A DNA stretch of 64,000 nt from an uncultured Planctomycetia bacterium (GTDB taxonomy: Bacteria; Omnitrophota; Gorgyraeia; VGKH01; JBHPFN01): contig CAYOSQ010000002.1 of assembly GCA_964406665.1 (NCBI GenBank), forward strand, positions 182,219-246,218, given 5' to 3'. Positions 1-64,000 of the stretch are shown piece after piece (the stretch's first letter is position 1; every line of letters begins with the position of its first letter). The notes below the pieces were generated by a model, which had not been told where the DNA came from, made no database searches, and saw nothing but the letters and a program-made list of their open reading frames with translations. The position numbers and the translations under genes were made by a program.

Positions 1-379
1 TTGCGCCAGCCGCTAACTATATCATACCCCTCTTCAATCTTTTCTAGAAGTTTTGGAATGTCTGACGGATCATTTTGCATATCTGCATCTATGGGAATTA
101 AAATTTCACCTTTGGAGTGATCAAATCCTGCGGCTAAAGCAGCGGTCTGACCAAAGTTGCGACGTAGTTGAATTAATTTAAAATTGGCATTTTCACCAAT
201 GATGCTTTTAATAATTTCACAAGAACCATCTGTGCTTCCATCATCAACAAAAATAATCTCAAATGAAAAGCCATCAAGAGAGTTAACTATATTTTCCACC
301 AAAGGCTTGATACTATCTTTTTCATTGTAAATGGGCACAACTAAGCTCAATTTCGGCTCTGGTAAATTATTATTTTCCA
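1..379 (-). CDS. Glycosyltransferase family 2 (dolichyl-phosphate mannosyltransferase-like). N-terminal part only; the C-terminus lies beyond the window start.
   Basis: Reverse-strand translation reads MENNNLPEPKLSLVVPIYNEKDSIKPLVENIVNSLDGFSFEIIFVDDGSTDGSCEII...DADMQNDPSD, the classic GT2 DXD-containing N-terminal domain. Start codon at about 377-379. Confidence 0.8.
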
Positions 380-418
380 TAATTTGATTTCCTCGATTTT
401 TCTAGTCAAATAAGAAGC

Positions 419-450
419 AAAGGCCTCTGCGTGTCAGCGCAGAGGCCTTT
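419..450. terminator. GC-rich inverted repeat between convergently ending genes; candidate intrinsic terminator.
   Basis: aaaggcctctgcg-tgtcagc-gcagaggccttt is a perfect 12-bp stem, followed by a T-run on the minus strand. Confidence 0.6.
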
Positions 451-458
451 TGGTTTTT

Positions 459-716
459 CTATCTTTTCTTTTTCTTTGCTTTCTTCTTCTTTCCAGCGCG
501 AACCATCTTTGCGCAAGAAATATCTCCCTGCTTATCAATAAAATACAGATATCCAGCTTCCTTCTTTATGCCAACTTTTGCTACCATAGTAGGTTTGCCA
601 CCTTTTTTGTTGCCTCTAGCCATCTTAGCTTTTGAGACATTACCTTTTTTGTCGACAAAATAAAGGAACCCCTTTTCTTTTTTTACGCCAACTTTTGCAA
701 CTTTTTTCTTTGCCAT
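459..716 (-). CDS. Small lysine-rich protein made of two tandem copies of a roughly 32-aa motif (KVG[VI]KKE.G[FY]LYF[VI]DK.G[ND][VI]S.AKM.R); function unknown.
   Basis: 85-aa ORF with an internal duplication that is obvious in the translation and a poly-Lys C-terminal tail. Confidence 0.5.
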   Translation of the reverse strand: MAKKKVAKVGVKKEKGFLYFVDKKGNVSKAKMARGNKKGGKPTMVAKVGIKKEAGYLYFIDKQGDISCAKMVRAGKKKKAKKKKR

Positions 717-734
717 GAATAATTCACCTCCTTC

Positions 735-1562
735 CTACGTTCCGATTTTTATTTCACTTAAAATACCTTTTAATGTTGCGATTGCAGAAAGTACGGCCAG
801 ATAACTCGTTTTTGGATTATCAGGACAGGCAACATTTTCGGTTTTTGAGACTAATTTACCAAAATCTCCCATAACTTCAACTTCGTGAGAATTAGTCGTA
901 AACTTAGGAGATGTAATCAAACGTATCGTTACCTTTTCTTTTATACCAGATGCTAGTCCAAGTGCTGCAGCAACGTTAATATTTTTTGGGAACAATTTAG
1001 TAGCCATTCTAACTGACCCTTCAAAGAGCGTTGTTTCTTTACGAATAAGATCAAGTTTGATTTTTCTTTTCTTTAAGTATTCAACACCGGTAAGTGCATG
1101 CGGAGGTTTTCTTGTGGTTAGGGTTATTTTAGTAATTTTAGCCATATGAGCGGCCTTTACAGCGTCTAATCCCGAAATTGCACCAGAAGGAATATGTATT
1201 TTACAATTCTTTCTTTTAGCAAGTGAAAAGACATCATCAGCATCAATCATTCCGCCGACACTCATAATCATCACATCTCGGCCAGAAAGAATGCAACGTC
1301 TTGCTATTTTTCGGGAAATTTTTGCAGACGTTGCTTCAAAGATAAAGTTGCTACTTTTAATTAGCTCTTTTAGGCTATGTTTTATTATATTTCTTTTGTT
1401 AATCTCCGAAGCTAATGCTGAAGACTTCCCTTGATCAATATCAAAAATACCGGATAAAATAGCTTTACCTTTCAAATCCTTGGCAACAAAATTAGCTATT
1501 CTTGAACCTATTGCTCCGCAACCAATAATGCCAATTTTTAACCCTTGTTTTTTTATAATCAT
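735..1562 (-). CDS. nadX: L-aspartate dehydrogenase (NadX family).
   Basis: N-terminal Rossmann motif GIIGCGAIGSRIA; length and overall pattern fit the aspartate dehydrogenase (DUF108) family. Confidence 0.7.
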   Translation of the reverse strand: MIIKKQGLKIGIIGCGAIGSRIANFVAKDLKGKAILSGIFDIDQGKSSALASEINKRNIIKHSLKELIKSSNFIFEATSAKISRKIARRCILSGRDVMIMSVGGMIDADDVFSLAKRKNCKIHIPSGAISGLDAVKAAHMAKITKITLTTRKPPHALTGVEYLKKRKIKLDLIRKETTLFEGSVRMATKLFPKNINVAAALGLASGIKEKVTIRLITSPKFTTNSHEVEVMGDFGKLVSKTENVACPDNPKTSYLAVLSAIATLKGILSEIKIGT

Positions 1563-2404
1563 TATTTTGCAAAAGTGTTATCTATCAGTCTTGTGTTCCC
1601 AATTTTAACTGCTAGTGCAATTAGAATTTTTTTATTAATACTTTTTACTGATGCAAGGCTCGTCGGATCAACGCAAACCACATAATCAATCTTAGCAGTT
1701 TTTTTGCTGTTAATCAAGTTTTTTATCGTCGAGATTATTTTCTTAGGATCGCTTTCCCCGTCGGAAATTAGTTTTTTAGCAAGCTTCAATGATTGATTTA
1801 AAATAAGTGCGTCTCTACGTTGATTTCTTTTCAGATTCTTGTTTCGTGAACTCATAGCCAAGCCATCTTTTTCTCTTACTACCGGCATTATTTTAAGTTT
1901 GAGCTTAAAATTTAGATCCTCTATCATTTTTTTAATCACAATTGCTTGCTGAAAGTCTTTTTGACCGAAATATGCTGTTGTAGGTTGAACTATATTAAAT
2001 AGTTTTGACACAATTGTGGCCACTCCTTGAAAATGATCAGGCCTAGATCTACCACACATCATTCTGGTTATGCCGTCAACATTTATTGAGGTTAAAAACA
2101 CTTTTGGATAAATTTGCTTAACAGAAGGATAAAACAAGAAATCAACACCATTTGCTCGAGCAAGCTTTTCATCCCGCTTGAAATCTCGGGGATATTTTTT
2201 TAAATCTTCTTTAGGCGAAAATTGCAGAGGATTAACAAAGATGCTGATTGTGGTAATATCGTTTTCGAGTTTTGACTTTTTGATTAATGAGATGTGTCCA
2301 TCATGAAGATATCCCATCGTAGGAACAAATCCAATAGATAGACCCTGTCTTTTAAACCGCAAAGACAATGATGACATTTCGTTGATATTCTTAACTATTC
2401 TCAT
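1562..2404 (-). CDS. panC: Pantoate--beta-alanine ligase.
   Basis: PTMGYLHDGHISLI HIGH-like motif; 280 aa. Confidence 0.9.
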   Translation of the reverse strand: MRIVKNINEMSSLSLRFKRQGLSIGFVPTMGYLHDGHISLIKKSKLENDITTISIFVNPLQFSPKEDLKKYPRDFKRDEKLARANGVDFLFYPSVKQIYPKVFLTSINVDGITRMMCGRSRPDHFQGVATIVSKLFNIVQPTTAYFGQKDFQQAIVIKKMIEDLNFKLKLKIMPVVREKDGLAMSSRNKNLKRNQRRDALILNQSLKLAKKLISDGESDPKKIISTIKNLINSKKTAKIDYVVCVDPTSLASVKSINKKILIALAVKIGNTRLIDNTFAK

Positions 2405-2825
2405 GAGCAGTTATTTCTCTAGCAACTTCAGGTGCAATCTCTTTTAAAGGATTAATCACAAATGAACGTTCTTTCATCTTTGGATGAGGAATAATGAGAT
2501 TGTTTCTTCTTATCTTTTTTTCTCCATAGAGAAGTATGTCTAAATCAATTGGCCTAGGCCCATTCGTTATGGTTTTCCTTCTTCCTAGTTTTCTTTCTAT
2601 GCTCTTTAATGATTTGAGTAAATCGGTAGGCTTAAGAGATGTTTCTACTTCAATCGCTGCATTTAAAAAACGTCTTTGAATAACTCCTCCCTCAGGTTCT
2701 GTTTCAACTAAGGTGGAAACCTTTTTAACGCTTACTTTAGATTCTGCGAGTAGACTGATTGCTTTTTTTATATTATTTTTTCTGTTGCCCATATTTGATC
2801 CTATGCCTAAAAAAACACGGACCAT
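2391..2825 (-). CDS. folK: 2-amino-4-hydroxy-6-hydroxymethyldihydropteridine pyrophosphokinase (HPPK).
   Basis: VFLGIGSNMGN...GPRPIDLDILLYG HPPK signature; 144 aa. Confidence 0.85.
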   Translation of the reverse strand: MVRVFLGIGSNMGNRKNNIKKAISLLAESKVSVKKVSTLVETEPEGGVIQRRFLNAAIEVETSLKPTDLLKSLKSIERKLGRRKTITNGPRPIDLDILLYGEKKIRRNNLIIPHPKMKERSFVINPLKEIAPEVAREITAHENS

Positions 2826-3976
2826 TACAAAACCTCTTTTAATCTATCCACTGCCTCGTTTATTCTTTCTTTTGCAACTGTTAACGCCATGCGCACATAT
2901 CCTTCTCCAGCTTGTCCAAATCCAACGCCTGGAGTTGCTACAATATTTGCTTTTTCTAAGAAAGCTTTCGCTGTTTCCATTGAATCCTTAAATTTTTTAG
3001 GAATCTTTGCCCAGACGTAGAATGTTGCTTGTGGAGGTTCAATTTTCCAGCCGATACTTCTTAAACCGTTTATTAAATAATCTCTTCTTTCTTGATAAAC
3101 TGAGCGCATCTGTTCAGGATAGCTATCATCAGCCTCTAGGGCAGCGATACCAGCCCACTGAATAGCTTGAAATATACCAGAGTCAACATTTGCCTTTACT
3201 TTTGCAATTGCTTTAATCATATCTGCGTTTCCGCAAACCCAGCCTATCCTCCAACCCGTCATATTAAAAGTTTTAGACAAAGAATGAAATTCAACAGCAA
3301 TATCTCTTGCTCCTTCTACCTCAAGAATACTGGGAGGCCTTACTCCATCAAAATAGATCTCTGAATAGGCCAGGTCTGATGCAATCATCATTCCTTTTTC
3401 TTTAGCAAGAGAAACTATTTGTTCTAGAAATCCTTTATCCGCAACTGCCGACGTAGGATTATTAGGATAATTAAGATACATTAGCTTTGCATCTTTGATT
3501 TTCTCAAGAGCTGGAAGGAATTTATTTTTTTGCATAAGAGGCATATTTACAACCTTACCTCCTGCTAAAATTACAGCAGAGCGGTACGCAGGATAACAAG
3601 GATCTGGAACCAAAACTTTATCTTTAGGATTAATTAATCCTAAGGGCATATGAGTAAGTCCTTCTTTTGAACCAATTAATGGATAGACCTCAGAATTTAG
3701 ATCTAACTGTACACTAAATCTTTTTCTATACCAATTAACAATGGCTTCTCTTAGTCTAGGCAAACCTGCATCAAGCGCATAATGGTGATTATTTGCACTT
3801 GCAACTGCTTTATTCATTGCTTCAATTACAAATTCTGGTGTGGGTGTATCTGGATCTCCAATCCCAAGATCTATGATATCTCTACCCTGTGCCCTTGCTT
3901 CTCTTTTTGCCTTATCAATTTCAACAAATAGATATGGTGGTATGTCTTTTAGTCTTTCAGAAAATTCTATATTCAT
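2825..3976 (-). CDS. dapL: Class I/II aminotransferase, most likely LL-diaminopimelate aminotransferase (DapL type).
   Basis: FSERLKDIPPYLFVEIDKAK...IDLGIGDPD N-terminus typical of DapL. It sits directly downstream of dapB, dapA, dapF and lysA. Confidence 0.7.
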   Translation of the reverse strand: MNIEFSERLKDIPPYLFVEIDKAKREARAQGRDIIDLGIGDPDTPTPEFVIEAMNKAVASANNHHYALDAGLPRLREAIVNWYRKRFSVQLDLNSEVYPLIGSKEGLTHMPLGLINPKDKVLVPDPCYPAYRSAVILAGGKVVNMPLMQKNKFLPALEKIKDAKLMYLNYPNNPTSAVADKGFLEQIVSLAKEKGMMIASDLAYSEIYFDGVRPPSILEVEGARDIAVEFHSLSKTFNMTGWRIGWVCGNADMIKAIAKVKANVDSGIFQAIQWAGIAALEADDSYPEQMRSVYQERRDYLINGLRSIGWKIEPPQATFYVWAKIPKKFKDSMETAKAFLEKANIVATPGVGFGQAGEGYVRMALTVAKERINEAVDRLKEVL

Positions 3977-3998
3977 ACCTCTTTACCTTAACCCCTTT

Positions 3999-4718
3999 CT
4001 ACTTAACTTCGGCTAAAACATCCTGCATATCGTACAAACCGCTTTTTTTGCCAACAAGAAATTTTGCCGCAACTAAAGCACCTTGTGCAAAAATATCCCT
4101 TGTTTTTGCTGAATGAGACAGCTTTATTGTATCCACATCACTTTCAAACACTATTTCGTGATCACCAACAATTTCTCCTTCTCTGATCGATTCTATATTA
4201 TCCACTTTCTTTTTAGTTTCTGATTCAATGATGTTGGCTAAGCGCTTAGCCGTACCAGAGGGAGCATCTTTCTTGTGAACATGGTGTGCTTCGGTTATTT
4301 TTACGTCATATTCTTTAAGGTTTGTTGCGGCTTCTTTTAAAAGTATAAAAAGTAAATTAACGCCAACAGACATATTTGGAGAAAAAACAACAGGAACTTG
4401 CTTTGAGCATTCTTTGATTTGTTCAATTTGCTCAACACTTAAACCAGTTGTGCCTATAACGATTGGTTTATTTAGCTTTACGCACTGTTTTAAATTGACA
4501 ATGGTTGATTCTGGCGAAGTAAACTCTATGAGAACATCAGAATTTTTTACTTGAGCAATATCTTCGGATATCTTAATACCATTTAAAGATTCTCCAATGG
4601 AATCATGGCTTTTTCTCTCCAATAATACTGAAACAGCCAGAGAATCATCTCCTTCAGCAAGGGTACGTATGCGAGTACCCATTTTTCCCATACTGCCGCT
4701 TATCGCTATTTTTATCAT
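3999..4718 (-). CDS. dapB: 4-hydroxy-tetrahydrodipicolinate reductase.
   Basis: MIKIAISGSMGKMGTRI NAD-binding N-terminus; 239 aa. Confidence 0.85.
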   Translation of the reverse strand: MIKIAISGSMGKMGTRIRTLAEGDDSLAVSVLLERKSHDSIGESLNGIKISEDIAQVKNSDVLIEFTSPESTIVNLKQCVKLNKPIVIGTTGLSVEQIEQIKECSKQVPVVFSPNMSVGVNLLFILLKEAATNLKEYDVKITEAHHVHKKDAPSGTAKRLANIIESETKKKVDNIESIREGEIVGDHEIVFESDVDTIKLSHSAKTRDIFAQGALVAAKFLVGKKSGLYDMQDVLAEVK

Positions 4719-4720
4719 TT

Positions 4721-5599
4721 TTACCTCAGTAATTTATAATCTTTTAATGCTTTTTTAAGCTTTACTACATTTTCTTTCTTCATTGAACAAAGCGGAAGCC
4801 TTAGATCCGGCTGACACATCCGCATTAATCCCATAGCAGTTTTTACAGGAATTGGGTTAGTTTCAATGAACATAGCCTTTACCAGAGGTAGTAACTTGTA
4901 GTGAAGCTCTTGAACTTTTCTTATATTTCCCTTCTCAAAGTTATCTATCATAGCACTTACATCGTGAGGAACGATGTTTGCAACAACAGAAATGACTCCC
5001 ACGCCACCAATGCCTAAAAGTGGTAAAGTAAGCGCATCATCACCGGAAAGCAAGAGAAAATCGTCTCCACAAACTTTTCGTATTCGCGACATTTGTTCAA
5101 GATTTCCCGAAGCTTCTTTTACTCCGATGATATTTTTACAGTCTCTATCCAGTAGTGCCATTGTTTCCGGTTCGATATTAACACCGGTTCTTCCCGCAAT
5201 ATTGTAAAGAATTAAAGGTATTTTTACTGATTCAGCTATAGCTTTAAAATGAAGATACAAGCCATTTTGCGTAGGTTTGTTGTAGTAGGGAGAAACTTGT
5301 AAAGATGCGTCTGCGCCCATCTTTTCAGCATGCTTTGTTAACCTTATCGCTTCTGCGGTAGAATTTGAACCAGTACCAGCAATAACTGGAACTCTACCTG
5401 CTGTAGCTTCAACAGCAATCTCAATTACACGCTCGTGTTCTTCAAAGCTAAGAGTAGGAGACTCTCCTGTGGTTCCACACGGCAATATTCCTCTGGTTCC
5501 ATTTTTTATCTGAAATTCAATTAACTCTCTAAGTTTCTTTTCATCTAACTTACCGTTTTTAAATGGTGTAACAATTGCAACTATTGAACCATTAAACAT
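4721..5599 (-). CDS. dapA: 4-hydroxy-tetrahydrodipicolinate synthase.
   Basis: MFNGSIVAIVTPF matches the E. coli DapA N-terminus MFTGSIVAIVTP. The start is placed at this internal Met; the ORF track extends to 5638, overlapping dapF. Confidence 0.9.
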   Translation of the reverse strand: MFNGSIVAIVTPFKNGKLDEKKLRELIEFQIKNGTRGILPCGTTGESPTLSFEEHERVIEIAVEATAGRVPVIAGTGSNSTAEAIRLTKHAEKMGADASLQVSPYYNKPTQNGLYLHFKAIAESVKIPLILYNIAGRTGVNIEPETMALLDRDCKNIIGVKEASGNLEQMSRIRKVCGDDFLLLSGDDALTLPLLGIGGVGVISVVANIVPHDVSAMIDNFEKGNIRKVQELHYKLLPLVKAMFIETNPIPVKTAMGLMRMCQPDLRLPLCSMKKENVVKLKKALKDYKLLR

Positions 5600-6410
5600 A
5601 GTATTCTCCTTTGTAAACAATATTTGCTTTGCCTTCAAGCCAAATATTTGAAATCTTGTTTTCTAGAAAGTCGAAATAGACATTGAGTATTTCAGTACTT
5701 AAAGTCAGCACCTTTGTTTTTATATTCTTTTTATCTTTAACTCCAGGATTCGTCTTAAAAAATGATATTATACTTGAGGCAACCGAACCAGTCCCACAAG
5801 CCAAGGTTTCGTTTTCTACCCCTCTTTCATAAGTCCTTATGCTTATCGAATCCCTTCCAGTGATTTCAATAAAATTAACGTTTGCTCCTCTGGGGGAAAA
5901 TTTTCTGTGATAGCGAATCTTTCTCCCAATGTCTTTTACATCAATTCCTGAGAGACCATCCGCAAGAATAACCGCATGAGGTACACCAGTATCAATATAA
6001 TTTACCATTAAAGGACGTGGTTCTATGTCAATAAGGATATCCAGTTTAAGATCTTTTGGGTGTGACATCTTAATTTTGGCAACACCTTTTTTGCTTTCTG
6101 CTAGCAATTTGCCGGCCATTGTCAGGATAACCTTTGTTTTTTTCTTATGCTTCTTTACAACCTCCAGATAAACAGCACAGCAACGTATTCCATTACCGCA
6201 CATTTCTGCTTCTGAACCATCAGGATTAAATATACGCATTCTAGCATCTGCACCTTTTGCCTTATCTAATACCAAAAGCCCATCGGCACCTATTCCAGTT
6301 TTTCTCTCGCATATTCTTCTGGCTAATTGCGGCAAACCAGATTTAATGCCCTCAACGATTATAAAATCGTTTCCTGCGCCAACCATTTTTGTGAATGCTA
6401 TCTTTTTCAT
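5592..6410 (-). CDS. dapF: Diaminopimelate epimerase.
   Basis: GAGNDFIIV and CGNGIRC catalytic-Cys motifs. Confidence 0.9.
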   Translation of the reverse strand: MKKIAFTKMVGAGNDFIIVEGIKSGLPQLARRICERKTGIGADGLLVLDKAKGADARMRIFNPDGSEAEMCGNGIRCCAVYLEVVKKHKKKTKVILTMAGKLLAESKKGVAKIKMSHPKDLKLDILIDIEPRPLMVNYIDTGVPHAVILADGLSGIDVKDIGRKIRYHRKFSPRGANVNFIEITGRDSISIRTYERGVENETLACGTGSVASSIISFFKTNPGVKDKKNIKTKVLTLSTEILNVYFDFLENKISNIWLEGKANIVYKGEYYV

Positions 6411-7669
6411 CTTAAAGCCCTGGGAATCTCTTCGCCTCTTATAAGATCAGAGTGAACCTCTCTTTTTCTTATGATATAAAACTTATTCTTCATAACTAAA
6501 ACTTCAGCAGCTCTTAATCTTGCATTATAGTTTGAAGACATAGAAAAGCCATAAGCTCCTGCACCCATAACAGCAATATATTGGCCTTCATCAAGAACAG
6601 ATAAATTCCTATCCTTGGCAAAGAAATCTCCGCTTTCACAAACAGGTCCAACGACATCAGCCTTTGAGCCTCTGTTCTTGTTATTGATCTTTTGTAGCGG
6701 CAGTATCTCATGATAAGCATCATACAATGCCGGACGCATCAAATCATTCATGGCAGCATCAACAATAATGAACCTCTTCTTTTTAGTCCTCTTGATATAC
6801 TGGATTCTGGTAACAAGGATTCCAGCATTTCCCACAATGAACCTTCCGGGCTCAAGAATAATTTTTAAAGAAGTCTTCTTTAACATTGGTAAAACTGAAC
6901 GGGCAAACAACTCCGCAGTCATAGGCTTTTCATTTTTATAGATAATGCCTAATCCTCCGCCAATATTGAGATATTCAAGCCTAACCCCTTGTTTGTTTAG
7001 TTCAGATATAAAGCGGATTATTTTCCTAATCGCATCTATAAAGGGCTTCGATTGAGTAATCTGTGATCCAATGTGAGTATGTAAACCAACAATTTTCGTA
7101 TGGCTAAATGCTCTTCTTTTTGCAAATATATCTCTGGTAGTATTTAAATCAATACCAAACTTATTTTCCTTCTTTGCTGTTGTAATGTAATGATGAGTTA
7201 AGGCATCAACATCAGGATTAACCCGAATGGCTACCTTAACCTGCTTTTTAAGCTTTCTGGCGACAAAATTAATCATATTCAACTCAGATAGCGACTCCAC
7301 ATTAAACATGAGGATACCAGCTTTTACAGCTTGTTGAATTTCTTTGGTGCTTTTTCCCACACTGGCATATACTATTTTTTTCGGATTAGCTCCCACCTTT
7401 AAAGCTTTGTATAATTCTCCACCTGAGACAATATCCAGCCCCGCTCCTTCATTAACCAAAATCTTAACTACTGAAAGATTGGAATTTGCTTTCATGGAAT
7501 AGCAAATCAATGGCCTGGCAGATGAAAAAGCACGCCTGAGCTTATTGTAATGGTCTGTTATAGTCTTGTAGCTATATAGATAAAATGGTGTCTTAACCGT
7601 CCTGGCGATATCTTCTATCTTCGCTGACTCACAGTAAAGCTGACCTTTTTTATAATTAAACTCGTGCAT
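6407..7669 (-). CDS. lysA: Diaminopimelate decarboxylase.
   Basis: PLP-dependent fold-III decarboxylase pattern (YSMKAN, GGGLGI, ESGD); 420 aa. Confidence 0.9.
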   Translation of the reverse strand: MHEFNYKKGQLYCESAKIEDIARTVKTPFYLYSYKTITDHYNKLRRAFSSARPLICYSMKANSNLSVVKILVNEGAGLDIVSGGELYKALKVGANPKKIVYASVGKSTKEIQQAVKAGILMFNVESLSELNMINFVARKLKKQVKVAIRVNPDVDALTHHYITTAKKENKFGIDLNTTRDIFAKRRAFSHTKIVGLHTHIGSQITQSKPFIDAIRKIIRFISELNKQGVRLEYLNIGGGLGIIYKNEKPMTAELFARSVLPMLKKTSLKIILEPGRFIVGNAGILVTRIQYIKRTKKKRFIIVDAAMNDLMRPALYDAYHEILPLQKINNKNRGSKADVVGPVCESGDFFAKDRNLSVLDEGQYIAVMGAGAYGFSMSSNYNARLRAAEVLVMKNKFYIIRKREVHSDLIRGEEIPRALR

Positions 7670-9038
7670 TCAATCTCCCTTTCCAAGACTTAATTTGCTT
7701 TTGAACCAATACAGGCGATGTGCCCCCATAAGACTTCTTTAGCTTAACAGATGCCTTAGCGTTTAACAGTTTTTTTACATCCGCTTCAAAAGCATTAGAA
7801 TATTTCTTAAGCTCGCCCAAACTTAAATCAGAAAACTTTTTACCCCTATCTAAACACTTACGTACCATATTACCTACAGTATCGTGTGCTATTCGATAAG
7901 GAATACCCTTTTTGATAAGATACTCCATTACGTCAACAGCAAAGAGTGATTCATCTTCGATCTTTTTTTCTAGAGAAACTTTTTTAACCCTAACCCCTTT
8001 AAACAATTCTGCGAAAATCTCCAGTATCTCCTTAACAGAATCAACAGAACTAAATAAAGGTGGTTTATCCAACTGCATATCTCGATTATAAGAAAGTGGC
8101 AATCCTTTCATCATGATTAATACACTGGATAAATCTCCAAGAACTTTTCCTACGGTTGCACGGATTAATTCTAATATATCCGGATTTTTCTTCTGAGGCA
8201 TTATTGAAGAACCCGTACAAAATGACCAATCTATGCCGATAAAGTTAAATTCCCGCGTAGACCAAAGAATCAAATCTTCTGCAATCCGTGATAAATGAAC
8301 CGAAAGCAATGAAATAGTAGATAACATTTCTATTACAAAATCTCGATCACTTATTGAATCAATGCTATTAGCAGTTATCTTGTTAAAACCTAATTCTTTT
8401 GCAACTAGATTACGATTTATTCCTAAGGATGTTCCGCTTAAGGCGCAAGCACCAAGTGGCATAACCGCTGTTCTTTTTGAAGCATCTGAAAATCTTCCCT
8501 TATCGCGCTGAAGTATTTCTACATAGGCTAAAACATGATGAGCAAGCAAAACAACTTGAGCAGGTTGCATATGTGTATACGCCGGCATAATAACATCTTT
8601 GTTCTTATTGGCAAAAGCAACTATAGATTTTTGTAAATTTGTTATTAGATTGCTTATCGTTTTAGCTTCATCCAAACAGTACATTTTCATGTCTAATGCA
8701 ATTTGATCATTTCTTGAGCGAGCCGTATGAAGCTTGCCAGCAACCGAACCAATTCGATTTTCCAAAGCTTGCTGAACATCAGAATGTATATCCTCAGCTT
8801 TCAAATTAAATTTAAACTTATTTTTTTTGACCTTAGACAGAATTTCATTTAAACCTTTTACGATTTTTTGAGAATCCTTTAATGGGATAATTTTACTTTT
8901 CCCTAGCATCTTTGCATGAGCAATACTTCCCATTAGGTCGTACTTGGCCAAGCGTTTATCAAAAGATATGCTTGAGCTAAACTGATCAGCCAAAAGACTA
9001 GTCTTCTTTGCAAATCGAGAACCCCAAAGTTTTTTCAT
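7656..9038 (-). CDS. argH: Argininosuccinate lyase.
   Basis: MKKLWGSRFAK...SIMPQKKNPD fumarate-lyase signature. Confidence 0.9.
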   Translation of the reverse strand: MKKLWGSRFAKKTSLLADQFSSSISFDKRLAKYDLMGSIAHAKMLGKSKIIPLKDSQKIVKGLNEILSKVKKNKFKFNLKAEDIHSDVQQALENRIGSVAGKLHTARSRNDQIALDMKMYCLDEAKTISNLITNLQKSIVAFANKNKDVIMPAYTHMQPAQVVLLAHHVLAYVEILQRDKGRFSDASKRTAVMPLGACALSGTSLGINRNLVAKELGFNKITANSIDSISDRDFVIEMLSTISLLSVHLSRIAEDLILWSTREFNFIGIDWSFCTGSSIMPQKKNPDILELIRATVGKVLGDLSSVLIMMKGLPLSYNRDMQLDKPPLFSSVDSVKEILEIFAELFKGVRVKKVSLEKKIEDESLFAVDVMEYLIKKGIPYRIAHDTVGNMVRKCLDRGKKFSDLSLGELKKYSNAFEADVKKLLNAKASVKLKKSYGGTSPVLVQKQIKSWKGRLNARV

Positions 9039-9054
9039 TTTTTCCTCTTTAAAT

Positions 9055-10224
9055 TTAAGATTGGAAAGGCATTCCCCAAAGCTTTATAAAGCCTTCGGCA
9101 AGCTTTGGATCAAACTTATCTTTTTTTCCATATGTCGCCAGCTCTTCTTTATATAAAGAATGAGGAGATCTTCTTCCTACTGAAATACAACTTCCTTTAT
9201 ACAACTTTAATCGAACATCTCCAGTAACATTTTTCTGAGTTTTTTCAATGAATTTATCCATTGATTTCTTTAATCCAGAATACCAAGTTCCGTAATAAAT
9301 CATTTCAGCATAACGTGGTGCTAGCAGAGATTTATAGTGTTGTGTTTCACGATCCAAAACCATTGCCTCTAGCTCTTTATGTGCAAGATATAGAATCGTT
9401 GCACCAGGCGCTTCGTAAACCTCGCGAGATTTGATCCCCACAAGACGATTCTCAATCAAATCTGCTCGGCCGATTCCGTGTTTACCACCGATAGAATTAA
9501 CTTTGTCAATTAGTTTAAGCAAAGAATAATCTTTACCATTAACTGCTTTAGGTATACCCTGTTTGAATGAAACAGTAATATATTGGGGATTCCCAGGTGC
9601 TCTCTGAGGATCTTTTGTAATCTGATAAGCATCTTTCGGCGGCTCTTTCCATGGATTTTCCAAAATTCCACATTCTATGCTTACTCCCCAAAGGTTTTTA
9701 TCAATGCTGTATATCTTCTTTTTTGTAACATCAATAGGTATTTTTTTCTTCTTTGCATAATCAATTTCTTGCTCGCGTGTTTTGAGATCCCAGACTCTAA
9801 CAGGTGCAATTACCTCAAACTTTGAATCTAAAATTCGGGCAGTTACTTCTATGCGAACCTGATCATTTCCTTTACCTGTGCAACCATGAGAAATTGCCTT
9901 GGCTTTTTCTTTATGGGCAACCTCTACTAAATATTTAGCTATTAGCGGGCGTCCTAGCGCTGTTGCAAGTAAATATTTATCTTCATAAATCGCATTAGCC
10001 TGCAAGGCTGGTATTACAAAATCTTGAGCGAATTCTTTTTTTAGGTCTTTGACATAGACCTTAGAAGCTCCAGTTTTCAAAGCTCTTTTTTTGATCAAAT
10101 TAAAGTTCTCTCCTTGGCCAAGGTCAGCCATAAAGCAGATTACATCATAACCTTTATCTTTAAGCCATTTTACACAGCAAGAAGTATCTAGTCCGCCGGA
10201 ATATGCCAATACAACCTTTTTCAT
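9055..10224 (-). CDS. argG: Argininosuccinate synthase.
   Basis: VVLAYSGGLDTS PP-loop; 389 aa. Confidence 0.9.
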   Translation of the reverse strand: MKKVVLAYSGGLDTSCCVKWLKDKGYDVICFMADLGQGENFNLIKKRALKTGASKVYVKDLKKEFAQDFVIPALQANAIYEDKYLLATALGRPLIAKYLVEVAHKEKAKAISHGCTGKGNDQVRIEVTARILDSKFEVIAPVRVWDLKTREQEIDYAKKKKIPIDVTKKKIYSIDKNLWGVSIECGILENPWKEPPKDAYQITKDPQRAPGNPQYITVSFKQGIPKAVNGKDYSLLKLIDKVNSIGGKHGIGRADLIENRLVGIKSREVYEAPGATILYLAHKELEAMVLDRETQHYKSLLAPRYAEMIYYGTWYSGLKKSMDKFIEKTQKNVTGDVRLKLYKGSCISVGRRSPHSLYKEELATYGKKDKFDPKLAEGFIKLWGMPFQS

Positions 10225-11148
10225 CTATTTTCCTCCTAACAAAGAAACTAAAATAGCTTTTTGCACATGCATGCGATTTTCTGCCTGGTCAAAAACTATA
10301 GAATGCTTGCTTTCCATTATATTATCAGCCACTTCCTCTCCATGATGAGCTGGCAAACAGTGCATAAACTTATAATTCTTTTTTGCATTTGACACAAGAT
10401 TTTTGTTTACCTGAAATCCCTTAAAAGCTTTCATTCTTTTAGCTGATTCTTTTTCCTGACCCATGCTGGTCCAAACGTCTGTATAGACGACATCAGCTCC
10501 TTTGACAGTCTTGACAGACCAATTAGATGCAGTGGTGGAAGTAACAACAGTATTTTTTGCTAATGATTGAGCTTCTTTAATAACCTTATTTATTGGCTCG
10601 TATTCTTTTGGTGTTGCAATTTTTAAATTTATTCCTGCAAGCGCACACGCATAAGCAAGCGAATGACAGACATTATTACCGTCACCTACATAGGCTAGCG
10701 TTTTTCCCTTGCAAGTCTTAAGTTTCTCACGAATTGTATAAGCATCAGCCAGTGCTTGGCAAGGATGCAATAAATCTGACAATCCATTTATAACCGGAAT
10801 AGACGAATTTTTTGCCAAATCAACAATATCCTTATGAGAAAACGTCCGCGCAACAATACCATCAAGATAGCGCGAAAGTGTCTGAGCAACATCTTTAGTA
10901 GTTTCGCGCTTTCCTAGTTTTATCTCATCAGGACCTAAATAAATACAGTTGCCACCTAATTGCCAGACTCCTACTTCAAAAGATACGCGCGTACGATTAG
11001 AAGGTTTTTGAAAAACCAGACCGATTGATTTACCCTTAAGTTTCTGAGAATACTTTTTAGAATTTTTCTTTATATCATCAGTTAACTTAAAGAACTTTTC
11101 AATATCTCTTGGTTTATAATCTTTTAAAGCAATAAAATCTTTTTCCAT
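10225..11148 (-). CDS. argF: Ornithine carbamoyltransferase.
   Basis: STRTRVSFE carbamoyl-phosphate motif and HCLPA ornithine-binding motif. Confidence 0.9.
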   Translation of the reverse strand: MEKDFIALKDYKPRDIEKFFKLTDDIKKNSKKYSQKLKGKSIGLVFQKPSNRTRVSFEVGVWQLGGNCIYLGPDEIKLGKRETTKDVAQTLSRYLDGIVARTFSHKDIVDLAKNSSIPVINGLSDLLHPCQALADAYTIREKLKTCKGKTLAYVGDGNNVCHSLAYACALAGINLKIATPKEYEPINKVIKEAQSLAKNTVVTSTTASNWSVKTVKGADVVYTDVWTSMGQEKESAKRMKAFKGFQVNKNLVSNAKKNYKFMHCLPAHHGEEVADNIMESKHSIVFDQAENRMHVQKAILVSLLGGK

Positions 11149-11158
11149 GATTTTTCCT

Positions 11159-12337
11159 TTAAGTTTTGCTTAAAACCTCATCTAATATTCTTATTGCTCG
11201 ATTAATTTGACCCCTTGTTACATTAAGCGCTGGCATCATTCTTAAGATTTTCTCATGTGTACAATTAATGATTAACCCTTTCTCAATGCAATCCTCAACA
11301 ATTTTTTTACCAGAAATTGATAACTCAATACCAATCATCAGCCCGATGCCACGAACTTCTGTTATGCATGGATATTTTTTCTTTAAATCATTAAGTTTTT
11401 TAAAAAGGTTTTCGCTCATTAACTGAGCGTTCTTAAGCAGCTTTTCTTTCTGAATAGATCTAAACATAGCCAGGGCTGCTTTGCAAACAATCGGGCTTCC
11501 ACCAAATGTAGATGCATGCATTCCGGGTTTAAGCGTGTCAGCTATTTCTTTTCGAGCAACCATCACACCCATAGGCAAGCCACCGGCGATAGATTTTGCC
11601 AGAGTCATAATGTCTGGGGTTATGCCATAATTCTGATAACAGAACATTTTAGCTGTTCTTCCCATTCCTGTTTGAACTTCATCAACTATCAAAAGCAAAT
11701 CCTTTTCCTTGCAAAGCTTATCTAAGTCTTTTACAAAATCTTTAGTGGCAACGTTAACTCCACCTTCTCCTTGAACTAATTCCAACATAATAGCAACGGT
11801 TTTGCTACTGATAGCTTTTTTTACGCTGTCGATATTATTAAATTCAACTGCTTTAAAACCAATGGGTATAGGAGAAAAACCTTGTTGGTATTTTTCTTGT
11901 CCTGTTGCCGCAAGTGATGCAAGAGTTCTACCGTGAAAAGAATCCTTAAAGCTGATAATTTCATAACGCTTGTTTTTTCCATAGGCTCGGGCAAATTTTA
12001 TTGCAGCCTCATTTGCTTCAGTCCCGGAATTACCGAAAAACACTTTACCTTTAAATGACCAGAAGATAATCTCTTTTGCAAGTTTTGCCTGAGGGATGTG
12101 ATGCAAGTTATTTGGTATATGAATAAGCTTGCTTACCTGATCCCTAACTGCTGACATTACCTTAGGATGACAATGGCCTAAATTACTTACTCCCCAGCCC
12201 GGGAAGAAATCTAGATATTCTTTATTGTGAATATCAACAAGCTTCATCCCTTTTCCTTTTACGAAAATCAAAGGTGAGCGAGTATAGGTATTTAATATAA
12301 AATCTTTATATGCCTGAAAAACTTGATTTGCTTTCAT
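11159..12337 (-). CDS. argD: Acetylornithine aminotransferase.
   Basis: Class-III aminotransferase pattern (GNSGTEANEAAIK, DEVQTG). Confidence 0.85.
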   Translation of the reverse strand: MKANQVFQAYKDFILNTYTRSPLIFVKGKGMKLVDIHNKEYLDFFPGWGVSNLGHCHPKVMSAVRDQVSKLIHIPNNLHHIPQAKLAKEIIFWSFKGKVFFGNSGTEANEAAIKFARAYGKNKRYEIISFKDSFHGRTLASLAATGQEKYQQGFSPIPIGFKAVEFNNIDSVKKAISSKTVAIMLELVQGEGGVNVATKDFVKDLDKLCKEKDLLLIVDEVQTGMGRTAKMFCYQNYGITPDIMTLAKSIAGGLPMGVMVARKEIADTLKPGMHASTFGGSPIVCKAALAMFRSIQKEKLLKNAQLMSENLFKKLNDLKKKYPCITEVRGIGLMIGIELSISGKKIVEDCIEKGLIINCTHEKILRMMPALNVTRGQINRAIRILDEVLSKT

Positions 12338-12341
12338 TGTC

Positions 12342-13196
12342 TTATGAAATTATTTCCGTTCCGATACCCTTATCAGTAAAAATTTCCAAAAGCAGCGCGT
12401 GAGGAATTCGGGCATCTATTATGTGAGTTTTCTTAACTCCACCTTCCTCTGTTTTAATACAAGCCTGCACCTTAGGAATCATTCCTTCCTGAATAACTCC
12501 TTCTTTAATCAATGCTTTCGCATCCTTTACCTGTAGAGTGGAAAGAAGTGATTCATGATCATGCTGATTACGCATAATTCCTTTTACGTTAGTTAACAGC
12601 ACAAACTTCTCTGCTTTAAGCCCGATGGCTATTGCCGAAGCAGCATCATCAGCATTAATATTGTAAAGCAGACCATCTTCACTTTTTCCCATAGGACAAA
12701 TAACCGGGATGCAATCGAGAGATGTTGCCCTTTTGATTGACGAACAACGCACTTCCTTGATGTCTCCCACAAAGCCTAAGCTTTTCTTGCTCTTTTTTCG
12801 AACAGTTGTAATAAGATTGCGTTTCTCGCCGCTTAACCCCATAGCGCCAGCATGTAGATTCTTTATTTCTCCAACTAATAGCTCATTGAGTTTCTTTAAC
12901 TCCTCATCAACGATTTTTAGAGTATCCGCATTAGTTACTCTTATTCCGTGATGGAACTCGTTCTTTTTTCCTAATGCTTTCATTCTTTCACTTATGTTTG
13001 GCCCTCCCCCGTGAACCAACACAGGTCGTATTCCCATAAAATGAAGGAAAACAATATCCTCAAGGACACTTTTGCGGATACTTTCTTCGCCAAGAATGCT
13101 TCCACCATATTTTATTACCACGGTTTTTTTGCGAAACGCTCTAATATACGGAAGCGCCTCGATTAAAACATCTGCTTTTTTTATAATTGCTTCCAT
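12342..13196 (-). CDS. argB: Acetylglutamate kinase.
   Basis: VVIKYGGS...LVHGGGP amino-acid kinase motifs. Confidence 0.9.
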   Translation of the reverse strand: MEAIIKKADVLIEALPYIRAFRKKTVVIKYGGSILGEESIRKSVLEDIVFLHFMGIRPVLVHGGGPNISERMKALGKKNEFHHGIRVTNADTLKIVDEELKKLNELLVGEIKNLHAGAMGLSGEKRNLITTVRKKSKKSLGFVGDIKEVRCSSIKRATSLDCIPVICPMGKSEDGLLYNINADDAASAIAIGLKAEKFVLLTNVKGIMRNQHDHESLLSTLQVKDAKALIKEGVIQEGMIPKVQACIKTEEGGVKKTHIIDARIPHALLLEIFTDKGIGTEIIS

Positions 13197-13197
13197 T

Positions 13198-14358
13198 CTA
13201 ATTATACCCCGCGTTAATCTTTACATAATCAACGGATAAATCCGAAGTATAAATCGTGCTTTCGTGATCACCCATTTTTAAATCAATATTTATATTAACT
13301 TCTTTTTTTCTAAACGAATCAGTTTCGATAACCACCTTTGAAGGATTAAACTGAACTCCCGATGCTCCCATTGCAGCCATTATCCTACCAGTGTTCTGAT
13401 TTCCTGCAAAAATTGCAACCTTAAGCAAAATTGAATTAGCAACTGCTTTGGCAAGTTTCTTTGCGTCATCTTTTGATCGAGCACCCTTAATCATAACATT
13501 TACAAATTTATTTGCACCCTCAGCATCAGAAACAATCATTTTTGCAAGTGCTAAAGAAACATAAGCCAATGCCGCAGCGAATTGCTTGTAATCTCTGCTG
13601 CTAGATTCGATACATCGGTTATTTGCCATTCCATTAGCTAGAACAAACACCGAATCATTGGTACTTTCTTGCCCATCAACAGTAATGCAATTAAAAGATT
13701 GATCAACTGCACTCTTTAAAGCCTTGCGCAAAGCCCGTGATTCAATTGCCGCATCAGTAGTTATGAATGCCAACATTGTTGCATGTCTGTTTCCTGAGAA
13801 ACTTAAATCAGGATAAATCATCCCAGCACCCTTGGCCATTCCGGCAATTGTTACAGTTTCACCACCTGCTTTAATAGATACCGCTATTTCTTTCGGCTTT
13901 GTATCAGTAGTCATAATTGCCTGTGTGGCAGTATAGTTGTTTGCACAAGACAATCCCTTTACCAGTAGCGGCGCTGCCTTCTCTATTTTTTCAACCGGTA
14001 GTCTTTGATTAATTATACCTGTTGAAGCTGCTAAAACATCAGTTGCGTTAATGCCAAGTTCTTTGGCAATACATGCTGTCATGCGTTTTGCATTATCTAA
14101 TCCTTCTTTTAGTTGAACACAATTAGCATTACCACTATTTACAACAATCGCTTGAGCCCGTTTATTTTTTAAGTGCACTTTATCTAAAACAATGTGTGAA
14201 GCCTTAAAAATGTTTGAAGTAAACATCGCCATAGCAATAGCTGGATTGTGAGAATAAATCAAAGCTAAGTCTTTTTTTCCAGATTTTTTTATCCCGCTAG
14301 CTAAACCGTTTGCCGTAAAGCCAATCGGTGCAGTTACTCCTCCTGAAACAGTTTTCAT
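13198..14358 (-). CDS. argJ: Bifunctional glutamate N-acetyltransferase / amino-acid acetyltransferase.
   Basis: ATMLAFITTDA self-cleavage-site motif (ATML). Confidence 0.9.
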   Translation of the reverse strand: MKTVSGGVTAPIGFTANGLASGIKKSGKKDLALIYSHNPAIAMAMFTSNIFKASHIVLDKVHLKNKRAQAIVVNSGNANCVQLKEGLDNAKRMTACIAKELGINATDVLAASTGIINQRLPVEKIEKAAPLLVKGLSCANNYTATQAIMTTDTKPKEIAVSIKAGGETVTIAGMAKGAGMIYPDLSFSGNRHATMLAFITTDAAIESRALRKALKSAVDQSFNCITVDGQESTNDSVFVLANGMANNRCIESSSRDYKQFAAALAYVSLALAKMIVSDAEGANKFVNVMIKGARSKDDAKKLAKAVANSILLKVAIFAGNQNTGRIMAAMGASGVQFNPSKVVIETDSFRKKEVNINIDLKMGDHESTIYTSDLSVDYVKINAGYN

Positions 14359-15377
14359 AACAACCCTGCCGTTTCTTTAAAATTTCCAATAATATTTAAA
14401 TTCTGCACTGCCTGAGAAGCAGCACCTTTCATTAAATTATCAATTACTGCAACGATAACTAACATCTTTTTTTCTTTAGTGTATGAAATTCCAATATCAC
14501 AGAAATTTGTACCCACAACATCTTTTATTTGAGGAAGTGAGCCTAGTTCACTAATTCTCACAAAAGGCTCTGTTTTATAAAATCTTTTGTACAAACTATG
14601 CAAATCCTTAACTGACGTTTTAGACTTAACTTTAACATAGATAGTCTCAAGAATTCCTCGATTAATAGGTATTAAATGAGGAACAAAATTAACATCAACT
14701 TTTTTTCCTGCTAATTTAGATAACTCTTGATTAATTTCTGGCATATGTTGATGCTGATTGATTTTATATGCCTTAAGGTTCTCATTTATTTCAGAGAAGA
14801 AAAATGGTAATGCCGCTTTTCTTCCGGCACCCGTAACACCAGATTTAGCATCTATCACTATGGAACCGGTGTCGATTAATCCTGAAGTTATCGCAGGCGA
14901 TAAAGATAAAATTGCTGCCGTAGGATAGCACCCGGGATTAGCAATAAGTTTTGCACCTCGAATATCTTCCCTGTAAAATTCCGGTAAACCGTATACAGCG
15001 TTTTTTATGTTTGTTTTATCCTTATGGGCTACACCGTACCAATCTTTATAAGTGTTAGAATCATTTAATCTATAATCTGCACTTAAATCAATTACCTTCT
15101 TACCCGCCTTTAACAATTCAGACGAAATCAACATAGCGACAGTATGTGGAACAGCTAAGAATAAAACATCGCAAGAATCAATTGCCTGTTTAAGATTAAA
15201 ATTATCACAGACTAGGTTAATCTTACCTGAATACTTAGGAAAGATGTTGCAAATGTTTTCTTTTTTATCAATTTTAGCGGATACATATGTAATTCTTACA
15301 TTAGAATGATTAAGTAAGATATCAATCAATGTTTCTCCGGTATAACCGGTTGCTCCGACTATTCCTACCTTTAACAT
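14355..15377 (-). CDS. argC: N-acetyl-gamma-glutamyl-phosphate reductase.
   Basis: VGIVGATGYTG N-terminus and NPGCYPT active-site Cys motif. Confidence 0.9.
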   Translation of the reverse strand: MLKVGIVGATGYTGETLIDILLNHSNVRITYVSAKIDKKENICNIFPKYSGKINLVCDNFNLKQAIDSCDVLFLAVPHTVAMLISSELLKAGKKVIDLSADYRLNDSNTYKDWYGVAHKDKTNIKNAVYGLPEFYREDIRGAKLIANPGCYPTAAILSLSPAITSGLIDTGSIVIDAKSGVTGAGRKAALPFFFSEINENLKAYKINQHQHMPEINQELSKLAGKKVDVNFVPHLIPINRGILETIYVKVKSKTSVKDLHSLYKRFYKTEPFVRISELGSLPQIKDVVGTNFCDIGISYTKEKKMLVIVAVIDNLMKGAASQAVQNLNIIGNFKETAGLL

Positions 15378-15556
15378 TATTACCGCCTTTTTAATATAGC
15401 TGCTTTAGTTTAAATATTTATAGAGAATTTAGCGACAAGCTGAGAAACTCTATATTCCTAATAATATCATATTTCCCGCCGAGGTCAACACATTTTTCGT
15501 CGGAAATAGACCTCAATCTACAGAACTAGAATTAATTAGCTCGACGATAAAATAAA

Positions 15557-15582
15557 AAGCGCCAAAACCTTTTGGCGCTTTA
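15557..15582 (-). terminator. Intrinsic terminator downstream of rpsI.
   Basis: aaagcgccaaaa-cc-ttttggcgcttt is a perfect hairpin flanked by A/T runs. Confidence 0.7.
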
Positions 15583-15609
15583 AGAACAAATGTATTTAAA
15601 AATCTCGAA

Positions 15610-16005
15610 TTATCTCTTAGTCCACTGGAATTTCTTTCGTGCCCCCTTCTGTCCGTATTTCTTGCGCTCTTTCCTACGAGAGTCTCTTCTTAGGTAACCC
15701 TCTTTTTTCAAACTTGAGTGCAGCTCTTCATCAGCTCGATCCAGTGCTCTAGCAATACCCATTCTTAAGGCGCCAGCCTGTCCAGAAACACCACCACCAT
15801 TAACTCTTGCAAAGATATCAAATTTCGCAGTGCTCTCTGTTGTAACCAACGGTTGCAAGATAAGAATCCTGTCAGTCTCACGCATAAAGTAGTCTTCTAG
15901 CCTGCGTCCGTTTATCTTAAAGTTACCTTTTCCAGCTGTTAAGCGTACGCGGGCAATAGACTTTTTTCTTCTACCAGTTGCTATGAAAGTTGTCTTCTCT
16001 GACAT
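15610..16005 (-). CDS. rpsI: 30S ribosomal protein S9.
   Basis: GGGVSGQAGALRMGIARAL...KKFQWTKR C-terminus. Confidence 0.95.
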   Translation of the reverse strand: MSEKTTFIATGRRKKSIARVRLTAGKGNFKINGRRLEDYFMRETDRILILQPLVTTESTAKFDIFARVNGGGVSGQAGALRMGIARALDRADEELHSSLKKEGYLRRDSRRKERKKYGQKGARKKFQWTKR

Positions 16006-16008
16006 TAA

Positions 16009-16440
16009 TTAAACCTCCAACTTCTTAGGATTCTGTGCTTTATGCAGATGATCTTCTCCTGCGTACACCTTAAGTTTTCCAAATATCTTTTTACCCAAAT
16101 GATTCTTAGGCAACATTCTTTTGATTGCTAACGATATAACTTTATCAGGACGTTTTTTGAGCATAGTTTCTAAGGTCGTGCTTCTTAATCCACTCGGATA
16201 TCCCGTGTAGTGTGTATAGACTTTTTCTTTTAATTTCTTACCTGTTACGCGAATCTTTGCTGCATTTGTAATAATAACAAAATCTCCAGTATCAATATGA
16301 GGAGTAAAAATAGGCTTGTGCTTTCCTCTTAATATAGCAGCAACTTTTGCCGCCAACCGACCTAAAATTTTATCCGTAGCATCGACAACATACCACTTTG
16401 CTTTTATGTCTTTTTCTTTTGCAACATACGTCTTTTTCAT
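16009..16440 (-). CDS. rplM: 50S ribosomal protein L13.
   Basis: KWYVVDA...LGRLA N-terminus; 143 aa. Confidence 0.95.
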   Translation of the reverse strand: MKKTYVAKEKDIKAKWYVVDATDKILGRLAAKVAAILRGKHKPIFTPHIDTGDFVIITNAAKIRVTGKKLKEKVYTHYTGYPSGLRSTTLETMLKKRPDKVISLAIKRMLPKNHLGKKIFGKLKVYAGEDHLHKAQNPKKLEV

Positions 16441-16543
16441 TAAAAATCCTTATTAATTTAATTATATCCTTTTCACGAGTTGAACCTGTGGAAGCCTTAA
16501 TGATTCACAAGAGTTATACTTATATCATTTATTTTAAATCTTG

Positions 16544-17287
16544 TCAATAGTTAACTTTCATAAGACATAAGCCTTTGGCAGGAACGGTAGATCCGGCAAA
16601 TTTTCGGTTTTTAAGCCTTAAAATACGCTTAATACTTCCTTTTGCTAGCCTTCCCCTGCCAATATCAATTAGAGTTCCCACAATATTTCTAGCCATTTTG
16701 TACAAAAAACCCTCGGCTTCAATATCAAAATATATAAACCCATTGTGTTTTTTAATGGTTATTTTCTTTAATCTGCGAATTGAGCTACGCTCTTTCTTTT
16801 CAGCAGCTTGAAAACTCTTAAAATTATGCCTGCCTACTAGTTCCTCAGACTCCTTGCGCATCAAATTAAGATCTAGCTTATACAAGCAGCGATAATGGTA
16901 CTGTCTGTTAAAAATGGGCTTTTCAGGGCTATTTAACAATGAATACCTATAAACTTTAGATTTAACATCAAATCTTGCATGGAAATTTGAAAGAACTTCC
17001 CGAATATTACTTATGCCAATATCTTCTGGTAAGGTTGCATTCAACGAGCGCTTAATTTCTTTCCCAGATAGATCTCTTGCGGTTTTGAAATTGGCAACCT
17101 GAGCTAACGCGTGCACACCGCTATCTGTCCTGCCCGAACCAACAAGTGAAACCTTTTCTCGCAAAATTCTACCTAGAGCTTTCTCAATCGTACCCTGAAT
17201 AGTCTTTGTGGAAGGCTTTCTTTTTTGAGTCTGCCAACCATTATAGTTAGTTCCTTGATACTCAATAGTAATTTTGAAGTTTCTCAT
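16544..17287 (-). CDS. truA: tRNA pseudouridine(38-40) synthase.
   Basis: IEYQGTNYNGWQ...GSGRTDSGVHA catalytic-Asp motif. Confidence 0.85.
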   Translation of the reverse strand: MRNFKITIEYQGTNYNGWQTQKRKPSTKTIQGTIEKALGRILREKVSLVGSGRTDSGVHALAQVANFKTARDLSGKEIKRSLNATLPEDIGISNIREVLSNFHARFDVKSKVYRYSLLNSPEKPIFNRQYHYRCLYKLDLNLMRKESEELVGRHNFKSFQAAEKKERSSIRRLKKITIKKHNGFIYFDIEAEGFLYKMARNIVGTLIDIGRGRLAKGSIKRILRLKNRKFAGSTVPAKGLCLMKVNY

Positions 17288-17304
17288 AAAATTGTGGATT
17301 AATT

Positions 17305-18327
17305 CTAGAGCAGTTCTTGCTTAACTACTTCTTCAGCAATCTGGATGGCGTTTAGTGCGGCACCTTTGCGAAGATTATCTGATACAACCCATAACCAAAG
17401 ACCAGTTTCAACATATGGATCTTTGCGAATGCGTCCGATAAACACCTCATCTTTTCCTTCACAATCAATGGGCATAGGGTAAACATTGTTAACAACATCA
17501 TCAACCAGCTTTATGCCGGGCGAATCAGAAAATACCTTCTTAATTTCTACAATAGGCATCTGCTTAGCAGTTTCAATATATATTGCTTCAGAATGGCCGG
17601 TTTTCACAGGAACCCTAACAGTAGTTGCAGAAATCTTAATATTTTCATCGTGCATAATCTTTTGAGTCTCATGAACCATTTTCCATTCTTCTGAAGTAAA
17701 ATCAGAATCAGAAAATCCGCCAATTTGAGGAATTACATTAAATGCAAATGGTCGAACAAGCTTTGAAGAAAAATTCGAAACTGCTGGAGATGAAAAATCT
17801 ATATCTATATTGACTTCACCTTCTAACTGCTTAACCGCACTTCTACCAGCTCCAGAAACAGCCTGATAACTAGAGACAATTACTCTCTTTAGCCCAGCAA
17901 CTTTGTAAATGGGGTTAAGTGCAACAACCATTTGTATAGTTGAACAGTTAGGATTAGAAATAATCCCGTTATGTTTTTTTACGTCTTCAGGGTTGACCTC
18001 AGGAACCACTAGGGGAACATCTGGCTCCATTCTAAAGTCAGCACCATTATCTATAACAATAGCACCTCTTTTTTTAGCTTCAGGAGCAAAGGTTACAGCG
18101 GCACCCTTTTCTCCCTCAGTACCAGCGAACAAAGCAATGTTTATGTCTTTAAAACCATCGTTGTTTATTTGCTCAACAGAATAAGTTTTATCGTCAACAG
18201 ATATTTCTCTAGCACTTCTGGCAAAAACACGTAATTCACCGATGGGGAAATTTCGCTGCGCTAAAATACGCAACATCTCCTCACCTACTGCACCAACTCC
18301 AACAACTGCAACATTATATTTTTCCAT
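17305..18327 (-). CDS. asd: Aspartate-semialdehyde dehydrogenase.
   Basis: VAVVGVGAVGEEMLRIL N-terminus and NPNCSTI catalytic-Cys motif. Confidence 0.9.
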   Translation of the reverse strand: MEKYNVAVVGVGAVGEEMLRILAQRNFPIGELRVFARSAREISVDDKTYSVEQINNDGFKDINIALFAGTEGEKGAAVTFAPEAKKRGAIVIDNGADFRMEPDVPLVVPEVNPEDVKKHNGIISNPNCSTIQMVVALNPIYKVAGLKRVIVSSYQAVSGAGRSAVKQLEGEVNIDIDFSSPAVSNFSSKLVRPFAFNVIPQIGGFSDSDFTSEEWKMVHETQKIMHDENIKISATTVRVPVKTGHSEAIYIETAKQMPIVEIKKVFSDSPGIKLVDDVVNNVYPMPIDCEGKDEVFIGRIRKDPYVETGLWLWVVSDNLRKGAALNAIQIAEEVVKQELL

Positions 18328-18331
18328 TTTA

Positions 18332-18676
18332 TTATATATTTTTTTCAGCGATATCGCCTGCTAAAGGAAGCTTAAAGCATTCTCCCTTATAAGCCTTAAC
18401 CATTAAAATAACCCAAAGTACAATATTTAAAACGCCAACTATTGGTATCAAGATCCAGCCAAGAACTGGCACAAAAGGCAAAACTATGCTAAAGACAAAC
18501 AATCCTCCAAACACAACAGTGGATTGCATTGCATGAAACCTAACAAATTTATTGTTTTTCTCCAGGACAATAAAAATTATTCCGGAGACAAATCCCAAAA
18601 GATAACATAAAAGTGCGGCCACATTTGGCTGAAGCCCAACCTCCGTTGTACCTAAATCTTTTTGTTCATCAACCAT
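18332..18676 (-). CDS. Small integral membrane protein (DUF4870-like).
   Basis: Three predicted TM helices; the ALLCYLLGFVSGIIFIVLEKNNKFVRFHAMQS pattern recurs in DUF4870 proteins. Confidence 0.5.
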   Translation of the reverse strand: MVDEQKDLGTTEVGLQPNVAALLCYLLGFVSGIIFIVLEKNNKFVRFHAMQSTVVFGGLFVFSIVLPFVPVLGWILIPIVGVLNIVLWVILMVKAYKGECFKLPLAGDIAEKNI

Positions 18677-18690
18677 TTAGCACCCCCCTC

Positions 18691-19746
18691 TTAGAAATTT
18701 TCAATTACCAAGTCTCCAACTTCCTGGGTGGAATATCCCATCTTTCCAGCACCGAGACTTTTTAACTTTGTTTGTGTAATCTTTATAACAGAATCCTCAA
18801 CCATCTTAGCAGCTTTATCTTCCCCTAATGTTTCCAGCATCATAGAAAGCGCGCAAATTGCAGCTAAAGGATTAATAACATTCTTTCCTGTATATTTAGG
18901 CGCAGAACCACCTATAGGTTCAAACATAGATACGCCTTCTGGATTAATATTTCCGCCGGCAGCAATACCCATTCCCCCTTGGACCATTGCACCCAGATCA
19001 GTTATGATGTCACCGAACATATTATCTGTCACAATAACATCGAACCATTCAGGATTTTTTACAAACCACATACAAGTAGCATCAACGTGAGCATAGTCAG
19101 TTTTTATATCCGAATATTCTTTTGCCACTTCATTAAACGTTCTTTCCCAAAGATCCCAGGCATAAGTTAATACATTTGTTTTTCCACAAAGCGTTACCTG
19201 TTTTCTCATGTTTCTTTTTCTTGCATATTCAAACGCATAACGGATACAGCGCTCAACGCCTTTTCTGGTATTGTGGGAAATCTGAATAGCTACTTCATCT
19301 TTTGAATCTTTATTCTGGAATTCTCCCATTCCTTTATAGAGACCCTCTGAGTTTTCTCTTACAACCACAAAATCAATATCCTCAGGACCTTTATCTTTTA
19401 CAGGACAAAAATCAGCATTATACAACTTAACCGGACGCAGATTGATATATTGATCCAGGCTGAAACGAAGTTTAAGTAGCAAACCTTTTTCTAAAATCCC
19501 TGGTTTTACATCAGGATGACCCACAGCACCAAGATAAATAGTTGACATACCTCTTAATTCATCTATATCAGCATCAGATATAATTTCGCCGGTCTTTAAA
19601 TATCTGTCACCGCCAAAATCATACTCTTTGGTTTCGTACTTAAAACCAACTTTAGAAGCAACAGCTTCTAAAACTTTAAGGCCTTCTCTTACAACTTCTG
19701 GGCCCGTTCCGTCGCCGGGGAGAACTGCAATTTTGTAAGCGCTCAT
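18691..19746 (-). CDS. leuB: 3-isopropylmalate dehydrogenase (isocitrate/isopropylmalate dehydrogenase family).
   Basis: IAVLPGDGTGPEV N-terminus; adjacent to leuD and leuC. Confidence 0.8.
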   Translation of the reverse strand: MSAYKIAVLPGDGTGPEVVREGLKVLEAVASKVGFKYETKEYDFGGDRYLKTGEIISDADIDELRGMSTIYLGAVGHPDVKPGILEKGLLLKLRFSLDQYINLRPVKLYNADFCPVKDKGPEDIDFVVVRENSEGLYKGMGEFQNKDSKDEVAIQISHNTRKGVERCIRYAFEYARKRNMRKQVTLCGKTNVLTYAWDLWERTFNEVAKEYSDIKTDYAHVDATCMWFVKNPEWFDVIVTDNMFGDIITDLGAMVQGGMGIAAGGNINPEGVSMFEPIGGSAPKYTGKNVINPLAAICALSMMLETLGEDKAAKMVEDSVIKITQTKLKSLGAGKMGYSTQEVGDLVIENF

Positions 19747-20243
19747 TTTCTACTTCTTCCTTTTTCTTTTTTAACCCAATTCATCAAACCACCTGCCTTT
19801 ACCAATCCCTGCATAAATTCAGGAAAGCTTTTTGAGTTGTATGTTTTGTGTTGTGATAGATTTCTTATAACACCTTTTTTTAGATCTACCTCAAGTAAAT
19901 CCTGCTGCCTAATATTTTTAGCCTGCGATAACTCAATAATTGGTAATCCGATATTAATTGCGTTTCTAAAAAATATTCTAGCAAAGCTTTGGGCGATTAC
20001 GCAAGATATCCCAGCACCCTTTATAGCCCTGGGTGCATGCTCGCGTGAAGAACCACAGCCAAAATTTTTTCCTGCAACAATTATATCAGACTTCTTTATA
20101 TTTTTAATAAAATCTTTGTCGATATTTTCCATGCACAGTTTTCCCAGCTCTTTTTCATCAGTAAGGTTCAAATACTGTGCTGCAATTATATCATCAGTAT
20201 TAATATCATCACCGAACTTATATGCTCTTCCTTTTAAAATCAT
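19743..20243 (-). CDS. leuD: 3-isopropylmalate dehydratase small subunit (short archaeal type).
   Basis: 166 aa, with the GDDINTDDII motif. Confidence 0.8.
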   Translation of the reverse strand: MILKGRAYKFGDDINTDDIIAAQYLNLTDEKELGKLCMENIDKDFIKNIKKSDIIVAGKNFGCGSSREHAPRAIKGAGISCVIAQSFARIFFRNAINIGLPIIELSQAKNIRQQDLLEVDLKKGVIRNLSQHKTYNSKSFPEFMQGLVKAGGLMNWVKKEKGRSRK

Positions 20244-21544
20244 ATAACCTCCTGCGGATGGGTTATTCTTCCTGTAATACTACTTGCTGCAGCAACCGCT
20301 GGATTTGATAAATAAACAAAGCTCTCTGGATCTCCCATTCTTCCGATGAAATTCCTGTTAGTAGTAGCTAAGGCGACTTCGCCTTTAGCTAAAACTCCGT
20401 CGTGTCCTCCCAGGCAGGGGCCGCACGTTGGTGTTGAAAACACTGCTCCGGCCTTAACGAAAATTTCGGCAAATCCTTTTTCAACAGCCTCTAAATAAAT
20501 CTTCTGTGTAGCTGGAATCACGATAAGCCTAAGCCCAGGAAAAGCCTTTCGCCCTTTTAGGATATTTGCCGCAATGCGTAAATCACTAATTCTGCCGTTT
20601 GTGCAAGAACCAATAACAACTTGATTTAATTTTACGTTTTTAAGTCTGTTCGCTGGTTTTGTGTTGCTAGGCAGGTGCGGACAAGATACCACGGGTTCCC
20701 ATTTGCTTACGTCGTATTTTTTGATAGCACAGTAACGAGCATCTTTGTCACTTTTTAATCCCGCCCATTTATCTATTTTTTTCCTAAGGTTCTTTTTTTC
20801 TTTCGCTGCCAAAACTTTTTTAAGGTAATCAAAGGTAATTTTATCAGGTTCAATTATTCCGGATTTTCCCCCTGCCTCAATTGCCATGTTGCAGATAGTT
20901 AACCTTTCATCCATCTGCATATTTCTAATAACGCTTCCGGTAAATTCCATTGCTTTATATCTTGCCCCGTCAACCCCAATATCACCGATTGTATGCAGGA
21001 TTAAATCTTTCCCAGATACCCACTTATTAAGCGTACCTTCATATACAAACTTTATCGTCTCGGGAACTTTAAACCAACATTTACCCAGTGCCCAGCTTGC
21101 ACCTAAATCAGTTGAACCAACGCCGGTCGAAAACGCACCCAGCGCACCATATGTACAAGTGTGTGAATCAGCACCGATTATCAACTTACCTGGTTCTATT
21201 AAACCCATTTCAGGAAGAAGAGCATGCTCAATACCCATACATCCCACTTCATAATAATGCTTTATCTTTTGTTCTTTAGCAAAGTCCTTCAAGTATTTAG
21301 CTGCATTTGCACTGGTAAAATCACGTGCTGGCAAAAAATGATCAGGAATAAGAGCAATCTTATTCCTATCGAATACTTTTCTTATCTTGAGCTTCTTGAA
21401 TTCTTGAATAGCAAGCGGTGCGGTAATATCATTACCTAAAGTTAAATCCACACTAGCTAAGATGAACTCTCCCGGATGAAAGGTCTTAGAAGTAGACTCC
21501 TTAGAATGAGCCAGTAGTATTTTTTCTGTAATTGTTAATCCCAT
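20240..21544 (-). CDS. leuC: 3-isopropylmalate dehydratase large subunit (aconitase family, archaeal type).
   Basis: Aconitase-family Cys ligands (GSCTNGR, CGPCLG). Confidence 0.8.
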   Translation of the reverse strand: MGLTITEKILLAHSKESTSKTFHPGEFILASVDLTLGNDITAPLAIQEFKKLKIRKVFDRNKIALIPDHFLPARDFTSANAAKYLKDFAKEQKIKHYYEVGCMGIEHALLPEMGLIEPGKLIIGADSHTCTYGALGAFSTGVGSTDLGASWALGKCWFKVPETIKFVYEGTLNKWVSGKDLILHTIGDIGVDGARYKAMEFTGSVIRNMQMDERLTICNMAIEAGGKSGIIEPDKITFDYLKKVLAAKEKKNLRKKIDKWAGLKSDKDARYCAIKKYDVSKWEPVVSCPHLPSNTKPANRLKNVKLNQVVIGSCTNGRISDLRIAANILKGRKAFPGLRLIVIPATQKIYLEAVEKGFAEIFVKAGAVFSTPTCGPCLGGHDGVLAKGEVALATTNRNFIGRMGDPESFVYLSNPAVAAASSITGRITHPQEVI

Positions 21545-21559
21545 TATTCTTTATTAAAT

Positions 21560-22801
21560 CTATTCAACAAACTTCTTTATGGCGAGAGTAGCATTATGTC
21601 CGCCAAATCCTAAGGAATTAGACATGACTACTTCGACCTTCTGCTTGCGGGGCTTATTAGGTACATAATCCAAATCACATTCAGGATCGGGGTTTTTGTA
21701 ATTAATCGTTGGGGGGATAATTTCATTTTTTATCGCCAGAGTGCAAGCTACAAACTCAATGCCACCTGCAGCACCCAAGAGATGTCCGGTCACTGACTTG
21801 GTAGAGCTAATGGCCAATTTTTTTGCATGTTCGCCAAATGAAGTCTTGATAGCTTTCGTCTCAATCCTGTCATTAAGTTTAGTAGAAGTACCGTGTGCAT
21901 TTATATAATCAACATCTTCAGGTTTTAAACCAGAATTTCTTAAAGCCATCTCCATAGCAAGTGATGCTCCATGACCATCCGGATCAGGTGCTGTGATGTG
22001 ATAAGCATCCCCGGATAAACCATAACCTGCTATTTCCGCGTATATCTTGGCGTTTCTTTTCTTTGCGTGATCTAGAGTTTCCAGAATTACTATTCCTGCT
22101 CCTTCAGCTATAACAAAACCGTCTCTTTCTTTATCAAATGGTTTACTAGCCCCTGTTGGGTCGTCATTCTGTCTAGAAAGTGCCTTGAGCGCACAGAAGC
22201 CACCAACAGCTAAAATAGAAATACAGCTCTCTGTTCCTCCAGCAATCATTACATCAGCGTCATCGTGCTGCAAGAGCCTAAAGGCATCCCCTATAGAGTG
22301 AGACCCTGAAGCGCAAGCTGTAGTAACGCAAGTGTTCGGACCTTTTACACCTAAATCTATAGAAACCTGACCGGCTGCTTCATTAACAATCAACCTAGGA
22401 ATCAAGAACGGAGAAAACTTTTTAGGACCTTTTGCTAGATATTTAATATACTCTGATTCCATGGTGTGTAAGCTTCCAATACCAGAACCGAGAATTACTC
22501 CAATTCTATCTAGCTCCTCTTTTTCTAGATCTAATGCTGAATCTTTAATGGCTTCACGCGAAGCTATAACAGCAAACTGAACAAAACGTTCTAGATGCCT
22601 AGCTTCCTTAGTATTGAAATGATCGCTAGCATCAAAATCCTTTATTTCACCCGCAATTTTGGAATCGAAAAGCGTAGGGTCAAATTGAGTAATCATTCCA
22701 ATGCCGTTTCTTCCCTCAAGCAAAGAATTCCAATACTTAGAAACGCAATTTCCTACTGGCGTGATTGCTCCCAAACCTGTTACAACGATTCTTTTTTTCA
22801 T
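21560..22801 (-). CDS. fabF: 3-oxoacyl-ACP synthase II.
   Basis: RIVVTGLGAITPVGN N-terminus, active-site ACASG and HGTSTKLND motifs. Confidence 0.9.
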   Translation of the reverse strand: MKKRIVVTGLGAITPVGNCVSKYWNSLLEGRNGIGMITQFDPTLFDSKIAGEIKDFDASDHFNTKEARHLERFVQFAVIASREAIKDSALDLEKEELDRIGVILGSGIGSLHTMESEYIKYLAKGPKKFSPFLIPRLIVNEAAGQVSIDLGVKGPNTCVTTACASGSHSIGDAFRLLQHDDADVMIAGGTESCISILAVGGFCALKALSRQNDDPTGASKPFDKERDGFVIAEGAGIVILETLDHAKKRNAKIYAEIAGYGLSGDAYHITAPDPDGHGASLAMEMALRNSGLKPEDVDYINAHGTSTKLNDRIETKAIKTSFGEHAKKLAISSTKSVTGHLLGAAGGIEFVACTLAIKNEIIPPTINYKNPDPECDLDYVPNKPRKQKVEVVMSNSLGFGGHNATLAIKKFVE

Positions 22802-22810
22802 AAACTTTTT

Positions 22811-22850
22811 AAAATAGCGCCCCGACTTAAAACATAGTCGGGGCTATTTT
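22811..22850 (-). terminator. Hairpin between acpP and fabF (partial terminator or attenuator, as in other bacteria).
   Basis: aaaatagcgccccgact-taaaacat-agtcggggctatttt is a perfect GC-rich stem with flanking T-run. Confidence 0.65.
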
Positions 22851-22880
22851 ATCTATTAAATCAGTTTTTCACTTAAGTTC

Positions 22881-23120
22881 TTATACAGCCTGGGATTTAG
22901 AATCGATATACTTAATCGCATCCCCAACAGTAGACATTTTTTCAGCATCTTCATCAGGAATCTCGATACCAAACTCTTCTTCCAATGCCATTACTAGCTC
23001 TACTGTATCTAAAGAATCTGCACCTAGGTCATCGATGAAAGAAGCCTGTTCTGTTACTTCTTCAGGTTTTACTCCTAATTGCTCAGCGATGATTGATTTA
23101 ACCTTTTCTTGAACTGCCAT
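22881..23120 (-). CDS. acpP: Acyl carrier protein.
   Basis: [20 protein letters not shown] phosphopantetheine-attachment motif. Confidence 0.95.
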
Positions 23121-23162
23121 TTACAAACCTCCTTATCAGCTTTTTCGGAACTTTTTCCGAAA

Positions 23163-23918
23163 TTACATTGCCATTCCGCCATCAACTACTATGGTCTGGC
23201 CAGTTATATATTTTGAATCTTCTGAAGCTAGAAACAGGCACGCGTCAGCCACATTAGCCGGTGTGCCAAGTTTCTTCAATGGGATCATTGCCAGCATCTT
23301 CTCCTTTACTGTATCAGAGAGCTTATTTGTCATCTCTGTTTGAATATATCCAGGAGCGATTGCATTAACATTGATATTGCGCGAAGCTAGCTCTTTTGCA
23401 ATAGATTTAGTAAAGCCAATGATTCCAGCCTTGCTTGCTGCATAGTTTGCTTGTCCCGCATTACCCATTATGCCAATGATCGAAGCGATGTTTACCACTT
23501 TACCTGATTGCTGCTTGACCATCACCTTTGAAACTACCTTGGTGCAGTTAAAGACACCTTTTAAATTTACGGTTAGAACTGCATCCCAGTCTGCCTCTTT
23601 CATCCTAAGTAGCAAGTTATCCTTGGTGATGCCAGCGTTATTGACTAATATATCAATCCTTTTGAATTTGTCAAGGATTTTATTAACCATCTCATCTACA
23701 CTTGATAGATTTGTAACGTCAACTGCAAAGCTGTCTGTCGTACAACCCAACTTTTTCAGCTCATCGCTGGTTTCCTTGGCCATCTCAGCATTTATATCAG
23801 AGATAATCACTGTAGCACCTGCCTTTGCCAGCTGCAGGGCGATCTCTTTTCCTATGCCTCTTGCCGATCCAGTTACTAGGGCAATTTTGTCTTTTAAGTC
23901 CATAGTTTTAAACTCCAT
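23163..23918 (-). CDS. fabG: 3-oxoacyl-ACP reductase.
   Basis: ALVTGSARGIG Rossmann motif, NNAG and YAASKAG SDR catalytic motifs. Confidence 0.9.
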   Translation of the reverse strand: MEFKTMDLKDKIALVTGSARGIGKEIALQLAKAGATVIISDINAEMAKETSDELKKLGCTTDSFAVDVTNLSSVDEMVNKILDKFKRIDILVNNAGITKDNLLLRMKEADWDAVLTVNLKGVFNCTKVVSKVMVKQQSGKVVNIASIIGIMGNAGQANYAASKAGIIGFTKSIAKELASRNINVNAIAPGYIQTEMTNKLSDTVKEKMLAMIPLKKLGTPANVADACLFLASEDSKYITGQTIVVDGGMAM

Positions 23919-23983
23919 AAAAACCTGGGTCTATAATATCAATAAATTTCTCTTTTGCAAGAGAAAATTCAAAAAATTCATTA

Positions 23984-24895
23984 CTAGAAGGAATAAACCA
24001 AAGAAGACAATATCTTCATGTCCGTTTTTTTCGTTCCAGCTGAGGGCTCAGAGTTGTAATCATTTATCCAACTGATCTGCAAAGAGAGTTTTTCGCTAAT
24101 AGGATTAGTGAACACTGTTTCAGAATGAAGTCTGTACTTGCCGGCATCTGCAAGCGATGGATACAAATAGACATCTTCCGAAATGCGTGAATCTTTAAAC
24201 AGCTTTTTCTCAAGAAAAGCACGCGGAATAAGCACCGGCTCTGTTTCGTCTTTAGTTGAGTCAATATAATTTGTATATTCAGCTCCAATGCCAATTTCTC
24301 CCATAGCTTTGAAATCATCGGTATCAGCCAACCAATACCCCACCCCTGTTGAGGGAATAATCCTATAATTTATATTAGCAAATTTGTCGTGGTTGCTTTC
24401 AATCTTGTAAAAATTATACCACTTCCTTTCCCAAAAACTGTAAGCATAGCGCGTCATACCGTTCCATGTTTGAGCGTCCATTTTTTTATTAGTTGAAGAA
24501 AAAAACGTATCGCCTTTGAGATGAAATTCATCATCATCGGTTTTTCTGTGGACGACCAGCTTGGTAGAAAGTTGACTATTTTCTGTATTGCCACTTGTTT
24601 GATTATAACCAACAGATATATTTTTTTCCCATTGAGGCAATGATTCTGCTGGCTTTGCTTCTTGCGAAATCTCCTCTACTATTTCATTGACAACGATTTT
24701 ATCTACATAGTCTTTATTAATGGTTATTTCTCCAGTCGCTTCACTTTTAATCACAACAATATCTTCTGTTTCGCTGACGATCTCCCCGCTTATTTTATCG
24801 CTGTTTTTAAGATGTATCTGGGCAGCAGAAAGATTACTAGTAAATGCTGTGAGAAGAAAAACCAAAATTAAGCCTAAGTTAACAAGAGTTCTCAC
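23984..24895 (-). CDS. Secreted outer-membrane beta-barrel-like protein (DUF481/YdiY-like).
   Basis: Signal peptide; N-terminal IHLKNSDKISGEIV motif; aromatic C-terminal residue (SF). Confidence 0.5.
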   Translation of the reverse strand: MRTLVNLGLILVFLLTAFTSNLSAAQIHLKNSDKISGEIVSETEDIVVIKSEATGEITINKDYVDKIVVNEIVEEISQEAKPAESLPQWEKNISVGYNQTSGNTENSQLSTKLVVHRKTDDDEFHLKGDTFFSSTNKKMDAQTWNGMTRYAYSFWERKWYNFYKIESNHDKFANINYRIIPSTGVGYWLADTDDFKAMGEIGIGAEYTNYIDSTKDETEPVLIPRAFLEKKLFKDSRISEDVYLYPSLADAGKYRLHSETVFTNPISEKLSLQISWINDYNSEPSAGTKKTDMKILSSLVYSF

Positions 24896-24909
24896 CTAAA
24901 AAAACCTCC

Positions 24910-25680
24910 TTAAATATGAGCTGCTACAATATTTTTTAATTTATCGTGAATTTTTCCGTTTGAGGCAATATAGCCAACTGAAGAATGAGTTAAGGTTTCC
25001 CCTTTTAACCCGGTAATCTTACCTCCCGCTTCTTCAATAATACAGACACTGCCGGCAAAATCCCAGGGTAAATCATGAAACTCAATTGAAGCATCCAAGC
25101 AACCTTCGGCAATATAGCTTAAGATACGAGCAGAAGAACCATACATCCTAATGTTAAAAGCTTGCAAAGCAACATCCCGCAAAGTGGTAGTCATAACATC
25201 TGCTGCCTTGGCAATACTAGAATCAAATGAAATCGAACATCTGCTTAAGTCCTCATTATCGGACACTTTAATCTTTTTTTCATTCTTGAAAGCACCCGCA
25301 CCTTTTTGAGCACAGTACATCTCCTTCTCAACCGGCATATAGATAACACCTGCGATAAACTCTTTATTGCGGATAAGCCCAATGCTCACTCCAAAAATAT
25401 TCATATTACGGATATAGTTATGCGTTCCATCTAAAGGATCTATAATCCAGAGATTCTCCTTATTATTACCTTGAGAGCCGCTTTCTTCGGCTAATATTCC
25501 ATGCTCTGGGAAATCTTCCTTTATCTTTTTAACTATAATACCCTCTGCTTCTTTATCTAAGTTAGTAGCTAAAGACCTGTCCTTCTTTCTTTCAATGTTG
25601 CTGACCTTACCAAAATTTTCTAAAAGAAAATCTCCGGCCTCTCTTGCTGCGGATACGGCAGTATTGATAATCTCACTCAT
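24910..25680 (-). CDS. suhB: Inositol monophosphatase family protein.
   Basis: WIIDPLDGT metal-binding motif. Confidence 0.85.
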   Translation of the reverse strand: MSEIINTAVSAAREAGDFLLENFGKVSNIERKKDRSLATNLDKEAEGIIVKKIKEDFPEHGILAEESGSQGNNKENLWIIDPLDGTHNYIRNMNIFGVSIGLIRNKEFIAGVIYMPVEKEMYCAQKGAGAFKNEKKIKVSDNEDLSRCSISFDSSIAKAADVMTTTLRDVALQAFNIRMYGSSARILSYIAEGCLDASIEFHDLPWDFAGSVCIIEEAGGKITGLKGETLTHSSVGYIASNGKIHDKLKNIVAAHI

Positions 25681-26023
25681 TTCTCTTCCTTTTTTTAGTC
25701 TTTATGCTATTTATAAGTTCTATTTTTCTATCTCGAGAAAATGTTTTTACTTCATATTCTCGAACAAGTGCATCTTTTCTATCTGACCTTCCTTCACTAT
25801 AGCGAAGCTTTACGGGTCTGCGCAAGCTTGTATAATAGGAAGCTTTTCCATCATTGTGCATTTTAAGCCGGCGCTCAATGTTGTTAGTTATTCCTGTATA
25901 AAGAGAGCCGTCTGAACATTCAACAATATAAAGTTGCCAGGATAAATCAGCATTTTTCTTAAGTTTGCCACTTTGCAGCTTATCTTTCATCCTGCTGATC
26001 ATTTTTTTGTATTGCGAATCCAT
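25673..26023 (-). CDS. GIY-YIG nuclease-domain protein (YhbQ/UPF0213-like).
   Basis: WQLYIVECSDGSLYTGITNNIERRLKMHN...REYEVK GIY-YIG core. Confidence 0.8.
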   Translation of the reverse strand: MDSQYKKMISRMKDKLQSGKLKKNADLSWQLYIVECSDGSLYTGITNNIERRLKMHNDGKASYYTSLRRPVKLRYSEGRSDRKDALVREYEVKTFSRDRKIELINSIKTKKRKRNE

Positions 26024-26031
26024 TTATAGTT

Positions 26032-26727
26032 TTAGTTTTCTAAAGAAATAATTGTTTTTGAATGATCTGGTGATGCGGTTGCCAGTTCTTCTTTGCTTAC
26101 GATTTTGGTTCCTTTCGGAGGCTCAAAGAAAAACAGATACTCATTTATGTCTTCTTTAGTCTTAAAAGCTGTACATTCGATTCCCCAGGTAAGGTAATGA
26201 TTATACGGATCGGCATTTAAAAAAGCCTTTTTCTTCACTCGCTTAACATAAAATTCTTCCCTGTGGACAAACAACTCTACGTTATTAAAACCGCCTACTT
26301 CTTTTTCTTTGAAGACATAGCGATGACAAGGGCTATCATTAAAAAATATATCTTCGGGTTCAGGTAACCCCGTAGCTTTCATCTTCCAGAAAAAAAGTTT
26401 CTTGCTTAAAAAAGTTGCAGAAATGTTCCTGCGCACAGCATAAGGTGCATCAAAAAAATCTTCACTGGGAAAATAATACCACAGTGTCTTACCGTTATAG
26501 ATTACCTCATATAAAAGCTTGGATTCTTTAAAGTACTTTACGCGAAACATTTTCCCCTTAACCAGAAGGGTTATTTTCTCATAGGTTGAATCACCTGAGG
26601 GAATCCGAGATCTCTTGGCATATGATGCCTCGAATTGATTATTACCATTTACTTCAAGCGCAACCGGGCTTGGAAGCGAACAGCCATATACCAATAAAAT
26701 GCTTAGAACAAATAATACTCTCTTCAT
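26032..26727 (-). CDS. Hypothetical lipoprotein.
   Basis: Signal peptide with lipobox LVYGC. Confidence 0.5.
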   Translation of the reverse strand: MKRVLFVLSILLVYGCSLPSPVALEVNGNNQFEASYAKRSRIPSGDSTYEKITLLVKGKMFRVKYFKESKLLYEVIYNGKTLWYYFPSEDFFDAPYAVRRNISATFLSKKLFFWKMKATGLPEPEDIFFNDSPCHRYVFKEKEVGGFNNVELFVHREEFYVKRVKKKAFLNADPYNHYLTWGIECTAFKTKEDINEYLFFFEPPKGTKIVSKEELATASPDHSKTIISLEN

Positions 26728-26745
26728 GTCATCACCACAAAATAT

Positions 26746-26907
26746 TTAACGAGTCCTTTTGTTTTTTCTTCTTAAAGCCTTAGCCATTCGCTCAATTGCC
26801 TGTTTCTTAGTGCTACCTTCAGTAAGATGATCACAGCAAATCACGGCATAACCAATACGATTTTTAATCTTAAAGACTTTTACAGCTTTTCCTTCAATCT
26901 TCATCAT
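26746..26907 (-). CDS. Small ORF (53 aa) not in the ORF track; weak resemblance to a HicB-like/UPF0150 N-terminal fold.
   Basis: My translation of the reverse strand gives MMKIEGKAVKVFKIKNRIGYAVICCDHLTEGSTKKQAIERMAKALRRKNKRTR. No hicA partner is adjacent. Confidence 0.3.
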   Translation of the reverse strand: MMKIEGKAVKVFKIKNRIGYAVICCDHLTEGSTKKQAIERMAKALRRKNKRTR

Positions 26908-26925
26908 AACTCCTTTATCAATAAA

Positions 26926-27123
26926 CTATTTAATAGTTTCTTGACGCATAATTGATTTATCAACTTCATAATAATCAGCATTTTGCTGTGTAGGTAATTG
27001 AACAAAATATAATATAAAGAAGAAAAAAAGAATAGCAACAGTCATCAAAGAAACAATCACTACGCAAACTGTGCTTTTCTTCTTCAGGTTACCTATAACA
27101 TCTGCGCGATCTTCTGATTCCAT
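26926..27123 (-). CDS. Small single-pass membrane protein, hypothetical.
   Basis: 65 aa with a central hydrophobic helix. Confidence 0.4.
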   Translation of the reverse strand: MESEDRADVIGNLKKKSTVCVVIVSLMTVAILFFFFILYFVQLPTQQNADYYEVDKSIMRQETIK

Positions 27124-27140
27124 CGTATTTAAAAGATTGC

Positions 27141-27929
27141 CTATCCCTCATTTTTCTTAGTATAATTTGAAGCCTTAAGCATCTGCAGCAACATACCAAT
27201 CATTGGAGAAGAATCTCCCTCTCCTAATTTTTTAACGCCCGCGTCTAAAATTGCTGAGATCTTATCTAGGTTCTTTTCTGTAACGGAAACACTCTCCCTT
27301 GTTTCGATTTCTTTAACTGCTTCAGAAATAAATTTTTTTTTCTGAATTTTTGAAAATTGTTTCCACTCTCTTGCAGTTATGCCATAACCGTTTATTGTTG
27401 CTTTATCCGCTGGAAAGAAAAAAACAATAGAATCTTTTTTTAACTTTTTAAAAAAAGATGAATATTCGTTTTCGAAAGAGCTAAACTCGCTAAAGACCGT
27501 TCCATCCCACATATAAATCTTTGTTCCTACATCTTCAAGCTTGCTGGGTCTTTTATTCATAGTGTCTCTATAGTAAATCTTCCTAGTTTTAACAACAATG
27601 TACATCCTGCTGTCTTCGGGATCCGGTCGCTTAAACTTAACCTCAGAGATAACTTCGGTATTTTCTTTACCCGGAATTCTAAAAGTAGAGTCCATGGTTT
27701 GCGCATGAAAAATCAACTTCCATTCAGGGAGCTCATCCTTAAAAATTCTCATATCTTCTCTATAATGATTATCATCAACAACTGTTCTAGATTCAACTAT
27801 GATCTCATCTAAAGAATCGCCATCAAAATCAAGATAGGTATAATTCTCATACTCAGACCAGGCAAAACAATAAGATGCAATACCTAGCAATAAAAGCAAA
27901 AAAACAATACTTGATAAATGACGGTTCAT
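27141..27929 (-). CDS. Hypothetical secreted protein.
   Basis: N-terminal signal peptide; no recognisable motifs. Confidence 0.5.
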   Translation of the reverse strand: MNRHLSSIVFLLLLLGIASYCFAWSEYENYTYLDFDGDSLDEIIVESRTVVDDNHYREDMRIFKDELPEWKLIFHAQTMDSTFRIPGKENTEVISEVKFKRPDPEDSRMYIVVKTRKIYYRDTMNKRPSKLEDVGTKIYMWDGTVFSEFSSFENEYSSFFKKLKKDSIVFFFPADKATINGYGITAREWKQFSKIQKKKFISEAVKEIETRESVSVTEKNLDKISAILDAGVKKLGEGDSSPMIGMLLQMLKASNYTKKNEG

Positions 27930-28025
27930 AAACTACTCCTTAAACTATGCGTTTTTTTCTCGAGAATGATTTGAAGACTATAAAACTAATAAGAAAAACT
28001 GCAAGTAGCTTTTTCACTTAATCAG

Positions 28026-28352
28026 CTACTTAATTATCAAACCACGGTTAATAAATGGAGCTATCAAAACAAAAACTATATAGGGTGAAAGAATCAACAA
28101 GGAAACCAATACAGTCAAATTAAGAACAAACTTAAGTTTTACGCTCTCTTGCCATTCCTTCAAAATCAAAATCATGGCTATAGCAATAAGTATGTACGCA
28201 TTAGTTAAATCGGCTCCGGGAAACCCAGGAAAAACCTTTTCAAAAAGTATATTGAATGAAACAATCAAAGATGCTAAAAGCGTTAAGAACGAAAGATTGG
28301 CAATCAATATAATAATACTAATGCCAGGAATATTATTTTTGTTTTCAAACAT
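28026..28352 (-). CDS. Hypothetical polytopic membrane protein.
   Basis: 108 aa with three hydrophobic segments. Confidence 0.45.
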   Translation of the reverse strand: MFENKNNIPGISIIILIANLSFLTLLASLIVSFNILFEKVFPGFPGADLTNAYILIAIAMILILKEWQESVKLKFVLNLTVLVSLLILSPYIVFVLIAPFINRGLIIK

Positions 28353-28446
28353 AAAATCCTCCTTTTTGCTTATTATTTTTACCTGATTATCTTAACTCTA
28401 ATTAGCGATTTTTGCAAGTTTTAAACAGTAAAATATAACAACTAAA

Positions 28447-28476
28447 TAATTATTGCGTTTTTTAATCTATGATATA
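28447..28476 (+). promoter_or_regulatory. Putative sigma70-type promoter with extended -10 (ttattg-N17-TGaTATAAT), upstream of the + strand gene at 28499.
   Basis: Read directly: TG-extended TATAAT about 25 nt upstream of the AAGGAGAA RBS. Coordinates are good to about 1-2 nt. Confidence 0.45.
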
Positions 28477-28498
28477 ATAAACTCAAAAGGAGAATAGA

Positions 28499-29008
28499 AT
28501 GGACTATATATCAGAATTAATGGTAGCGGATTGGATTATAATAATTCTAAGTCTAACATTAGTAAACTGCCTCCTTTACATATTAAGACTTAACAAAAAA
28601 TTAAAAACTGAGATACACAAACGAACAGTCCCAGAGCTAAATCTTCAGCTAGACCTAGATAAAATCGGTCTTTTTATTATCAACACTGGAGAAATCACTG
28701 CCAAAGACATCAACATTGTGGATTTATCTGCGACGATAAGTGATTACGGATACGATACTGATTTTAGATTTGAATTTGAAACAGTTGATGAACTAAAGCC
28801 CAAGGAAGAAAAAAAGCTTTACCCTCGTGTTTTCCAATCACAAGATGAATGCCCTCCTCATTTAGCTGAAAAAATTACAATGCATCTTTACAATACTCCC
28901 TGTAATGTTGAGACGTTATTTTCTAACACCGAGAGAATTAAATTCAAGACCTTATTTCGCAGAGAAGCTAAAGAATTCATCCAGAAAAAAACTGAACCCA
29001 TTCAATAA
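28499..29008 (+). CDS. Hypothetical membrane-anchored protein.
   Basis: N-terminal TM helix; good RBS (aaaggaga). Confidence 0.55.
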   Translation: MDYISELMVADWIIIILSLTLVNCLLYILRLNKKLKTEIHKRTVPELNLQLDLDKIGLFIINTGEITAKDINIVDLSATISDYGYDTDFRFEFETVDELKPKEEKKLYPRVFQSQDECPPHLAEKITMHLYNTPCNVETLFSNTERIKFKTLFRREAKEFIQKKTEPIQ

Positions 29009-29064
29009 TCCTGCCTAACAAATTCCAATATTTTTTTTGTTGATTTCAAAACGGAAATGAAATG

Positions 29065-30567
29065 CTATAACCTTTGCCAGGAAATAATAGACATCCTCCA
29101 GATAGGGTCATCACCGATCATTCCGGGCGGAAGATTACTGACGGTCTGAGGAACTTGGTAAATCTTTGGTACCTGACCTCCTAAATCAAAAAAATTAGAA
29201 ATAATTGTTCCCATTATATTAGTTTGCTTTGCCATAATTATTTTATTCTCCGCATAAAATAACCCCATAATATCAAGTTGGGCCTGAGATCCTAAAGTCA
29301 TATCATTGGGAGTCATTATACCTAAGATATTTGTTGGATAAGAATTATTGCCCGGGGTAAGAAGATTCGTATCTATCTGTATATTTCCTTCGCTTAAGAT
29401 TGTGCCACCGGCACCTCCGGAATTGGTATATAGAATTGTATTATTTTTGTCATCCATGACAAAGTCTCCCTCGATATAAACAATGCCATCGATAACCATG
29501 TTACCGCTTCCATCCATTGATATTGTTCCATTTGCATTAGTATAATTAAAATTCGAAGTAACATCTATGTTTGCCAACTGAGCCAATTCCCCGGGATCGC
29601 TAATAACTAATGCATTGGCCCGCAAGTAATCCTGATAAGTTGCATATCCAGGATAAGGATCAGATAAGCTTGGAAATACAACAGTGTCACCTAAATCGTA
29701 CGCATTTGACCAGCCATTGTCTGAATGAACATTGTCTGATCCTGCAGTTCCGCCAAAACCATCAGTTACAAAAGAACCATCAATTGTTTCTTTAATCCCA
29801 TTGCCAAAGATATCAGGTTGACCGGCAGTTGCAGCTCCGCTTAAGCCAACCATCCCTCTTTTTACTCTCAGTTCTGCATTTATGGTAGAGATGACTTCTC
29901 CGTTAAATAGTACTGTTGGCAAAGCAGGAACTTTAGCTTCTAAGGTGGGATCTAATCCTGAATAATTATTTCCTATTAACTCTGCAGTCCCGCCTAAATC
30001 AACTACATACTCTGTGGGATCAAGGCCTGTTCCTAAAATATGCACAGACCCGCGAACATCCACGCAACCATTGATCGTAGTACCGGCAGCACCCTGGCCA
30101 GCAAAAATAGCATTATCCCAAATAGTAGATCTACTCATAACTCCATATACCTGCAATATTTGAGAAACATCTCCATATGTTCCCTGAGATTTTAACCAAA
30201 CTGCTGTTGAAGAGACAGTCTTAATTTTTACTTCATAAGAACCACCTGATATTGCTGTAGAAGGATAATCCATTGTATAAAAACCATCTGCATCCGGACC
30301 GCTTAAAGTAATACTATTTATTACTCCGCCACTCCAATCTTGATCTAAGATATATTCTGCACGTAAATCGTAAATTCCTTGCTCAAGCCCTGCCTCTGCA
30401 ATATTAAAAGCTAAGGCGATCATTTTCTGGCGTTGTGAGATATTATTTTCATTTAGACTCATCATCATAATAGCTGCACCTAAAATACTAAATACAACAA
30501 CTATTATTAGAACCATTACCAGTGCACTTGCTTTTTTGTTTGTCATCATTGTTCCTTTGCAAAACAT
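29065..30567 (-). CDS. Type IV pilus assembly protein, PilX-like minor pilin (large).
   Basis: N-terminus MMTNKKASALVMVLIIVVVFSILGAAIMMMSL...AFNIAEAGLEQG fits the PilX N-terminal domain pattern. The true start is probably one of the internal Mets (MMTNKK). Confidence 0.65.
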   Translation of the reverse strand: MFCKGTMMTNKKASALVMVLIIVVVFSILGAAIMMMSLNENNISQRQKMIALAFNIAEAGLEQGIYDLRAEYILDQDWSGGVINSITLSGPDADGFYTMDYPSTAISGGSYEVKIKTVSSTAVWLKSQGTYGDVSQILQVYGVMSRSTIWDNAIFAGQGAAGTTINGCVDVRGSVHILGTGLDPTEYVVDLGGTAELIGNNYSGLDPTLEAKVPALPTVLFNGEVISTINAELRVKRGMVGLSGAATAGQPDIFGNGIKETIDGSFVTDGFGGTAGSDNVHSDNGWSNAYDLGDTVVFPSLSDPYPGYATYQDYLRANALVISDPGELAQLANIDVTSNFNYTNANGTISMDGSGNMVIDGIVYIEGDFVMDDKNNTILYTNSGGAGGTILSEGNIQIDTNLLTPGNNSYPTNILGIMTPNDMTLGSQAQLDIMGLFYAENKIIMAKQTNIMGTIISNFFDLGGQVPKIYQVPQTVSNLPPGMIGDDPIWRMSIISWQRL

Positions 30568-30571
30568 TAAA

Positions 30572-31102
30572 TTAATTTCTCAAGTTTACATCAAAAATAT
30601 TAGATACCGTTATAGTAAGACCTTTAAAAGTATTCTTTTCAGCTACTAAACTAACTTCAACCATTTCAGGAGTAGTAGACTCTCTAATAAATTCAATAGA
30701 TGCTATGTTGTGAGCAATCACAGTAATATCTGTACCACCTTCTGTCCGTTGTAATTCTGTCCCTGCTAGAGCATACTGTATCGAATCTGGAGCCCAAGAG
30801 ATATTTCCCCCAGCCATTCCGTTACAAACATTAAAAATAGCTGAAGTGTCTACTTCTCCATCTGCTTCTACAGAGATTTGAGAAGCGCCTGACTGACGCA
30901 ATTCATCAGATATATGAGTTATAGCTTTTCTGATTTCCTGCTGCAATTCAGTTTGACCACTGTTTATCTGCCAAGAGTCATTACCTACAGTCAAAACGGC
31001 TAAAAAGATAGAACTAACAAGTAGCAATATAAAAGTTGTAACCAGTGTTTCTACAAGAGTAAAACCTCTGAAATTTAATTTTGAGCTGAACAATCTTTTC
31101 AT
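30572..31102 (-). CDS. Prepilin-type N-terminal cleavage/methylation-domain protein (PilW/pseudopilin-like).
   Basis: RGFTLVETLVTTFILLLVS class-III signal (G|FTLVE). Confidence 0.75.
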   Translation of the reverse strand: MKRLFSSKLNFRGFTLVETLVTTFILLLVSSIFLAVLTVGNDSWQINSGQTELQQEIRKAITHISDELRQSGASQISVEADGEVDTSAIFNVCNGMAGGNISWAPDSIQYALAGTELQRTEGGTDITVIAHNIASIEFIRESTTPEMVEVSLVAEKNTFKGLTITVSNIFDVNLRN

Positions 31103-31104
31103 AA

Positions 31105-31449
31105 TTATTCTCTTCTTGCTATATTTGTAATTAAAGTCGCCAAAGAATCAAGTATGCCGTCACCGTCATCAGGTTCTCCCGCGTCAAGCTCACCATTTAA
31201 ATTAAGATCTGCCCCAACTATGCGCCCGCTTTTGGTTCTCCAGCATATAACAATAGTAATTTCAAACAAATCTGGGTTTGAATCATTAATATAAATTGAC
31301 CCTATACCAGTAGGTTGGGTAGTTTCAAAGGTATTTCCTGGTGTCCCACCTGAAATATAATCAGTTGTAATGAGATCATAATTAGAGTTTCTAATCTCAT
31401 CAAGCTTCGACTGTGCTTCGCTAATAGCAAATGTAGTATCGCGAGACAA
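31105..31449 (-). pseudogene. C-terminal portion of a PilV-like minor pilin. It lacks its own signal or TM segment, and its frame continues upstream to 31485, overlapping the next ORF. Probable frameshift.
   Basis: No SD or ATG start (the track uses TTG). The upstream in-frame extension is KIFVDCSSLTE. The C-terminal ...TIVICWRTKSGRI pattern is pseudopilin-like. Confidence 0.45.
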
Positions 31450-31454
31450 TTCTG

Positions 31455-31628
31455 TTAACGATGAACAATCAACGAAGATTTTTCAACCACACCTGCAACA
31501 ATAATATTTTCATCACTATTTACTACGCCACCGATCCACCTTTGGACTAAAATAACTGAAATAATGATTATTATTAAAACAAAAATAAACTTTGCACCGG
31601 AAATTGAGATTTTGTTATCTTCTGTCAT
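31455..31628 (-). CDS. 57-aa ORF with a TM helix (MTEDNKISISGAKFIFVLIIIIISVILVQRW...). It is translationally coupled (ATGA) to the upstream gene and is probably the N-terminal part of the frameshifted pilin-like gene.
   Basis: My translation. Its stop lies inside the extended frame of the ORF at 31105-31449. An A5 run (gaaaaatc) sits at the junction. Confidence 0.4.
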   Translation of the reverse strand: MTEDNKISISGAKFIFVLIIIIISVILVQRWIGGVVNSDENIIVAGVVEKSSLIVHR

Positions 31629-32014
31629 TTCTGCATCTTTATTTTTTTAGCTTTCTTTTGCATTTGTTCTTTCTTATTATACTTCATTTTCTTCTTTTTT
31701 TCTTCTGAATTTTGATTAATTTCATGGGCCTCTTTTTTTGATTTTTTCTTAAGTTTTTTCGCAGCTCTTTTTGCTTTACGCTCAGCCTTGATCTTCTTTT
31801 TTTCTTCTTTGGACTTTCCCACAGTTGCAAACCAATCTGACACCCTATGAAATACTGCTTGGTCACTTGCATGCTCATATGCCTTGCTGCTTGCACCTTT
31901 TGTACCCTCATCAGCTGCAAAGGCAATTACTGGAGACAAAACTAAAATTAAACATAAAATTAAACCAAAAGACTTTCTCATTCTATCCTCCTTTTTACTT
32001 CTGCCACCTGACAA
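31625..32014 (-). CDS. Secreted lysine-rich protein (signal peptide followed by a K-rich low-complexity tail).
   Basis: MRKSFGLILCLILVLSPVIAFA signal peptide; the C-terminal half is about 50% Lys. The real start is probably the internal MRK. Confidence 0.5.
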   Translation of the reverse strand: MSGGRSKKEDRMRKSFGLILCLILVLSPVIAFAADEGTKGASSKAYEHASDQAVFHRVSDWFATVGKSKEEKKKIKAERKAKRAAKKLKKKSKKEAHEINQNSEEKKKKMKYNKKEQMQKKAKKIKMQK

Positions 32015-32927
32015 CCTTACCTTTTCTTATATAAAAAGTAACCGTATCTTCCTTATCGGCGCTTCTATAATCTTCATATGTGATAATATCACCGTCATCA
32101 TCAATTATGTGTCTTTTGGGCTCGTAAAATCTGAATGTATCAAAAAATTCTTTCTCAGGCATGCCTTTGTAGACTTTCTTAATTACAGCACTAAACTCTT
32201 TGGTTGATTTAAGGCCTACCTGAACCAATCTTAGAGCTAAGCCTATGCCTGCTGCAATTACAACAAAAACTACAACCAAAGTTGTCAAGAAAGACATTGA
32301 GCGCTTCTTTATCCCGAATGTCTTAGCCCACTCTTTCTTCTTTATCTGTTCTTCACTGCAGGGTTCTTTTAAAACACCGGATAGCTCTCCCAGTGTTTTT
32401 CTACATTCAAGATCTTTTAAAAGTTCGCCTTTACATTCACAGCATAAATACAGCATTACCAAATACTTCTTAAACGCCACTTCGGGAATTTTACTGGTAT
32501 CAGGATATCTTTTCCAGGTTAAAAGATCTTTATCGCCTTTTTCAATTTTACATTTATTGCAGATATGTATCTTTCCATAGTTTTTTCCATCGCGGCAGTT
32601 TCTTAGTGCTATAACTGTATCTTCACTTAAGTCCTCTTCGCTGTGACAAAAAATACACAAAGCATCGTCTTTCATTAAATCGTGAGAAAACTCTTCTTTT
32701 AGATCTCTCTGGCCGCTTCTTAATTCTGTAAATAAACGTTCCAGATATTGATCTTTCTCCTTCGCCGGGGGGTTAATCGTAACTATGAATTTAGCCGCCT
32801 CCCACATTATCAGATCTTTGACAGTTTTTACTTCCTCCGGCAAAGAAAAGCTAAGCTCAACCTTCTTTTTCCTTATAGAGCCTTCCTCTTTATGAATGCT
32901 TTGATCCTCTGAAAGATTTTCTTCCAT
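31995..32927 (-). CDS. Cysteine-rich single-pass membrane protein (N-terminal cytoplasmic CxxC...CxxC zinc-ribbon-like region, a TM helix, then a C-terminal domain).
   Basis: CIFCH...CNKC and CCEC...C cysteine pairs; TM helix FLTTLVVVFVVIAAGIGLAL. Confidence 0.5.
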   Translation of the reverse strand: MEENLSEDQSIHKEEGSIRKKKVELSFSLPEEVKTVKDLIMWEAAKFIVTINPPAKEKDQYLERLFTELRSGQRDLKEEFSHDLMKDDALCIFCHSEEDLSEDTVIALRNCRDGKNYGKIHICNKCKIEKGDKDLLTWKRYPDTSKIPEVAFKKYLVMLYLCCECKGELLKDLECRKTLGELSGVLKEPCSEEQIKKKEWAKTFGIKKRSMSFLTTLVVVFVVIAAGIGLALRLVQVGLKSTKEFSAVIKKVYKGMPEKEFFDTFRFYEPKRHIIDDDGDIITYEDYRSADKEDTVTFYIRKGKVVRWQK

Positions 32928-32930
32928 CTT

Positions 32931-33434
32931 CTATTCTGCTCTTTTATAGATTTCTTTTACTGTTCCAGCTACAAAGATCATTGTTTGATCATCTTTGCTT
33001 ACTGAAAAAGTGTAGTCTACAGTAAGCGGTGTGCTTACTCCCGGACAATCAGATTGACTCATAACCATTTTCATTTTATTCCCTTTTACTTCTAAGCTTC
33101 CGGAAGCTGAACATACTGAAGTTGAAGAGGAAAATGAATTCTTGCTCAATGTCATGTTTGACGGAGTTTGGTGCTCAAGTGCACCATTTATATACGTTGC
33201 CTGCCTTATCCAATTACCTAAATATCCAGTTGTTTTTCCCTCAAATTCTTCAGGCTCAACTGAGACAGGTTGTTCATTAACTGCAGCATCTTCGCCTTCC
33301 TGTTTGGCAGAGTTGATAACATCATTAATGTTATCAAAGGGTATTTTCCAGGCATATACCTGAGAAAACAAACCAGAACTGATTATACTCAACGTCAAAG
33401 AAATAATTACTACCAGCAAAGCTTTTTTCATCAT
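32931..33434 (-). CDS. Hypothetical secreted protein.
   Basis: Signal peptide MMKKALLVVIISLTLSIISSGLFSQVYA. Confidence 0.5.
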   Translation of the reverse strand: MMKKALLVVIISLTLSIISSGLFSQVYAWKIPFDNINDVINSAKQEGEDAAVNEQPVSVEPEEFEGKTTGYLGNWIRQATYINGALEHQTPSNMTLSKNSFSSSTSVCSASGSLEVKGNKMKMVMSQSDCPGVSTPLTVDYTFSVSKDDQTMIFVAGTVKEIYKRAE

Positions 33435-33450
33435 AGCTCCTTGTTAAAAT

Positions 33451-33876
33451 TTAGTCTAAACACCACCAATTATCCACAACCAATCTTCTGCTTTCAGGGA
33501 TACACTTAACCCCTTCTTCACAAATCCTCTTAATAATTGTAAACTCCCCTGTAGCTACTATTTCACTATCGCAAGCAAGCTTCTCTTCTTTGGAAAGAAG
33601 AACTATATTGCCGAAATCGCTGTCAAAATCATAGTGCCTCCAAGAGCTCATACCGGAACCCATATCAAGGACAGGCTCGATTATTTCAAACTCTCGCGGC
33701 TCTGTAGCAAAAATACCAACCACCCTTACCCTCTCACCGTTACAGCCTTCAATCTCTGTTGTATCATTACAGAATATTTCTTCTTCAACCATTGGCGTTG
33801 CACTGGTAACTGCGTCTTGTGCTAATATAGGAGTTACTAAAGTCAACATAATCAAAACTACTATTAATCTTTGCAT
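33451..33876 (-). CDS. Hypothetical secreted cysteine-containing protein.
   Basis: Signal peptide MQRLIVVLIMLTLVTPILAQDA; six Cys in the mature part. Confidence 0.5.
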   Translation of the reverse strand: MQRLIVVLIMLTLVTPILAQDAVTSATPMVEEEIFCNDTTEIEGCNGERVRVVGIFATEPREFEIIEPVLDMGSGMSSWRHYDFDSDFGNIVLLSKEEKLACDSEIVATGEFTIIKRICEEGVKCIPESRRLVVDNWWCLD

Positions 33877-33918
33877 CGTAACCTTTCTTTTAAAACCTTT
33901 TTTTATGCAAGTAAATCG

Positions 33919-35409
33919 CTAGCGATATCTTTCTTCTGAAATAAGATTTCTTTTTTCGTCAAATGTTTTTTTATTAACTGCTACACCTTGTTCATATAGA
34001 ATTTCAGAGAGCAACACACCTTCTATGCTATACTCTCTTGCTAATCCGTCTAATATATCGTTTTTGTATGTTTCTTCACCTCTGAGTTTGCCGTTTTCAT
34101 GATAATCTCTAACAGTCCCCTGAAGCTTCCCGTCGGTATAGTTGGCAGCTGTCTCCATTCTTCCATTTTTGTAATAAAGCATAATACCGCCGTGAAGCTT
34201 ACCGTCTTTTCGGCTGAGCCTTGATTTAATTGTTCCATTATCATAGTATTCATAAGCTGCTTCTAGAATAATTTTTCCCTTTACGTCATAATTAACCTGC
34301 TGTGTCGTTTTACCATTCTCATAATACGTCACTCTCATTAAATTTCCACCAATATAGTAATCCCGGGCAGCACCTTCTATCTTATTATCCCTATAAGTCT
34401 TCTCAGATTGAATCTTTCCATCTTTATAATATCTCTTGCTGACTCCGTGAATTTTATAATTAACATAAGGGATTTCGGCTGCAAGTTCTCCGGTATTGTA
34501 GAATTCTTTCTTTATCCCTTCAATCTTTCCTTTAATATATCTAGCCTGAGATCTTAGCCGGCCATTTTTATGATATATTTTACGGGTTCCCTCAATCCTC
34601 CCATTGACAAAAATCTCCTCAATTTCTAGTTCTCCGGTTTTAAAATAATGCTTCCCCGGTCCGTCAGCATTACCATTTTTATAGATTATTTCAGAGGCGA
34701 GCTGTCCATTTACATGATAATATTTGCGCTTGCCGTGCTTTCTTCCGTTAACATAAGGTTGAATAACAGAAATTTGCCCTGTCTTATAATAAGTTTTTTT
34801 CAATCCGTGGCGCCTTCCACTTTTCATAGCGGTAATGGATTCTATTTTTCCGTTTGGCCAGTATTTCTTTTTATAGGTTGTTCTAAATTTATTATTTAAG
34901 GTTATGGCAATAGTTAAAATACTCCCCAAAATGCAGGTCAGCAGAAAGCCTATAACAACTTTTTTTATAGGGATTCTTTTCTTCGCAACCACTTCTGCAT
35001 CAGGTAATACATCCATCTTTTCAGATGCCTTAAACTGATCTCTTACCTTTTTTCTGGTAAAGAAAACAATAAAAACTGTTGCAAAGACCAGAGGCACAAC
35101 GGCTAAATTAAATACAGGAGAAGTACGATATATTCTTCCATGTTTAATTATGGGCATTAATCCGAAAAAAAACCCTGGAAGCGAGCTTAATAATATAGCG
35201 ATTGAAAGCAACAGTGACAGAAACCATCCGATTATATTCAAACGAAATACAAGAATTCCTGAGATAAACACCAGCATTCCAATCAAGCCCACCCTTATAA
35301 ACACAATTCCACCGCTAAAAAGAGCAAAAATGCTGCTAGTAATTGCTAATCCTAGCAGCATTTCAAATATGCTTATTAAGGTTACACCTATTGATCTCTT
35401 CTGAGTCAT
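33919..35409 (-). CDS. Polytopic membrane protein with C-terminal MORN-variant (YwqK-like) repeats.
   Basis: About four N-terminal TM helices, then at least 10 repeats of the form G.....Y..NG.L..E..Y.NG...G (for example KTYYKTGQISVIQPYVNGRKHG). Confidence 0.6.
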   Translation of the reverse strand: MTQKRSIGVTLISIFEMLLGLAITSSIFALFSGGIVFIRVGLIGMLVFISGILVFRLNIIGWFLSLLLSIAILLSSLPGFFFGLMPIIKHGRIYRTSPVFNLAVVPLVFATVFIVFFTRKKVRDQFKASEKMDVLPDAEVVAKKRIPIKKVVIGFLLTCILGSILTIAITLNNKFRTTYKKKYWPNGKIESITAMKSGRRHGLKKTYYKTGQISVIQPYVNGRKHGKRKYYHVNGQLASEIIYKNGNADGPGKHYFKTGELEIEEIFVNGRIEGTRKIYHKNGRLRSQARYIKGKIEGIKKEFYNTGELAAEIPYVNYKIHGVSKRYYKDGKIQSEKTYRDNKIEGAARDYYIGGNLMRVTYYENGKTTQQVNYDVKGKIILEAAYEYYDNGTIKSRLSRKDGKLHGGIMLYYKNGRMETAANYTDGKLQGTVRDYHENGKLRGEETYKNDILDGLAREYSIEGVLLSEILYEQGVAVNKKTFDEKRNLISEERYR

Positions 35410-35427
35410 TTTATTAAAATAAGAACT

Positions 35428-35550
35428 CTACTTCTTCTTTCTTCCCAATAAATAGCCAATACAAGCACCCATTATTGCAATACAGACCAAAACTAAAAGC
35501 TTGCTACATTGAGCATCGCTAAAAAAAGATCCAAGTGGACATGTGTTCAT
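35428..35550 (-). CDS. 40-aa small hydrophobic ORF upstream of the MORN-repeat gene (not in the track).
   Basis: My translation: MNTCPLGSFFSDAQCSKLLVLVCIAIMGACIGYLLGRKKK, with a weak SD (aagggaag). Confidence 0.3.
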   Translation of the reverse strand: MNTCPLGSFFSDAQCSKLLVLVCIAIMGACIGYLLGRKKK

Positions 35551-35794
35551 TTCTTCCCTTTCGTATATGAATATACCCTTTTAGGCGTTTTCGGTTTATG
35601 TTAAATTTAGAATCTCGGGTAACCAATATTCTACTATCCCTAACCCTTACTTGCAAGAGAAAATCGTAAACTATCTTTCAACCCGTTATTTATTAAAAAC
35701 ATTAATTAAATAAAACCGTGTTGACATTTTTAAATATAAATGGTAATTTTTTATAAGAAAGTTAAATTTTGTTTTTGAAGAAAATCATCTAAAA

Positions 35795-36022
35795 ATGTCA
35801 AAAACTAATATAATTCTCATCGCAGTAATTGCCGTTTCACTCTTTGTAATATTCATCCTCTCGAATAATAAAACCCCTGAAGTTTCTATCCCTCAAGGAG
35901 ATATAAAGGAACTACCTCCTCAACTTCGCAACGCTATAAGTGAATTGAACAAAGAAGAATATGAAGGTCTTTCTCAAAAACAGATAGAGGAAAAATTTAA
36001 ACAAAAGGGAATCCGGTTTTGA
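35795..36022 (+). CDS. Small membrane-anchored protein, hypothetical.
   Basis: N-terminal TM helix; overlaps the next gene by 4 nt. Confidence 0.5.
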   Translation: MSKTNIILIAVIAVSLFVIFILSNNKTPEVSIPQGDIKELPPQLRNAISELNKEEYEGLSQKQIEEKFKQKGIRF

Positions 36023-36453
36023 ACCTAAAGAAGAAATCCTTTACTATTATTGAAATAGTTATTGTTATATTAATCTTAGGTATTTTATCTGCCGTTGCCC
36101 TTCCTGGGATGTTTGATCTTACTTCAGATGCTAAAAATGCATCGGATGACTATACAATAGCTGCAATATTTGGTTTGGTAAATAACCTATATATGGAGAG
36201 CGCATTAAACTCCGCCACCTCTTCATATCCCACAATGACTCAAATTGTAAATAATCTTACCCAACCGATTTTCTATAACGGCCTTACTGCCAACGAGTGG
36301 TCTTATATTGAAGTTTTTGGTGGTAATATTATTGTCTTGTATTGCCCGCACGGAATTACTGGGGTAGGTAGGCGCTATTGGGTATATTTCCGCATTGATT
36401 TCCCCCCTTATGGTGCAGGAAGTATCGTAGAATTCGGCTCCGGCCCTCACTAA
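36019..36453 (+). CDS. Type IV pilin / pseudopilin with a prepilin N-terminal cleavage/methylation domain.
   Basis: KKKSFTIIEIVIVILILGILSAVALP (G/S|FTIIE class-III signal). Confidence 0.8.
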   Translation: MNLKKKSFTIIEIVIVILILGILSAVALPGMFDLTSDAKNASDDYTIAAIFGLVNNLYMESALNSATSSYPTMTQIVNNLTQPIFYNGLTANEWSYIEVFGGNIIVLYCPHGITGVGRRYWVYFRIDFPPYGAGSIVEFGSGPH

Positions 36454-36628
36454 TAAATTCGTACTCTCGCTAAAACCTAGTCTATTCTGCCCCGACCGCA
36501 AGCGGTCTGGATTGTTTACGCGAAGCGTAACCCTTTAGGGCTTCGTCCAAACGACTTATCTCCAGTGATTTACCTCACTGTCCATAAGTCGTGGCCACGC
36601 TAAAATTACAGGCGCCTAGAAAATTGGC

Positions 36629-36786
36629 GACGACATAAGTTATGGGGTGCTAAGCACGACGTAACTTATAGGTCGGAAGCCATCCCGCAAAGCGGGACAG
36701 ACGACATAAGTTATTGAGTGCTAAGCACGACGCAACTTATAGGTCGGAAGCCATCCCGCAAAGCGGGACAGACGATATAAGTTATG
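36629..36786 (+). repeat. Tandem direct repeat, unit A, 71 bp, about 2.2 copies.
   Basis: gacgacataagttat[g/t]g[g/a]gtgctaagcacgacg[t/c]aacttataggtcggaagccatcccgcaaagcgggaca is repeated head-to-tail at 36629 and 36700, with a partial third copy at 36771. Confidence 0.85.
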
Positions 36787-36960
36787 GACAGCACCGAAGG
36801 TGCAGGAAGATAAGTGATTATGTGCGCAGCCGCACCGACGCTTTTATCGGTGCAAAACAAGCACATCACTTAACGACAGCACCGAAGGTGCAGGAAGATA
36901 AGCGATTATGTGCGCAGTCGCACCGACGCTTTTATCGGTGCAAAACAAGCACAACATTAG
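36787..36960 (+). repeat. Tandem direct repeat, unit B, 88 bp, 2 copies.
   Basis: gacagcaccgaaggtgcaggaagataag[t/c]gattatgtgcgcag[c/t]cgcaccgacgcttttatcggtgcaaaacaagcaca... starts at 36787 and 36875. Each copy folds into a multi-stem structure. Confidence 0.85.
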
Positions 36961-36975
36961 CATCTCTACTAAAAA

Positions 36976-37020
36976 GGGCAGTCCTATAAATCATATTGGA
37001 CTGCCCCTAAAGCTTTTCTT
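36976..37020 (+). terminator. Rho-independent terminator closing the pilin / repeat-RNA transcript.
   Basis: gggcagtcc-N13-ggactgccc is a 9-bp GC stem followed by ctaaagcttttctt. Confidence 0.75.
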
Positions 37021-37048
37021 AATGCAAAGTACGTACTCGAATTTTCAG

Positions 37049-37156
37049 CTACTTCTTTTTAAGTGCATCTAGTACTTTATACAGCGTCTGCCTCATATCG
37101 TTTAAAAAGTAACAAATAGCAATGATCCCTAAAAGGATTAAAATATCTAATAACAT
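37049..37156 (-). CDS. 35-aa small hydrophobic protein (not in the track) with a strong SD.
   Basis: My translation: MLLDILILLGIIAICYFLNDMRQTLYKVLDALKKK, preceded by aaggaggtgataat-ATG. Confidence 0.5.
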   Translation of the reverse strand: MLLDILILLGIIAICYFLNDMRQTLYKVLDALKKK

Positions 37157-37204
37157 ATTATCACCTCCTTATTTCTTTAAAATTCTTAATAACAAAGCGT
37201 AAAA

Positions 37205-37579
37205 CTATAATAGTTTCTTGATATCTTCTAAAATCGCTCGGGCTGTGGTCTCATCACCCACACCAACACGAATTTCAATCTTCACATTTTTGGAACCTTT
37301 AACAAAAATATCAACAGCAACTTTCTTATCAGTCTGATCAGTACCACGAAGTTGAGTTACTCCACTCTTAGCAACCTTTTCAGTCAAGGCAATCTTTCTA
37401 GTTTCAAATACTTTTTCTGTTGCTGATACAGCCTCTATCATAGAAACATTTTCTTCAGAAATAATCTTTCCTGCTTGCCATAGTGCAGTTCCACCGGCAC
37501 CGGCCAATACTGCAACGCATCCACACAAGGTTATACTCATTATAACCAATAAAAAAGCACTAAACACCCTTCTTGCCAT
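37205..37579 (-). CDS. Hypothetical lipoprotein.
   Basis: Signal peptide plus lipobox ITLCGC. Confidence 0.55.
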   Translation of the reverse strand: MARRVFSAFLLVIMSITLCGCVAVLAGAGGTALWQAGKIISEENVSMIEAVSATEKVFETRKIALTEKVAKSGVTQLRGTDQTDKKVAVDIFVKGSKNVKIEIRVGVGDETTARAILEDIKKLL

Positions 37580-37800
37580 CCTTTTCTCCTTTCAACAGAA
37601 AAGACAACCCTGCTTTTAGAGTTGTCCGGAATTGATTAATTTGGTTTTAGATTTGTCAATAGGTACTGTCCTATCATAGTAAAGACTATTGTAGTATCTT
37701 TTATTGTTTTTTGCAAGCTGATATCCAATTAAATAGAGGATATCTTACCAGCTTATCATGCAGCTGGAGTTCACATCTAATCAACGTAATTATTCCTAAA

Positions 37801-37864
37801 TATAAAAGTACGTACTCAAGTACGTACTTTTATATCTATCGCTACTACGTAGTGACTACGTAGT
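37801..37864. promoter_or_regulatory. Cluster of perfect palindromes: a 34-bp palindrome TATAAAAGTACGTAC-tcaa-GTACGTACTTTTATA, plus two tandem copies of the 10-bp palindrome ACTACGTAGT. Candidate operator sites or a bidirectional terminator.
   Basis: Read directly. The half-site AAAGTACGTACT recurs at 37026-37037, on the other side of the lipoprotein and small-ORF unit. Confidence 0.5.
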
Positions 37865-37918
37865 TATATTATTATCAAAATATTATTAATTAACTATGTA
37901 CCTCCAGATCTTACGGAG

Positions 37919-38353
37919 TTAATCGACCTGATGAGCGGTAAGAAATAAAGCCTTTTCTAGAGCAACGAAGAAATCCTGATAAGTCTCAGCATCTTCAACT
38001 GACTTAATGCCGTATTGAGCATTTGCCCTAACTAATAGTTGTGCCTCTCCCCTAGATCTAACCGTAACAGTCATTTTTACAATGGCATATCCAAGAAACT
38101 TCTGTCCAGTTACAGAACCAATCATTAAATCTGCCTTTTCAATAACAAAATCTAGGTCTTGCATAGTGCTAATAACTGTTTGAACCATCATTTTTTTATC
38201 TACAGTATCAAAAGCTCTCGTTTGCATACTTCTTAACTGAACTTGGCTTTCATCCATCTCAAAAGCTCTACGCGCTGTATTCGCACAACCAAAACACAAT
38301 ACACTAATTACCAATACAATAAATATAGTTCTACAGTTTTTAAATCTTATCAT
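37919..38353 (-). CDS. Hypothetical lipoprotein (paralog of the next gene).
   Basis: Lipobox LCFGC. The C-terminal motif YQDFFVALEKALFLTAHQ matches YQKFFDSLSKAIFLEAHK in the neighbouring gene. Confidence 0.55.
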   Translation of the reverse strand: MIRFKNCRTIFIVLVISVLCFGCANTARRAFEMDESQVQLRSMQTRAFDTVDKKMMVQTVISTMQDLDFVIEKADLMIGSVTGQKFLGYAIVKMTVTVRSRGEAQLLVRANAQYGIKSVEDAETYQDFFVALEKALFLTAHQVD

Positions 38354-38883
38354 ATCTTATGTGCCTCCAGGAATATTGCTTTTGACAAACTATCAAAAAA
38401 TTTCTGATAAATTTCAGGGTCACTAATTGTCTCTACTCTACTAAGAGCCCCCATTTGATTCCATACCAATCTTTGAAAAGTTACCCTAACAACAATTTTA
38501 CTCTTATCGTAACTAAGTTTTCCAATAACAGAAGCTTTAACTTTTTGAGTAGCATCACAAGTAGAAGTTAAATTCGTACCAAACATAATATCCATAAAGA
38601 TAGCACCAGCTATCTGTCCACCATCCGTAGCATCACTACTCTTTGAACCAGCTATGAAACCCAATTCACTTTCACTGTCATCTAATGTAAAACCTAAATC
38701 TTGCAAAACACCAGCAATGGCAATAATTATTTGTTCTTCATCCACAGTTTCATACTGTCTCATTTGAAGAGTGCGTTTCTCCAAAGTTTCTTCAGGAAGT
38801 GCCAAAAAACCTTTTGGTATGCTGGCACAGCCAATTAATGAAGAACAAAAGTATAAAATAATTACCAACCTGAAAAACTTCAA
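38350..38883 (-). CDS. Hypothetical lipoprotein (paralog of the previous gene).
   Basis: Lipobox SLIGC; shared C-terminal motif; ATGA overlap with the downstream paralog. Confidence 0.55.
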   Translation of the reverse strand: MKFFRLVIILYFCSSLIGCASIPKGFLALPEETLEKRTLQMRQYETVDEEQIIIAIAGVLQDLGFTLDDSESELGFIAGSKSSDATDGGQIAGAIFMDIMFGTNLTSTCDATQKVKASVIGKLSYDKSKIVVRVTFQRLVWNQMGALSRVETISDPEIYQKFFDSLSKAIFLEAHKI

Positions 38884-38906
38884 AACAATCTCCTAACTTT
38901 CGATTA

Positions 38907-39323
38907 CTAAAATCTTGAAGTATGATAGGCAAAATCACGAACTTTTCCATCATTATCAAATTTAATAATCACTGTTAGCGTTCGCTGGCTTTTTGAAGCC
39001 GCTCCTGCACTACCTGGAGTTAAAAACTTCAATCCTGCTCCACTATCTGAATATACTACATCCGTAGCTATCTTATCATAGATCCAAACCTCACGCCTTT
39101 CCTCATCAGTACTAACAACATTTGGCGAACCTAAAACTTCAGCTACTTGGGCAGATGTCATTCCTACTGAAACTTCTCGCTGAACGGTTCCAACGGTAAG
39201 TCTATCTCCAGTATCATCACGAATTTGGTCCCTATGATAAGAAGCTGGAGCGCAGCCAACAAAAATAAATATTACTATCAAAAATAAATACAATGCTTTC
39301 ATCGTTACTCCTTTTTTAATCAA
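38907..39323 (-). CDS. BamE/SmpA-OmlA-like lipoprotein.
   Basis: Lipobox FVGC. LTVGTVQREVSVGMTSAQVAEVLGSP resembles the BamE core (IRVGMTQQQVAYALGTP). Confidence 0.5.
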   Translation of the reverse strand: MIKKGVTMKALYLFLIVIFIFVGCAPASYHRDQIRDDTGDRLTVGTVQREVSVGMTSAQVAEVLGSPNVVSTDEERREVWIYDKIATDVVYSDSGAGLKFLTPGSAGAASKSQRTLTVIIKFDNDGKVRDFAYHTSRF

Positions 39324-39462
39324 TTACCCTCTTTCGAACTACTTACGCGCAAATAAGCTTCTGATTGCATTCTATATCTAATCTCTAAAGCTGTCAATGT
39401 GTTATGCTTTAAAAATCATTAGTAAAAATCATTAGGACCGGTTCTATATATCTTATGCAATA

Positions 39463-39975
39463 TCAAGATGTTGAAAAAGAACTGTCCCCGAATCTATCTA
39501 GAGAAATATTATTTTGTATTATATCATTATTTATACTGTGATAAAGATAAAAATTGCTCCAAGGGTATTCTTCTGGGTTGTTTACCATCTTAGCTCTTAT
39601 TGGGTTATTATGAATATATTCTATACATTCTCTGATGTAATGGTCTTGTTCAATTACGTTACTTTTAAATCTTCCCTGGAAAAGATGGCCTATATAACTG
39701 TGTGACTTACGAAAAGAAAGGCCATAAGAAAGCATAATCGATTGCATGATTCTGGATATAGTATAGGGGTGGATGACTTCTATTACGATATGAAAATGAT
39801 TATCCATAAGGCAGAAGCCGTATAGCTTAAAAGAGAAACGTTCTTTGAATTTTGAGAGAACTTTTAGAAAAGTAATTTTATCTTCCTTTTCTTTTAAGAT
39901 CATTTGTCGATTGTTACCACGGGCGGTAACATGATAAACTGCGCTGCTGTAGTAGATTCTTCGCTGTCTAACCAT
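39463..39975 (-). CDS. IS200-like Y1 HUH transposase of the REP-associated tyrosine transposase (RAYT) type, stand-alone.
   Basis: HVTARGNNRQMI...CLMDNHFHIVIEV (HUH motif), GHLFQGRFKS, YIHNNPIRAKMV, EYPWSNF. No terminal inverted repeats or second IS gene were seen. Confidence 0.75.
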   Translation of the reverse strand: MVRQRRIYYSSAVYHVTARGNNRQMILKEKEDKITFLKVLSKFKERFSFKLYGFCLMDNHFHIVIEVIHPYTISRIMQSIMLSYGLSFRKSHSYIGHLFQGRFKSNVIEQDHYIRECIEYIHNNPIRAKMVNNPEEYPWSNFYLYHSINNDIIQNNISLDRFGDSSFSTS

Positions 39976-40081
39976 AGTAGGGACACTTCTTTAGCAAGTT
40001 GTTAGCTCATATATAGTTATTGAGAACCGGTCATTATTTTTGTTATTATTTTTGTCTTTTTTTTGAAAAATGTTTACGGAA

Positions 40082-40444
40082 TTACAAATCAGGTCCCCAT
40101 CCACAGCCCTCTATTCCCCCTTTTTCGATATCAACATATACAGAGAACCACTCAAGACCTTGTTTTCTTTTTATGGTTCGATTAGCTTCAAATCTAATTT
40201 CACAAGTTCCATTTGGAATCGACCAGCCTTTCTCTATAACTTGAGGTTTTGCAATGATACAATCGTTGTTAATTCCTTTATCAATAAGATAGTTTTGTGC
40301 AATAATTATTGCTTCTTCTCTGCTTACACCATCAGAAATATTTATTACTTTCATTTTCTCTTTAATTATTGACTCAAAGCTAGGTCTATTTCCCATAGCT
40401 TCTCCTTTTTTTGCAACAAAAACTATCAAATTTATTGCTAACAA
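40082..40444 (-). CDS. Hypothetical small protein immediately downstream of the RHS toxin fragment; candidate cognate immunity protein.
   Basis: Position and size (120 aa) are typical of Rhs-CT immunity genes. No recognisable motif. Confidence 0.4.
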   Translation of the reverse strand: MLAINLIVFVAKKGEAMGNRPSFESIIKEKMKVINISDGVSREEAIIIAQNYLIDKGINNDCIIAKPQVIEKGWSIPNGTCEIRFEANRTIKRKQGLEWFSVYVDIEKGGIEGCGWGPDL

Positions 40445-40485
40445 TATCAGAACTAAAAATTTTATCTTTATTTGACTTAACTCCT

Positions 40486-41631
40486 TTATGGCATATCAGG
40501 AAACCCGGGTGTCCATCCATCAATAGGAACATCTCCGCCAGCTCCATATATTACACTATTCACAGCGAAATTGCTATTATGATCTGTGGCTATATAAGAA
40601 AACTTACCAACAAAGGTAGATTCATAAAATGCAATATTTTCTTGTAATGCACTCATATTTATATCCACATTAAATGACTCAACATAACGACCGCCTAAAG
40701 ATAAAGATTTTTCTGTACAATTATGGGTTCCCCATCCTGATAAATTGTCTACTTTGTTAGTTGTTGTTATTTGACGAGCCATAGGATCAGGTCCCATTTC
40801 AAACTTACCGTTTTTTAGCTGATCAGAAATAATCGCCCGATGTCTTGGCCCAGTTGTACTTCCTGGATCATTAGCTAAATTCTTGCCCAATGGTCTTTGG
40901 ACTATTCCAACAGTACTATCTTTCTGATTCGCATTTAGGGCATATCTTGCTCTCATTTCTGTGGCGTATTCATTAAATTGTGCATCTCTATTTGAAACCC
41001 AACCATCGCCTGCTTTCCAGTTTTGAAATTGTTCCGATTTAGCAACGCCTGAACTGAGAGCTCCACCGGTAATTCCTCCAGTAAATCCTCCAGCAAAGCT
41101 ATCCCAGCTATCGGTTGTGCCTGCGGCTCCTGCGCCAACAACAAACATCCCTGCCAGAACACCGTAATGTTCACCGCCAATAGCCCATCCTCCAAGCCCA
41201 CCCAGGGCTCCTCCTGCGGCTGCACCTATCAGCATTCCTTTCCAGCCACCCTCAAGGCCTCCTGTAATGGCGCCACCCAATGACCCTCCAATAATACCTG
41301 CCATTGTTGTACCAACTAGAGCAAAACCAGCAGGACCAAGAAGAACTGCTGCAGCAGCACCCACAAATGCTCCTGCAAAGCTATTCCAAAACTTCTTCCA
41401 TGACCAATGACCAGAAGGATCTATTCTATTTACAGGATTGTTTAAACAGTAAGAATATCTATTTAAACTCTGAGGATTATGCGGACCGGGTACTATCGTA
41501 TCAGCTGTTATAAATCTGCCAATGAGCGGATTATAATATCTAGCTCCATTCAGCTCAAAAAAAGTTTTAAAGTCGGTAAATAAGATTATTCTTAAATAAA
41601 CAAAAGTAGGATGCTTGTTAAAAAAAATCAA
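40486..41631 (-). CDS. Orphan RHS-repeat-associated C-terminal toxin module. It keeps only the last ~30 aa of the RHS core, followed by a glycine-zipper-rich region and a roughly 200-aa C-terminal domain of unknown activity.
   Basis: ARYYNPLIGRFITADTIVPGPHNPQSLNRYSYCLNNPVNRIDPSGH is the canonical RHS core end (YYDP..GRF...DP; the DPxG autocleavage site). No N-terminal RHS body or promoter space is present (only 5 bp to the divergent kinase gene). Confidence 0.75.
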   Translation of the reverse strand: MIFFNKHPTFVYLRIILFTDFKTFFELNGARYYNPLIGRFITADTIVPGPHNPQSLNRYSYCLNNPVNRIDPSGHWSWKKFWNSFAGAFVGAAAAVLLGPAGFALVGTTMAGIIGGSLGGAITGGLEGGWKGMLIGAAAGGALGGLGGWAIGGEHYGVLAGMFVVGAGAAGTTDSWDSFAGGFTGGITGGALSSGVAKSEQFQNWKAGDGWVSNRDAQFNEYATEMRARYALNANQKDSTVGIVQRPLGKNLANDPGSTTGPRHRAIISDQLKNGKFEMGPDPMARQITTTNKVDNLSGWGTHNCTEKSLSLGGRYVESFNVDINMSALQENIAFYESTFVGKFSYIATDHNSNFAVNSVIYGAGGDVPIDGWTPGFPDMP

Positions 41632-41636
41632 ATACT

Positions 41637-43304
41637 ATGATGTCTGATTTCATATCGCGCCTAAATCTTTTTGCAGTATCTTCAATTCTCATTTTTTTCT
41701 CTAACCTAACTATATCTATACTTGCATTTCTGAAAGGACAGGACAAGCGATTAAGCATTGTCTTTGGTCTACTTTGTCTTTGCGTTACTACTTGGGGAAT
41801 CGGAGGATATATTTCCTCTACAACAACATCCAAAGAGATTGCTTATCTAGGATGGCAAATTGCGAACATATGTTCAGTATTCGTATCACCAATATATTTT
41901 CATCTTGTCTGCATATACACTAAAACAGCTAGAAAACATCTGCTTTTGTTGATGTATTTTTGTGGATTCGTATTTATCTCTTTTAATTTCTTTGCTAAAG
42001 AAATGTTTTTAGGGGACTTGCAGTTACTTTTTAATCAATTTTATTATATTAGCTGGTCTGTAGACAAGAATTTGATTTACTTAATTTTTTATATTTGCTT
42101 CTATTGGATTTTTTTATTATATTCTTTTTATATATTGGTGAGAAATTTTTTAAATTCAAGTAAAAAAAAGCGCAATGAGATAAAATATTTTTTAATAGGA
42201 ACAAGCATTGGATGGCTAGGAGCTCATGGTGATTTTTTAAGCGTGTTTAAACCAACTTTTTATCCGTACTTAAATTTTTTAATAGCTATTTATCCTATTA
42301 TTTTGACTTACGCAATCTTTAAACACCAGCTCATGGATATAAAAATCGTTCTTCGTAAGGGACTTGTATATTCTATTTTAATTGCTTTTATAACTATAAT
42401 CTATTTGCTAGTTGTGCTTTTGTTTGAAAAGCTACTTCAGGGAATTGTAGGCTATCAATCAATATTTACTAGCATACTGACTGCTCTAATAATTGCACTT
42501 ATTTTTATTCCCCTAAAGAACAAAATACAAAACTTCGTTGATATGGTATTTTTCCAGGGAACCTTTACTCAAATCGCCAAGGAAAAAGAACTAATAAGCG
42601 AGGAGCTTAATCGCTCTGAACGGCTAAAATCAGTAGCTACTTTTGCATCTGGCATGGCCCATGAAATTAAAAATCCCTTAACTGCGATAAAGACATTCAC
42701 TGAGTACTTACCAGAGAAAAAGAACGACCCTGAATTTCTAGACAAATTTTCTAAGATTGTTTCAGGAGAAGTAGGCAGAATTGATTCTTTGGTTCATCAA
42801 CTATTAGACTTTGCTAAACCCTCTCTCCCCAAGCTCATTCCTGTTAACATCCATACTCTTCTTGAAGAAACCCTGAGCTTCCTTAATAATCAACTAATTA
42901 AACATAAAATTAAAGTAAAAAAAGAGCTAAGAGCAACGCAATTTACTATACAAGCTGATTTAAATCAGCTAAAGCAAGCATTCTTAAATATATTTCTGAA
43001 TGCGATTGACGCAATGCCTAATGGTGGCTCTTTTGATATCAAGACTACAGCTATTAATTCACAAACAGCAGACAAACAATTCATTCAAATTATAATAAGC
43101 GATACTGGATGTGGTATCAGAAAAAAGGATTTACCGCATATTTTTGAACCGTTTTATACAGCTAAAGATGGCGGGGCAGGCTTAGGACTTTCGATTACAC
43201 ACGAAATTATAAAAAATCACGACGGGAAAATACTTGTTGAGAGTAACACTAACAAAGGAACAACCTTTATAATTGAATTACCTTTAAAAAGTAATAACTA
43301 CTAA
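41637..43304 (+). CDS. Sensor histidine kinase with an N-terminal multi-TM sensor domain (paralog 1).
   Basis: Six to seven TM helices with WGIGGYISSTTTSKEIAYLGWQIANI, then HisKA (SHEIKNPLTAIKTF) and HATPase_c (DTGCGI...GLGLSI). Confidence 0.85.
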   Translation: MMSDFISRLNLFAVSSILIFFSNLTISILAFLKGQDKRLSIVFGLLCLCVTTWGIGGYISSTTTSKEIAYLGWQIANICSVFVSPIYFHLVCIYTKTARKHLLLLMYFCGFVFISFNFFAKEMFLGDLQLLFNQFYYISWSVDKNLIYLIFYICFYWIFLLYSFYILVRNFLNSSKKKRNEIKYFLIGTSIGWLGAHGDFLSVFKPTFYPYLNFLIAIYPIILTYAIFKHQLMDIKIVLRKGLVYSILIAFITIIYLLVVLLFEKLLQGIVGYQSIFTSILTALIIALIFIPLKNKIQNFVDMVFFQGTFTQIAKEKELISEELNRSERLKSVATFASGMAHEIKNPLTAIKTFTEYLPEKKNDPEFLDKFSKIVSGEVGRIDSLVHQLLDFAKPSLPKLIPVNIHTLLEETLSFLNNQLIKHKIKVKKELRATQFTIQADLNQLKQAFLNIFLNAIDAMPNGGSFDIKTTAINSQTADKQFIQIIISDTGCGIRKKDLPHIFEPFYTAKDGGAGLGLSITHEIIKNHDGKILVESNTNKGTTFIIELPLKSNNY

Positions 43305-43321
43305 ACCCTATAACCTGATTC

Positions 43322-44503
43322 CTAAATCTTTCCCTCTTCACTCAATTCAATAAAAGCCTTTGCGGCTAAAGGATTAAATTGAGCACCAATCCCCTTCTTT
43401 ACTTCTGAGATCGCGATATCTAAAGGAAGGGCTTTTCTATAAGGTCTATCTGAAGTCATGGCATCAAAAACATCAGCAACAGCTATAATTGCTGCAGTAA
43501 GAGGTATCTCATCACCCTTAAGTCCTTCTGGGTAACCCTTGCCATCATATCTCTCATGATGATACTTAACCCCCTTAATGCAATCATCGAGTTCTTTTAT
43601 AGGTTGGAGAATTTTAGTACCCTGAATCGTATGCTCTTTTATCTTGTCAAATTCTTCATCAGTAAGTTTACCGGGTTTATTCAAAATTGCTTCCGGAACA
43701 GCAATTTTTCCAATGTCATGGAGTAAGCTTGCAATATGTAGATTTTCTAAAAACTTATCCGGCACATGGACAACTTTATTTTTTATCAATTTATTAGCAA
43801 TCAGAAGAGAATATTTTGTAACCCGCTCAGTATGGCCTCTGGTGTAATGATCTTTGGCTTCAATTGCTTCTGCAAGTGCAATCGTAGTATTTATAAATAG
43901 TTCGTGGTTAATCCTAAGCTCGGTGGCTAGATCATCAAAAAGCTGGGCATTGCGTATTGCCATAGCAACATCATAAGCTAAAGCCACAAAAAAATCCAAC
44001 TCGCCTTTAAAAAATTTCTTTCTGGAAGTTTTCTTTCCTAATACTAAAACTCCGAGTAACTCTTTTCTGTAATAACTCGGGATACAAACGCTAGCTTCAA
44101 ATAAATCCATCTGCTTCTTTACTCCGAGGATAAGCTCCTCTAAGCCTTTTTCTTTCTTTACAAGCTGATCTTTCCAAAGGATGTTGTTTATATTGTCATA
44201 CACTAAAGCTCCGCCATCTTTGCTTAAAAGATATTGCTTTTGCAGCTTAAAGAACTTAATAAGAGAACTATCACTTTTTACTCTCGCATAACCTGCAGGG
44301 ATTTTTACTCCCTTTTCTCCGCGGGAAACAGTTAAGACATATGATTCTCTTTTTTTATCATGCAAAAGTATACCAGCGTATGATACACCTATCTTCCTGT
44401 TCATCATACGCACAATCATCTTAATAAGAGATTCTGGCTTATGCACAAGAATCATAGTTTTTGCTGCTGTTTCTAATTCTTTTTTGTAATCTAAATGCGT
44501 CAT
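43322..44503 (-). CDS. GAF-like domain plus HD-GYP domain protein (putative c-di-GMP phosphodiesterase).
   Basis: HDIGKIAVPEAILNKPGKLTDEEFDKIKEHTIQG...HHERYDGKGYP HD-GYP signature. Confidence 0.8.
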   Translation of the reverse strand: MTHLDYKKELETAAKTMILVHKPESLIKMIVRMMNRKIGVSYAGILLHDKKRESYVLTVSRGEKGVKIPAGYARVKSDSSLIKFFKLQKQYLLSKDGGALVYDNINNILWKDQLVKKEKGLEELILGVKKQMDLFEASVCIPSYYRKELLGVLVLGKKTSRKKFFKGELDFFVALAYDVAMAIRNAQLFDDLATELRINHELFINTTIALAEAIEAKDHYTRGHTERVTKYSLLIANKLIKNKVVHVPDKFLENLHIASLLHDIGKIAVPEAILNKPGKLTDEEFDKIKEHTIQGTKILQPIKELDDCIKGVKYHHERYDGKGYPEGLKGDEIPLTAAIIAVADVFDAMTSDRPYRKALPLDIAISEVKKGIGAQFNPLAAKAFIELSEEGKI

Positions 44504-44508
44504 ATTAA

Positions 44509-44865
44509 CTATGATAATTCCTTTAGCACGACTTCTTCAAGTTCGTCAAGAACCAAAGGCTTATGAATATAATTAACTGCACCTAACTGTTTAGCCCTTT
44601 CCATTGACTCTTTATCTTCCACACCTGTAACCATAATGACTTTTATCGTGTTATCAATCTTCATAATCTCTTCAAGGACGTCCAGTCCATTCATATCCTC
44701 CATTCTTACATCAAGTAGCATAAGATCAGGCCTTTGCTCCTTAATTGAATTTAATGCCTCAATGCCGCCAGATGCTGTTGCAGTATCCACTTTTCTTTTT
44801 TTGAAAAAATTACTGGCGAATTCCCGAACATCTGGCTCATCATCTACTATTAATAGTCTAGACAT
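44509..44865 (-). CDS. Single-domain response regulator (receiver only).
   Basis: LLIVDDEPDVREF...DLMLLDVRMEDMNGLDVLEEI has the acidic pocket and phospho-acceptor Asp. Confidence 0.85.
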   Translation of the reverse strand: MSRLLIVDDEPDVREFASNFFKKRKVDTATASGGIEALNSIKEQRPDLMLLDVRMEDMNGLDVLEEIMKIDNTIKVIMVTGVEDKESMERAKQLGAVNYIHKPLVLDELEEVVLKELS

Positions 44866-44899
44866 TTTAATCCCCTTTCTAGGTTATAGCGTTTAGGGT

Positions 44900-45268
44900 T
44901 TAGCGCTTAGTCTCAAGTTTAGAAATAAGAACGTTTAACATTTTTAAAATCTCAAGAAGAAAATTATCAGACTTAGAATACTCTAAATTTTTGGTATCTT
45001 CAAGTTTTTTTGAAATACAAATTTGCGTCTCCAGCTCGGAAGCTGAACTGTAGGCAATAGTCAAGAAATGAATATATTCTTTTACGTGTTTCCTGCAATA
45101 TCCCTCGGCAATATTAGAAGGAATAGCAACAGCAGCTCTGCGCATTTGAGAAGTTAATCCGTATATTTCACTTTGAGGGAAAGATTTTGTTAATTTATAG
45201 ATTTCTAAAACCAAATCCATAGCCTTTTGCCACACAATTAAGTCTTTATATGATTTTAACTTAGCCAT
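44900..45268 (-). CDS. Four-helix-bundle protein (23S rRNA intervening-sequence protein / Avd-like family).
   Basis: SYKDLIVWQKAMDLVLEIYKLTKSFPQSEIYGLTSQMRRAAVAIPSNIAEG is the family signature. Confidence 0.8.
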   Translation of the reverse strand: MAKLKSYKDLIVWQKAMDLVLEIYKLTKSFPQSEIYGLTSQMRRAAVAIPSNIAEGYCRKHVKEYIHFLTIAYSSASELETQICISKKLEDTKNLEYSKSDNFLLEILKMLNVLISKLETKR

Positions 45269-45305
45269 TAAATTTTCCTACACCCTAAAACCTATCCCCT
45301 GCACC

Positions 45306-47492
45306 CTATTTCTGCGCGGGTAATTTCATAGTAAACATTGTTCCACTGCCATACTCAGAAGTAACACCTATTCTTCCCTTATGGTTATTTACTATAATTT
45401 TTTGTATTACGTACAACCCTAAACCAGTACCTTTTTTACTCGATGCTTTTGTGGTAAAAAATGGTGTAAATAATCTTACCTGCTCTGCATCTTTTACGCC
45501 CATTCCATTATCAATGAACCTAATCTCGATAGAGGAGTCTGTTGCTTCAGCCTGGATTGTAACATTACCCCTGTAACCTTCTTCCTTTAACTCACTTCTT
45601 CTCTGCATAATAGCATCGTAGGCATTATCTATCAAGTTAAAGAAAACTTCCTGAAGCTGAACAAAGTTTCCTTTTATTTTAGGGATATCTTGGGAATAAT
45701 CCCTAATTAAATCTATCTGGCTAAGTTTAACTTTATATTGTGCCATTTCAAGTGATGCATCAACAAGCTCATTTAGATCTATTGCCTTAAAGCCGGATTC
45801 TCCAGCTCGAGAATATTTAAGCAAACCATGAACAACCTCTCCGCCCTGCTTTACATTTTCTTTAACTCTCTCAAGTGCATGGCTAATCTGAGTGATGGCT
45901 TCGCGCATCTCTTCAGGAGATGAATTATCGTTTAACAGTTTTATCGTGTCCAGTGTATCTGCAGCAATCATTCCAAGTGCATGAAAACGGTTATTTATCT
46001 GATGTGACAGGCCATCTGCCATAGTACCGATCGTGGTCATCTTTTCTGCCTGGAAAAGCTGAGTTTGTGTTTCCTTAATATCTTCATAAAACTGTGCATT
46101 TTCAATCGCTAGAGCAGCTTGATTAGTTAAAACAGAAAATACTGACAAATCATCCGGTGAATAAATATGGCCAGAAATCTTCTCTCCTAAAGTCAGAAAA
46201 CCAATAAGCTCATCTTCAACCAAGCTAGGAACAACAACAGCAGCCCCTAAAGATTCCATTTGCTTTTGAATAGCAAGAAGCCTGGAATCATTAAAATCAG
46301 ATGCCTCTTGTTTTATCTCTTCATAAACTAGCGGCACTCTTTTCTTCCTCAAGGCCTTTATCAAAGCAGTGTTTTCTTCAACCGAAACAGGCGGAGGAGA
46401 TTTCTTCTTATCTCTGTGGGCCTGAAGTGTAAAAATATGATTATTGGGCTCAAGTAGATATATTGAACTATGTTTAATGCGTACTGTACGGGTTACAATA
46501 TGAACAATCAGATTAAGAAGCTTTTTTAGGTCTCGGATTCTCGTCATTCCGCTAGAAGCCTGCCTAAGAGTTTTTTGATACCTTCTCTGCTCTCTTAACA
46601 ATGCGTCTTCTGCTCTTCTTTGAATGTAAAGGTATATAAATGGACCTGATGTCGCAAGAAAAGTTGATAATGCTAAAGGTCCTATCCACCAATTATCACC
46701 CAACAATAGTGTTAAGTATGGACGAAGTCTATAGGCGACAACAAAAGGTGTTCCTAGAATCAAGGAATAAACACTAATGAATATACCTGTGCGAGTAATG
46801 GCAACAGTTACATCCATCAGGCGATAGCGAAAGATGGCATAACCAATAATCAGAGGGTAAATAGCTATTAAGAAATTACTCAGGGGGTAAACATTAATTC
46901 CAAAAACTAATAAAAACATACCATGAGGGCCAACCCATCCTATCAAAGATGCTAAAATAATATATTTCGCCCTATTGCGAGCAAGTCCACTGCTTTTTTT
47001 ATAAAATTTCACCAACAAAAAGAAGGCGTATGAAATGAGAAAATGGTAAAAAACTATATAGTATGATAAATAAAGTAAGCTTTTTTTCTTGCTCCATGCC
47101 ATCCAATAGAATTGGTTAAATACTAACTCGAGCTCACCAATAAAGAATTCCTTATACAAAAAGGCAAACCCTATATAGATAAATCCAAGCATATAGGAGA
47201 AAAAAATGAGAGGTTTTTTAGTAACCTTAGTGAACTTGCAGACAAAATGTAAGAATAATGGTGGAGTAAGAATCATTCCAATATGAGCAATCTGCCATCC
47301 TCTGTAAGCTACTTCTTTTGACGTAGTTACTCCTAAAATTAAACTTCCTATTCCAAAAATCGCCGCTCCTAAACATACTAGAGCATAGCTAATAGAAACA
47401 ACTCTTTCTTGACCTTTTAAATAAATAACAACCCCTACAAATAGGGTAAAAACAACAACTAATATACATGACAAACTAAAAACACTTATCAT
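45306..47492 (-). CDS. Sensor histidine kinase with N-terminal multi-TM sensor, GAF domain, HisKA and HATPase (paralog 2).
   Basis: Same N-terminal 7TM-like module (FGIGSLILGVTTSKEVAYRGWQIAHI), a central GAF region, and a HATPase C-terminus (DNGMGV...GTGLGL). Confidence 0.85.
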   Translation of the reverse strand: MISVFSLSCILVVVFTLFVGVVIYLKGQERVVSISYALVCLGAAIFGIGSLILGVTTSKEVAYRGWQIAHIGMILTPPLFLHFVCKFTKVTKKPLIFFSYMLGFIYIGFAFLYKEFFIGELELVFNQFYWMAWSKKKSLLYLSYYIVFYHFLISYAFFLLVKFYKKSSGLARNRAKYIILASLIGWVGPHGMFLLVFGINVYPLSNFLIAIYPLIIGYAIFRYRLMDVTVAITRTGIFISVYSLILGTPFVVAYRLRPYLTLLLGDNWWIGPLALSTFLATSGPFIYLYIQRRAEDALLREQRRYQKTLRQASSGMTRIRDLKKLLNLIVHIVTRTVRIKHSSIYLLEPNNHIFTLQAHRDKKKSPPPVSVEENTALIKALRKKRVPLVYEEIKQEASDFNDSRLLAIQKQMESLGAAVVVPSLVEDELIGFLTLGEKISGHIYSPDDLSVFSVLTNQAALAIENAQFYEDIKETQTQLFQAEKMTTIGTMADGLSHQINNRFHALGMIAADTLDTIKLLNDNSSPEEMREAITQISHALERVKENVKQGGEVVHGLLKYSRAGESGFKAIDLNELVDASLEMAQYKVKLSQIDLIRDYSQDIPKIKGNFVQLQEVFFNLIDNAYDAIMQRRSELKEEGYRGNVTIQAEATDSSIEIRFIDNGMGVKDAEQVRLFTPFFTTKASSKKGTGLGLYVIQKIIVNNHKGRIGVTSEYGSGTMFTMKLPAQK

Positions 47493-47494
47493 TT

Positions 47495-48925
47495 TTACCT
47501 CATAATTCTCAGTATTTTAAAAGCAACCCTTTTGCCGCTGAGAGCGGCATTAGAAATCCCGCCTTGACCAAAGGCATATGTAAGCCAATGACCGCACAGA
47601 AATAAACCATCAATTTCGGTTTTGTTAGTAACTAATTTAAAGTTTGCTTTGTTTGCCTGGCTAGGAAATGCTGCCCATCCATAAGCAGAGCCATTGAAGT
47701 TTAGGGTGTGTCTAAAAAGATCATAAGGAGTAGCAATTATTTTTAAAGAAATATGTCTAGATAAATTCTCGATTATCTCTTCTGCTCTTTTTATTAAATT
47801 GTGGCTAATTTCATGTTTGTTGTTCTCCCAAAAACTTTCATTCTTAAACGGTGCCATCATCAGGATATGCATGCTTTTTAAGGTAGATCTAGAAACATTG
47901 AATTCTGACAAAGAGCACAAAAGATTATTGCCGGAAAAATTAATGCTCTCTGGATTATTATCCTGCAAATACACGTTATTCATATCAGAAGTTGGATACC
48001 ACAAAGCAGTACATTTTTTCAAACCTAATTCACTAAAAGTATTTTTTAATCCGAGATAAACAAGAAATATCGAAGGCGTAGAAACAAGACTATTAAGTTT
48101 GTTGATATAATTTTTTGCTAAATAATCCTCGCCTATCAAGCTAAAAAAAGTTTGCCGTAAATCACAATTGGAAACAATAAATTTTGACTCCACAAGTTGC
48201 TCATCTATCCTAATCCCCTTAACCTTGTTGTTTGAAATCTTTATTTTGTTAACCTTGCTGGAAAACAAAATGCTGCCCCCAAATTCTTTTAGTTTTTTAG
48301 CCAAGGCCTGGGGAAAAGAAATCATACCTTCTTTTGGATAATAACCACCATTAATTATAAAATCTCGATAGAGAACAACGGCAACCAAAGCAGAAATTGC
48401 CTTCGAAGAAACACCTAAATTACCCAACGGTATGTTTAGGAGATATTTTATTTTCTTATCAGCGAAATATTCATTTAAAAATTCCAAAAAAGTCTTATGT
48501 CTTAACTCATAATAAAGTTGACTATTGCGAGTATTTGTAATAAACATAAAGAAATTTTCAATATTATTTGCTTCCTTGGGAAACGAGCTCTGTAATCCAT
48601 GAATTGTTTTCTTAAGATCATTCCAAAAACAAATCTCATAGTCATGCGTAACTATAATATCTGAAGGATCGATTCTCGTAAATTCAATATCCAAGCTTAA
48701 TTCTTCTACTACATTTCTTAATCTTCCTCCTTTATACATTTCTCCCAAAGAATGTGGCCCTGCATCAAACCTATAGCCATCCCTTTCAAAAGAACTACAG
48801 TATCCTCCAGGCTTATCATTTTTCTCTACTATTAAAACTTTTTTTCCGGCTTTAGCAAGATAGCAACCACAAACAAGCCCACCAATTCCTGCTCCAATTA
48901 TTACAACATCATATTTCTCGCTCAT
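47495..48925 (-). CDS. FAD/NAD(P)-dependent oxidoreductase of the phytoene-desaturase/amine-oxidase (CrtI-like) family.
   Basis: YDVVIIGAGIGGLVCGCYLAKAGKKVLIVEKNDKPGG dinucleotide-binding fold; 476 aa. Confidence 0.75.
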   Translation of the reverse strand: MSEKYDVVIIGAGIGGLVCGCYLAKAGKKVLIVEKNDKPGGYCSSFERDGYRFDAGPHSLGEMYKGGRLRNVVEELSLDIEFTRIDPSDIIVTHDYEICFWNDLKKTIHGLQSSFPKEANNIENFFMFITNTRNSQLYYELRHKTFLEFLNEYFADKKIKYLLNIPLGNLGVSSKAISALVAVVLYRDFIINGGYYPKEGMISFPQALAKKLKEFGGSILFSSKVNKIKISNNKVKGIRIDEQLVESKFIVSNCDLRQTFFSLIGEDYLAKNYINKLNSLVSTPSIFLVYLGLKNTFSELGLKKCTALWYPTSDMNNVYLQDNNPESINFSGNNLLCSLSEFNVSRSTLKSMHILMMAPFKNESFWENNKHEISHNLIKRAEEIIENLSRHISLKIIATPYDLFRHTLNFNGSAYGWAAFPSQANKANFKLVTNKTEIDGLFLCGHWLTYAFGQGGISNAALSGKRVAFKILRIMR

Positions 48926-49521
48926 CTTATATGTCTCACTGTCTCTGATAAAGGTTTCCTTATAGAACGCTTGCCTTCTTCAATGCGATAACCAAAGGTC
49001 AAGACTGCAATTAGCTCATCAGTAGTATCAAGAAGTTCGTTTATTTCTTTTTGACAAAATAATGGAGTATCCAACCAACAAGAACCAACGCCAAGTGCTT
49101 CTGCAGCAAGTATCATGTTTTGAATTGCAGCAGAAATTGCAGAAAGTTGAGCAGTCTTAATTATTTTAGAAAATTTAGAATAAATTACTTTAAATTTATG
49201 TTTTATTTCTTCCAAATCTCTAGAATTATAAACTAGAATTATAATGGGAGCACCTTTAATTATATTTGATGCTGAATGCAACATGATATTAACACCAGTG
49301 GTTGATTTTTTAGATTCTTTTAGGATTAAATTAGCAATTCTTGCAATTGAATTTTTATTCGAAATAACAATAAATCTCCAAGGTTGAATTTGCAGAAAAC
49401 TGGGGACAGAAGGCCCCCAAGTTCCTGCTTCGACAATCTTATCTATTATTTCACTTGAAATTGGTTTTTCTTTATATCTTCTTATCGTTTTTCTTTGTTT
49501 TATTAATTCTAGAACATCCAT
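48922..49521 (-). CDS. Nitroreductase-family flavoprotein.
   Basis: LELIKQRKTIRRY...QPWRFIVI nitroreductase motifs. Confidence 0.8.
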   Translation of the reverse strand: MDVLELIKQRKTIRRYKEKPISSEIIDKIVEAGTWGPSVPSFLQIQPWRFIVISNKNSIARIANLILKESKKSTTGVNIMLHSASNIIKGAPIIILVYNSRDLEEIKHKFKVIYSKFSKIIKTAQLSAISAAIQNMILAAEALGVGSCWLDTPLFCQKEINELLDTTDELIAVLTFGYRIEEGKRSIRKPLSETVRHIR

Positions 49522-49539
49522 ACTTCTTTTACCTCTTTC

Positions 49540-50658
49540 TTAATAGACAGGTCTAGTAGCTTTCCTTGGATTATCTTTTCTAATAAACCCAGATTTGATG
49601 CAATATTCAAAAGCTCGACTAAGATTATTTTTATCGATCGCTGGATATCGAAATCTGTATACTTTAAGCATATCAGCCGTCCTCTTGGCAACAAAATTTG
49701 CCTTATAGTTAAAATACGGAATATGAGGCTCACAGAAGGCACTTTGGATTGCTGTGAGCTCTAAGAAATCAAAATCTTCTTTTGGGATAAACTCAGGCAT
49801 CTTGAAACTAAAATAATCGCTGGCAAGTTTCATAAAAAAACTTAAATTAGTATTTTTTTGGCTGATAATATGAAAAACTCGGCTTCCCTTCTCTTCTGAA
49901 AGTACAATTATAGCTTTTGCAACAGTATCAATATTAATCAAGTTCTGTCCGCAATCTAAATTCGCCGGATATTTATCAAAAATCTCATTAGTAAAATAGC
50001 GTAAAGGTTGATAGACTAATCTGAAACTATTTGTCTTTCCTGTCTTTGAATCACCCATAATCATGCTCGGACGAAAAACTGAGACATTTAGACCTTTTTC
50101 CAGATATTCTTTAACCAACAATTCTGCTTCAAATTTACTCTGTTCATACGTATTGTTAAACCCTTGACCCACATCCAACATAGTCTCATCAAAATCAATT
50201 ACCTTAGTCCCAACTACATACATTGTGCTTATATGATTAACTTTCTTTAACCGTCCTTTCTTTTGACATTCAGCTGCAAAATCTAAAACATTGCGCGTAC
50301 CTTCAACATTTATTTTACGTATCTTTTCAATAGGAACTTTTAATTCAGCTAATGCAGCACTGTGTATAATAATATCAGATTCGAAAAGAAGAAGCTCTTT
50401 GTCTTTCGGGTTAATACCTAAACCAGGTAAAGCAATATCTCCTTCGATTACTTTTAGATTAGAAGCAATGAAATCAGAATCCCACTGTTCATCATATACA
50501 AACCTTAAAGCCTCATCAACTCTCTGATTGGCAGTTTTTCCATCCTTCTGTCGCGCTAGAGCAAAAATTTTGTATCCTTTTTCAAACAATTCTTTAACCA
50601 AAAAACTGCCCAAAAATCCTGTTGCGCCAGTTATAAATACATTTTTCTTAGCTTTCAT
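49540..50658 (-). CDS. SDR-family NAD(P)-dependent reductase of the thioester-reductase / fatty-acyl reductase (NAD_binding_4) type.
   Basis: VFITGATGFLGSFLVKEL Rossmann motif and the Y..SK catalytic pair (NTYEQSKFEAE). Length 372 aa, typical of TE-reductase domains. Confidence 0.65.
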   Translation of the reverse strand: MKAKKNVFITGATGFLGSFLVKELFEKGYKIFALARQKDGKTANQRVDEALRFVYDEQWDSDFIASNLKVIEGDIALPGLGINPKDKELLLFESDIIIHSAALAELKVPIEKIRKINVEGTRNVLDFAAECQKKGRLKKVNHISTMYVVGTKVIDFDETMLDVGQGFNNTYEQSKFEAELLVKEYLEKGLNVSVFRPSMIMGDSKTGKTNSFRLVYQPLRYFTNEIFDKYPANLDCGQNLINIDTVAKAIIVLSEEKGSRVFHIISQKNTNLSFFMKLASDYFSFKMPEFIPKEDFDFLELTAIQSAFCEPHIPYFNYKANFVAKRTADMLKVYRFRYPAIDKNNLSRAFEYCIKSGFIRKDNPRKATRPVY

Positions 50659-52267
50659 ATGCCCTTACAAGAAGTTCAATAATTAATTTCGTCCCTACCC
50701 CTACTTTACTTTCTAACCTTATATTACCACTATGTTCCTTAATAATATTATATACTATTGACAAACCTAATCCAGTACCTTGTTCTTTTTTTGAATAGAA
50801 CGGTTCAAAGATGCGAGGAAGGTCTTTCTTCTGTATCCCGCACCCAGTATCTTTAATTGAAATCACAGTAAATTGAGAATTAATGTCGCTATTTGAGGTG
50901 CTAACTGTAAGCATACCCTCATCAGGCATAGCATCAATTGCATTTAGAAATATATTCAGGAATGCTTGCTTCAGCTGATTCGAATCTGCCTGTATGTTAA
51001 AATGAGTTGCGCTATATTCCTTCACTAGGTTTATTTTGTGTTTTACTAGCTCATTGCTTAAGAAATTTAAAGTTTCATTCAAGACAACATGAACATCTAC
51101 AACCTGCAACTTCAAAGGTTTTGGTTTAGCAAAATTTAAAAGCTGATGGACCAAGGAATCAATCCGCTCAACCTCAATCCCAACAATCTTAGAGAATTTG
51201 TTTAAAAATTCAGGATCGCTTTTTTTCTCTGGTAAATGTTCTGCAAAGGTTTTTATAGCAGTTAACGGGTTCTTTATTTCGTGTGCCATACCAGATGCAA
51301 ATGTTGCTACTGCTTTTAAGCGTTCGGATCGCTCAATTTCTTTTTCGAAAAGCTGCTTTTCTTCGCTCAAACTCTCCAAAGTGCCTTTAAAAAACTTCTT
51401 ATCCAAAAAATGCTGAATTTTATCCCTTAAAGGATTAAAAACTAAGCCGATTGAGAATACTGCAAGTAGGTTAACAGCAAAAGACTGATATCCAACTAAA
51501 CCCTGAAATAACCTACTAACACTAATAACAAATATTAGATATCCAGCAGTTATAATGGCTGCCAAAACAGAATAGACCAAGCCTTTCTTGATAACAATCT
51601 CAATATCCATAAGATGATGCTTAAGAATTGCGTAAGCAACTATCCCAAGATATGACCCAACTAATATCCATCCAAATGGATATATTTCTATTCCATAATT
51701 AGCAACAAAATCAACAGAGCTCAATGTTAAAATAAAACAAGCAACTATTACATAGCGTATCTGAAATCTTCTTACTAAGGAAATTTTCTCCTTTAAGTAA
51801 TGATTAATCAAAAAAGCAATCAATAAAATAACTAACAAAGCAGTGAAAAATAATAAAAGCGGATGCAGAAGACCCGCCTTAGGATAATGTCCCCAAAAAT
51901 AAACATAAACACCGTCAATGATAAAATCACTTTTCAAAATTAAAACCACTAATAAAATCCAAACAGCATGCATTGTATAAACGAATTTACGATAAGAACT
52001 TATGTTTAAAAATGCCAAAACAAAATCAAAGGCAGCTAAAGGCACGCTTACTATGCCGACATATGCTAATCTTAAGAAAAATTCAGCATTGCTTTTATCG
52101 TTAAAATTATATGCAATCGAAGTAAATAATAGCCAAATAAAAATTGATAGACTCATTAAAAAGAAGTTCTTATTTACTACGCTCTTTCTATCCCTTATAT
52201 AGGTAAAAATACCTAGTAAGAAAATTAGAGCGGTCATAATAAAAGTTGGAATAGAATAAATGCTCAT
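50648..52267 (-). CDS. Sensor histidine kinase with multi-TM sensor (paralog 3).
   Basis: N-terminal 7TM-like module, HisKA SHEIKNPLTAIKTF, HATPase DTGCGI...GTGLGLSI. Confidence 0.85.
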   Translation of the reverse strand: MSIYSIPTFIMTALIFLLGIFTYIRDRKSVVNKNFFLMSLSIFIWLLFTSIAYNFNDKSNAEFFLRLAYVGIVSVPLAAFDFVLAFLNISSYRKFVYTMHAVWILLVVLILKSDFIIDGVYVYFWGHYPKAGLLHPLLLFFTALLVILLIAFLINHYLKEKISLVRRFQIRYVIVACFILTLSSVDFVANYGIEIYPFGWILVGSYLGIVAYAILKHHLMDIEIVIKKGLVYSVLAAIITAGYLIFVISVSRLFQGLVGYQSFAVNLLAVFSIGLVFNPLRDKIQHFLDKKFFKGTLESLSEEKQLFEKEIERSERLKAVATFASGMAHEIKNPLTAIKTFAEHLPEKKSDPEFLNKFSKIVGIEVERIDSLVHQLLNFAKPKPLKLQVVDVHVVLNETLNFLSNELVKHKINLVKEYSATHFNIQADSNQLKQAFLNIFLNAIDAMPDEGMLTVSTSNSDINSQFTVISIKDTGCGIQKKDLPRIFEPFYSKKEQGTGLGLSIVYNIIKEHSGNIRLESKVGVGTKLIIELLVRAYES

Positions 52268-52268
52268 T

Positions 52269-53906
52269 TTAATATCTTTGTTCTTGCTTCGCTGTTGGTA
52301 AGTTGATTAAAAACCTCGTCCCTTTACCAACCTCACTGTCGACAGATAATGTACCCTTATGATTATCAATTATTTCTTTGATTATCACCAGACCAAGCCC
52401 TATCCCTTCTTTTTTTGTAGTGAAGAATGGAGTGAAGAGTTTTTTTTGGTCTTCAACGGAAATACCGCTGCCAGTATCTTTTACGCTAATATTTACGAAT
52501 TTGTCTTCTCGCGAATCAACGCTAATTGACAGCACGCCACCGTCATCCATAGCCTGAACAGAATTTAGGAATAAATTTAAAAATACCTGGCGGAGCTGTT
52601 CGTCATCGCCTTCAACTATTGCCTCATTGACTGAGTAGTCTTTTTTTAAGTTTATTTTCTTCAATTTTAGATTCTCTTCTAAAAGAGAAAGAGTGGCATC
52701 GATTGTATTGATAATGTTTACTTTACCTAAAGATGGATGCGCAGGTTTAGCAAGGCTTAAAAGCTGATTTACTACATTGTCAATTCTGCCTAACTCTTTA
52801 GGAATAAGTTTTTGGAACTTATCTTTATATTCCGGATCATTGGCTTTTTCCGGGAAGTATTCTACAAAAGTCTTTATTGCGGTTAGAGGATTCCTGATCT
52901 CATGAACAACGGAGCTGGCTAAGGTGCCCATATAGGCTAATTTTTCTTTTTGAAAAAGCTGCTCTCTTAAGCGCTCTCTTTCTTGGACTAAGGTTTCAAG
53001 CGTACCTTTAAAAAACTTCTTATCCAAAAAATGCTGGATCCTATCCCTTAAGGGATTAAAAGTTAAAGCAATAGCAAATACTGCAAGAAGATTAACTGCG
53101 AAAGATTGATAACCAACTAAACCCTGAAATAACTTACCAATACCAATGACAAAAATCAAATAACAAGCAGTAATAATAGCTGCTAACACAGAATAAACCA
53201 AACCTTTTTTAATGACAAACTCAATATCCATAAGATGGTGACGAATTATTGCATATCCAATAATTAATGGATATAAGGCAAGTGCAAAATTGGAAAAAGG
53301 ATAAACGTTAAAACCAAAATTAAGCAAAAACATTCCATGTGGCCCCAACCATGCAACTAATGTGCCAAGGATAAAGTATTTTAATTGATTTCGTTTTTCC
53401 CCCGTGGAACTCTTAAAGTGGCCTAATAATAACAAGAATGAGTACAAGAGCAAAAACCAATAAAAGCTTATGTAGAAAAATAAATATATTGGATTTTTAT
53501 TGCTAGGCCAATCATGCCAATAGAATTGATTGAATACCCATCTCCCCTCACCCAAAAAGTAATCGCTGGCAAAAAAAACTAAAAACAAAAATAAGCCTGA
53601 AAAAAGATAAGCGGCAATAAGTAAATATTTTTTCCTTAGCTTAAGAAGCTCTAAGGTAAAATGAAAGAATATTGCCGGACCGAGCACAACGCCAATATTA
53701 GCTATCCGAAACCAAGAAAGAAAGACTTCTCTCGATAAGGTAGTTGAATACTTATATGATCCTATTCCCCACGCTGTTGCTACCACACAAAGACTTATCC
53801 AGATAATACTAATTTTTCTATTTTTTCCTTTTTGAGATACAAGTATTGCTATCGCAAGATTTGAAACTATCACCAATATTGACGAAAAAGCAAATATGTT
53901 CATCAT
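52269..53906 (-). CDS. Sensor histidine kinase with multi-TM sensor (paralog 4).
   Basis: AWGIGSYKYSTTLSREVFLSWFRIANI N-terminal module; HisKA VHEIRNPLTAIKTF; HATPase. Confidence 0.85.
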   Translation of the reverse strand: MMNIFAFSSILVIVSNLAIAILVSQKGKNRKISIIWISLCVVATAWGIGSYKYSTTLSREVFLSWFRIANIGVVLGPAIFFHFTLELLKLRKKYLLIAAYLFSGLFLFLVFFASDYFLGEGRWVFNQFYWHDWPSNKNPIYLFFYISFYWFLLLYSFLLLLGHFKSSTGEKRNQLKYFILGTLVAWLGPHGMFLLNFGFNVYPFSNFALALYPLIIGYAIIRHHLMDIEFVIKKGLVYSVLAAIITACYLIFVIGIGKLFQGLVGYQSFAVNLLAVFAIALTFNPLRDRIQHFLDKKFFKGTLETLVQERERLREQLFQKEKLAYMGTLASSVVHEIRNPLTAIKTFVEYFPEKANDPEYKDKFQKLIPKELGRIDNVVNQLLSLAKPAHPSLGKVNIINTIDATLSLLEENLKLKKINLKKDYSVNEAIVEGDDEQLRQVFLNLFLNSVQAMDDGGVLSISVDSREDKFVNISVKDTGSGISVEDQKKLFTPFFTTKKEGIGLGLVIIKEIIDNHKGTLSVDSEVGKGTRFLINLPTAKQEQRY

Positions 53907-53964
53907 AAGCTACTTTTTAAATATTCATTCGAGTAAATTCGTATTTGATTCTTATATATTTGCA

Positions 53965-55203
53965 TTAATCATATTTTCTCAATACCAAACATGCATTATT
54001 TCCCCCAAACGCGCTTGAATTATTCATTGCAACATTTACATTTTTTTTCCTTGCCTTATTTGGAACACAATCTATATCACAGTCAGAATCCGGTGTTTCA
54101 TAATTAATTGTAGGTGGGATTATCCCTTTCTTTATTGTAAGACAGCAGACAATTGCTTCAATCGCTGAAGCTGCTCCCATGGTATGACCCAACATTGATT
54201 TAATTGAACTAATGGGAATATCTTTGTAGTTCCCGCCGAAAGCTTTTTTTATTGCTGCGCATTCTGCCTTATCATTCTGAATTGTTCCTGTACCGTGAGC
54301 ACAAATATAATCAACTTCTTCAGGTATAGCCTCAGACTGGGTTAGCGCATTTTTAAAACATTTTGTTATGCCAAATGTAGTTGGCGCTGTCATGTGGTAG
54401 GCATCACAAGATAAGCCACAACCTAAAACCTCAGCATAAATTTCAGCTTTTCTTTCTAAGGCGCTGTCTAATGACTCTAAAATAACAATTCCTGAACCTT
54501 CCCCTGCTAACATTCCCTGCCTATTCTTATCAAAAGGTTGACATTTTTCTGGCGCCATAGCAAAAATTCTGCTGAAACCAGCCATATTAATTCGTGAAAA
54601 AGCATCTGCACCTCCTGCAATTACCATATCAACCTCGTTGACTTTGATTAAATCACTAGCAAAAGAAATGGAATGATTACCTGCTGAACACGCGTTAGGA
54701 AAAAGATAATTACACCCTTCAGATTTTAAATCAAAAGAGATATTTGAAGAGATAGCATTTGAAGGATATTTTGTAATTAATTCTGAATCGATGCCGTTTT
54801 CCCCTTTTTGAAGCCAAAGCTGATCAATTAACTCCATTGTTTGAGCTTCCCCCATCGTTGTTCCTAAACACACACCAACTCTCTCCTTATCAACGCCAAC
54901 AATATCAATCTTAGCATCTTCAAGGGCTAATTTTGATGCAGCTATAGCTAGTTGAGAGGCACGCCCCAAAACCTTTAATTTTCTCCTATCAATAAATTTT
55001 TCAGGAGAGAAATTTTTAATCTCCCCGCCGTAATGACGATCATATTGAGAGGTATCGAAAGATTCTATCTTGCTTATGCCAGACTTACCATTAATGCAAT
55101 TCTTCCAGAATTCCTGCCAGCCAATTCCTATAGAGGAAACAACGCCCAACCCTGTTATAACAACGCGCCTGTTTTTGTTCATTTTATTTAACATTATTGT
55201 CAA
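53965..55203 (-). CDS. Beta-ketoacyl-ACP synthase (KAS I/II family); a second copy, distinct from fabF.
   Basis: RRVVITGLGVVSSIGIG, active-site Cys (NACSAG) and His (CAHGTGT) motifs. Confidence 0.8.
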   Translation of the reverse strand: MTIMLNKMNKNRRVVITGLGVVSSIGIGWQEFWKNCINGKSGISKIESFDTSQYDRHYGGEIKNFSPEKFIDRRKLKVLGRASQLAIAASKLALEDAKIDIVGVDKERVGVCLGTTMGEAQTMELIDQLWLQKGENGIDSELITKYPSNAISSNISFDLKSEGCNYLFPNACSAGNHSISFASDLIKVNEVDMVIAGGADAFSRINMAGFSRIFAMAPEKCQPFDKNRQGMLAGEGSGIVILESLDSALERKAEIYAEVLGCGLSCDAYHMTAPTTFGITKCFKNALTQSEAIPEEVDYICAHGTGTIQNDKAECAAIKKAFGGNYKDIPISSIKSMLGHTMGAASAIEAIVCCLTIKKGIIPPTINYETPDSDCDIDCVPNKARKKNVNVAMNNSSAFGGNNACLVLRKYD

Positions 55204-55208
55204 CAGTC

Positions 55209-55220
55209 AACTGTCGACAG
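55209..55220. promoter_or_regulatory. Perfect 12-bp palindrome ACTGTCGACAGT in the 27-bp gap immediately 5' of the ketosynthase start codon.
   Basis: Read directly. It is flanked by the related GTCAACAG half-repeat. Confidence 0.35.
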
Positions 55221-55230
55221 TCCACGGTTA

Positions 55231-55593
55231 TCATTTTCTCAAATAGTTCCTAAGCTTTTGTAACATTTTAATAATTATTTCAGCTTCTGAATATAAAGAT
55301 TTAAAATCTTGTTGATTAATAAGTTCTCTTCGTTTACCTAAATATAAACAAGAAACAACTTCAATAGCTGATCTAATTGCGTAACCGATGAATTGCTTAA
55401 ATTCAGCATTGCTTTGACCAGTTGAACCTTCGGCAATGTTCAATGCTATTGAATCAGCAGCTCTTTTTATCTGACTTGATAAAATATATAGCTCTTCTTT
55501 TGGAAATGTCTTTGTCAAACTATTGATACGAGCACTAAATTCAATAGCTTTCTGCCATACTTCTAACTTTTCAAATTTAAAGCCCATATTCAC
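55231..55593 (-). CDS. Four-helix-bundle protein (23S rRNA IVS protein / Avd-like family), second copy.
   Basis: KFEKLEVWQKAIEFSARINSLTKTFPKEELYILSSQIKRAADSIALNIAEG. Confidence 0.8.
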   Translation of the reverse strand: MNMGFKFEKLEVWQKAIEFSARINSLTKTFPKEELYILSSQIKRAADSIALNIAEGSTGQSNAEFKQFIGYAIRSAIEVVSCLYLGKRRELINQQDFKSLYSEAEIIIKMLQKLRNYLRK

Positions 55594-55621
55594 CTATCGA
55601 CCATGGACAATAGACCATGGA

Positions 55622-55846
55622 CTAACCCTTTCTCCGCTCTTGTCTTTTAGAGTTAAACTGCACCTTCTCAACAATCCATTTATCAATCAACTTCTTATGA
55701 AAACGCCAATCATATCCGATTTTAAAACCAGGGATCTTCCCTACCCGCACAAGCTTATACACTGTAGCAGGATGAATCTGCAAATACTCTGCGAGTTCTT
55801 TTATATCCATTATGTCTTTACTAGTGTTTTTTTCAGTCATTTTCAA
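55622..55846 (-). CDS. Small helix-turn-helix DNA-binding protein (excisionase/MerR-like HTH family).
   Basis: MDIKELAEYLQIHPATVYKLVRVGKIPGFKIGYDWRF matches the excisionase-family HTH pattern. Confidence 0.7.
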   Translation of the reverse strand: MKMTEKNTSKDIMDIKELAEYLQIHPATVYKLVRVGKIPGFKIGYDWRFHKKLIDKWIVEKVQFNSKRQERRKG

Positions 55847-55966
55847 CCTATGCTAAAGTGAGCCTAAATGAGTCATATTAAGCTTAACTATGTATTATTA
55901 ATATAAAATAACCAGGCTATTTTGTCAAGATTTTTTTTAATTAATTGGTTTTTTTAGGAATTTGTT

Positions 55967-56899
55967 CTAGGAAAGTGCTTCTATGTCTTGAGGTTTTTCA
56001 ATATTCATTACTTTTAAGGAAGAATCAATCCTACGTTGAAGCCCACGAAGAACTTTGTTTGGGCCAATCTCAAGATAGGAAACAATGCCCTCTTTAGCTA
56101 TGCGGCGAATAGAATCTTCCCAAAGGACTGATGAGCTAACTTGATCTTTTAGGTTGTTGCGGATTTGTTCAGCTTCGTTCTGAGACTTTGCAGTTACATT
56201 ACTTATTACAGGAACTTCAGGTACAGATATGTCGATTTTTGATAATTCTTGACCGAGCCTCTCTCCAGCTTCTTTCATCAGCGATGAATGAAAAGCCCCG
56301 CTTACCTGTAAATCAACGGCGTTTCTAGCACCTAGTTTTAAGGCTTCCTCTTTTGCTACATCAACTTTCTCTTTCTCACCGGTAATAACCACCTGTCCGG
56401 GGCAATTCAAATTAGCAATTTCTGCACCAGTTTGAGAACAGATATCTTTTAATTGATCTCTTTCAAGCCCGATGATTGCTGCCATCTTTCCGGGATTTTT
56501 TGCTGCAGCCTCTTCCATAAATTCTGCGCGCTTTCTAATCAATCTTACACCGTCTTCAAAACCGAATACGCCTGCTGCAATAAGTGCAGAATATTCACCC
56601 AAGCTTAACCCGGCAGTAAATACTGGTTTAATCTCAGATGTTTTTTTATTCTCTTCTAAAGCGCGCAAAGCGGCGATGCTATGGATTAAAATTGCAGGTT
56701 GACAGTTAATGGTAGATTTAAGATCTTCTTCTGGACCTTCGAAGATAATTTTTTTTATGTCAAACTTTAGTACGTCGTTTGCTTTATCAAAAACTTCTTT
56801 TGCAGCAGGTGAAGAACCATAGAGCTCTTTGCCCATACCAACGTACTGCGAACCTTGACCAGGGAATAAAAAAGCGGTTTTTTCTTGCATTGCTACCAT
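55967..56899 (-). CDS. fabD: Malonyl-CoA:ACP transacylase.
   Basis: AFLFPGQGSQYVGMG and GLSLGEYSAL active-site Ser motif. Confidence 0.9.
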   Translation of the reverse strand: MVAMQEKTAFLFPGQGSQYVGMGKELYGSSPAAKEVFDKANDVLKFDIKKIIFEGPEEDLKSTINCQPAILIHSIAALRALEENKKTSEIKPVFTAGLSLGEYSALIAAGVFGFEDGVRLIRKRAEFMEEAAAKNPGKMAAIIGLERDQLKDICSQTGAEIANLNCPGQVVITGEKEKVDVAKEEALKLGARNAVDLQVSGAFHSSLMKEAGERLGQELSKIDISVPEVPVISNVTAKSQNEAEQIRNNLKDQVSSSVLWEDSIRRIAKEGIVSYLEIGPNKVLRGLQRRIDSSLKVMNIEKPQDIEALS

Positions 56900-57873
56900 T
56901 TAATTACACAAGCTCCCCAGACCAATCCTCCACCAAAGGCATCTAAAACTACGATGTCGCCTTTTTTGATGCGTTTTTCTTTTGCGGCTTCAGCTAATGC
57001 TATTGCTGCAGATGCAGATGACATGTTTCCATATCGTGCAATATTCATAAAAACTCTATCTGTGGAAACTCCTAACCTTTTTGCTACAGCAAGAAGTATA
57101 CGTATGTTAGCTTGATGAAAAATAAAACAGTCCACATCATCACAGGTTAATTTTGCTTTCTTAAGTGCTTGCTCGGCGGCATTTGCCATAATTTTAACAG
57201 CAAGTTTAAATAATTCATTACCGCGCATTTTTATAAAATGCTGTTTCTCATCAACTGTTTTCCTTGTTGCCGGATGACGAGAACCTCCACCAGGAATAAA
57301 AAGAAGTTCACCTAAATTTCCATCACTTCCTAAGTGGGTTGAAATTATTCCACCACTTCTTACTGAACCTAATACGCATGCACCTGCTCCATCTCCGAAT
57401 AAAACGCAGGTATTGCGATCTGACCAATCTGTTATTGAAGAAAGCTTCTCAGAGCCGACAACTAATGCATTCTTGTAAACTCCGGCTGCGATAAACTGCT
57501 GAGCAATAGATATTCCATAAACAAACCCGGCGCATGCTGCAGCAATATCAAAGCAAGCAGCATTCTTTGCTCCTATGGCTTTTTGAACAAAGCAAGCGGT
57601 TGAAGGAAAGTTCATATCAGGGGTAATCGTAGCAACTATAATTAAATCAATATCTGCTGCGTCTAAACTCGCATCTTTTAATGCCTCTTTTACTGCTTTA
57701 GTTGCCATATCACTTGCAGCTTCAGATTTCTCAGAGATGCGCCTCTCTTTGATTCCTGTGCGGGTTGTAATCCACTCATCAGAAGTATCTACCATTTTTT
57801 CTAAGTCCGCATTGCTCAACACTTTTTTAGGAACATAAAAACCAAGACCTTTTATACCAACTTTTTTTGTCAT
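56893..57873 (-). CDS. fabH: 3-oxoacyl-ACP synthase III.
   Basis: Catalytic triad motifs AACAGF ... HQANIRI ... GNMSSAS; 326 aa. Confidence 0.9.
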   Translation of the reverse strand: MTKKVGIKGLGFYVPKKVLSNADLEKMVDTSDEWITTRTGIKERRISEKSEAASDMATKAVKEALKDASLDAADIDLIIVATITPDMNFPSTACFVQKAIGAKNAACFDIAAACAGFVYGISIAQQFIAAGVYKNALVVGSEKLSSITDWSDRNTCVLFGDGAGACVLGSVRSGGIISTHLGSDGNLGELLFIPGGGSRHPATRKTVDEKQHFIKMRGNELFKLAVKIMANAAEQALKKAKLTCDDVDCFIFHQANIRILLAVAKRLGVSTDRVFMNIARYGNMSSASAAIALAEAAKEKRIKKGDIVVLDAFGGGLVWGACVIKW

Positions 57874-58859
57874 GCTGTTTTAATCTCCTCAGTGATTACT
57901 TCATTAATTCGCCCTTCTACCTCTACTTTAGCTGCCCGTATAGCATTTTTAATAGCCTTTGCGGAAGAACGTCCGTGACCAATCATCACAATACCGTTAA
58001 CTCCCAAAAGCGGTGCGCCGCCGTATTCTGAATAATCCATATTCTTTTTTAGTCGCCTTAAACTATTTTTCATAAGTAGAATCCCTAACTTACCCCAAAA
58101 ACTACTTAAAATTTCTCTTTTAAAAAGCTGCATAAGAACTTCGGCTAAACTTTCAGATACTTTTAAAGCCACATTACCCACAACGCCGTCAGTTATAATG
58201 CAATCACAGTTTCCGGAAAATAGTTCCTTGCCCTCTACGTTTCCTACAAAATTGATTTTGGAATTCTCTAACAATGCATTAGCTTCTTTTGATAAATCTG
58301 TACCCTTAGACTGCTCTTCTCCGATATTTAAAAGTCCGATGGTAGGATTTTCTTTATTAAGAACCACTTTAGAATAGGCATCTGCCATAAGGCCATACTG
58401 AAGCATGTGTTTCGGTTTTGCATCAATATTTGCACCTACGTCGATTATCAAAGATGCACCTTTAAGAGTAGGCATAACTATGGCAATTCCTGGCCGCTCA
58501 ATACTTGGCAACATCTTCAAAATAAAAGTAGCTGCACAAACAACCGCGCCGGTATTGCCGGCGCTCACAAAAGCATCTACTTTTTTATCTCTTAGCAACT
58601 CTGTAGCCTTAGTAATAGAAGAGTTTTTCTTCTTCCTTATGCTGCTGGTTGCAGACTCATTCATCTCGATTACTTCAGGGGCATGCTCAATAGTTATACC
58701 TCCGGGTAATTTTTTGAATCTTTTAAGTTCTTGCTTAATAAGCTCTTCTTTCCCGACAAGCACAACTTCAACACCAAATTGCTCAACGGCATCAACAGCA
58801 CCATCAACAACCACACGCGGTGCATAATCTCCGCCCATAGCATCTATGGCTATTCTCAC
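57870..58859 (-). CDS. plsX: Phosphate acyltransferase.
   Basis: MRIAIDAMGGDYAP N-terminus; 329 aa. Confidence 0.9.
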   Translation of the reverse strand: MRIAIDAMGGDYAPRVVVDGAVDAVEQFGVEVVLVGKEELIKQELKRFKKLPGGITIEHAPEVIEMNESATSSIRKKKNSSITKATELLRDKKVDAFVSAGNTGAVVCAATFILKMLPSIERPGIAIVMPTLKGASLIIDVGANIDAKPKHMLQYGLMADAYSKVVLNKENPTIGLLNIGEEQSKGTDLSKEANALLENSKINFVGNVEGKELFSGNCDCIITDGVVGNVALKVSESLAEVLMQLFKREILSSFWGKLGILLMKNSLRRLKKNMDYSEYGGAPLLGVNGIVMIGHGRSSAKAIKNAIRAAKVEVEGRINEVITEEIKTA

Positions 58860-59188
58860 CCGGCTCTTCCTTTCTTTGCCAAGCCTAACCTATCTTTAAG
58901 CTTAGCTAATCCACTTCCATATGTTTTTAAATTTTTCTCACGAATGTATGCACTTGTTTTTGATTTATAGGCTTCAAAATAAATCAGCTCAACAGGAAGT
59001 TTGGTTTTAGTAGAGAAAACTTTTCCTCTGCTATGTTCTTCCAACCTATTTTTTAAATCACCAGTACAACCAATATAAATCCAAGATGTTTTTTTACTCG
59101 CAAGCAAATATACAAAATACCAATTGCCGCTAAAAGCTTTACCTGCCGAACCCCTCGTTCCATAATCTTTAGGAAGAGCAGGGCTCAT
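58856..59188 (-). CDS. GIY-YIG nuclease-domain protein sitting between rpmF and plsX.
   Basis: WYFVYLLASKKTSWIYIGCTGDLKNRLEEH...REKNLK GIY-YIG core. It has 4-nt overlaps with both neighbours. Confidence 0.75.
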   Translation of the reverse strand: MSPALPKDYGTRGSAGKAFSGNWYFVYLLASKKTSWIYIGCTGDLKNRLEEHSRGKVFSTKTKLPVELIYFEAYKSKTSAYIREKNLKTYGSGLAKLKDRLGLAKKGRAG

Positions 59189-59382
59189 TTCTTTTTCTTC
59201 TCTTTCTTAACTATCTCTATAACCGGCCTACCCTTATAATATCCGCAGGCAGGACATACCATATGAGATTTTTTGGGCTGTTTGCACTGTGGGCAAATTC
59301 CTAAATTAGGCTTAGTTAATTTCCAATGAGTTCTACGTTTTCTTCCTCTTGTTTTTGAATGTCTTCTTGGAGGTAATGCCAT
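59185..59382 (-). CDS. rpmF: 50S ribosomal protein L32.
   Basis: MALPPRRHSKTRGRKRR...CPQCKQPKKSHMVCPACG zinc ribbon. Confidence 0.9.
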   Translation of the reverse strand: MALPPRRHSKTRGRKRRTHWKLTKPNLGICPQCKQPKKSHMVCPACGYYKGRPVIEIVKKEKKKK

Positions 59383-59409
59383 TTATTTCCTTCCTTTCAT
59401 AAAATTAAA

Positions 59410-59871
59410 TTATTTGCAATTACAAGTTTCTTCATTTAAGTTTTTACCACATTTACTACAAAGCCCCTTGCAATTTGAATTACATAATAGACTTGCAGGA
59501 TACTCTAATATAAGCTCTTCTCGGATTTCATCAGTGATATCTAAATTATGCTCGTTAGGTTCAATAGTATAATCTAGCTGGGATCTAGTTTCAAGCTTCT
59601 TTTCAAATTCTTCAAGACAGCGGCCACAAACCATTTTTGCAAAAGCGCATATTTTTAAATCGACGGTAACAGTATCGCCTACCTTATGAAAATCTGCAAC
59701 AATTTCTATAGGTCTTTCTATTTTGATATGCTCTAAGCTTAAATCCAAAACTGCTGCATCACAGGATTCTTTTACCTTAAGACCTTCATAAGGAATTTTT
59801 GTAACAGAAACATTAATACGACTTGCTAAGGTCTTAGTATTTTTAAGCTCTTTAGTTTTAAAATCGCTCAT
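59410..59871 (-). CDS. yceD: YceD/DUF177 family protein (large-subunit rRNA accumulation).
   Basis: Conserved position upstream of rpmF; C-terminal CxxC...CxxC. Confidence 0.7.
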   Translation of the reverse strand: MSDFKTKELKNTKTLASRINVSVTKIPYEGLKVKESCDAAVLDLSLEHIKIERPIEIVADFHKVGDTVTVDLKICAFAKMVCGRCLEEFEKKLETRSQLDYTIEPNEHNLDITDEIREELILEYPASLLCNSNCKGLCSKCGKNLNEETCNCK

Positions 59872-60350
59872 TTTTTTAATTTCTTCTTCAATTCCTTCTC
59901 AACATAAGGTGGCAGAAAAGATGATAAATCAGCCCCCAATGCCCCGGCTTCTTTAATTAGATTAGATGAAAGAAAAGAATACTGCTCAGAAGGCATTAAA
60001 AATATTGTTTCAATATCCCCGGCTAACCTTCTATTGGTTAAAGCCATTTGGAGTTCGTATTCAAAATCTGAAATCATTCTTAAACCCCGGATAATCACGT
60101 GTATATGTTTTTTTCTGGCATAATCTACAACTAATCCATCAAAGCTTTCTACGTTTATATTATCAAAATCTTTTGTTGCTTCTTTAAGCATAGCTACCCG
60201 CTCTTCTACGGAAAAAATTGGTTCTTTGTGGGCATTTTTGGCAACTGCAACTGTTATTTCACTCACCACGCCTAAACCCCGCTTGATTAAATCTAAATGA
60301 CCATAAGTAACAGGATCAAAACTTCCCGGGTAAATTGCTTTCTCGCACAT
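59868..60350 (-). CDS. coaD: Phosphopantetheine adenylyltransferase.
   Basis: AIYPGSFDPVTYGHLDLI (HxGH nucleotidyltransferase motif). Confidence 0.9.
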   Translation of the reverse strand: MCEKAIYPGSFDPVTYGHLDLIKRGLGVVSEITVAVAKNAHKEPIFSVEERVAMLKEATKDFDNINVESFDGLVVDYARKKHIHVIIRGLRMISDFEYELQMALTNRRLAGDIETIFLMPSEQYSFLSSNLIKEAGALGADLSSFLPPYVEKELKKKLKK

Positions 60351-60351
60351 T

Positions 60352-60894
60352 TCATTTTCTCCTATAAAACGAAAGGATTGTGGTTCCGTATCTCCTTCTT
60401 GTATATAAAGATAAGCTCTCTATAGAGTCTTCTAAATTATCATCTTTATAATGTTGGACTATTACGAAACCGTAGGGCTTAACTATAGCATAACTGGCAA
60501 TTGCAAGCAAGGCTTTTTTGGCCAAATCCTTGTAATACGGTGGATCAAGAAAAACAATATCAAAACTTTTACCTTCATCTGAAAGAAACTTAATCACAGT
60601 CAGGGCATCCTTTGCTGCCAAGTCAAAAGACTCAATTCCTAAACTCTTAAGGTTTTCTCTGATTAACTTAACACAGCGGATGTCTTTTTCAGCAAAATAC
60701 ACTTCCCTAGCACCAAGAGATATTGCCTCAATGCCTACAGCTCCGCTTCCGGCGAAAAGCTCAAGAACACCTGCATCTTGGACAAATTCTCCCAAAATAT
60801 CAAAAGTTGCCTTTCTCACCTTTTGTTCTGTAGGCCTTATACCCTTAGGCATCTTTATCTGTCTGCTACGAAACTTTCCTGATAATATGCGCAT
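60352..60894 (-). CDS. rsmD: 16S rRNA (guanine966-N2)-methyltransferase.
   Basis: LELFAGSGAVGIEAISLGA SAM motif and FLDPPY. Confidence 0.85.
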   Translation of the reverse strand: MRILSGKFRSRQIKMPKGIRPTEQKVRKATFDILGEFVQDAGVLELFAGSGAVGIEAISLGAREVYFAEKDIRCVKLIRENLKSLGIESFDLAAKDALTVIKFLSDEGKSFDIVFLDPPYYKDLAKKALLAIASYAIVKPYGFVIVQHYKDDNLEDSIESLSLYTRRRYGTTILSFYRRK

Positions 60895-60902
60895 CTTTCT
60901 CC

Positions 60903-62999
60903 TTAAGCAGCCATAAGCTTTTCGTATTCAGGAAAACGCTGTTTGACTAATTTTCTAATTTGCAGGTTCTGCTTTTCTTGCAATCCAGGATCATGATGCA
61001 AAAGCTTGATCGCTTCTTCCCTGGCTGCCCTTAACGAATGCATCTGAGTTATTGGATTAGCTATTCTTAATTCTGATAACCCACTTTGCCGTTTGCCAAA
61101 GAATTCTCCCGGACCCCTAATTAATAAATCTTCCTCTGCAATTGCAAATCCGTCAGTTAATTTAGTGATTGCCTTAATGCGCATAAGCGCGGCTTCGCTT
61201 TTAGGATCAGCAATTAATAAACAATGTGATTGATGCTCACCTCTGCCTATTCTTCCGCGCAGCTGATGCAGCTGCGAAAGGCCAAAGCGCTCAGCATGCT
61301 CGATAATCATTACGCATGCGTTGGAAACATCCATTCCCACCTCTAAGACAGAAGTTGCAACAAGCATATGGACCTTTCCTTTTTTAAATTCTTGCATAAT
61401 TTCATCTTGCTGTTTTTGTTTGAGCCTACCGTGGATAAGCCCAACATTGAATTTCTTGAAGACTTTTTTCAGTTCTTTATGCATTTCTTCGGCCGCTTTT
61501 AAATCCAAACTATCTGAAACTTCTATTATGGGATAAATAACATAGGCCTGCCTTCCCTGGTTAATCTTTTCTGTTATAAATTCATAAACTTTTTTGCGAT
61601 CTCCCTCGTCATAAAGTTTTGTTTTTACCGGTAATCTTCCCGGAGGCATTTCATCAATAGAAGAAATATCTAAATCACCGTACACTGTTAAAGAAAGTGT
61701 GCGCGGAATAGGCGTTGCCGTCATGATTAAAACATCAGGATTATCACCCTTTTTGGGCAATAAAGCTCTCTGAGAAACACCAAACTTATGCTGCTCATCA
61801 ATAACAGCCAAGCCCAGGTTCTTGAATGCGAGTTCTTCTTGAATAAGTGCATGCGTACCAATGACAAGATCTATCTTGCCGTCTTTGATTTTTTTATACA
61901 ATTTTTCTTTTTCTGATGTGCCAATGCTGCTAGTCAATAAGGCAATCGAGATTTTCTTATTCCCAATCTTTAATTTTGTAACTTGTTTTTTTATATTGTC
62001 ATAATGTTGCTTAGCAAGTATTTCGGTTGGTACCATAAAAGCCACTTGCCAACCACCGGAAATCGCCATTAAAGATGCAAACGTTGCAACCACAGTTTTA
62101 CCAGAGCCCACATCTCCCTGTAGCAAGCGTTGCATAGGACGGTTGGAAATCATATCATTTTTGATTTCTTCAAGCACTTTTTTCTGAGCAGTGGTTAACT
62201 CAAAACCTAAGCATTGTTGAAATTCACTTGAGAGGCTTTCATCCACGCTATGAGAAATTCCTTTTTTCTGCTTTGAGTTCAGCTTGCGCAGTACAACCGG
62301 TACTTGATACAAAAAGAAGTCATCAAAAGAAACTCGGTTATAAGACTCTTTTTGCAAACTCTCGTTTTCAGGAAAATGGATGTTTCTTAAACTTTGCGCT
62401 AAGTTAAGCAGCTCTCTCCTTTTTCTAATATCATATGATAAAGGATCAACAATCTTAGGTATGTACTCATCAAGACAAAGCTTTACCAACCATCTTAAAT
62501 ATCTTTGCGTTATTCCTTGAGTTAAAGGATATATGGGAACAATTCTTCCCACGCTTAGATTGTCATCATCACTAGTTTCGTCATTTCCACAAGATTCAAA
62601 TTCAGGCGAATTCAGCTGAAGGCGTTCATCATACTTTTCAACTTTGCCAGAAAGCACTATTTCCTGACCTATATGAAAATAGTTCTCCAAATAAGGCTGA
62701 TTAAACCAAACTGCGTTAATTTTTCCTGTATCATTTTGCACAAGTACTTCTAAAACACTAAAGCCACGTCTGCGAAATGATCTTCTGACATTTTTGTACA
62801 ATACCTTCGCCTTTAGCGTTAACTCATCTCCAGGCTGAGCTTCAGATATGGGCTTAAGTTCACGCCTATCCTCGTATCTAGAGGGAAAATAATAAAGCAA
62901 ATCTATTATAGTTGCAACTCCCATGCGTGCAAAAAGCTGAGCTTTTTTAGGACCCACACCTTTTAAATATCTGATTGATGACTCTAGGTTTTTGTACAT
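60903..62999 (-). CDS. recG: ATP-dependent DNA helicase RecG.
   Basis: N-terminal wedge-domain region, Walker A (GDVGSGKT), DEQH box and helicase C motifs; 698 aa. Confidence 0.9.
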   Translation of the reverse strand: MYKNLESSIRYLKGVGPKKAQLFARMGVATIIDLLYYFPSRYEDRRELKPISEAQPGDELTLKAKVLYKNVRRSFRRRGFSVLEVLVQNDTGKINAVWFNQPYLENYFHIGQEIVLSGKVEKYDERLQLNSPEFESCGNDETSDDDNLSVGRIVPIYPLTQGITQRYLRWLVKLCLDEYIPKIVDPLSYDIRKRRELLNLAQSLRNIHFPENESLQKESYNRVSFDDFFLYQVPVVLRKLNSKQKKGISHSVDESLSSEFQQCLGFELTTAQKKVLEEIKNDMISNRPMQRLLQGDVGSGKTVVATFASLMAISGGWQVAFMVPTEILAKQHYDNIKKQVTKLKIGNKKISIALLTSSIGTSEKEKLYKKIKDGKIDLVIGTHALIQEELAFKNLGLAVIDEQHKFGVSQRALLPKKGDNPDVLIMTATPIPRTLSLTVYGDLDISSIDEMPPGRLPVKTKLYDEGDRKKVYEFITEKINQGRQAYVIYPIIEVSDSLDLKAAEEMHKELKKVFKKFNVGLIHGRLKQKQQDEIMQEFKKGKVHMLVATSVLEVGMDVSNACVMIIEHAERFGLSQLHQLRGRIGRGEHQSHCLLIADPKSEAALMRIKAITKLTDGFAIAEEDLLIRGPGEFFGKRQSGLSELRIANPITQMHSLRAAREEAIKLLHHDPGLQEKQNLQIRKLVKQRFPEYEKLMAA

Positions 63000-63012
63000 T
63001 ATTTTAAGGGAT

Positions 63013-63954
63013 TTAAGCTTGATTATTTTCTTTTCCTATGAGTTTTTTTATTGAATCAACAACCAGGTTAGGATCAACCTTCATGCATTCAATGTTAATC
63101 TCACAGCCGGGCTTTTCACAGGGAGAGCAATTGACATCAGGATTTTGCAAAACAACAGATTTATCAGAATACGGATAAGATCTATCAGGATGCGTAGGAC
63201 CGAAAAATGCAATAATTGGAATATTTAAATAACTGCCTAAATGAAGGATGCTTGAATCCACACCCAGCAAAGCAAGGGCATAATTTTTCAACAAATAAGC
63301 AACTTCTATCATGCTTCTAGTCTTACCTACTAAATTAGTCACGCCACCTTGCATTAGAATATCACCGTAATATTCTCGGTCTTTTTCATCACCAACTATT
63401 ACCACAGAATAATCAGCCCTTAGCAGCTCTATGACTTTTCTTAAGCAATCTTTATCATAACATTTTATTCGAGAGCGTGATGAACAAGCAATGAATATTG
63501 ATTTTCTAAGATTTAATCTCTTTAAATATTCCTTCTCTTCGCTATTTAGCGGAAAGCTGCTATTAGTTAATTCTTTATCAGAAGTGAATTTATCAATAAG
63601 CGATAAGTATTTTTTTCTAATGTGGAGATTTTTCTCATAGCGTCTGACTATTGGACTGCGAATCTTTGCAGCAGCGATAAACGGCATAAGTGTATTTTTT
63701 AAATCAACAAATATGTCAAACTTTCCAAACAAGGAAAATGCGAAGCGCCCCTGATGCAACAAATTCCAACGCTTATCAAAAATCTCAACATTATCTATAT
63801 AGTTATTGCGTATTAGAAAATCCTTGGTCTGAGGCGAAGCCACTGCAGTAATTTTACTTGAGGGAAAATTTGCTTTAAGCCTATCCAATAATGGAAGTGC
63901 CAGGATTACATCACCCACATTTGTAGGAAAAGTTATGGCAATTCTCTTATGCAT
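63013..63954 (-). CDS. Glycosyltransferase family 9 (LPS heptosyltransferase-like).
   Basis: MHKRIAITFPTNVGDVILALPLLDRLKANFP N-terminus typical of GT9. Confidence 0.75.
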   Translation of the reverse strand: MHKRIAITFPTNVGDVILALPLLDRLKANFPSSKITAVASPQTKDFLIRNNYIDNVEIFDKRWNLLHQGRFAFSLFGKFDIFVDLKNTLMPFIAAAKIRSPIVRRYEKNLHIRKKYLSLIDKFTSDKELTNSSFPLNSEEKEYLKRLNLRKSIFIACSSRSRIKCYDKDCLRKVIELLRADYSVVIVGDEKDREYYGDILMQGGVTNLVGKTRSMIEVAYLLKNYALALLGVDSSILHLGSYLNIPIIAFFGPTHPDRSYPYSDKSVVLQNPDVNCSPCEKPGCEINIECMKVDPNLVVDSIKKLIGKENNQA

Positions 63955-64000
63955 TTTGAATTCAAGTTAATGCTCAACAGAAATATTTATCTCGGGTTTT

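Follow-up and report, generated by a model that had tools for sequence, protein, structure and literature searches.

A cluster of twelve minus-strand genes (55846-43322) in this Omnitrophota genome is best explained as a streamlined extended FAS-II lipid cluster coupled to an intramembrane-sensing phosphorelay, a reading to which we assign a probability of about 0.55. The enzyme core includes orthologs of anammox proteins, and its proximity to membrane kinases and a cyclic-dinucleotide phosphodiesterase is conserved among divergent relatives, at well over a hundred loci in all. Throughout, the window refers to the whole 64,000-nucleotide stretch that was analysed.

Layout of the locus

Pfam and NCBIfam domain assignments recovered all twelve open reading frames of the preliminary description, with the position, strand and domains given there, as well as a fourth 7TM kinase converging on the cluster end. 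The features discussed below are:

55967-58859, minus: plsX-fabH-fabD, directly upstream of the cluster (Pfam)
55900-55928, minus: sigma-70-like promoter candidate, TTGACA-17-TATATT, within the 120 bp that separate fabD from the HTH gene
55622-55846, minus: HTH_17 (excisionase/MerR-type) small DNA-binding protein (Pfam E 3.3e-14)
55231-55593, minus: IVP1, 23S_rRNA_IVP four-helix bundle (Pfam PF05635, E 6e-36)
53965-55203, minus: beta-ketoacyl-ACP synthase II paralog "KASb", kuste3605-type (TIGR03150, NF005589, NJ tree)
52269-53906, minus: HK1, HisKA_7TM-HisKA-HATPase kinase (Pfam)
50648-52267, minus: HK2, HisKA_7TM-HisKA-HATPase kinase (Pfam)
49540-50658, minus: stand-alone NAD(P)-dependent thioester reductase, an NAD_binding_4 SDR of 372 aa (Pfam E 4e-58)
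48922-49521, minus: nitroreductase-family FMN protein (Pfam Nitroreductase, E 1.3e-29)
47495-48925, minus: kuste3607-type FAD enzyme of the amine-oxidase/CrtI superfamily (Pfam Amino_oxidase; Pfam/NCBIfam, bit scores, AF2 fold)
45306-47492, minus: HK3, HisKA_7TM-GAF-DHp-HATPase kinase (Pfam)
44900-45268, minus: IVP2, 23S_rRNA_IVP four-helix bundle (Pfam PF05635, E 2.7e-37)
44509-44865, minus: REC, single-domain CheY-like receiver (Pfam Response_reg, E 7.6e-30)
43322-44503, minus: GAF-HD-GYP cyclic-dinucleotide phosphodiesterase (Pfam HD_5, E 1.4e-38)
41637-43304, plus: HK4, convergent HisKA_7TM-HisKA-HATPase kinase (Pfam)
23918-21560: housekeeping fabG-acpP-fabF (FabF 640 bits, cut-off 493.75)

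The recomputed intergenic gaps (-11, -4, 1, 2, 5, 18, 27, 28, 34, 37 and 58 bp) agree with the range reported earlier, from an 11-bp overlap to 58 bp. The conclusion drawn from them, a tight co-directional operon, does not stand. Across the whole window 71 of 76 genes lie on the minus strand at a coding density of ~94%, and the median same-strand gap is 8 bp outside the cluster vs 18 bp inside; strand bias and short gaps are thus a genome-wide property, and packing is no evidence for an operon. IVP, GIY-YIG, IS200 and RHS-like insertions occur near the cluster.

The HTH_17 protein scores 45.9 bits on TIGR01764, above the cut-off of 28.8, and a homolog lies upstream of the cluster in 13/21 genome loci vs downstream in 1/24. 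We regard the gene as a recurrent leader of the cluster and its product as a candidate transcriptional regulator. The promoter candidate is the best match (11/12) across 41-60 kb and is only suggestive, since promoter-like sites are not enriched over shuffles. Neither IVP gene had a match in the genome loci searched, 31 Omnitrophota loci included; IVP2-like genes (46-49% identity) lie between kinase and REC in two distant loci (L117 and L152). IVP1 is an accessory passenger outside the conserved system, and IVP2 is likewise accessory.

A reduced extended FAS-II enzyme set

The Cys-His-His triad of the cluster KAS is intact. Against TIGR03150 the protein falls short of the cut-off (438 vs 493.75 bits), but it passes that of NF005589 (419.6 vs 387 bits). 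In an NJ tree it groups with Omnitrophota KASb (61-62% identity), Nitrospirota KAS2 (55-57%) and an anammox kuste3605-like protein (54%), compared to only 43% identity with the window's own FabF. We rejected the possibility that it is the cell's FabF: the true fabG-acpP-fabF lies elsewhere in the window, and the cluster KAS belongs to the kuste3605-type clade. Judged by sequence, it is a dedicated paralog and an ortholog of the kuste3605-type synthase. The order plsX-fabH-fabD-cluster recurs in L013, L111, L116, L118, L159 and L174 (seven loci counted overall), and these three genes form a conserved entry context of the cluster in one sub-lineage.

The preliminary description called the flavoenzyme CrtI-like. 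This is correct as to superfamily, but not as to closeness: the protein is nearer to kuste3607 (31% identity, 185 bits) and kuste3336 (26%, 136 bits) than to Pantoea CrtI (22%, 81 bits). Its top NCBIfam models are CrtI, CrtD and CRTISO, each below its cut-off (TIGR02734: 128.7 bits, cut-off 238), and the top fold match of its AF2 model (pLDDT 89) is the carotenoid desaturase 4rep (TM 0.85). These matches, together with antiSMASH "ladderane" calls in Omnitrophota MAGs (PMC9902471), are what a carotenoid/isoprenoid pathway or true ladderane synthesis would have in its favour, yet that explanation is largely refuted and we give it almost no weight. The preliminary description had itself named a carotenoid desaturase beside a crt cluster as a result that would count against it; we found no crt genes nearby, and neither crtB nor crtE appears in the recorded Pfam annotation, which covers most of the window. 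Instead, the constant neighbours of the flavoenzyme are ACP and KAS genes, and its homologs follow one or the other in Nitrospirota, anammox bacteria and Omnitrophota. kuste3336 and kuste3607 did not replace CrtI in vivo and made no lycopene (PMC4790861). As for ladderanes, they are known from anammox bacteria only (PMC9902471), and the cluster described here lacks the B12-radical-SAM partner found in the anammox one. Desaturation, isomerisation or saturation of an acyl chain is the probable activity of the flavoenzyme.

The stop codon of the nitroreductase-family gene overlaps the start of the CrtI-like gene by 4 bp, and its orthologs adjoin the CrtI-like gene in 8/24 Omnitrophota loci. Among PDB entries, the uncharacterised 3gfa matches best. 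The protein could serve the adjoining flavoenzyme as a redox partner (flavin or electron shuttle). Both genes are present in only ~1/3 to 1/2 of SDR-anchored loci.

For the SDR, the modelled fold (AF2, pLDDT 92) is that of a carrier-protein thioester reductase, which bears out the earlier assignment. Top Foldseek matches are MxaA, PKS, NRPS and CAR reductase domains (TM 0.80, including 4u7w and 4w4t) and the plant fatty acyl reductase DPW. It shares the TGxxGxxG motif and Thr-Tyr-Lys residues with PKS/NRPS (MxaA), CAR and acyl-ACP/CoA reductases, and S144, T145, Y171 and K175 are invariant in 22 homologs. Unlike the PKS/NRPS and CAR domains, it stands alone, has no carrier-protein fusion and falls below the TIGR01746 cut-off (173 vs 213 bits). 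In six relatives (L011, L019, L023, L024, L037 and L039) the SDR is immediately preceded by an ACP gene. The enzyme likely frees the acyl chain of acyl-ACP by reduction, yielding a fatty aldehyde or alcohol.

An extended FAS-II cluster, kuste3603-3608, is known from anammox bacteria, with relatives in Desulfotalea/Geobacter (Rattray et al. 2009, PMC2649909; Javidpour et al. 2016, PMC4790861). We consider the enzymes a reduced Omnitrophota version of this cluster, since kuste3605 and kuste3607 have their orthologs in the KAS and flavoenzyme of the window. The locus had been put forward as an unrecognised operon type; its enzyme core is rather a reduced form of one already described (PMC2649909). 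Two sets of differences separate it from the anammox locus: the window's copy of the cluster has no ACP, FabZ, inactive KAS or B12-radical-SAM enzyme, and it adds the stand-alone thioester reductase, the nitroreductase-family protein, the 7TM kinases and REC/HD-GYP, none of which the anammox locus has.

Omnitrophota relatives carry what the window cluster lacks, namely a dedicated ACP, FabZ, FabG and an inactive kuste3606-type KAS partner. In these relatives an active KAS is joined by a partner without the Cys and both His, an ACP, a KR and a FabA/ApeI-like dehydratase, with no enoyl reductase. Such pairing of an active KAS with a triad-less partner resembles the KS-CLF of type II PKS and aryl-polyene systems; the window, by contrast, keeps the active KAS only and has no aryl-polyene export or attachment genes. 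Given the missing parts, the window copy may be a decaying remnant or may use housekeeping parts. Under decay, ACP, FabZ, FabG and the partner KAS would have been lost, and the enzymes still present would be passengers without function amid growing numbers of kinase paralogs and selfish small genes. The nearby insertions and the loss of a REC partner of HK4 (see below) would fit, but we find decay very improbable: every cluster ORF is intact with its catalytic residues, one and the same SDR sequence occurs on 12 contigs from several samples, with unchanged gene order where contigs reach far enough, and similarly reduced layouts are seen in L013, L111 and L118.

Sensor kinases

The kinases are polytopic: their first ~290 residues hold 7-11 hydrophobic segments in close succession (~8 within the first 280 in HK1). 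This leaves little room for a large external loop, and they appear to be without a large extracytoplasmic domain. The same hydrophobic-segment scan shows the cluster enzymes to be soluble.

A shared N-terminal multi-TM module had been described for these proteins. HK2 does fit the Pfam 7TM model, but its 7TM region is only 3-23% identical to those of HK1 and HK4 (sliding identity, first 200 alignment columns). Further along, HK2 is 77-91% identical to HK1 (columns 240-440) and 62-82%, mostly 77-82%, identical to HK4 (columns 480-640). HK2 thus reads as a mosaic: its 7TM sensor is divergent and peculiar to it, its linker resembles that of HK1 and its catalytic core that of HK4. At the DNA level, a direct repeat of 300 nt and inverted repeats of 214 and 157 nt (73-77%) are seen. 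In L012, L013 and L017 the SDR is immediately preceded by an HK1-type kinase, and in L019 such a kinase precedes ACP-SDR; the two extra kinases between KAS and SDR are a variable, lineage-specific elaboration.

In HK3, H497 and residues of the N, G1 and G2 boxes do not vary among 12 orthologs, and the protein is predicted to be the conserved hub kinase of the system. HK4 occupies a position where L117, L137, L162 and L180 have a convergent HK7(-) and REC(-) after HD-GYP; L177 has a convergent kinase there with no REC detected. The HK4 position corresponds to the convergent REC-kinase pair of relatives, with the REC of that pair missing in the window. The neighbours of HK4 are an RHS-like fragment and an IS200-like transposase.

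Receiver and HD-GYP output

As reported before, a single receiver accompanies four kinases, and no second receiver domain occurs in the recorded window annotation. Its translation carries D8/D9, the phospho-acceptor D52, T80 and K102. The sole output domain of the locus is, again as described, that of the GAF-HD-GYP protein. Its motifs H262-D263 and H315-x-E317-x-x-D320-G321-x-G323-Y324-P325 are invariant, and an ortholog profile matches V-cGAP3 (5z7c), PmGH (4mcw) and PA4781 (4r8z). The GAF domain assigned to it earlier is below the Pfam cut-off and was found only with the ortholog profile, in which residues 27-188 match the PtsP GAF 3ci6 (E 1.4e-7). The HD-GYP output shows no obvious feedback onto the lipid genes.

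In the Rpf/DSF system of Xanthomonas, RpfF and RpfB act with the sensor kinase RpfC and with RpfG, a REC-HD-GYP regulator. The window is similar in placing fatty-acid-derived chemistry beside a membrane kinase with an HD-GYP regulator, and its relatives L028, L025 and L100 have REC fused to HD-GYP. The locus could thus serve cell-cell signalling, the enzymes making a diffusible fatty-acid-derived signal (e.g. an unsaturated fatty aldehyde/alcohol), the 7TM kinases acting as receptors and HD-GYP lowering c-di-GMP. We think this unlikely, although it is the strongest of the alternatives. The output resembles a split RpfG, the reductase would free the acyl chain from ACP rather than hand it to phospholipid synthesis, divergent sensors on common catalytic cores are what receptor diversification would be expected to leave, and the kinases seem to have no large extracytoplasmic domain. 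Against it, neither a crotonase of the RpfF type nor an RpfC-like hybrid kinase is among the Pfam/NCBIfam assignments, the phosphodiesterase is a protein apart from REC and has GAF in its place, and a cluster that follows immediately on plsX-fabH-fabD points to primary lipid metabolism. The orthologous kuste cluster is also described as one of the candidate clusters with the highest expression in anammox bacteria (PMC4790861), which we read as a better fit to a bulk-lipid role.

Conservation of the neighbourhood

Co-conservation in related genomes, which the preliminary description had left to be checked, holds in both directions: the enzymes, 7TM-GAF kinase, REC and HD-GYP are adjacent in dozens of divergent Omnitrophota loci. 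The forward test used 31 Omnitrophota species loci anchored on the SDR, counting those with enough flank (24 downstream, 21 upstream). Downstream of the SDR, 22/24 loci have the 7TM-GAF kinase (upstream control 4/21) and 12/24 have HD-GYP (upstream control 0/21). For the reverse test, 80 metagenome loci were found with the 7TM-GAF kinase, and 46 upstream and 45 (43 for lipid genes) downstream flanks were scored. Lipid genes are upstream of the kinase in 32/46 loci vs 1/43 downstream, while REC (32/45) and HD-GYP (31/45) are downstream vs 0/46 upstream. These counts are inflated by shared ancestry, as most loci come from one phylum, and the calls are tblastn-based at 25-35% identity, so that paralogs may be mixed in.

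Could the locus simply be two unrelated units, a lipid/secondary-metabolite cluster and an ordinary two-component/c-di-GMP module, kept adjacent only by synteny passed down in compact genomes? In favour of this, gap lengths and strand bias are properties of the whole genome, comparison loci are almost all Omnitrophota, 14/46 kinase-anchored loci have no detectable lipid genes upstream, and the anammox cluster has no kinase. Nevertheless, we judge this improbable, ranking it second among the alternatives. Adjacency persists at 28-58% protein identity despite reshuffled enzyme content and order, including CrtI-type and B12-radical-SAM/AMP-ligase-type variants with or without SDR, and the flank controls are near zero. 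Moreover, two Nitrospirota loci independently place a different membrane kinase, a MASE8-PAS hybrid, directly after the same KAS-FabZ-KAS-ACP-flavoenzyme core.

A model for the locus

DesK-DesR controls the Bacillus subtilis delta-5 desaturase. The likeness to our locus is one of concept, a membrane-sensing kinase tied to an enzyme altering acyl-chain unsaturation; the window kinases, however, have a 7TM or 7TM-GAF fold, the output is no DNA-binding regulator, and the flavoenzyme is a soluble member of the CrtI superfamily where the B. subtilis enzyme is a membrane di-iron desaturase.

Returning to the extended FAS-II cluster coupled to a phosphorelay, we infer what it acts on and makes, which way information flows and how kinases and receiver pair, as follows. 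PlsX/FabH/FabD next door would prime acyl-ACP, and the dedicated KAS would extend the chain. The kuste3607-type enzyme could then modify it, with the nitroreductase-family protein as partner, before the thioester reductase frees the product from ACP. The 7TM kinases may sense this lipid, or the altered membrane, from within the membrane, with HK3 as hub and HK1, HK2 and HK4 as variable extra inputs. They would phosphorylate the single receiver, which in turn would act through the GAF-HD-GYP phosphodiesterase on the level of c-di-GMP (or cGAMP), while the HTH_17 protein at the cluster head would likely regulate transcription. The self-regulating lipid system proposed in the preliminary description is in the same sense an interpretation.

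In light of the kuste3605/kuste3607 orthology, the clusters of Omnitrophota that antiSMASH reportedly calls "ladderane" would be of the same kind as the one in the window. The recurrent adjacency of cluster, kinase and HD-GYP, a matter of gene order, suggests that lipid chemistry and signalling are linked in these bacteria.

Composition and spacing of the cluster

All twelve minus-strand open reading frames that the preliminary description had placed between 55846 and 43322 are present, and Pfam and NCBIfam bear out their domains. The fourth 7TM kinase, said to converge on the cluster end, is likewise a HisKA_7TM protein.

Genes of the cluster and the kinase converging on it (Pfam and NCBIfam domains)
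55622-55846, minus: HTH_17 protein
55231-55593, minus: 23S_rRNA_IVP four-helix-bundle protein (IVP1)
53965-55203, minus: beta-ketoacyl-ACP synthase II (KAS)
52269-53906, minus: HisKA_7TM-HisKA-HATPase kinase (HK1)
50648-52267, minus: HisKA_7TM-HisKA-HATPase kinase (HK2)
49540-50658, minus: NAD_binding_4 SDR
48922-49521, minus: nitroreductase-family protein
47495-48925, minus: Amino_oxidase / CrtI-family flavoprotein (the flavoenzyme)
45306-47492, minus: HisKA_7TM-GAF-HATPase kinase (HK3)
44900-45268, minus: 23S_rRNA_IVP four-helix-bundle protein (IVP2)
44509-44865, minus: single-domain receiver (REC)
43322-44503, minus: HD_5 (HD-GYP) protein
41637-43304, plus: HisKA_7TM kinase (HK4)

The gaps, described as ranging from an 11-bp overlap to 58 bp, measure -11 to 58 bp, and the receiver is indeed the only one, as precomputed Pfam annotation records no other in the rest of the window. 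What did not hold up was the use of tight co-directional packing as a sign of an operon. The contig belongs to a compact Omnitrophota genome in which 71 of the 76 genes of the window lie on the minus strand at a coding density of ~94%, and the median same-strand gap is 8 bp outside the cluster versus 18 bp inside it. Because the remainder of the window is packed just as tightly, we ruled out operon-like spacing as evidence, and the case for a functional unit rests on cross-genome comparison. Our promoter/terminator scan returned a single promoter, no more than suggestive, and no intergenic terminators, and its overall counts were equal to those in shuffles. This promoter, located just ahead of the HTH_17 gene, is the region's best sigma-70-like match. 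A HTH_17 gene stands at the cluster head in 13 of 21 genome loci and downstream in 1 of 24.

Elsewhere in the window, a long run of open reading frames from ~24000 to 39000 has no Pfam match on record; one of them (29065-30567) encodes a 500-aa protein that matches PilX_N weakly. The run may represent a pilus-like or surface-structure locus. Between leuB and asd (18332-18676, minus), a 114-aa protein has a Pfam match on record to MamF_MmsF, a magnetosome-protein family.

A KAS distinct from the housekeeping FabF

Directly upstream of the cluster lies yceD-rpmF-(GIY-YIG)-plsX-fabH-fabD, so that KAS could have been the FabF of that operon. We ruled this out given a canonical fabG-acpP-fabF set at 23918-21560 and the score of KAS on the FabF equivalog model TIGR03150, which at 438 bits is below the cut-off of 493.75. 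The true FabF (21560-22801) reaches 640 bits on the same model, the FabG of its set passes TIGR01830, and KAS is only 43% identical to this FabF. In a neighbor-joining tree, KAS instead groups with synthases of the kuste3605 type (KASb): those of other Omnitrophota (61-62% identity), homologs from Nitrospirota (55-57%) and the anammox kuste3605-like synthase (54%). The Cys-His-His triad is intact in KAS and kept across the KASb clade, whereas the kuste3606-like KASa clade lacks the Cys and both His and is chain-length-factor-like; a KASa partner is absent from the window. Judged by its sequence, KAS is an active-type kuste3605-type KAS II paralog, separate from the housekeeping FabF.

The usual fab operon is split in this window, with fabG-acpP-fabF (21560-23918, minus) ~30 kb from plsX-fabH-fabD, and the lipid/kinase cluster occupies the normal place of the former. 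Small GIY-YIG domain genes at 58856-59188 and 25673-26023 (both minus) sit inside otherwise housekeeping gene strings, one of them between rpmF and plsX, and a similar gene lies inside the FAS cluster of comparison locus L099. They look like selfish insertions.

A lipid-chain flavoenzyme and a probable reductive release enzyme

We compared the flavoenzyme with kuste3607, kuste3336 and Pantoea CrtI, using the truncated sequences given in the PMC4790861 supplement. It scores higher against kuste3607 (185 bits, 31% identity) than against kuste3336 (136 bits) or CrtI (81 bits), and on TIGR02734 crtI_fam its 128.7 bits are far under the cut-off of 238.1. The Pfam annotation on record, which covers most of the window, lists neither crtB, crtE nor any other crt gene, and crtI is not complemented by kuste3336 or kuste3607 (PMC4790861). 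Although the AF2 model (pLDDT 89) has a CrtI/CrtD fold (top match 4rep, TM 0.85, E 5e-34), the missed cut-off and the lack of crt neighbours led us to reject a CrtI phytoene desaturase of a carotenoid pathway. Taken with the scores and the kuste non-complementation, they identify the flavoenzyme as a lipid-chain member of the CrtI superfamily that is, by context or score, no carotenoid desaturase.

The best sequence and structure matches of the SDR are MxaA (4u7w/4w4t, TM 0.80), a PKS thioreductase, an NRPS T-R didomain, CAR reductase domains and the plant fatty acyl reductase DPW, and its top Foldseek matches all come from the reductase domains of PKS, NRPS or CAR enzymes. On the thioester reductase model TIGR01746 it scores 173.1 bits, below the curated cut-off of 213.35. 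Across 22 homologs, T10, G11 and G14 of the NAD(P) motif are at least 90% conserved, and S144, T145, Y171 and K175 are invariant. The modelled protein combines a reductase-domain fold with an NAD(P) motif and a Thr-Tyr-Lys triad. An ACP gene immediately precedes the SDR in six relatives, and the most economical inference is that the enzyme releases acyl-ACP reductively as an aldehyde or alcohol. For the nitroreductase-family protein we found no characterised close relative; it recurs beside the flavoenzyme in relatives.

We also considered the myxobacterial elb ether-lipid cluster as an analog and dropped it, since ElbB is described in the literature as HAD-like, not CrtI-like. The "ElbD homologs" reported in 93 of 267 Black Sea Omnitrophota MAGs may be matches to the SDR's reductase family. 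In Actinomycetota, distant SDR homologs (30-38% identity; loci L042-L084, Solirubrobacterales) often lie no more than ~3 kb downstream of a FabH-like gene, and in several of these loci directly after it, which suggests that this reductase family is more widely associated with enzymes of fatty-acid initiation.

Relation to extended FAS-II clusters

Clusters of this kind correspond to the "extended FAS-II" cluster of Rattray et al. 2009 (PMC2649909), and antiSMASH has been reported to make ladderane calls in MAGs of Omnitrophota (PMC9902471). Like kuste3603-3608 of anammox bacteria, the window has a kuste3605-type KAS and a kuste3607-type amine-oxidase-family flavoenzyme. Unlike it, the stretch 43322-55846, in which no gap exceeds 58 bp, has no inactive kuste3606-type KAS, dedicated ACP or FabZ, all of which are present in relatives L091, L092, L012 and L035. 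It also lacks the kuste3608-type B12-binding radical SAM enzyme, which is found in the anammox locus L098 and in a variant from other Omnitrophota (L019, L021, L023, L032). The window version is therefore an extended FAS-II cluster stripped to KASb and the flavoenzyme, with an SDR and a nitroreductase-family protein added.

The other Omnitrophota encode the set HTH_17-FabZ-KASa-SDR-FabG-ACP-KASb-flavoenzyme-nitroreductase-(flavoenzyme or GMC oxidoreductase)-7TM-GAF kinase-REC-(REC)-HD-GYP, with a gene order that varies; a second variant consists of ACP-SDR-B12 radical SAM and, in some cases, an AMP-ligase, and then the same kinase-REC-HD-GYP module. The anammox locus consists of ACP-FabZ-KAS-KAS-flavoenzyme-B12 radical SAM and has no kinase, SDR or nitroreductase. 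In two Nitrospirota loci, methyltransferase-FabG-KAS-FabZ-KAS-ACP-flavoenzyme is followed immediately by a MASE8-PAS hybrid histidine kinase.

Lipid genes and kinases are neighbours in other genomes

For a forward test we used 31 Omnitrophota species loci located via the SDR, scored where the flank was at least 4 kb. In 22 of 24 loci the SDR is followed on the same strand by a 7TM-GAF kinase, compared to 4 of 21 in the upstream control; REC is found in 14 of 24 and HD-GYP in 12 of 24, versus 0 of 21 upstream for the latter. The reverse test used 80 metagenome loci (42-58% identity) located via an alignment of the 7TM-GAF kinase. In 32 of 46 loci the 9 kb upstream contain one or more lipid genes, versus 1 of 43 downstream, and the kinase is followed by REC in 32 of 45 and by HD-GYP in 31 of 45 (0 of 46 upstream).

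These counts are tblastn-based and ignore kinship, and we take them as strong hints of a lipid-kinase link, not as proof. Lipid and signalling genes could also be adjacent by inherited synteny, with no functional coupling. Two loci found through the flavoenzyme bear on this: neither has an SDR and both keep the 7TM-GAF kinase, one with two convergent HisKA_7TM kinases and the other with a fused REC-HD-GYP, so the link survives extensive reshuffling of the enzymes. Nitrospirota mirror it with a different kinase. We consider shared inheritance without coupling quite unlikely.

Kinases, receiver and HD-GYP protein

HK1, HK2 and HK4 have HisKA domains, and in HK3 orthologs H497 is invariant and the N, G1 and G2 boxes are kept. 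The receiver carries D8/D9, D52, T80 and K102. With the phospho-acceptor His of the kinases and the Asp of the receiver conserved, phosphotransfer is predicted. The cluster enzymes are soluble, and the four kinases are all polytopic: their first ~290 residues contain 7-11 hydrophobic segments, so closely spaced that they leave little space for a large external loop. This fits sensing within the membrane.

In the HD-GYP protein, H262, D263, H315, E317, D320, G321, G323, Y324 and P325 (the HD and HHExxDGxGYP motifs) are invariant in seven orthologs. Of the GAF-HD-GYP architecture first proposed, HD_5 is found by Pfam; GAF falls below the Pfam cut-off and emerges through the seven-ortholog profile, which matches the PtsP GAF domain 3ci6 (E 1.4e-7, residues 27-188). 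The closest solved relatives are HD-GYP phosphodiesterases, with the cGAMP-specific V-cGAP3 at the top followed by c-di-GMP phosphodiesterases, PmGH and PA4781 among them; on this basis the protein could hydrolyse c-di-GMP or 3'3'-cGAMP.

REC and HD-GYP are neighbouring but separate proteins in the window, unlike in RpfG. They are fused in comparison loci L028, L025 and L100, which supports their working together here. In the main rival reading, the locus would make and sense an Rpf/DSF-like lipid signal. The locus has neither an ECH/crotonase domain (RpfF) nor a REC- or HPt-bearing kinase (RpfC). A role in membrane lipids is favoured because the cluster is placed after plsX-fabH-fabD in seven loci and because the anammox counterpart is reportedly highly expressed (PMC4790861). 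The Rpf/DSF-like reading seems doubtful to us.

HK2 is a mosaic: its 7TM region is its own and very divergent, its linker shares 77-91% identity with HK1, and its catalytic core shares 62-82% with HK4. At the DNA level its repeats with HK1 and HK4 show 73-77% identity; those shared with HK4 form an inverted pair ~8 kb apart. HK1-type kinases stand immediately upstream of the SDR in only a few relatives (L012, L013, L017, L019). Past HD-GYP, the convergent kinase has its own receiver in several relatives, and that receiver is missing in the window. This kinase is called at 450 aa in L001 and L003 (same-population assemblies) versus 555 aa in L002 and the window, which is either a start-site or a strain polymorphism. 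Beside HK4, where relatives carry a receiver gene, are an IS200-like Y1 transposase (39463-39975, minus) and a Gly-rich protein of 381 aa whose N-terminal motif is RHS-core-like (40486-41631, minus).

None of the genome loci searched has an IVP gene. Two distant metagenome loci have IVP2-like genes (46-49% identity) at the same kinase-REC junction (L117, 7009-7365; L152, 2151-2486). As HK3 shares only 47-48% identity with the kinases of these loci, the IVP gene may be a long-standing resident of the junction rather than a recent insertion.

Discussion

In the best-supported reading, the locus is a lipid-tailoring branch of fatty-acid synthesis tied to intramembrane-sensing kinases, a receiver and an HD-GYP protein. 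A dedicated KAS, a chain-modifying flavoenzyme with its flavin partner and a reductive release step would make up the lipid branch, and the intramembrane-sensing kinases would signal via the receiver to the HD-GYP phosphodiesterase. It is tempting to go further and propose, with a probability of roughly one in three, that the "ladderane-type" extended FAS-II clusters outside anammox bacteria (Omnitrophota, Nitrospirota) are half of an undescribed lipid-sensing circuit. Within the membrane, dedicated polytopic kinases would detect the product, be it a tailored membrane lipid or a fatty aldehyde or alcohol that is released, and relay it through REC and HD-GYP as a c-di-GMP signal; the window version would have diversified to four kinases with different sensor modules and one receiver.

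The enzyme core and the RpfG-like output are already known as kinds. We found no paper that describes how consistently the two are paired, the addition of a reductase and a nitroreductase-family protein, or the multi-kinase elaboration, and our literature searches on HisKA_7TM, on Omnitrophota with c-di-GMP and on phytoene-desaturase-like acyl-ACP enzymes turned up no description of the lipid-signalling linkage. We know of no earlier concrete hypothesis on how the Omnitrophota, which are uncultured and often ultra-small, regulate their lipid metabolism.

FAS-II-plus-CrtI-like clusters were described in 2009, no product has become known since, and they are routinely labelled "ladderane" in genomes not plausibly able to make ladderanes. 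The compact four-enzyme set of KAS, thioester reductase, nitroreductase-family protein and flavoenzyme could lend itself to heterologous expression for finding the chemistry. That these clusters are consistently linked, on the DNA, with intramembrane-sensing kinases and an HD-GYP output offers a testable handle on their role, and it points to membrane-lipid homeostasis or lipid-based signalling, not ladderane synthesis.
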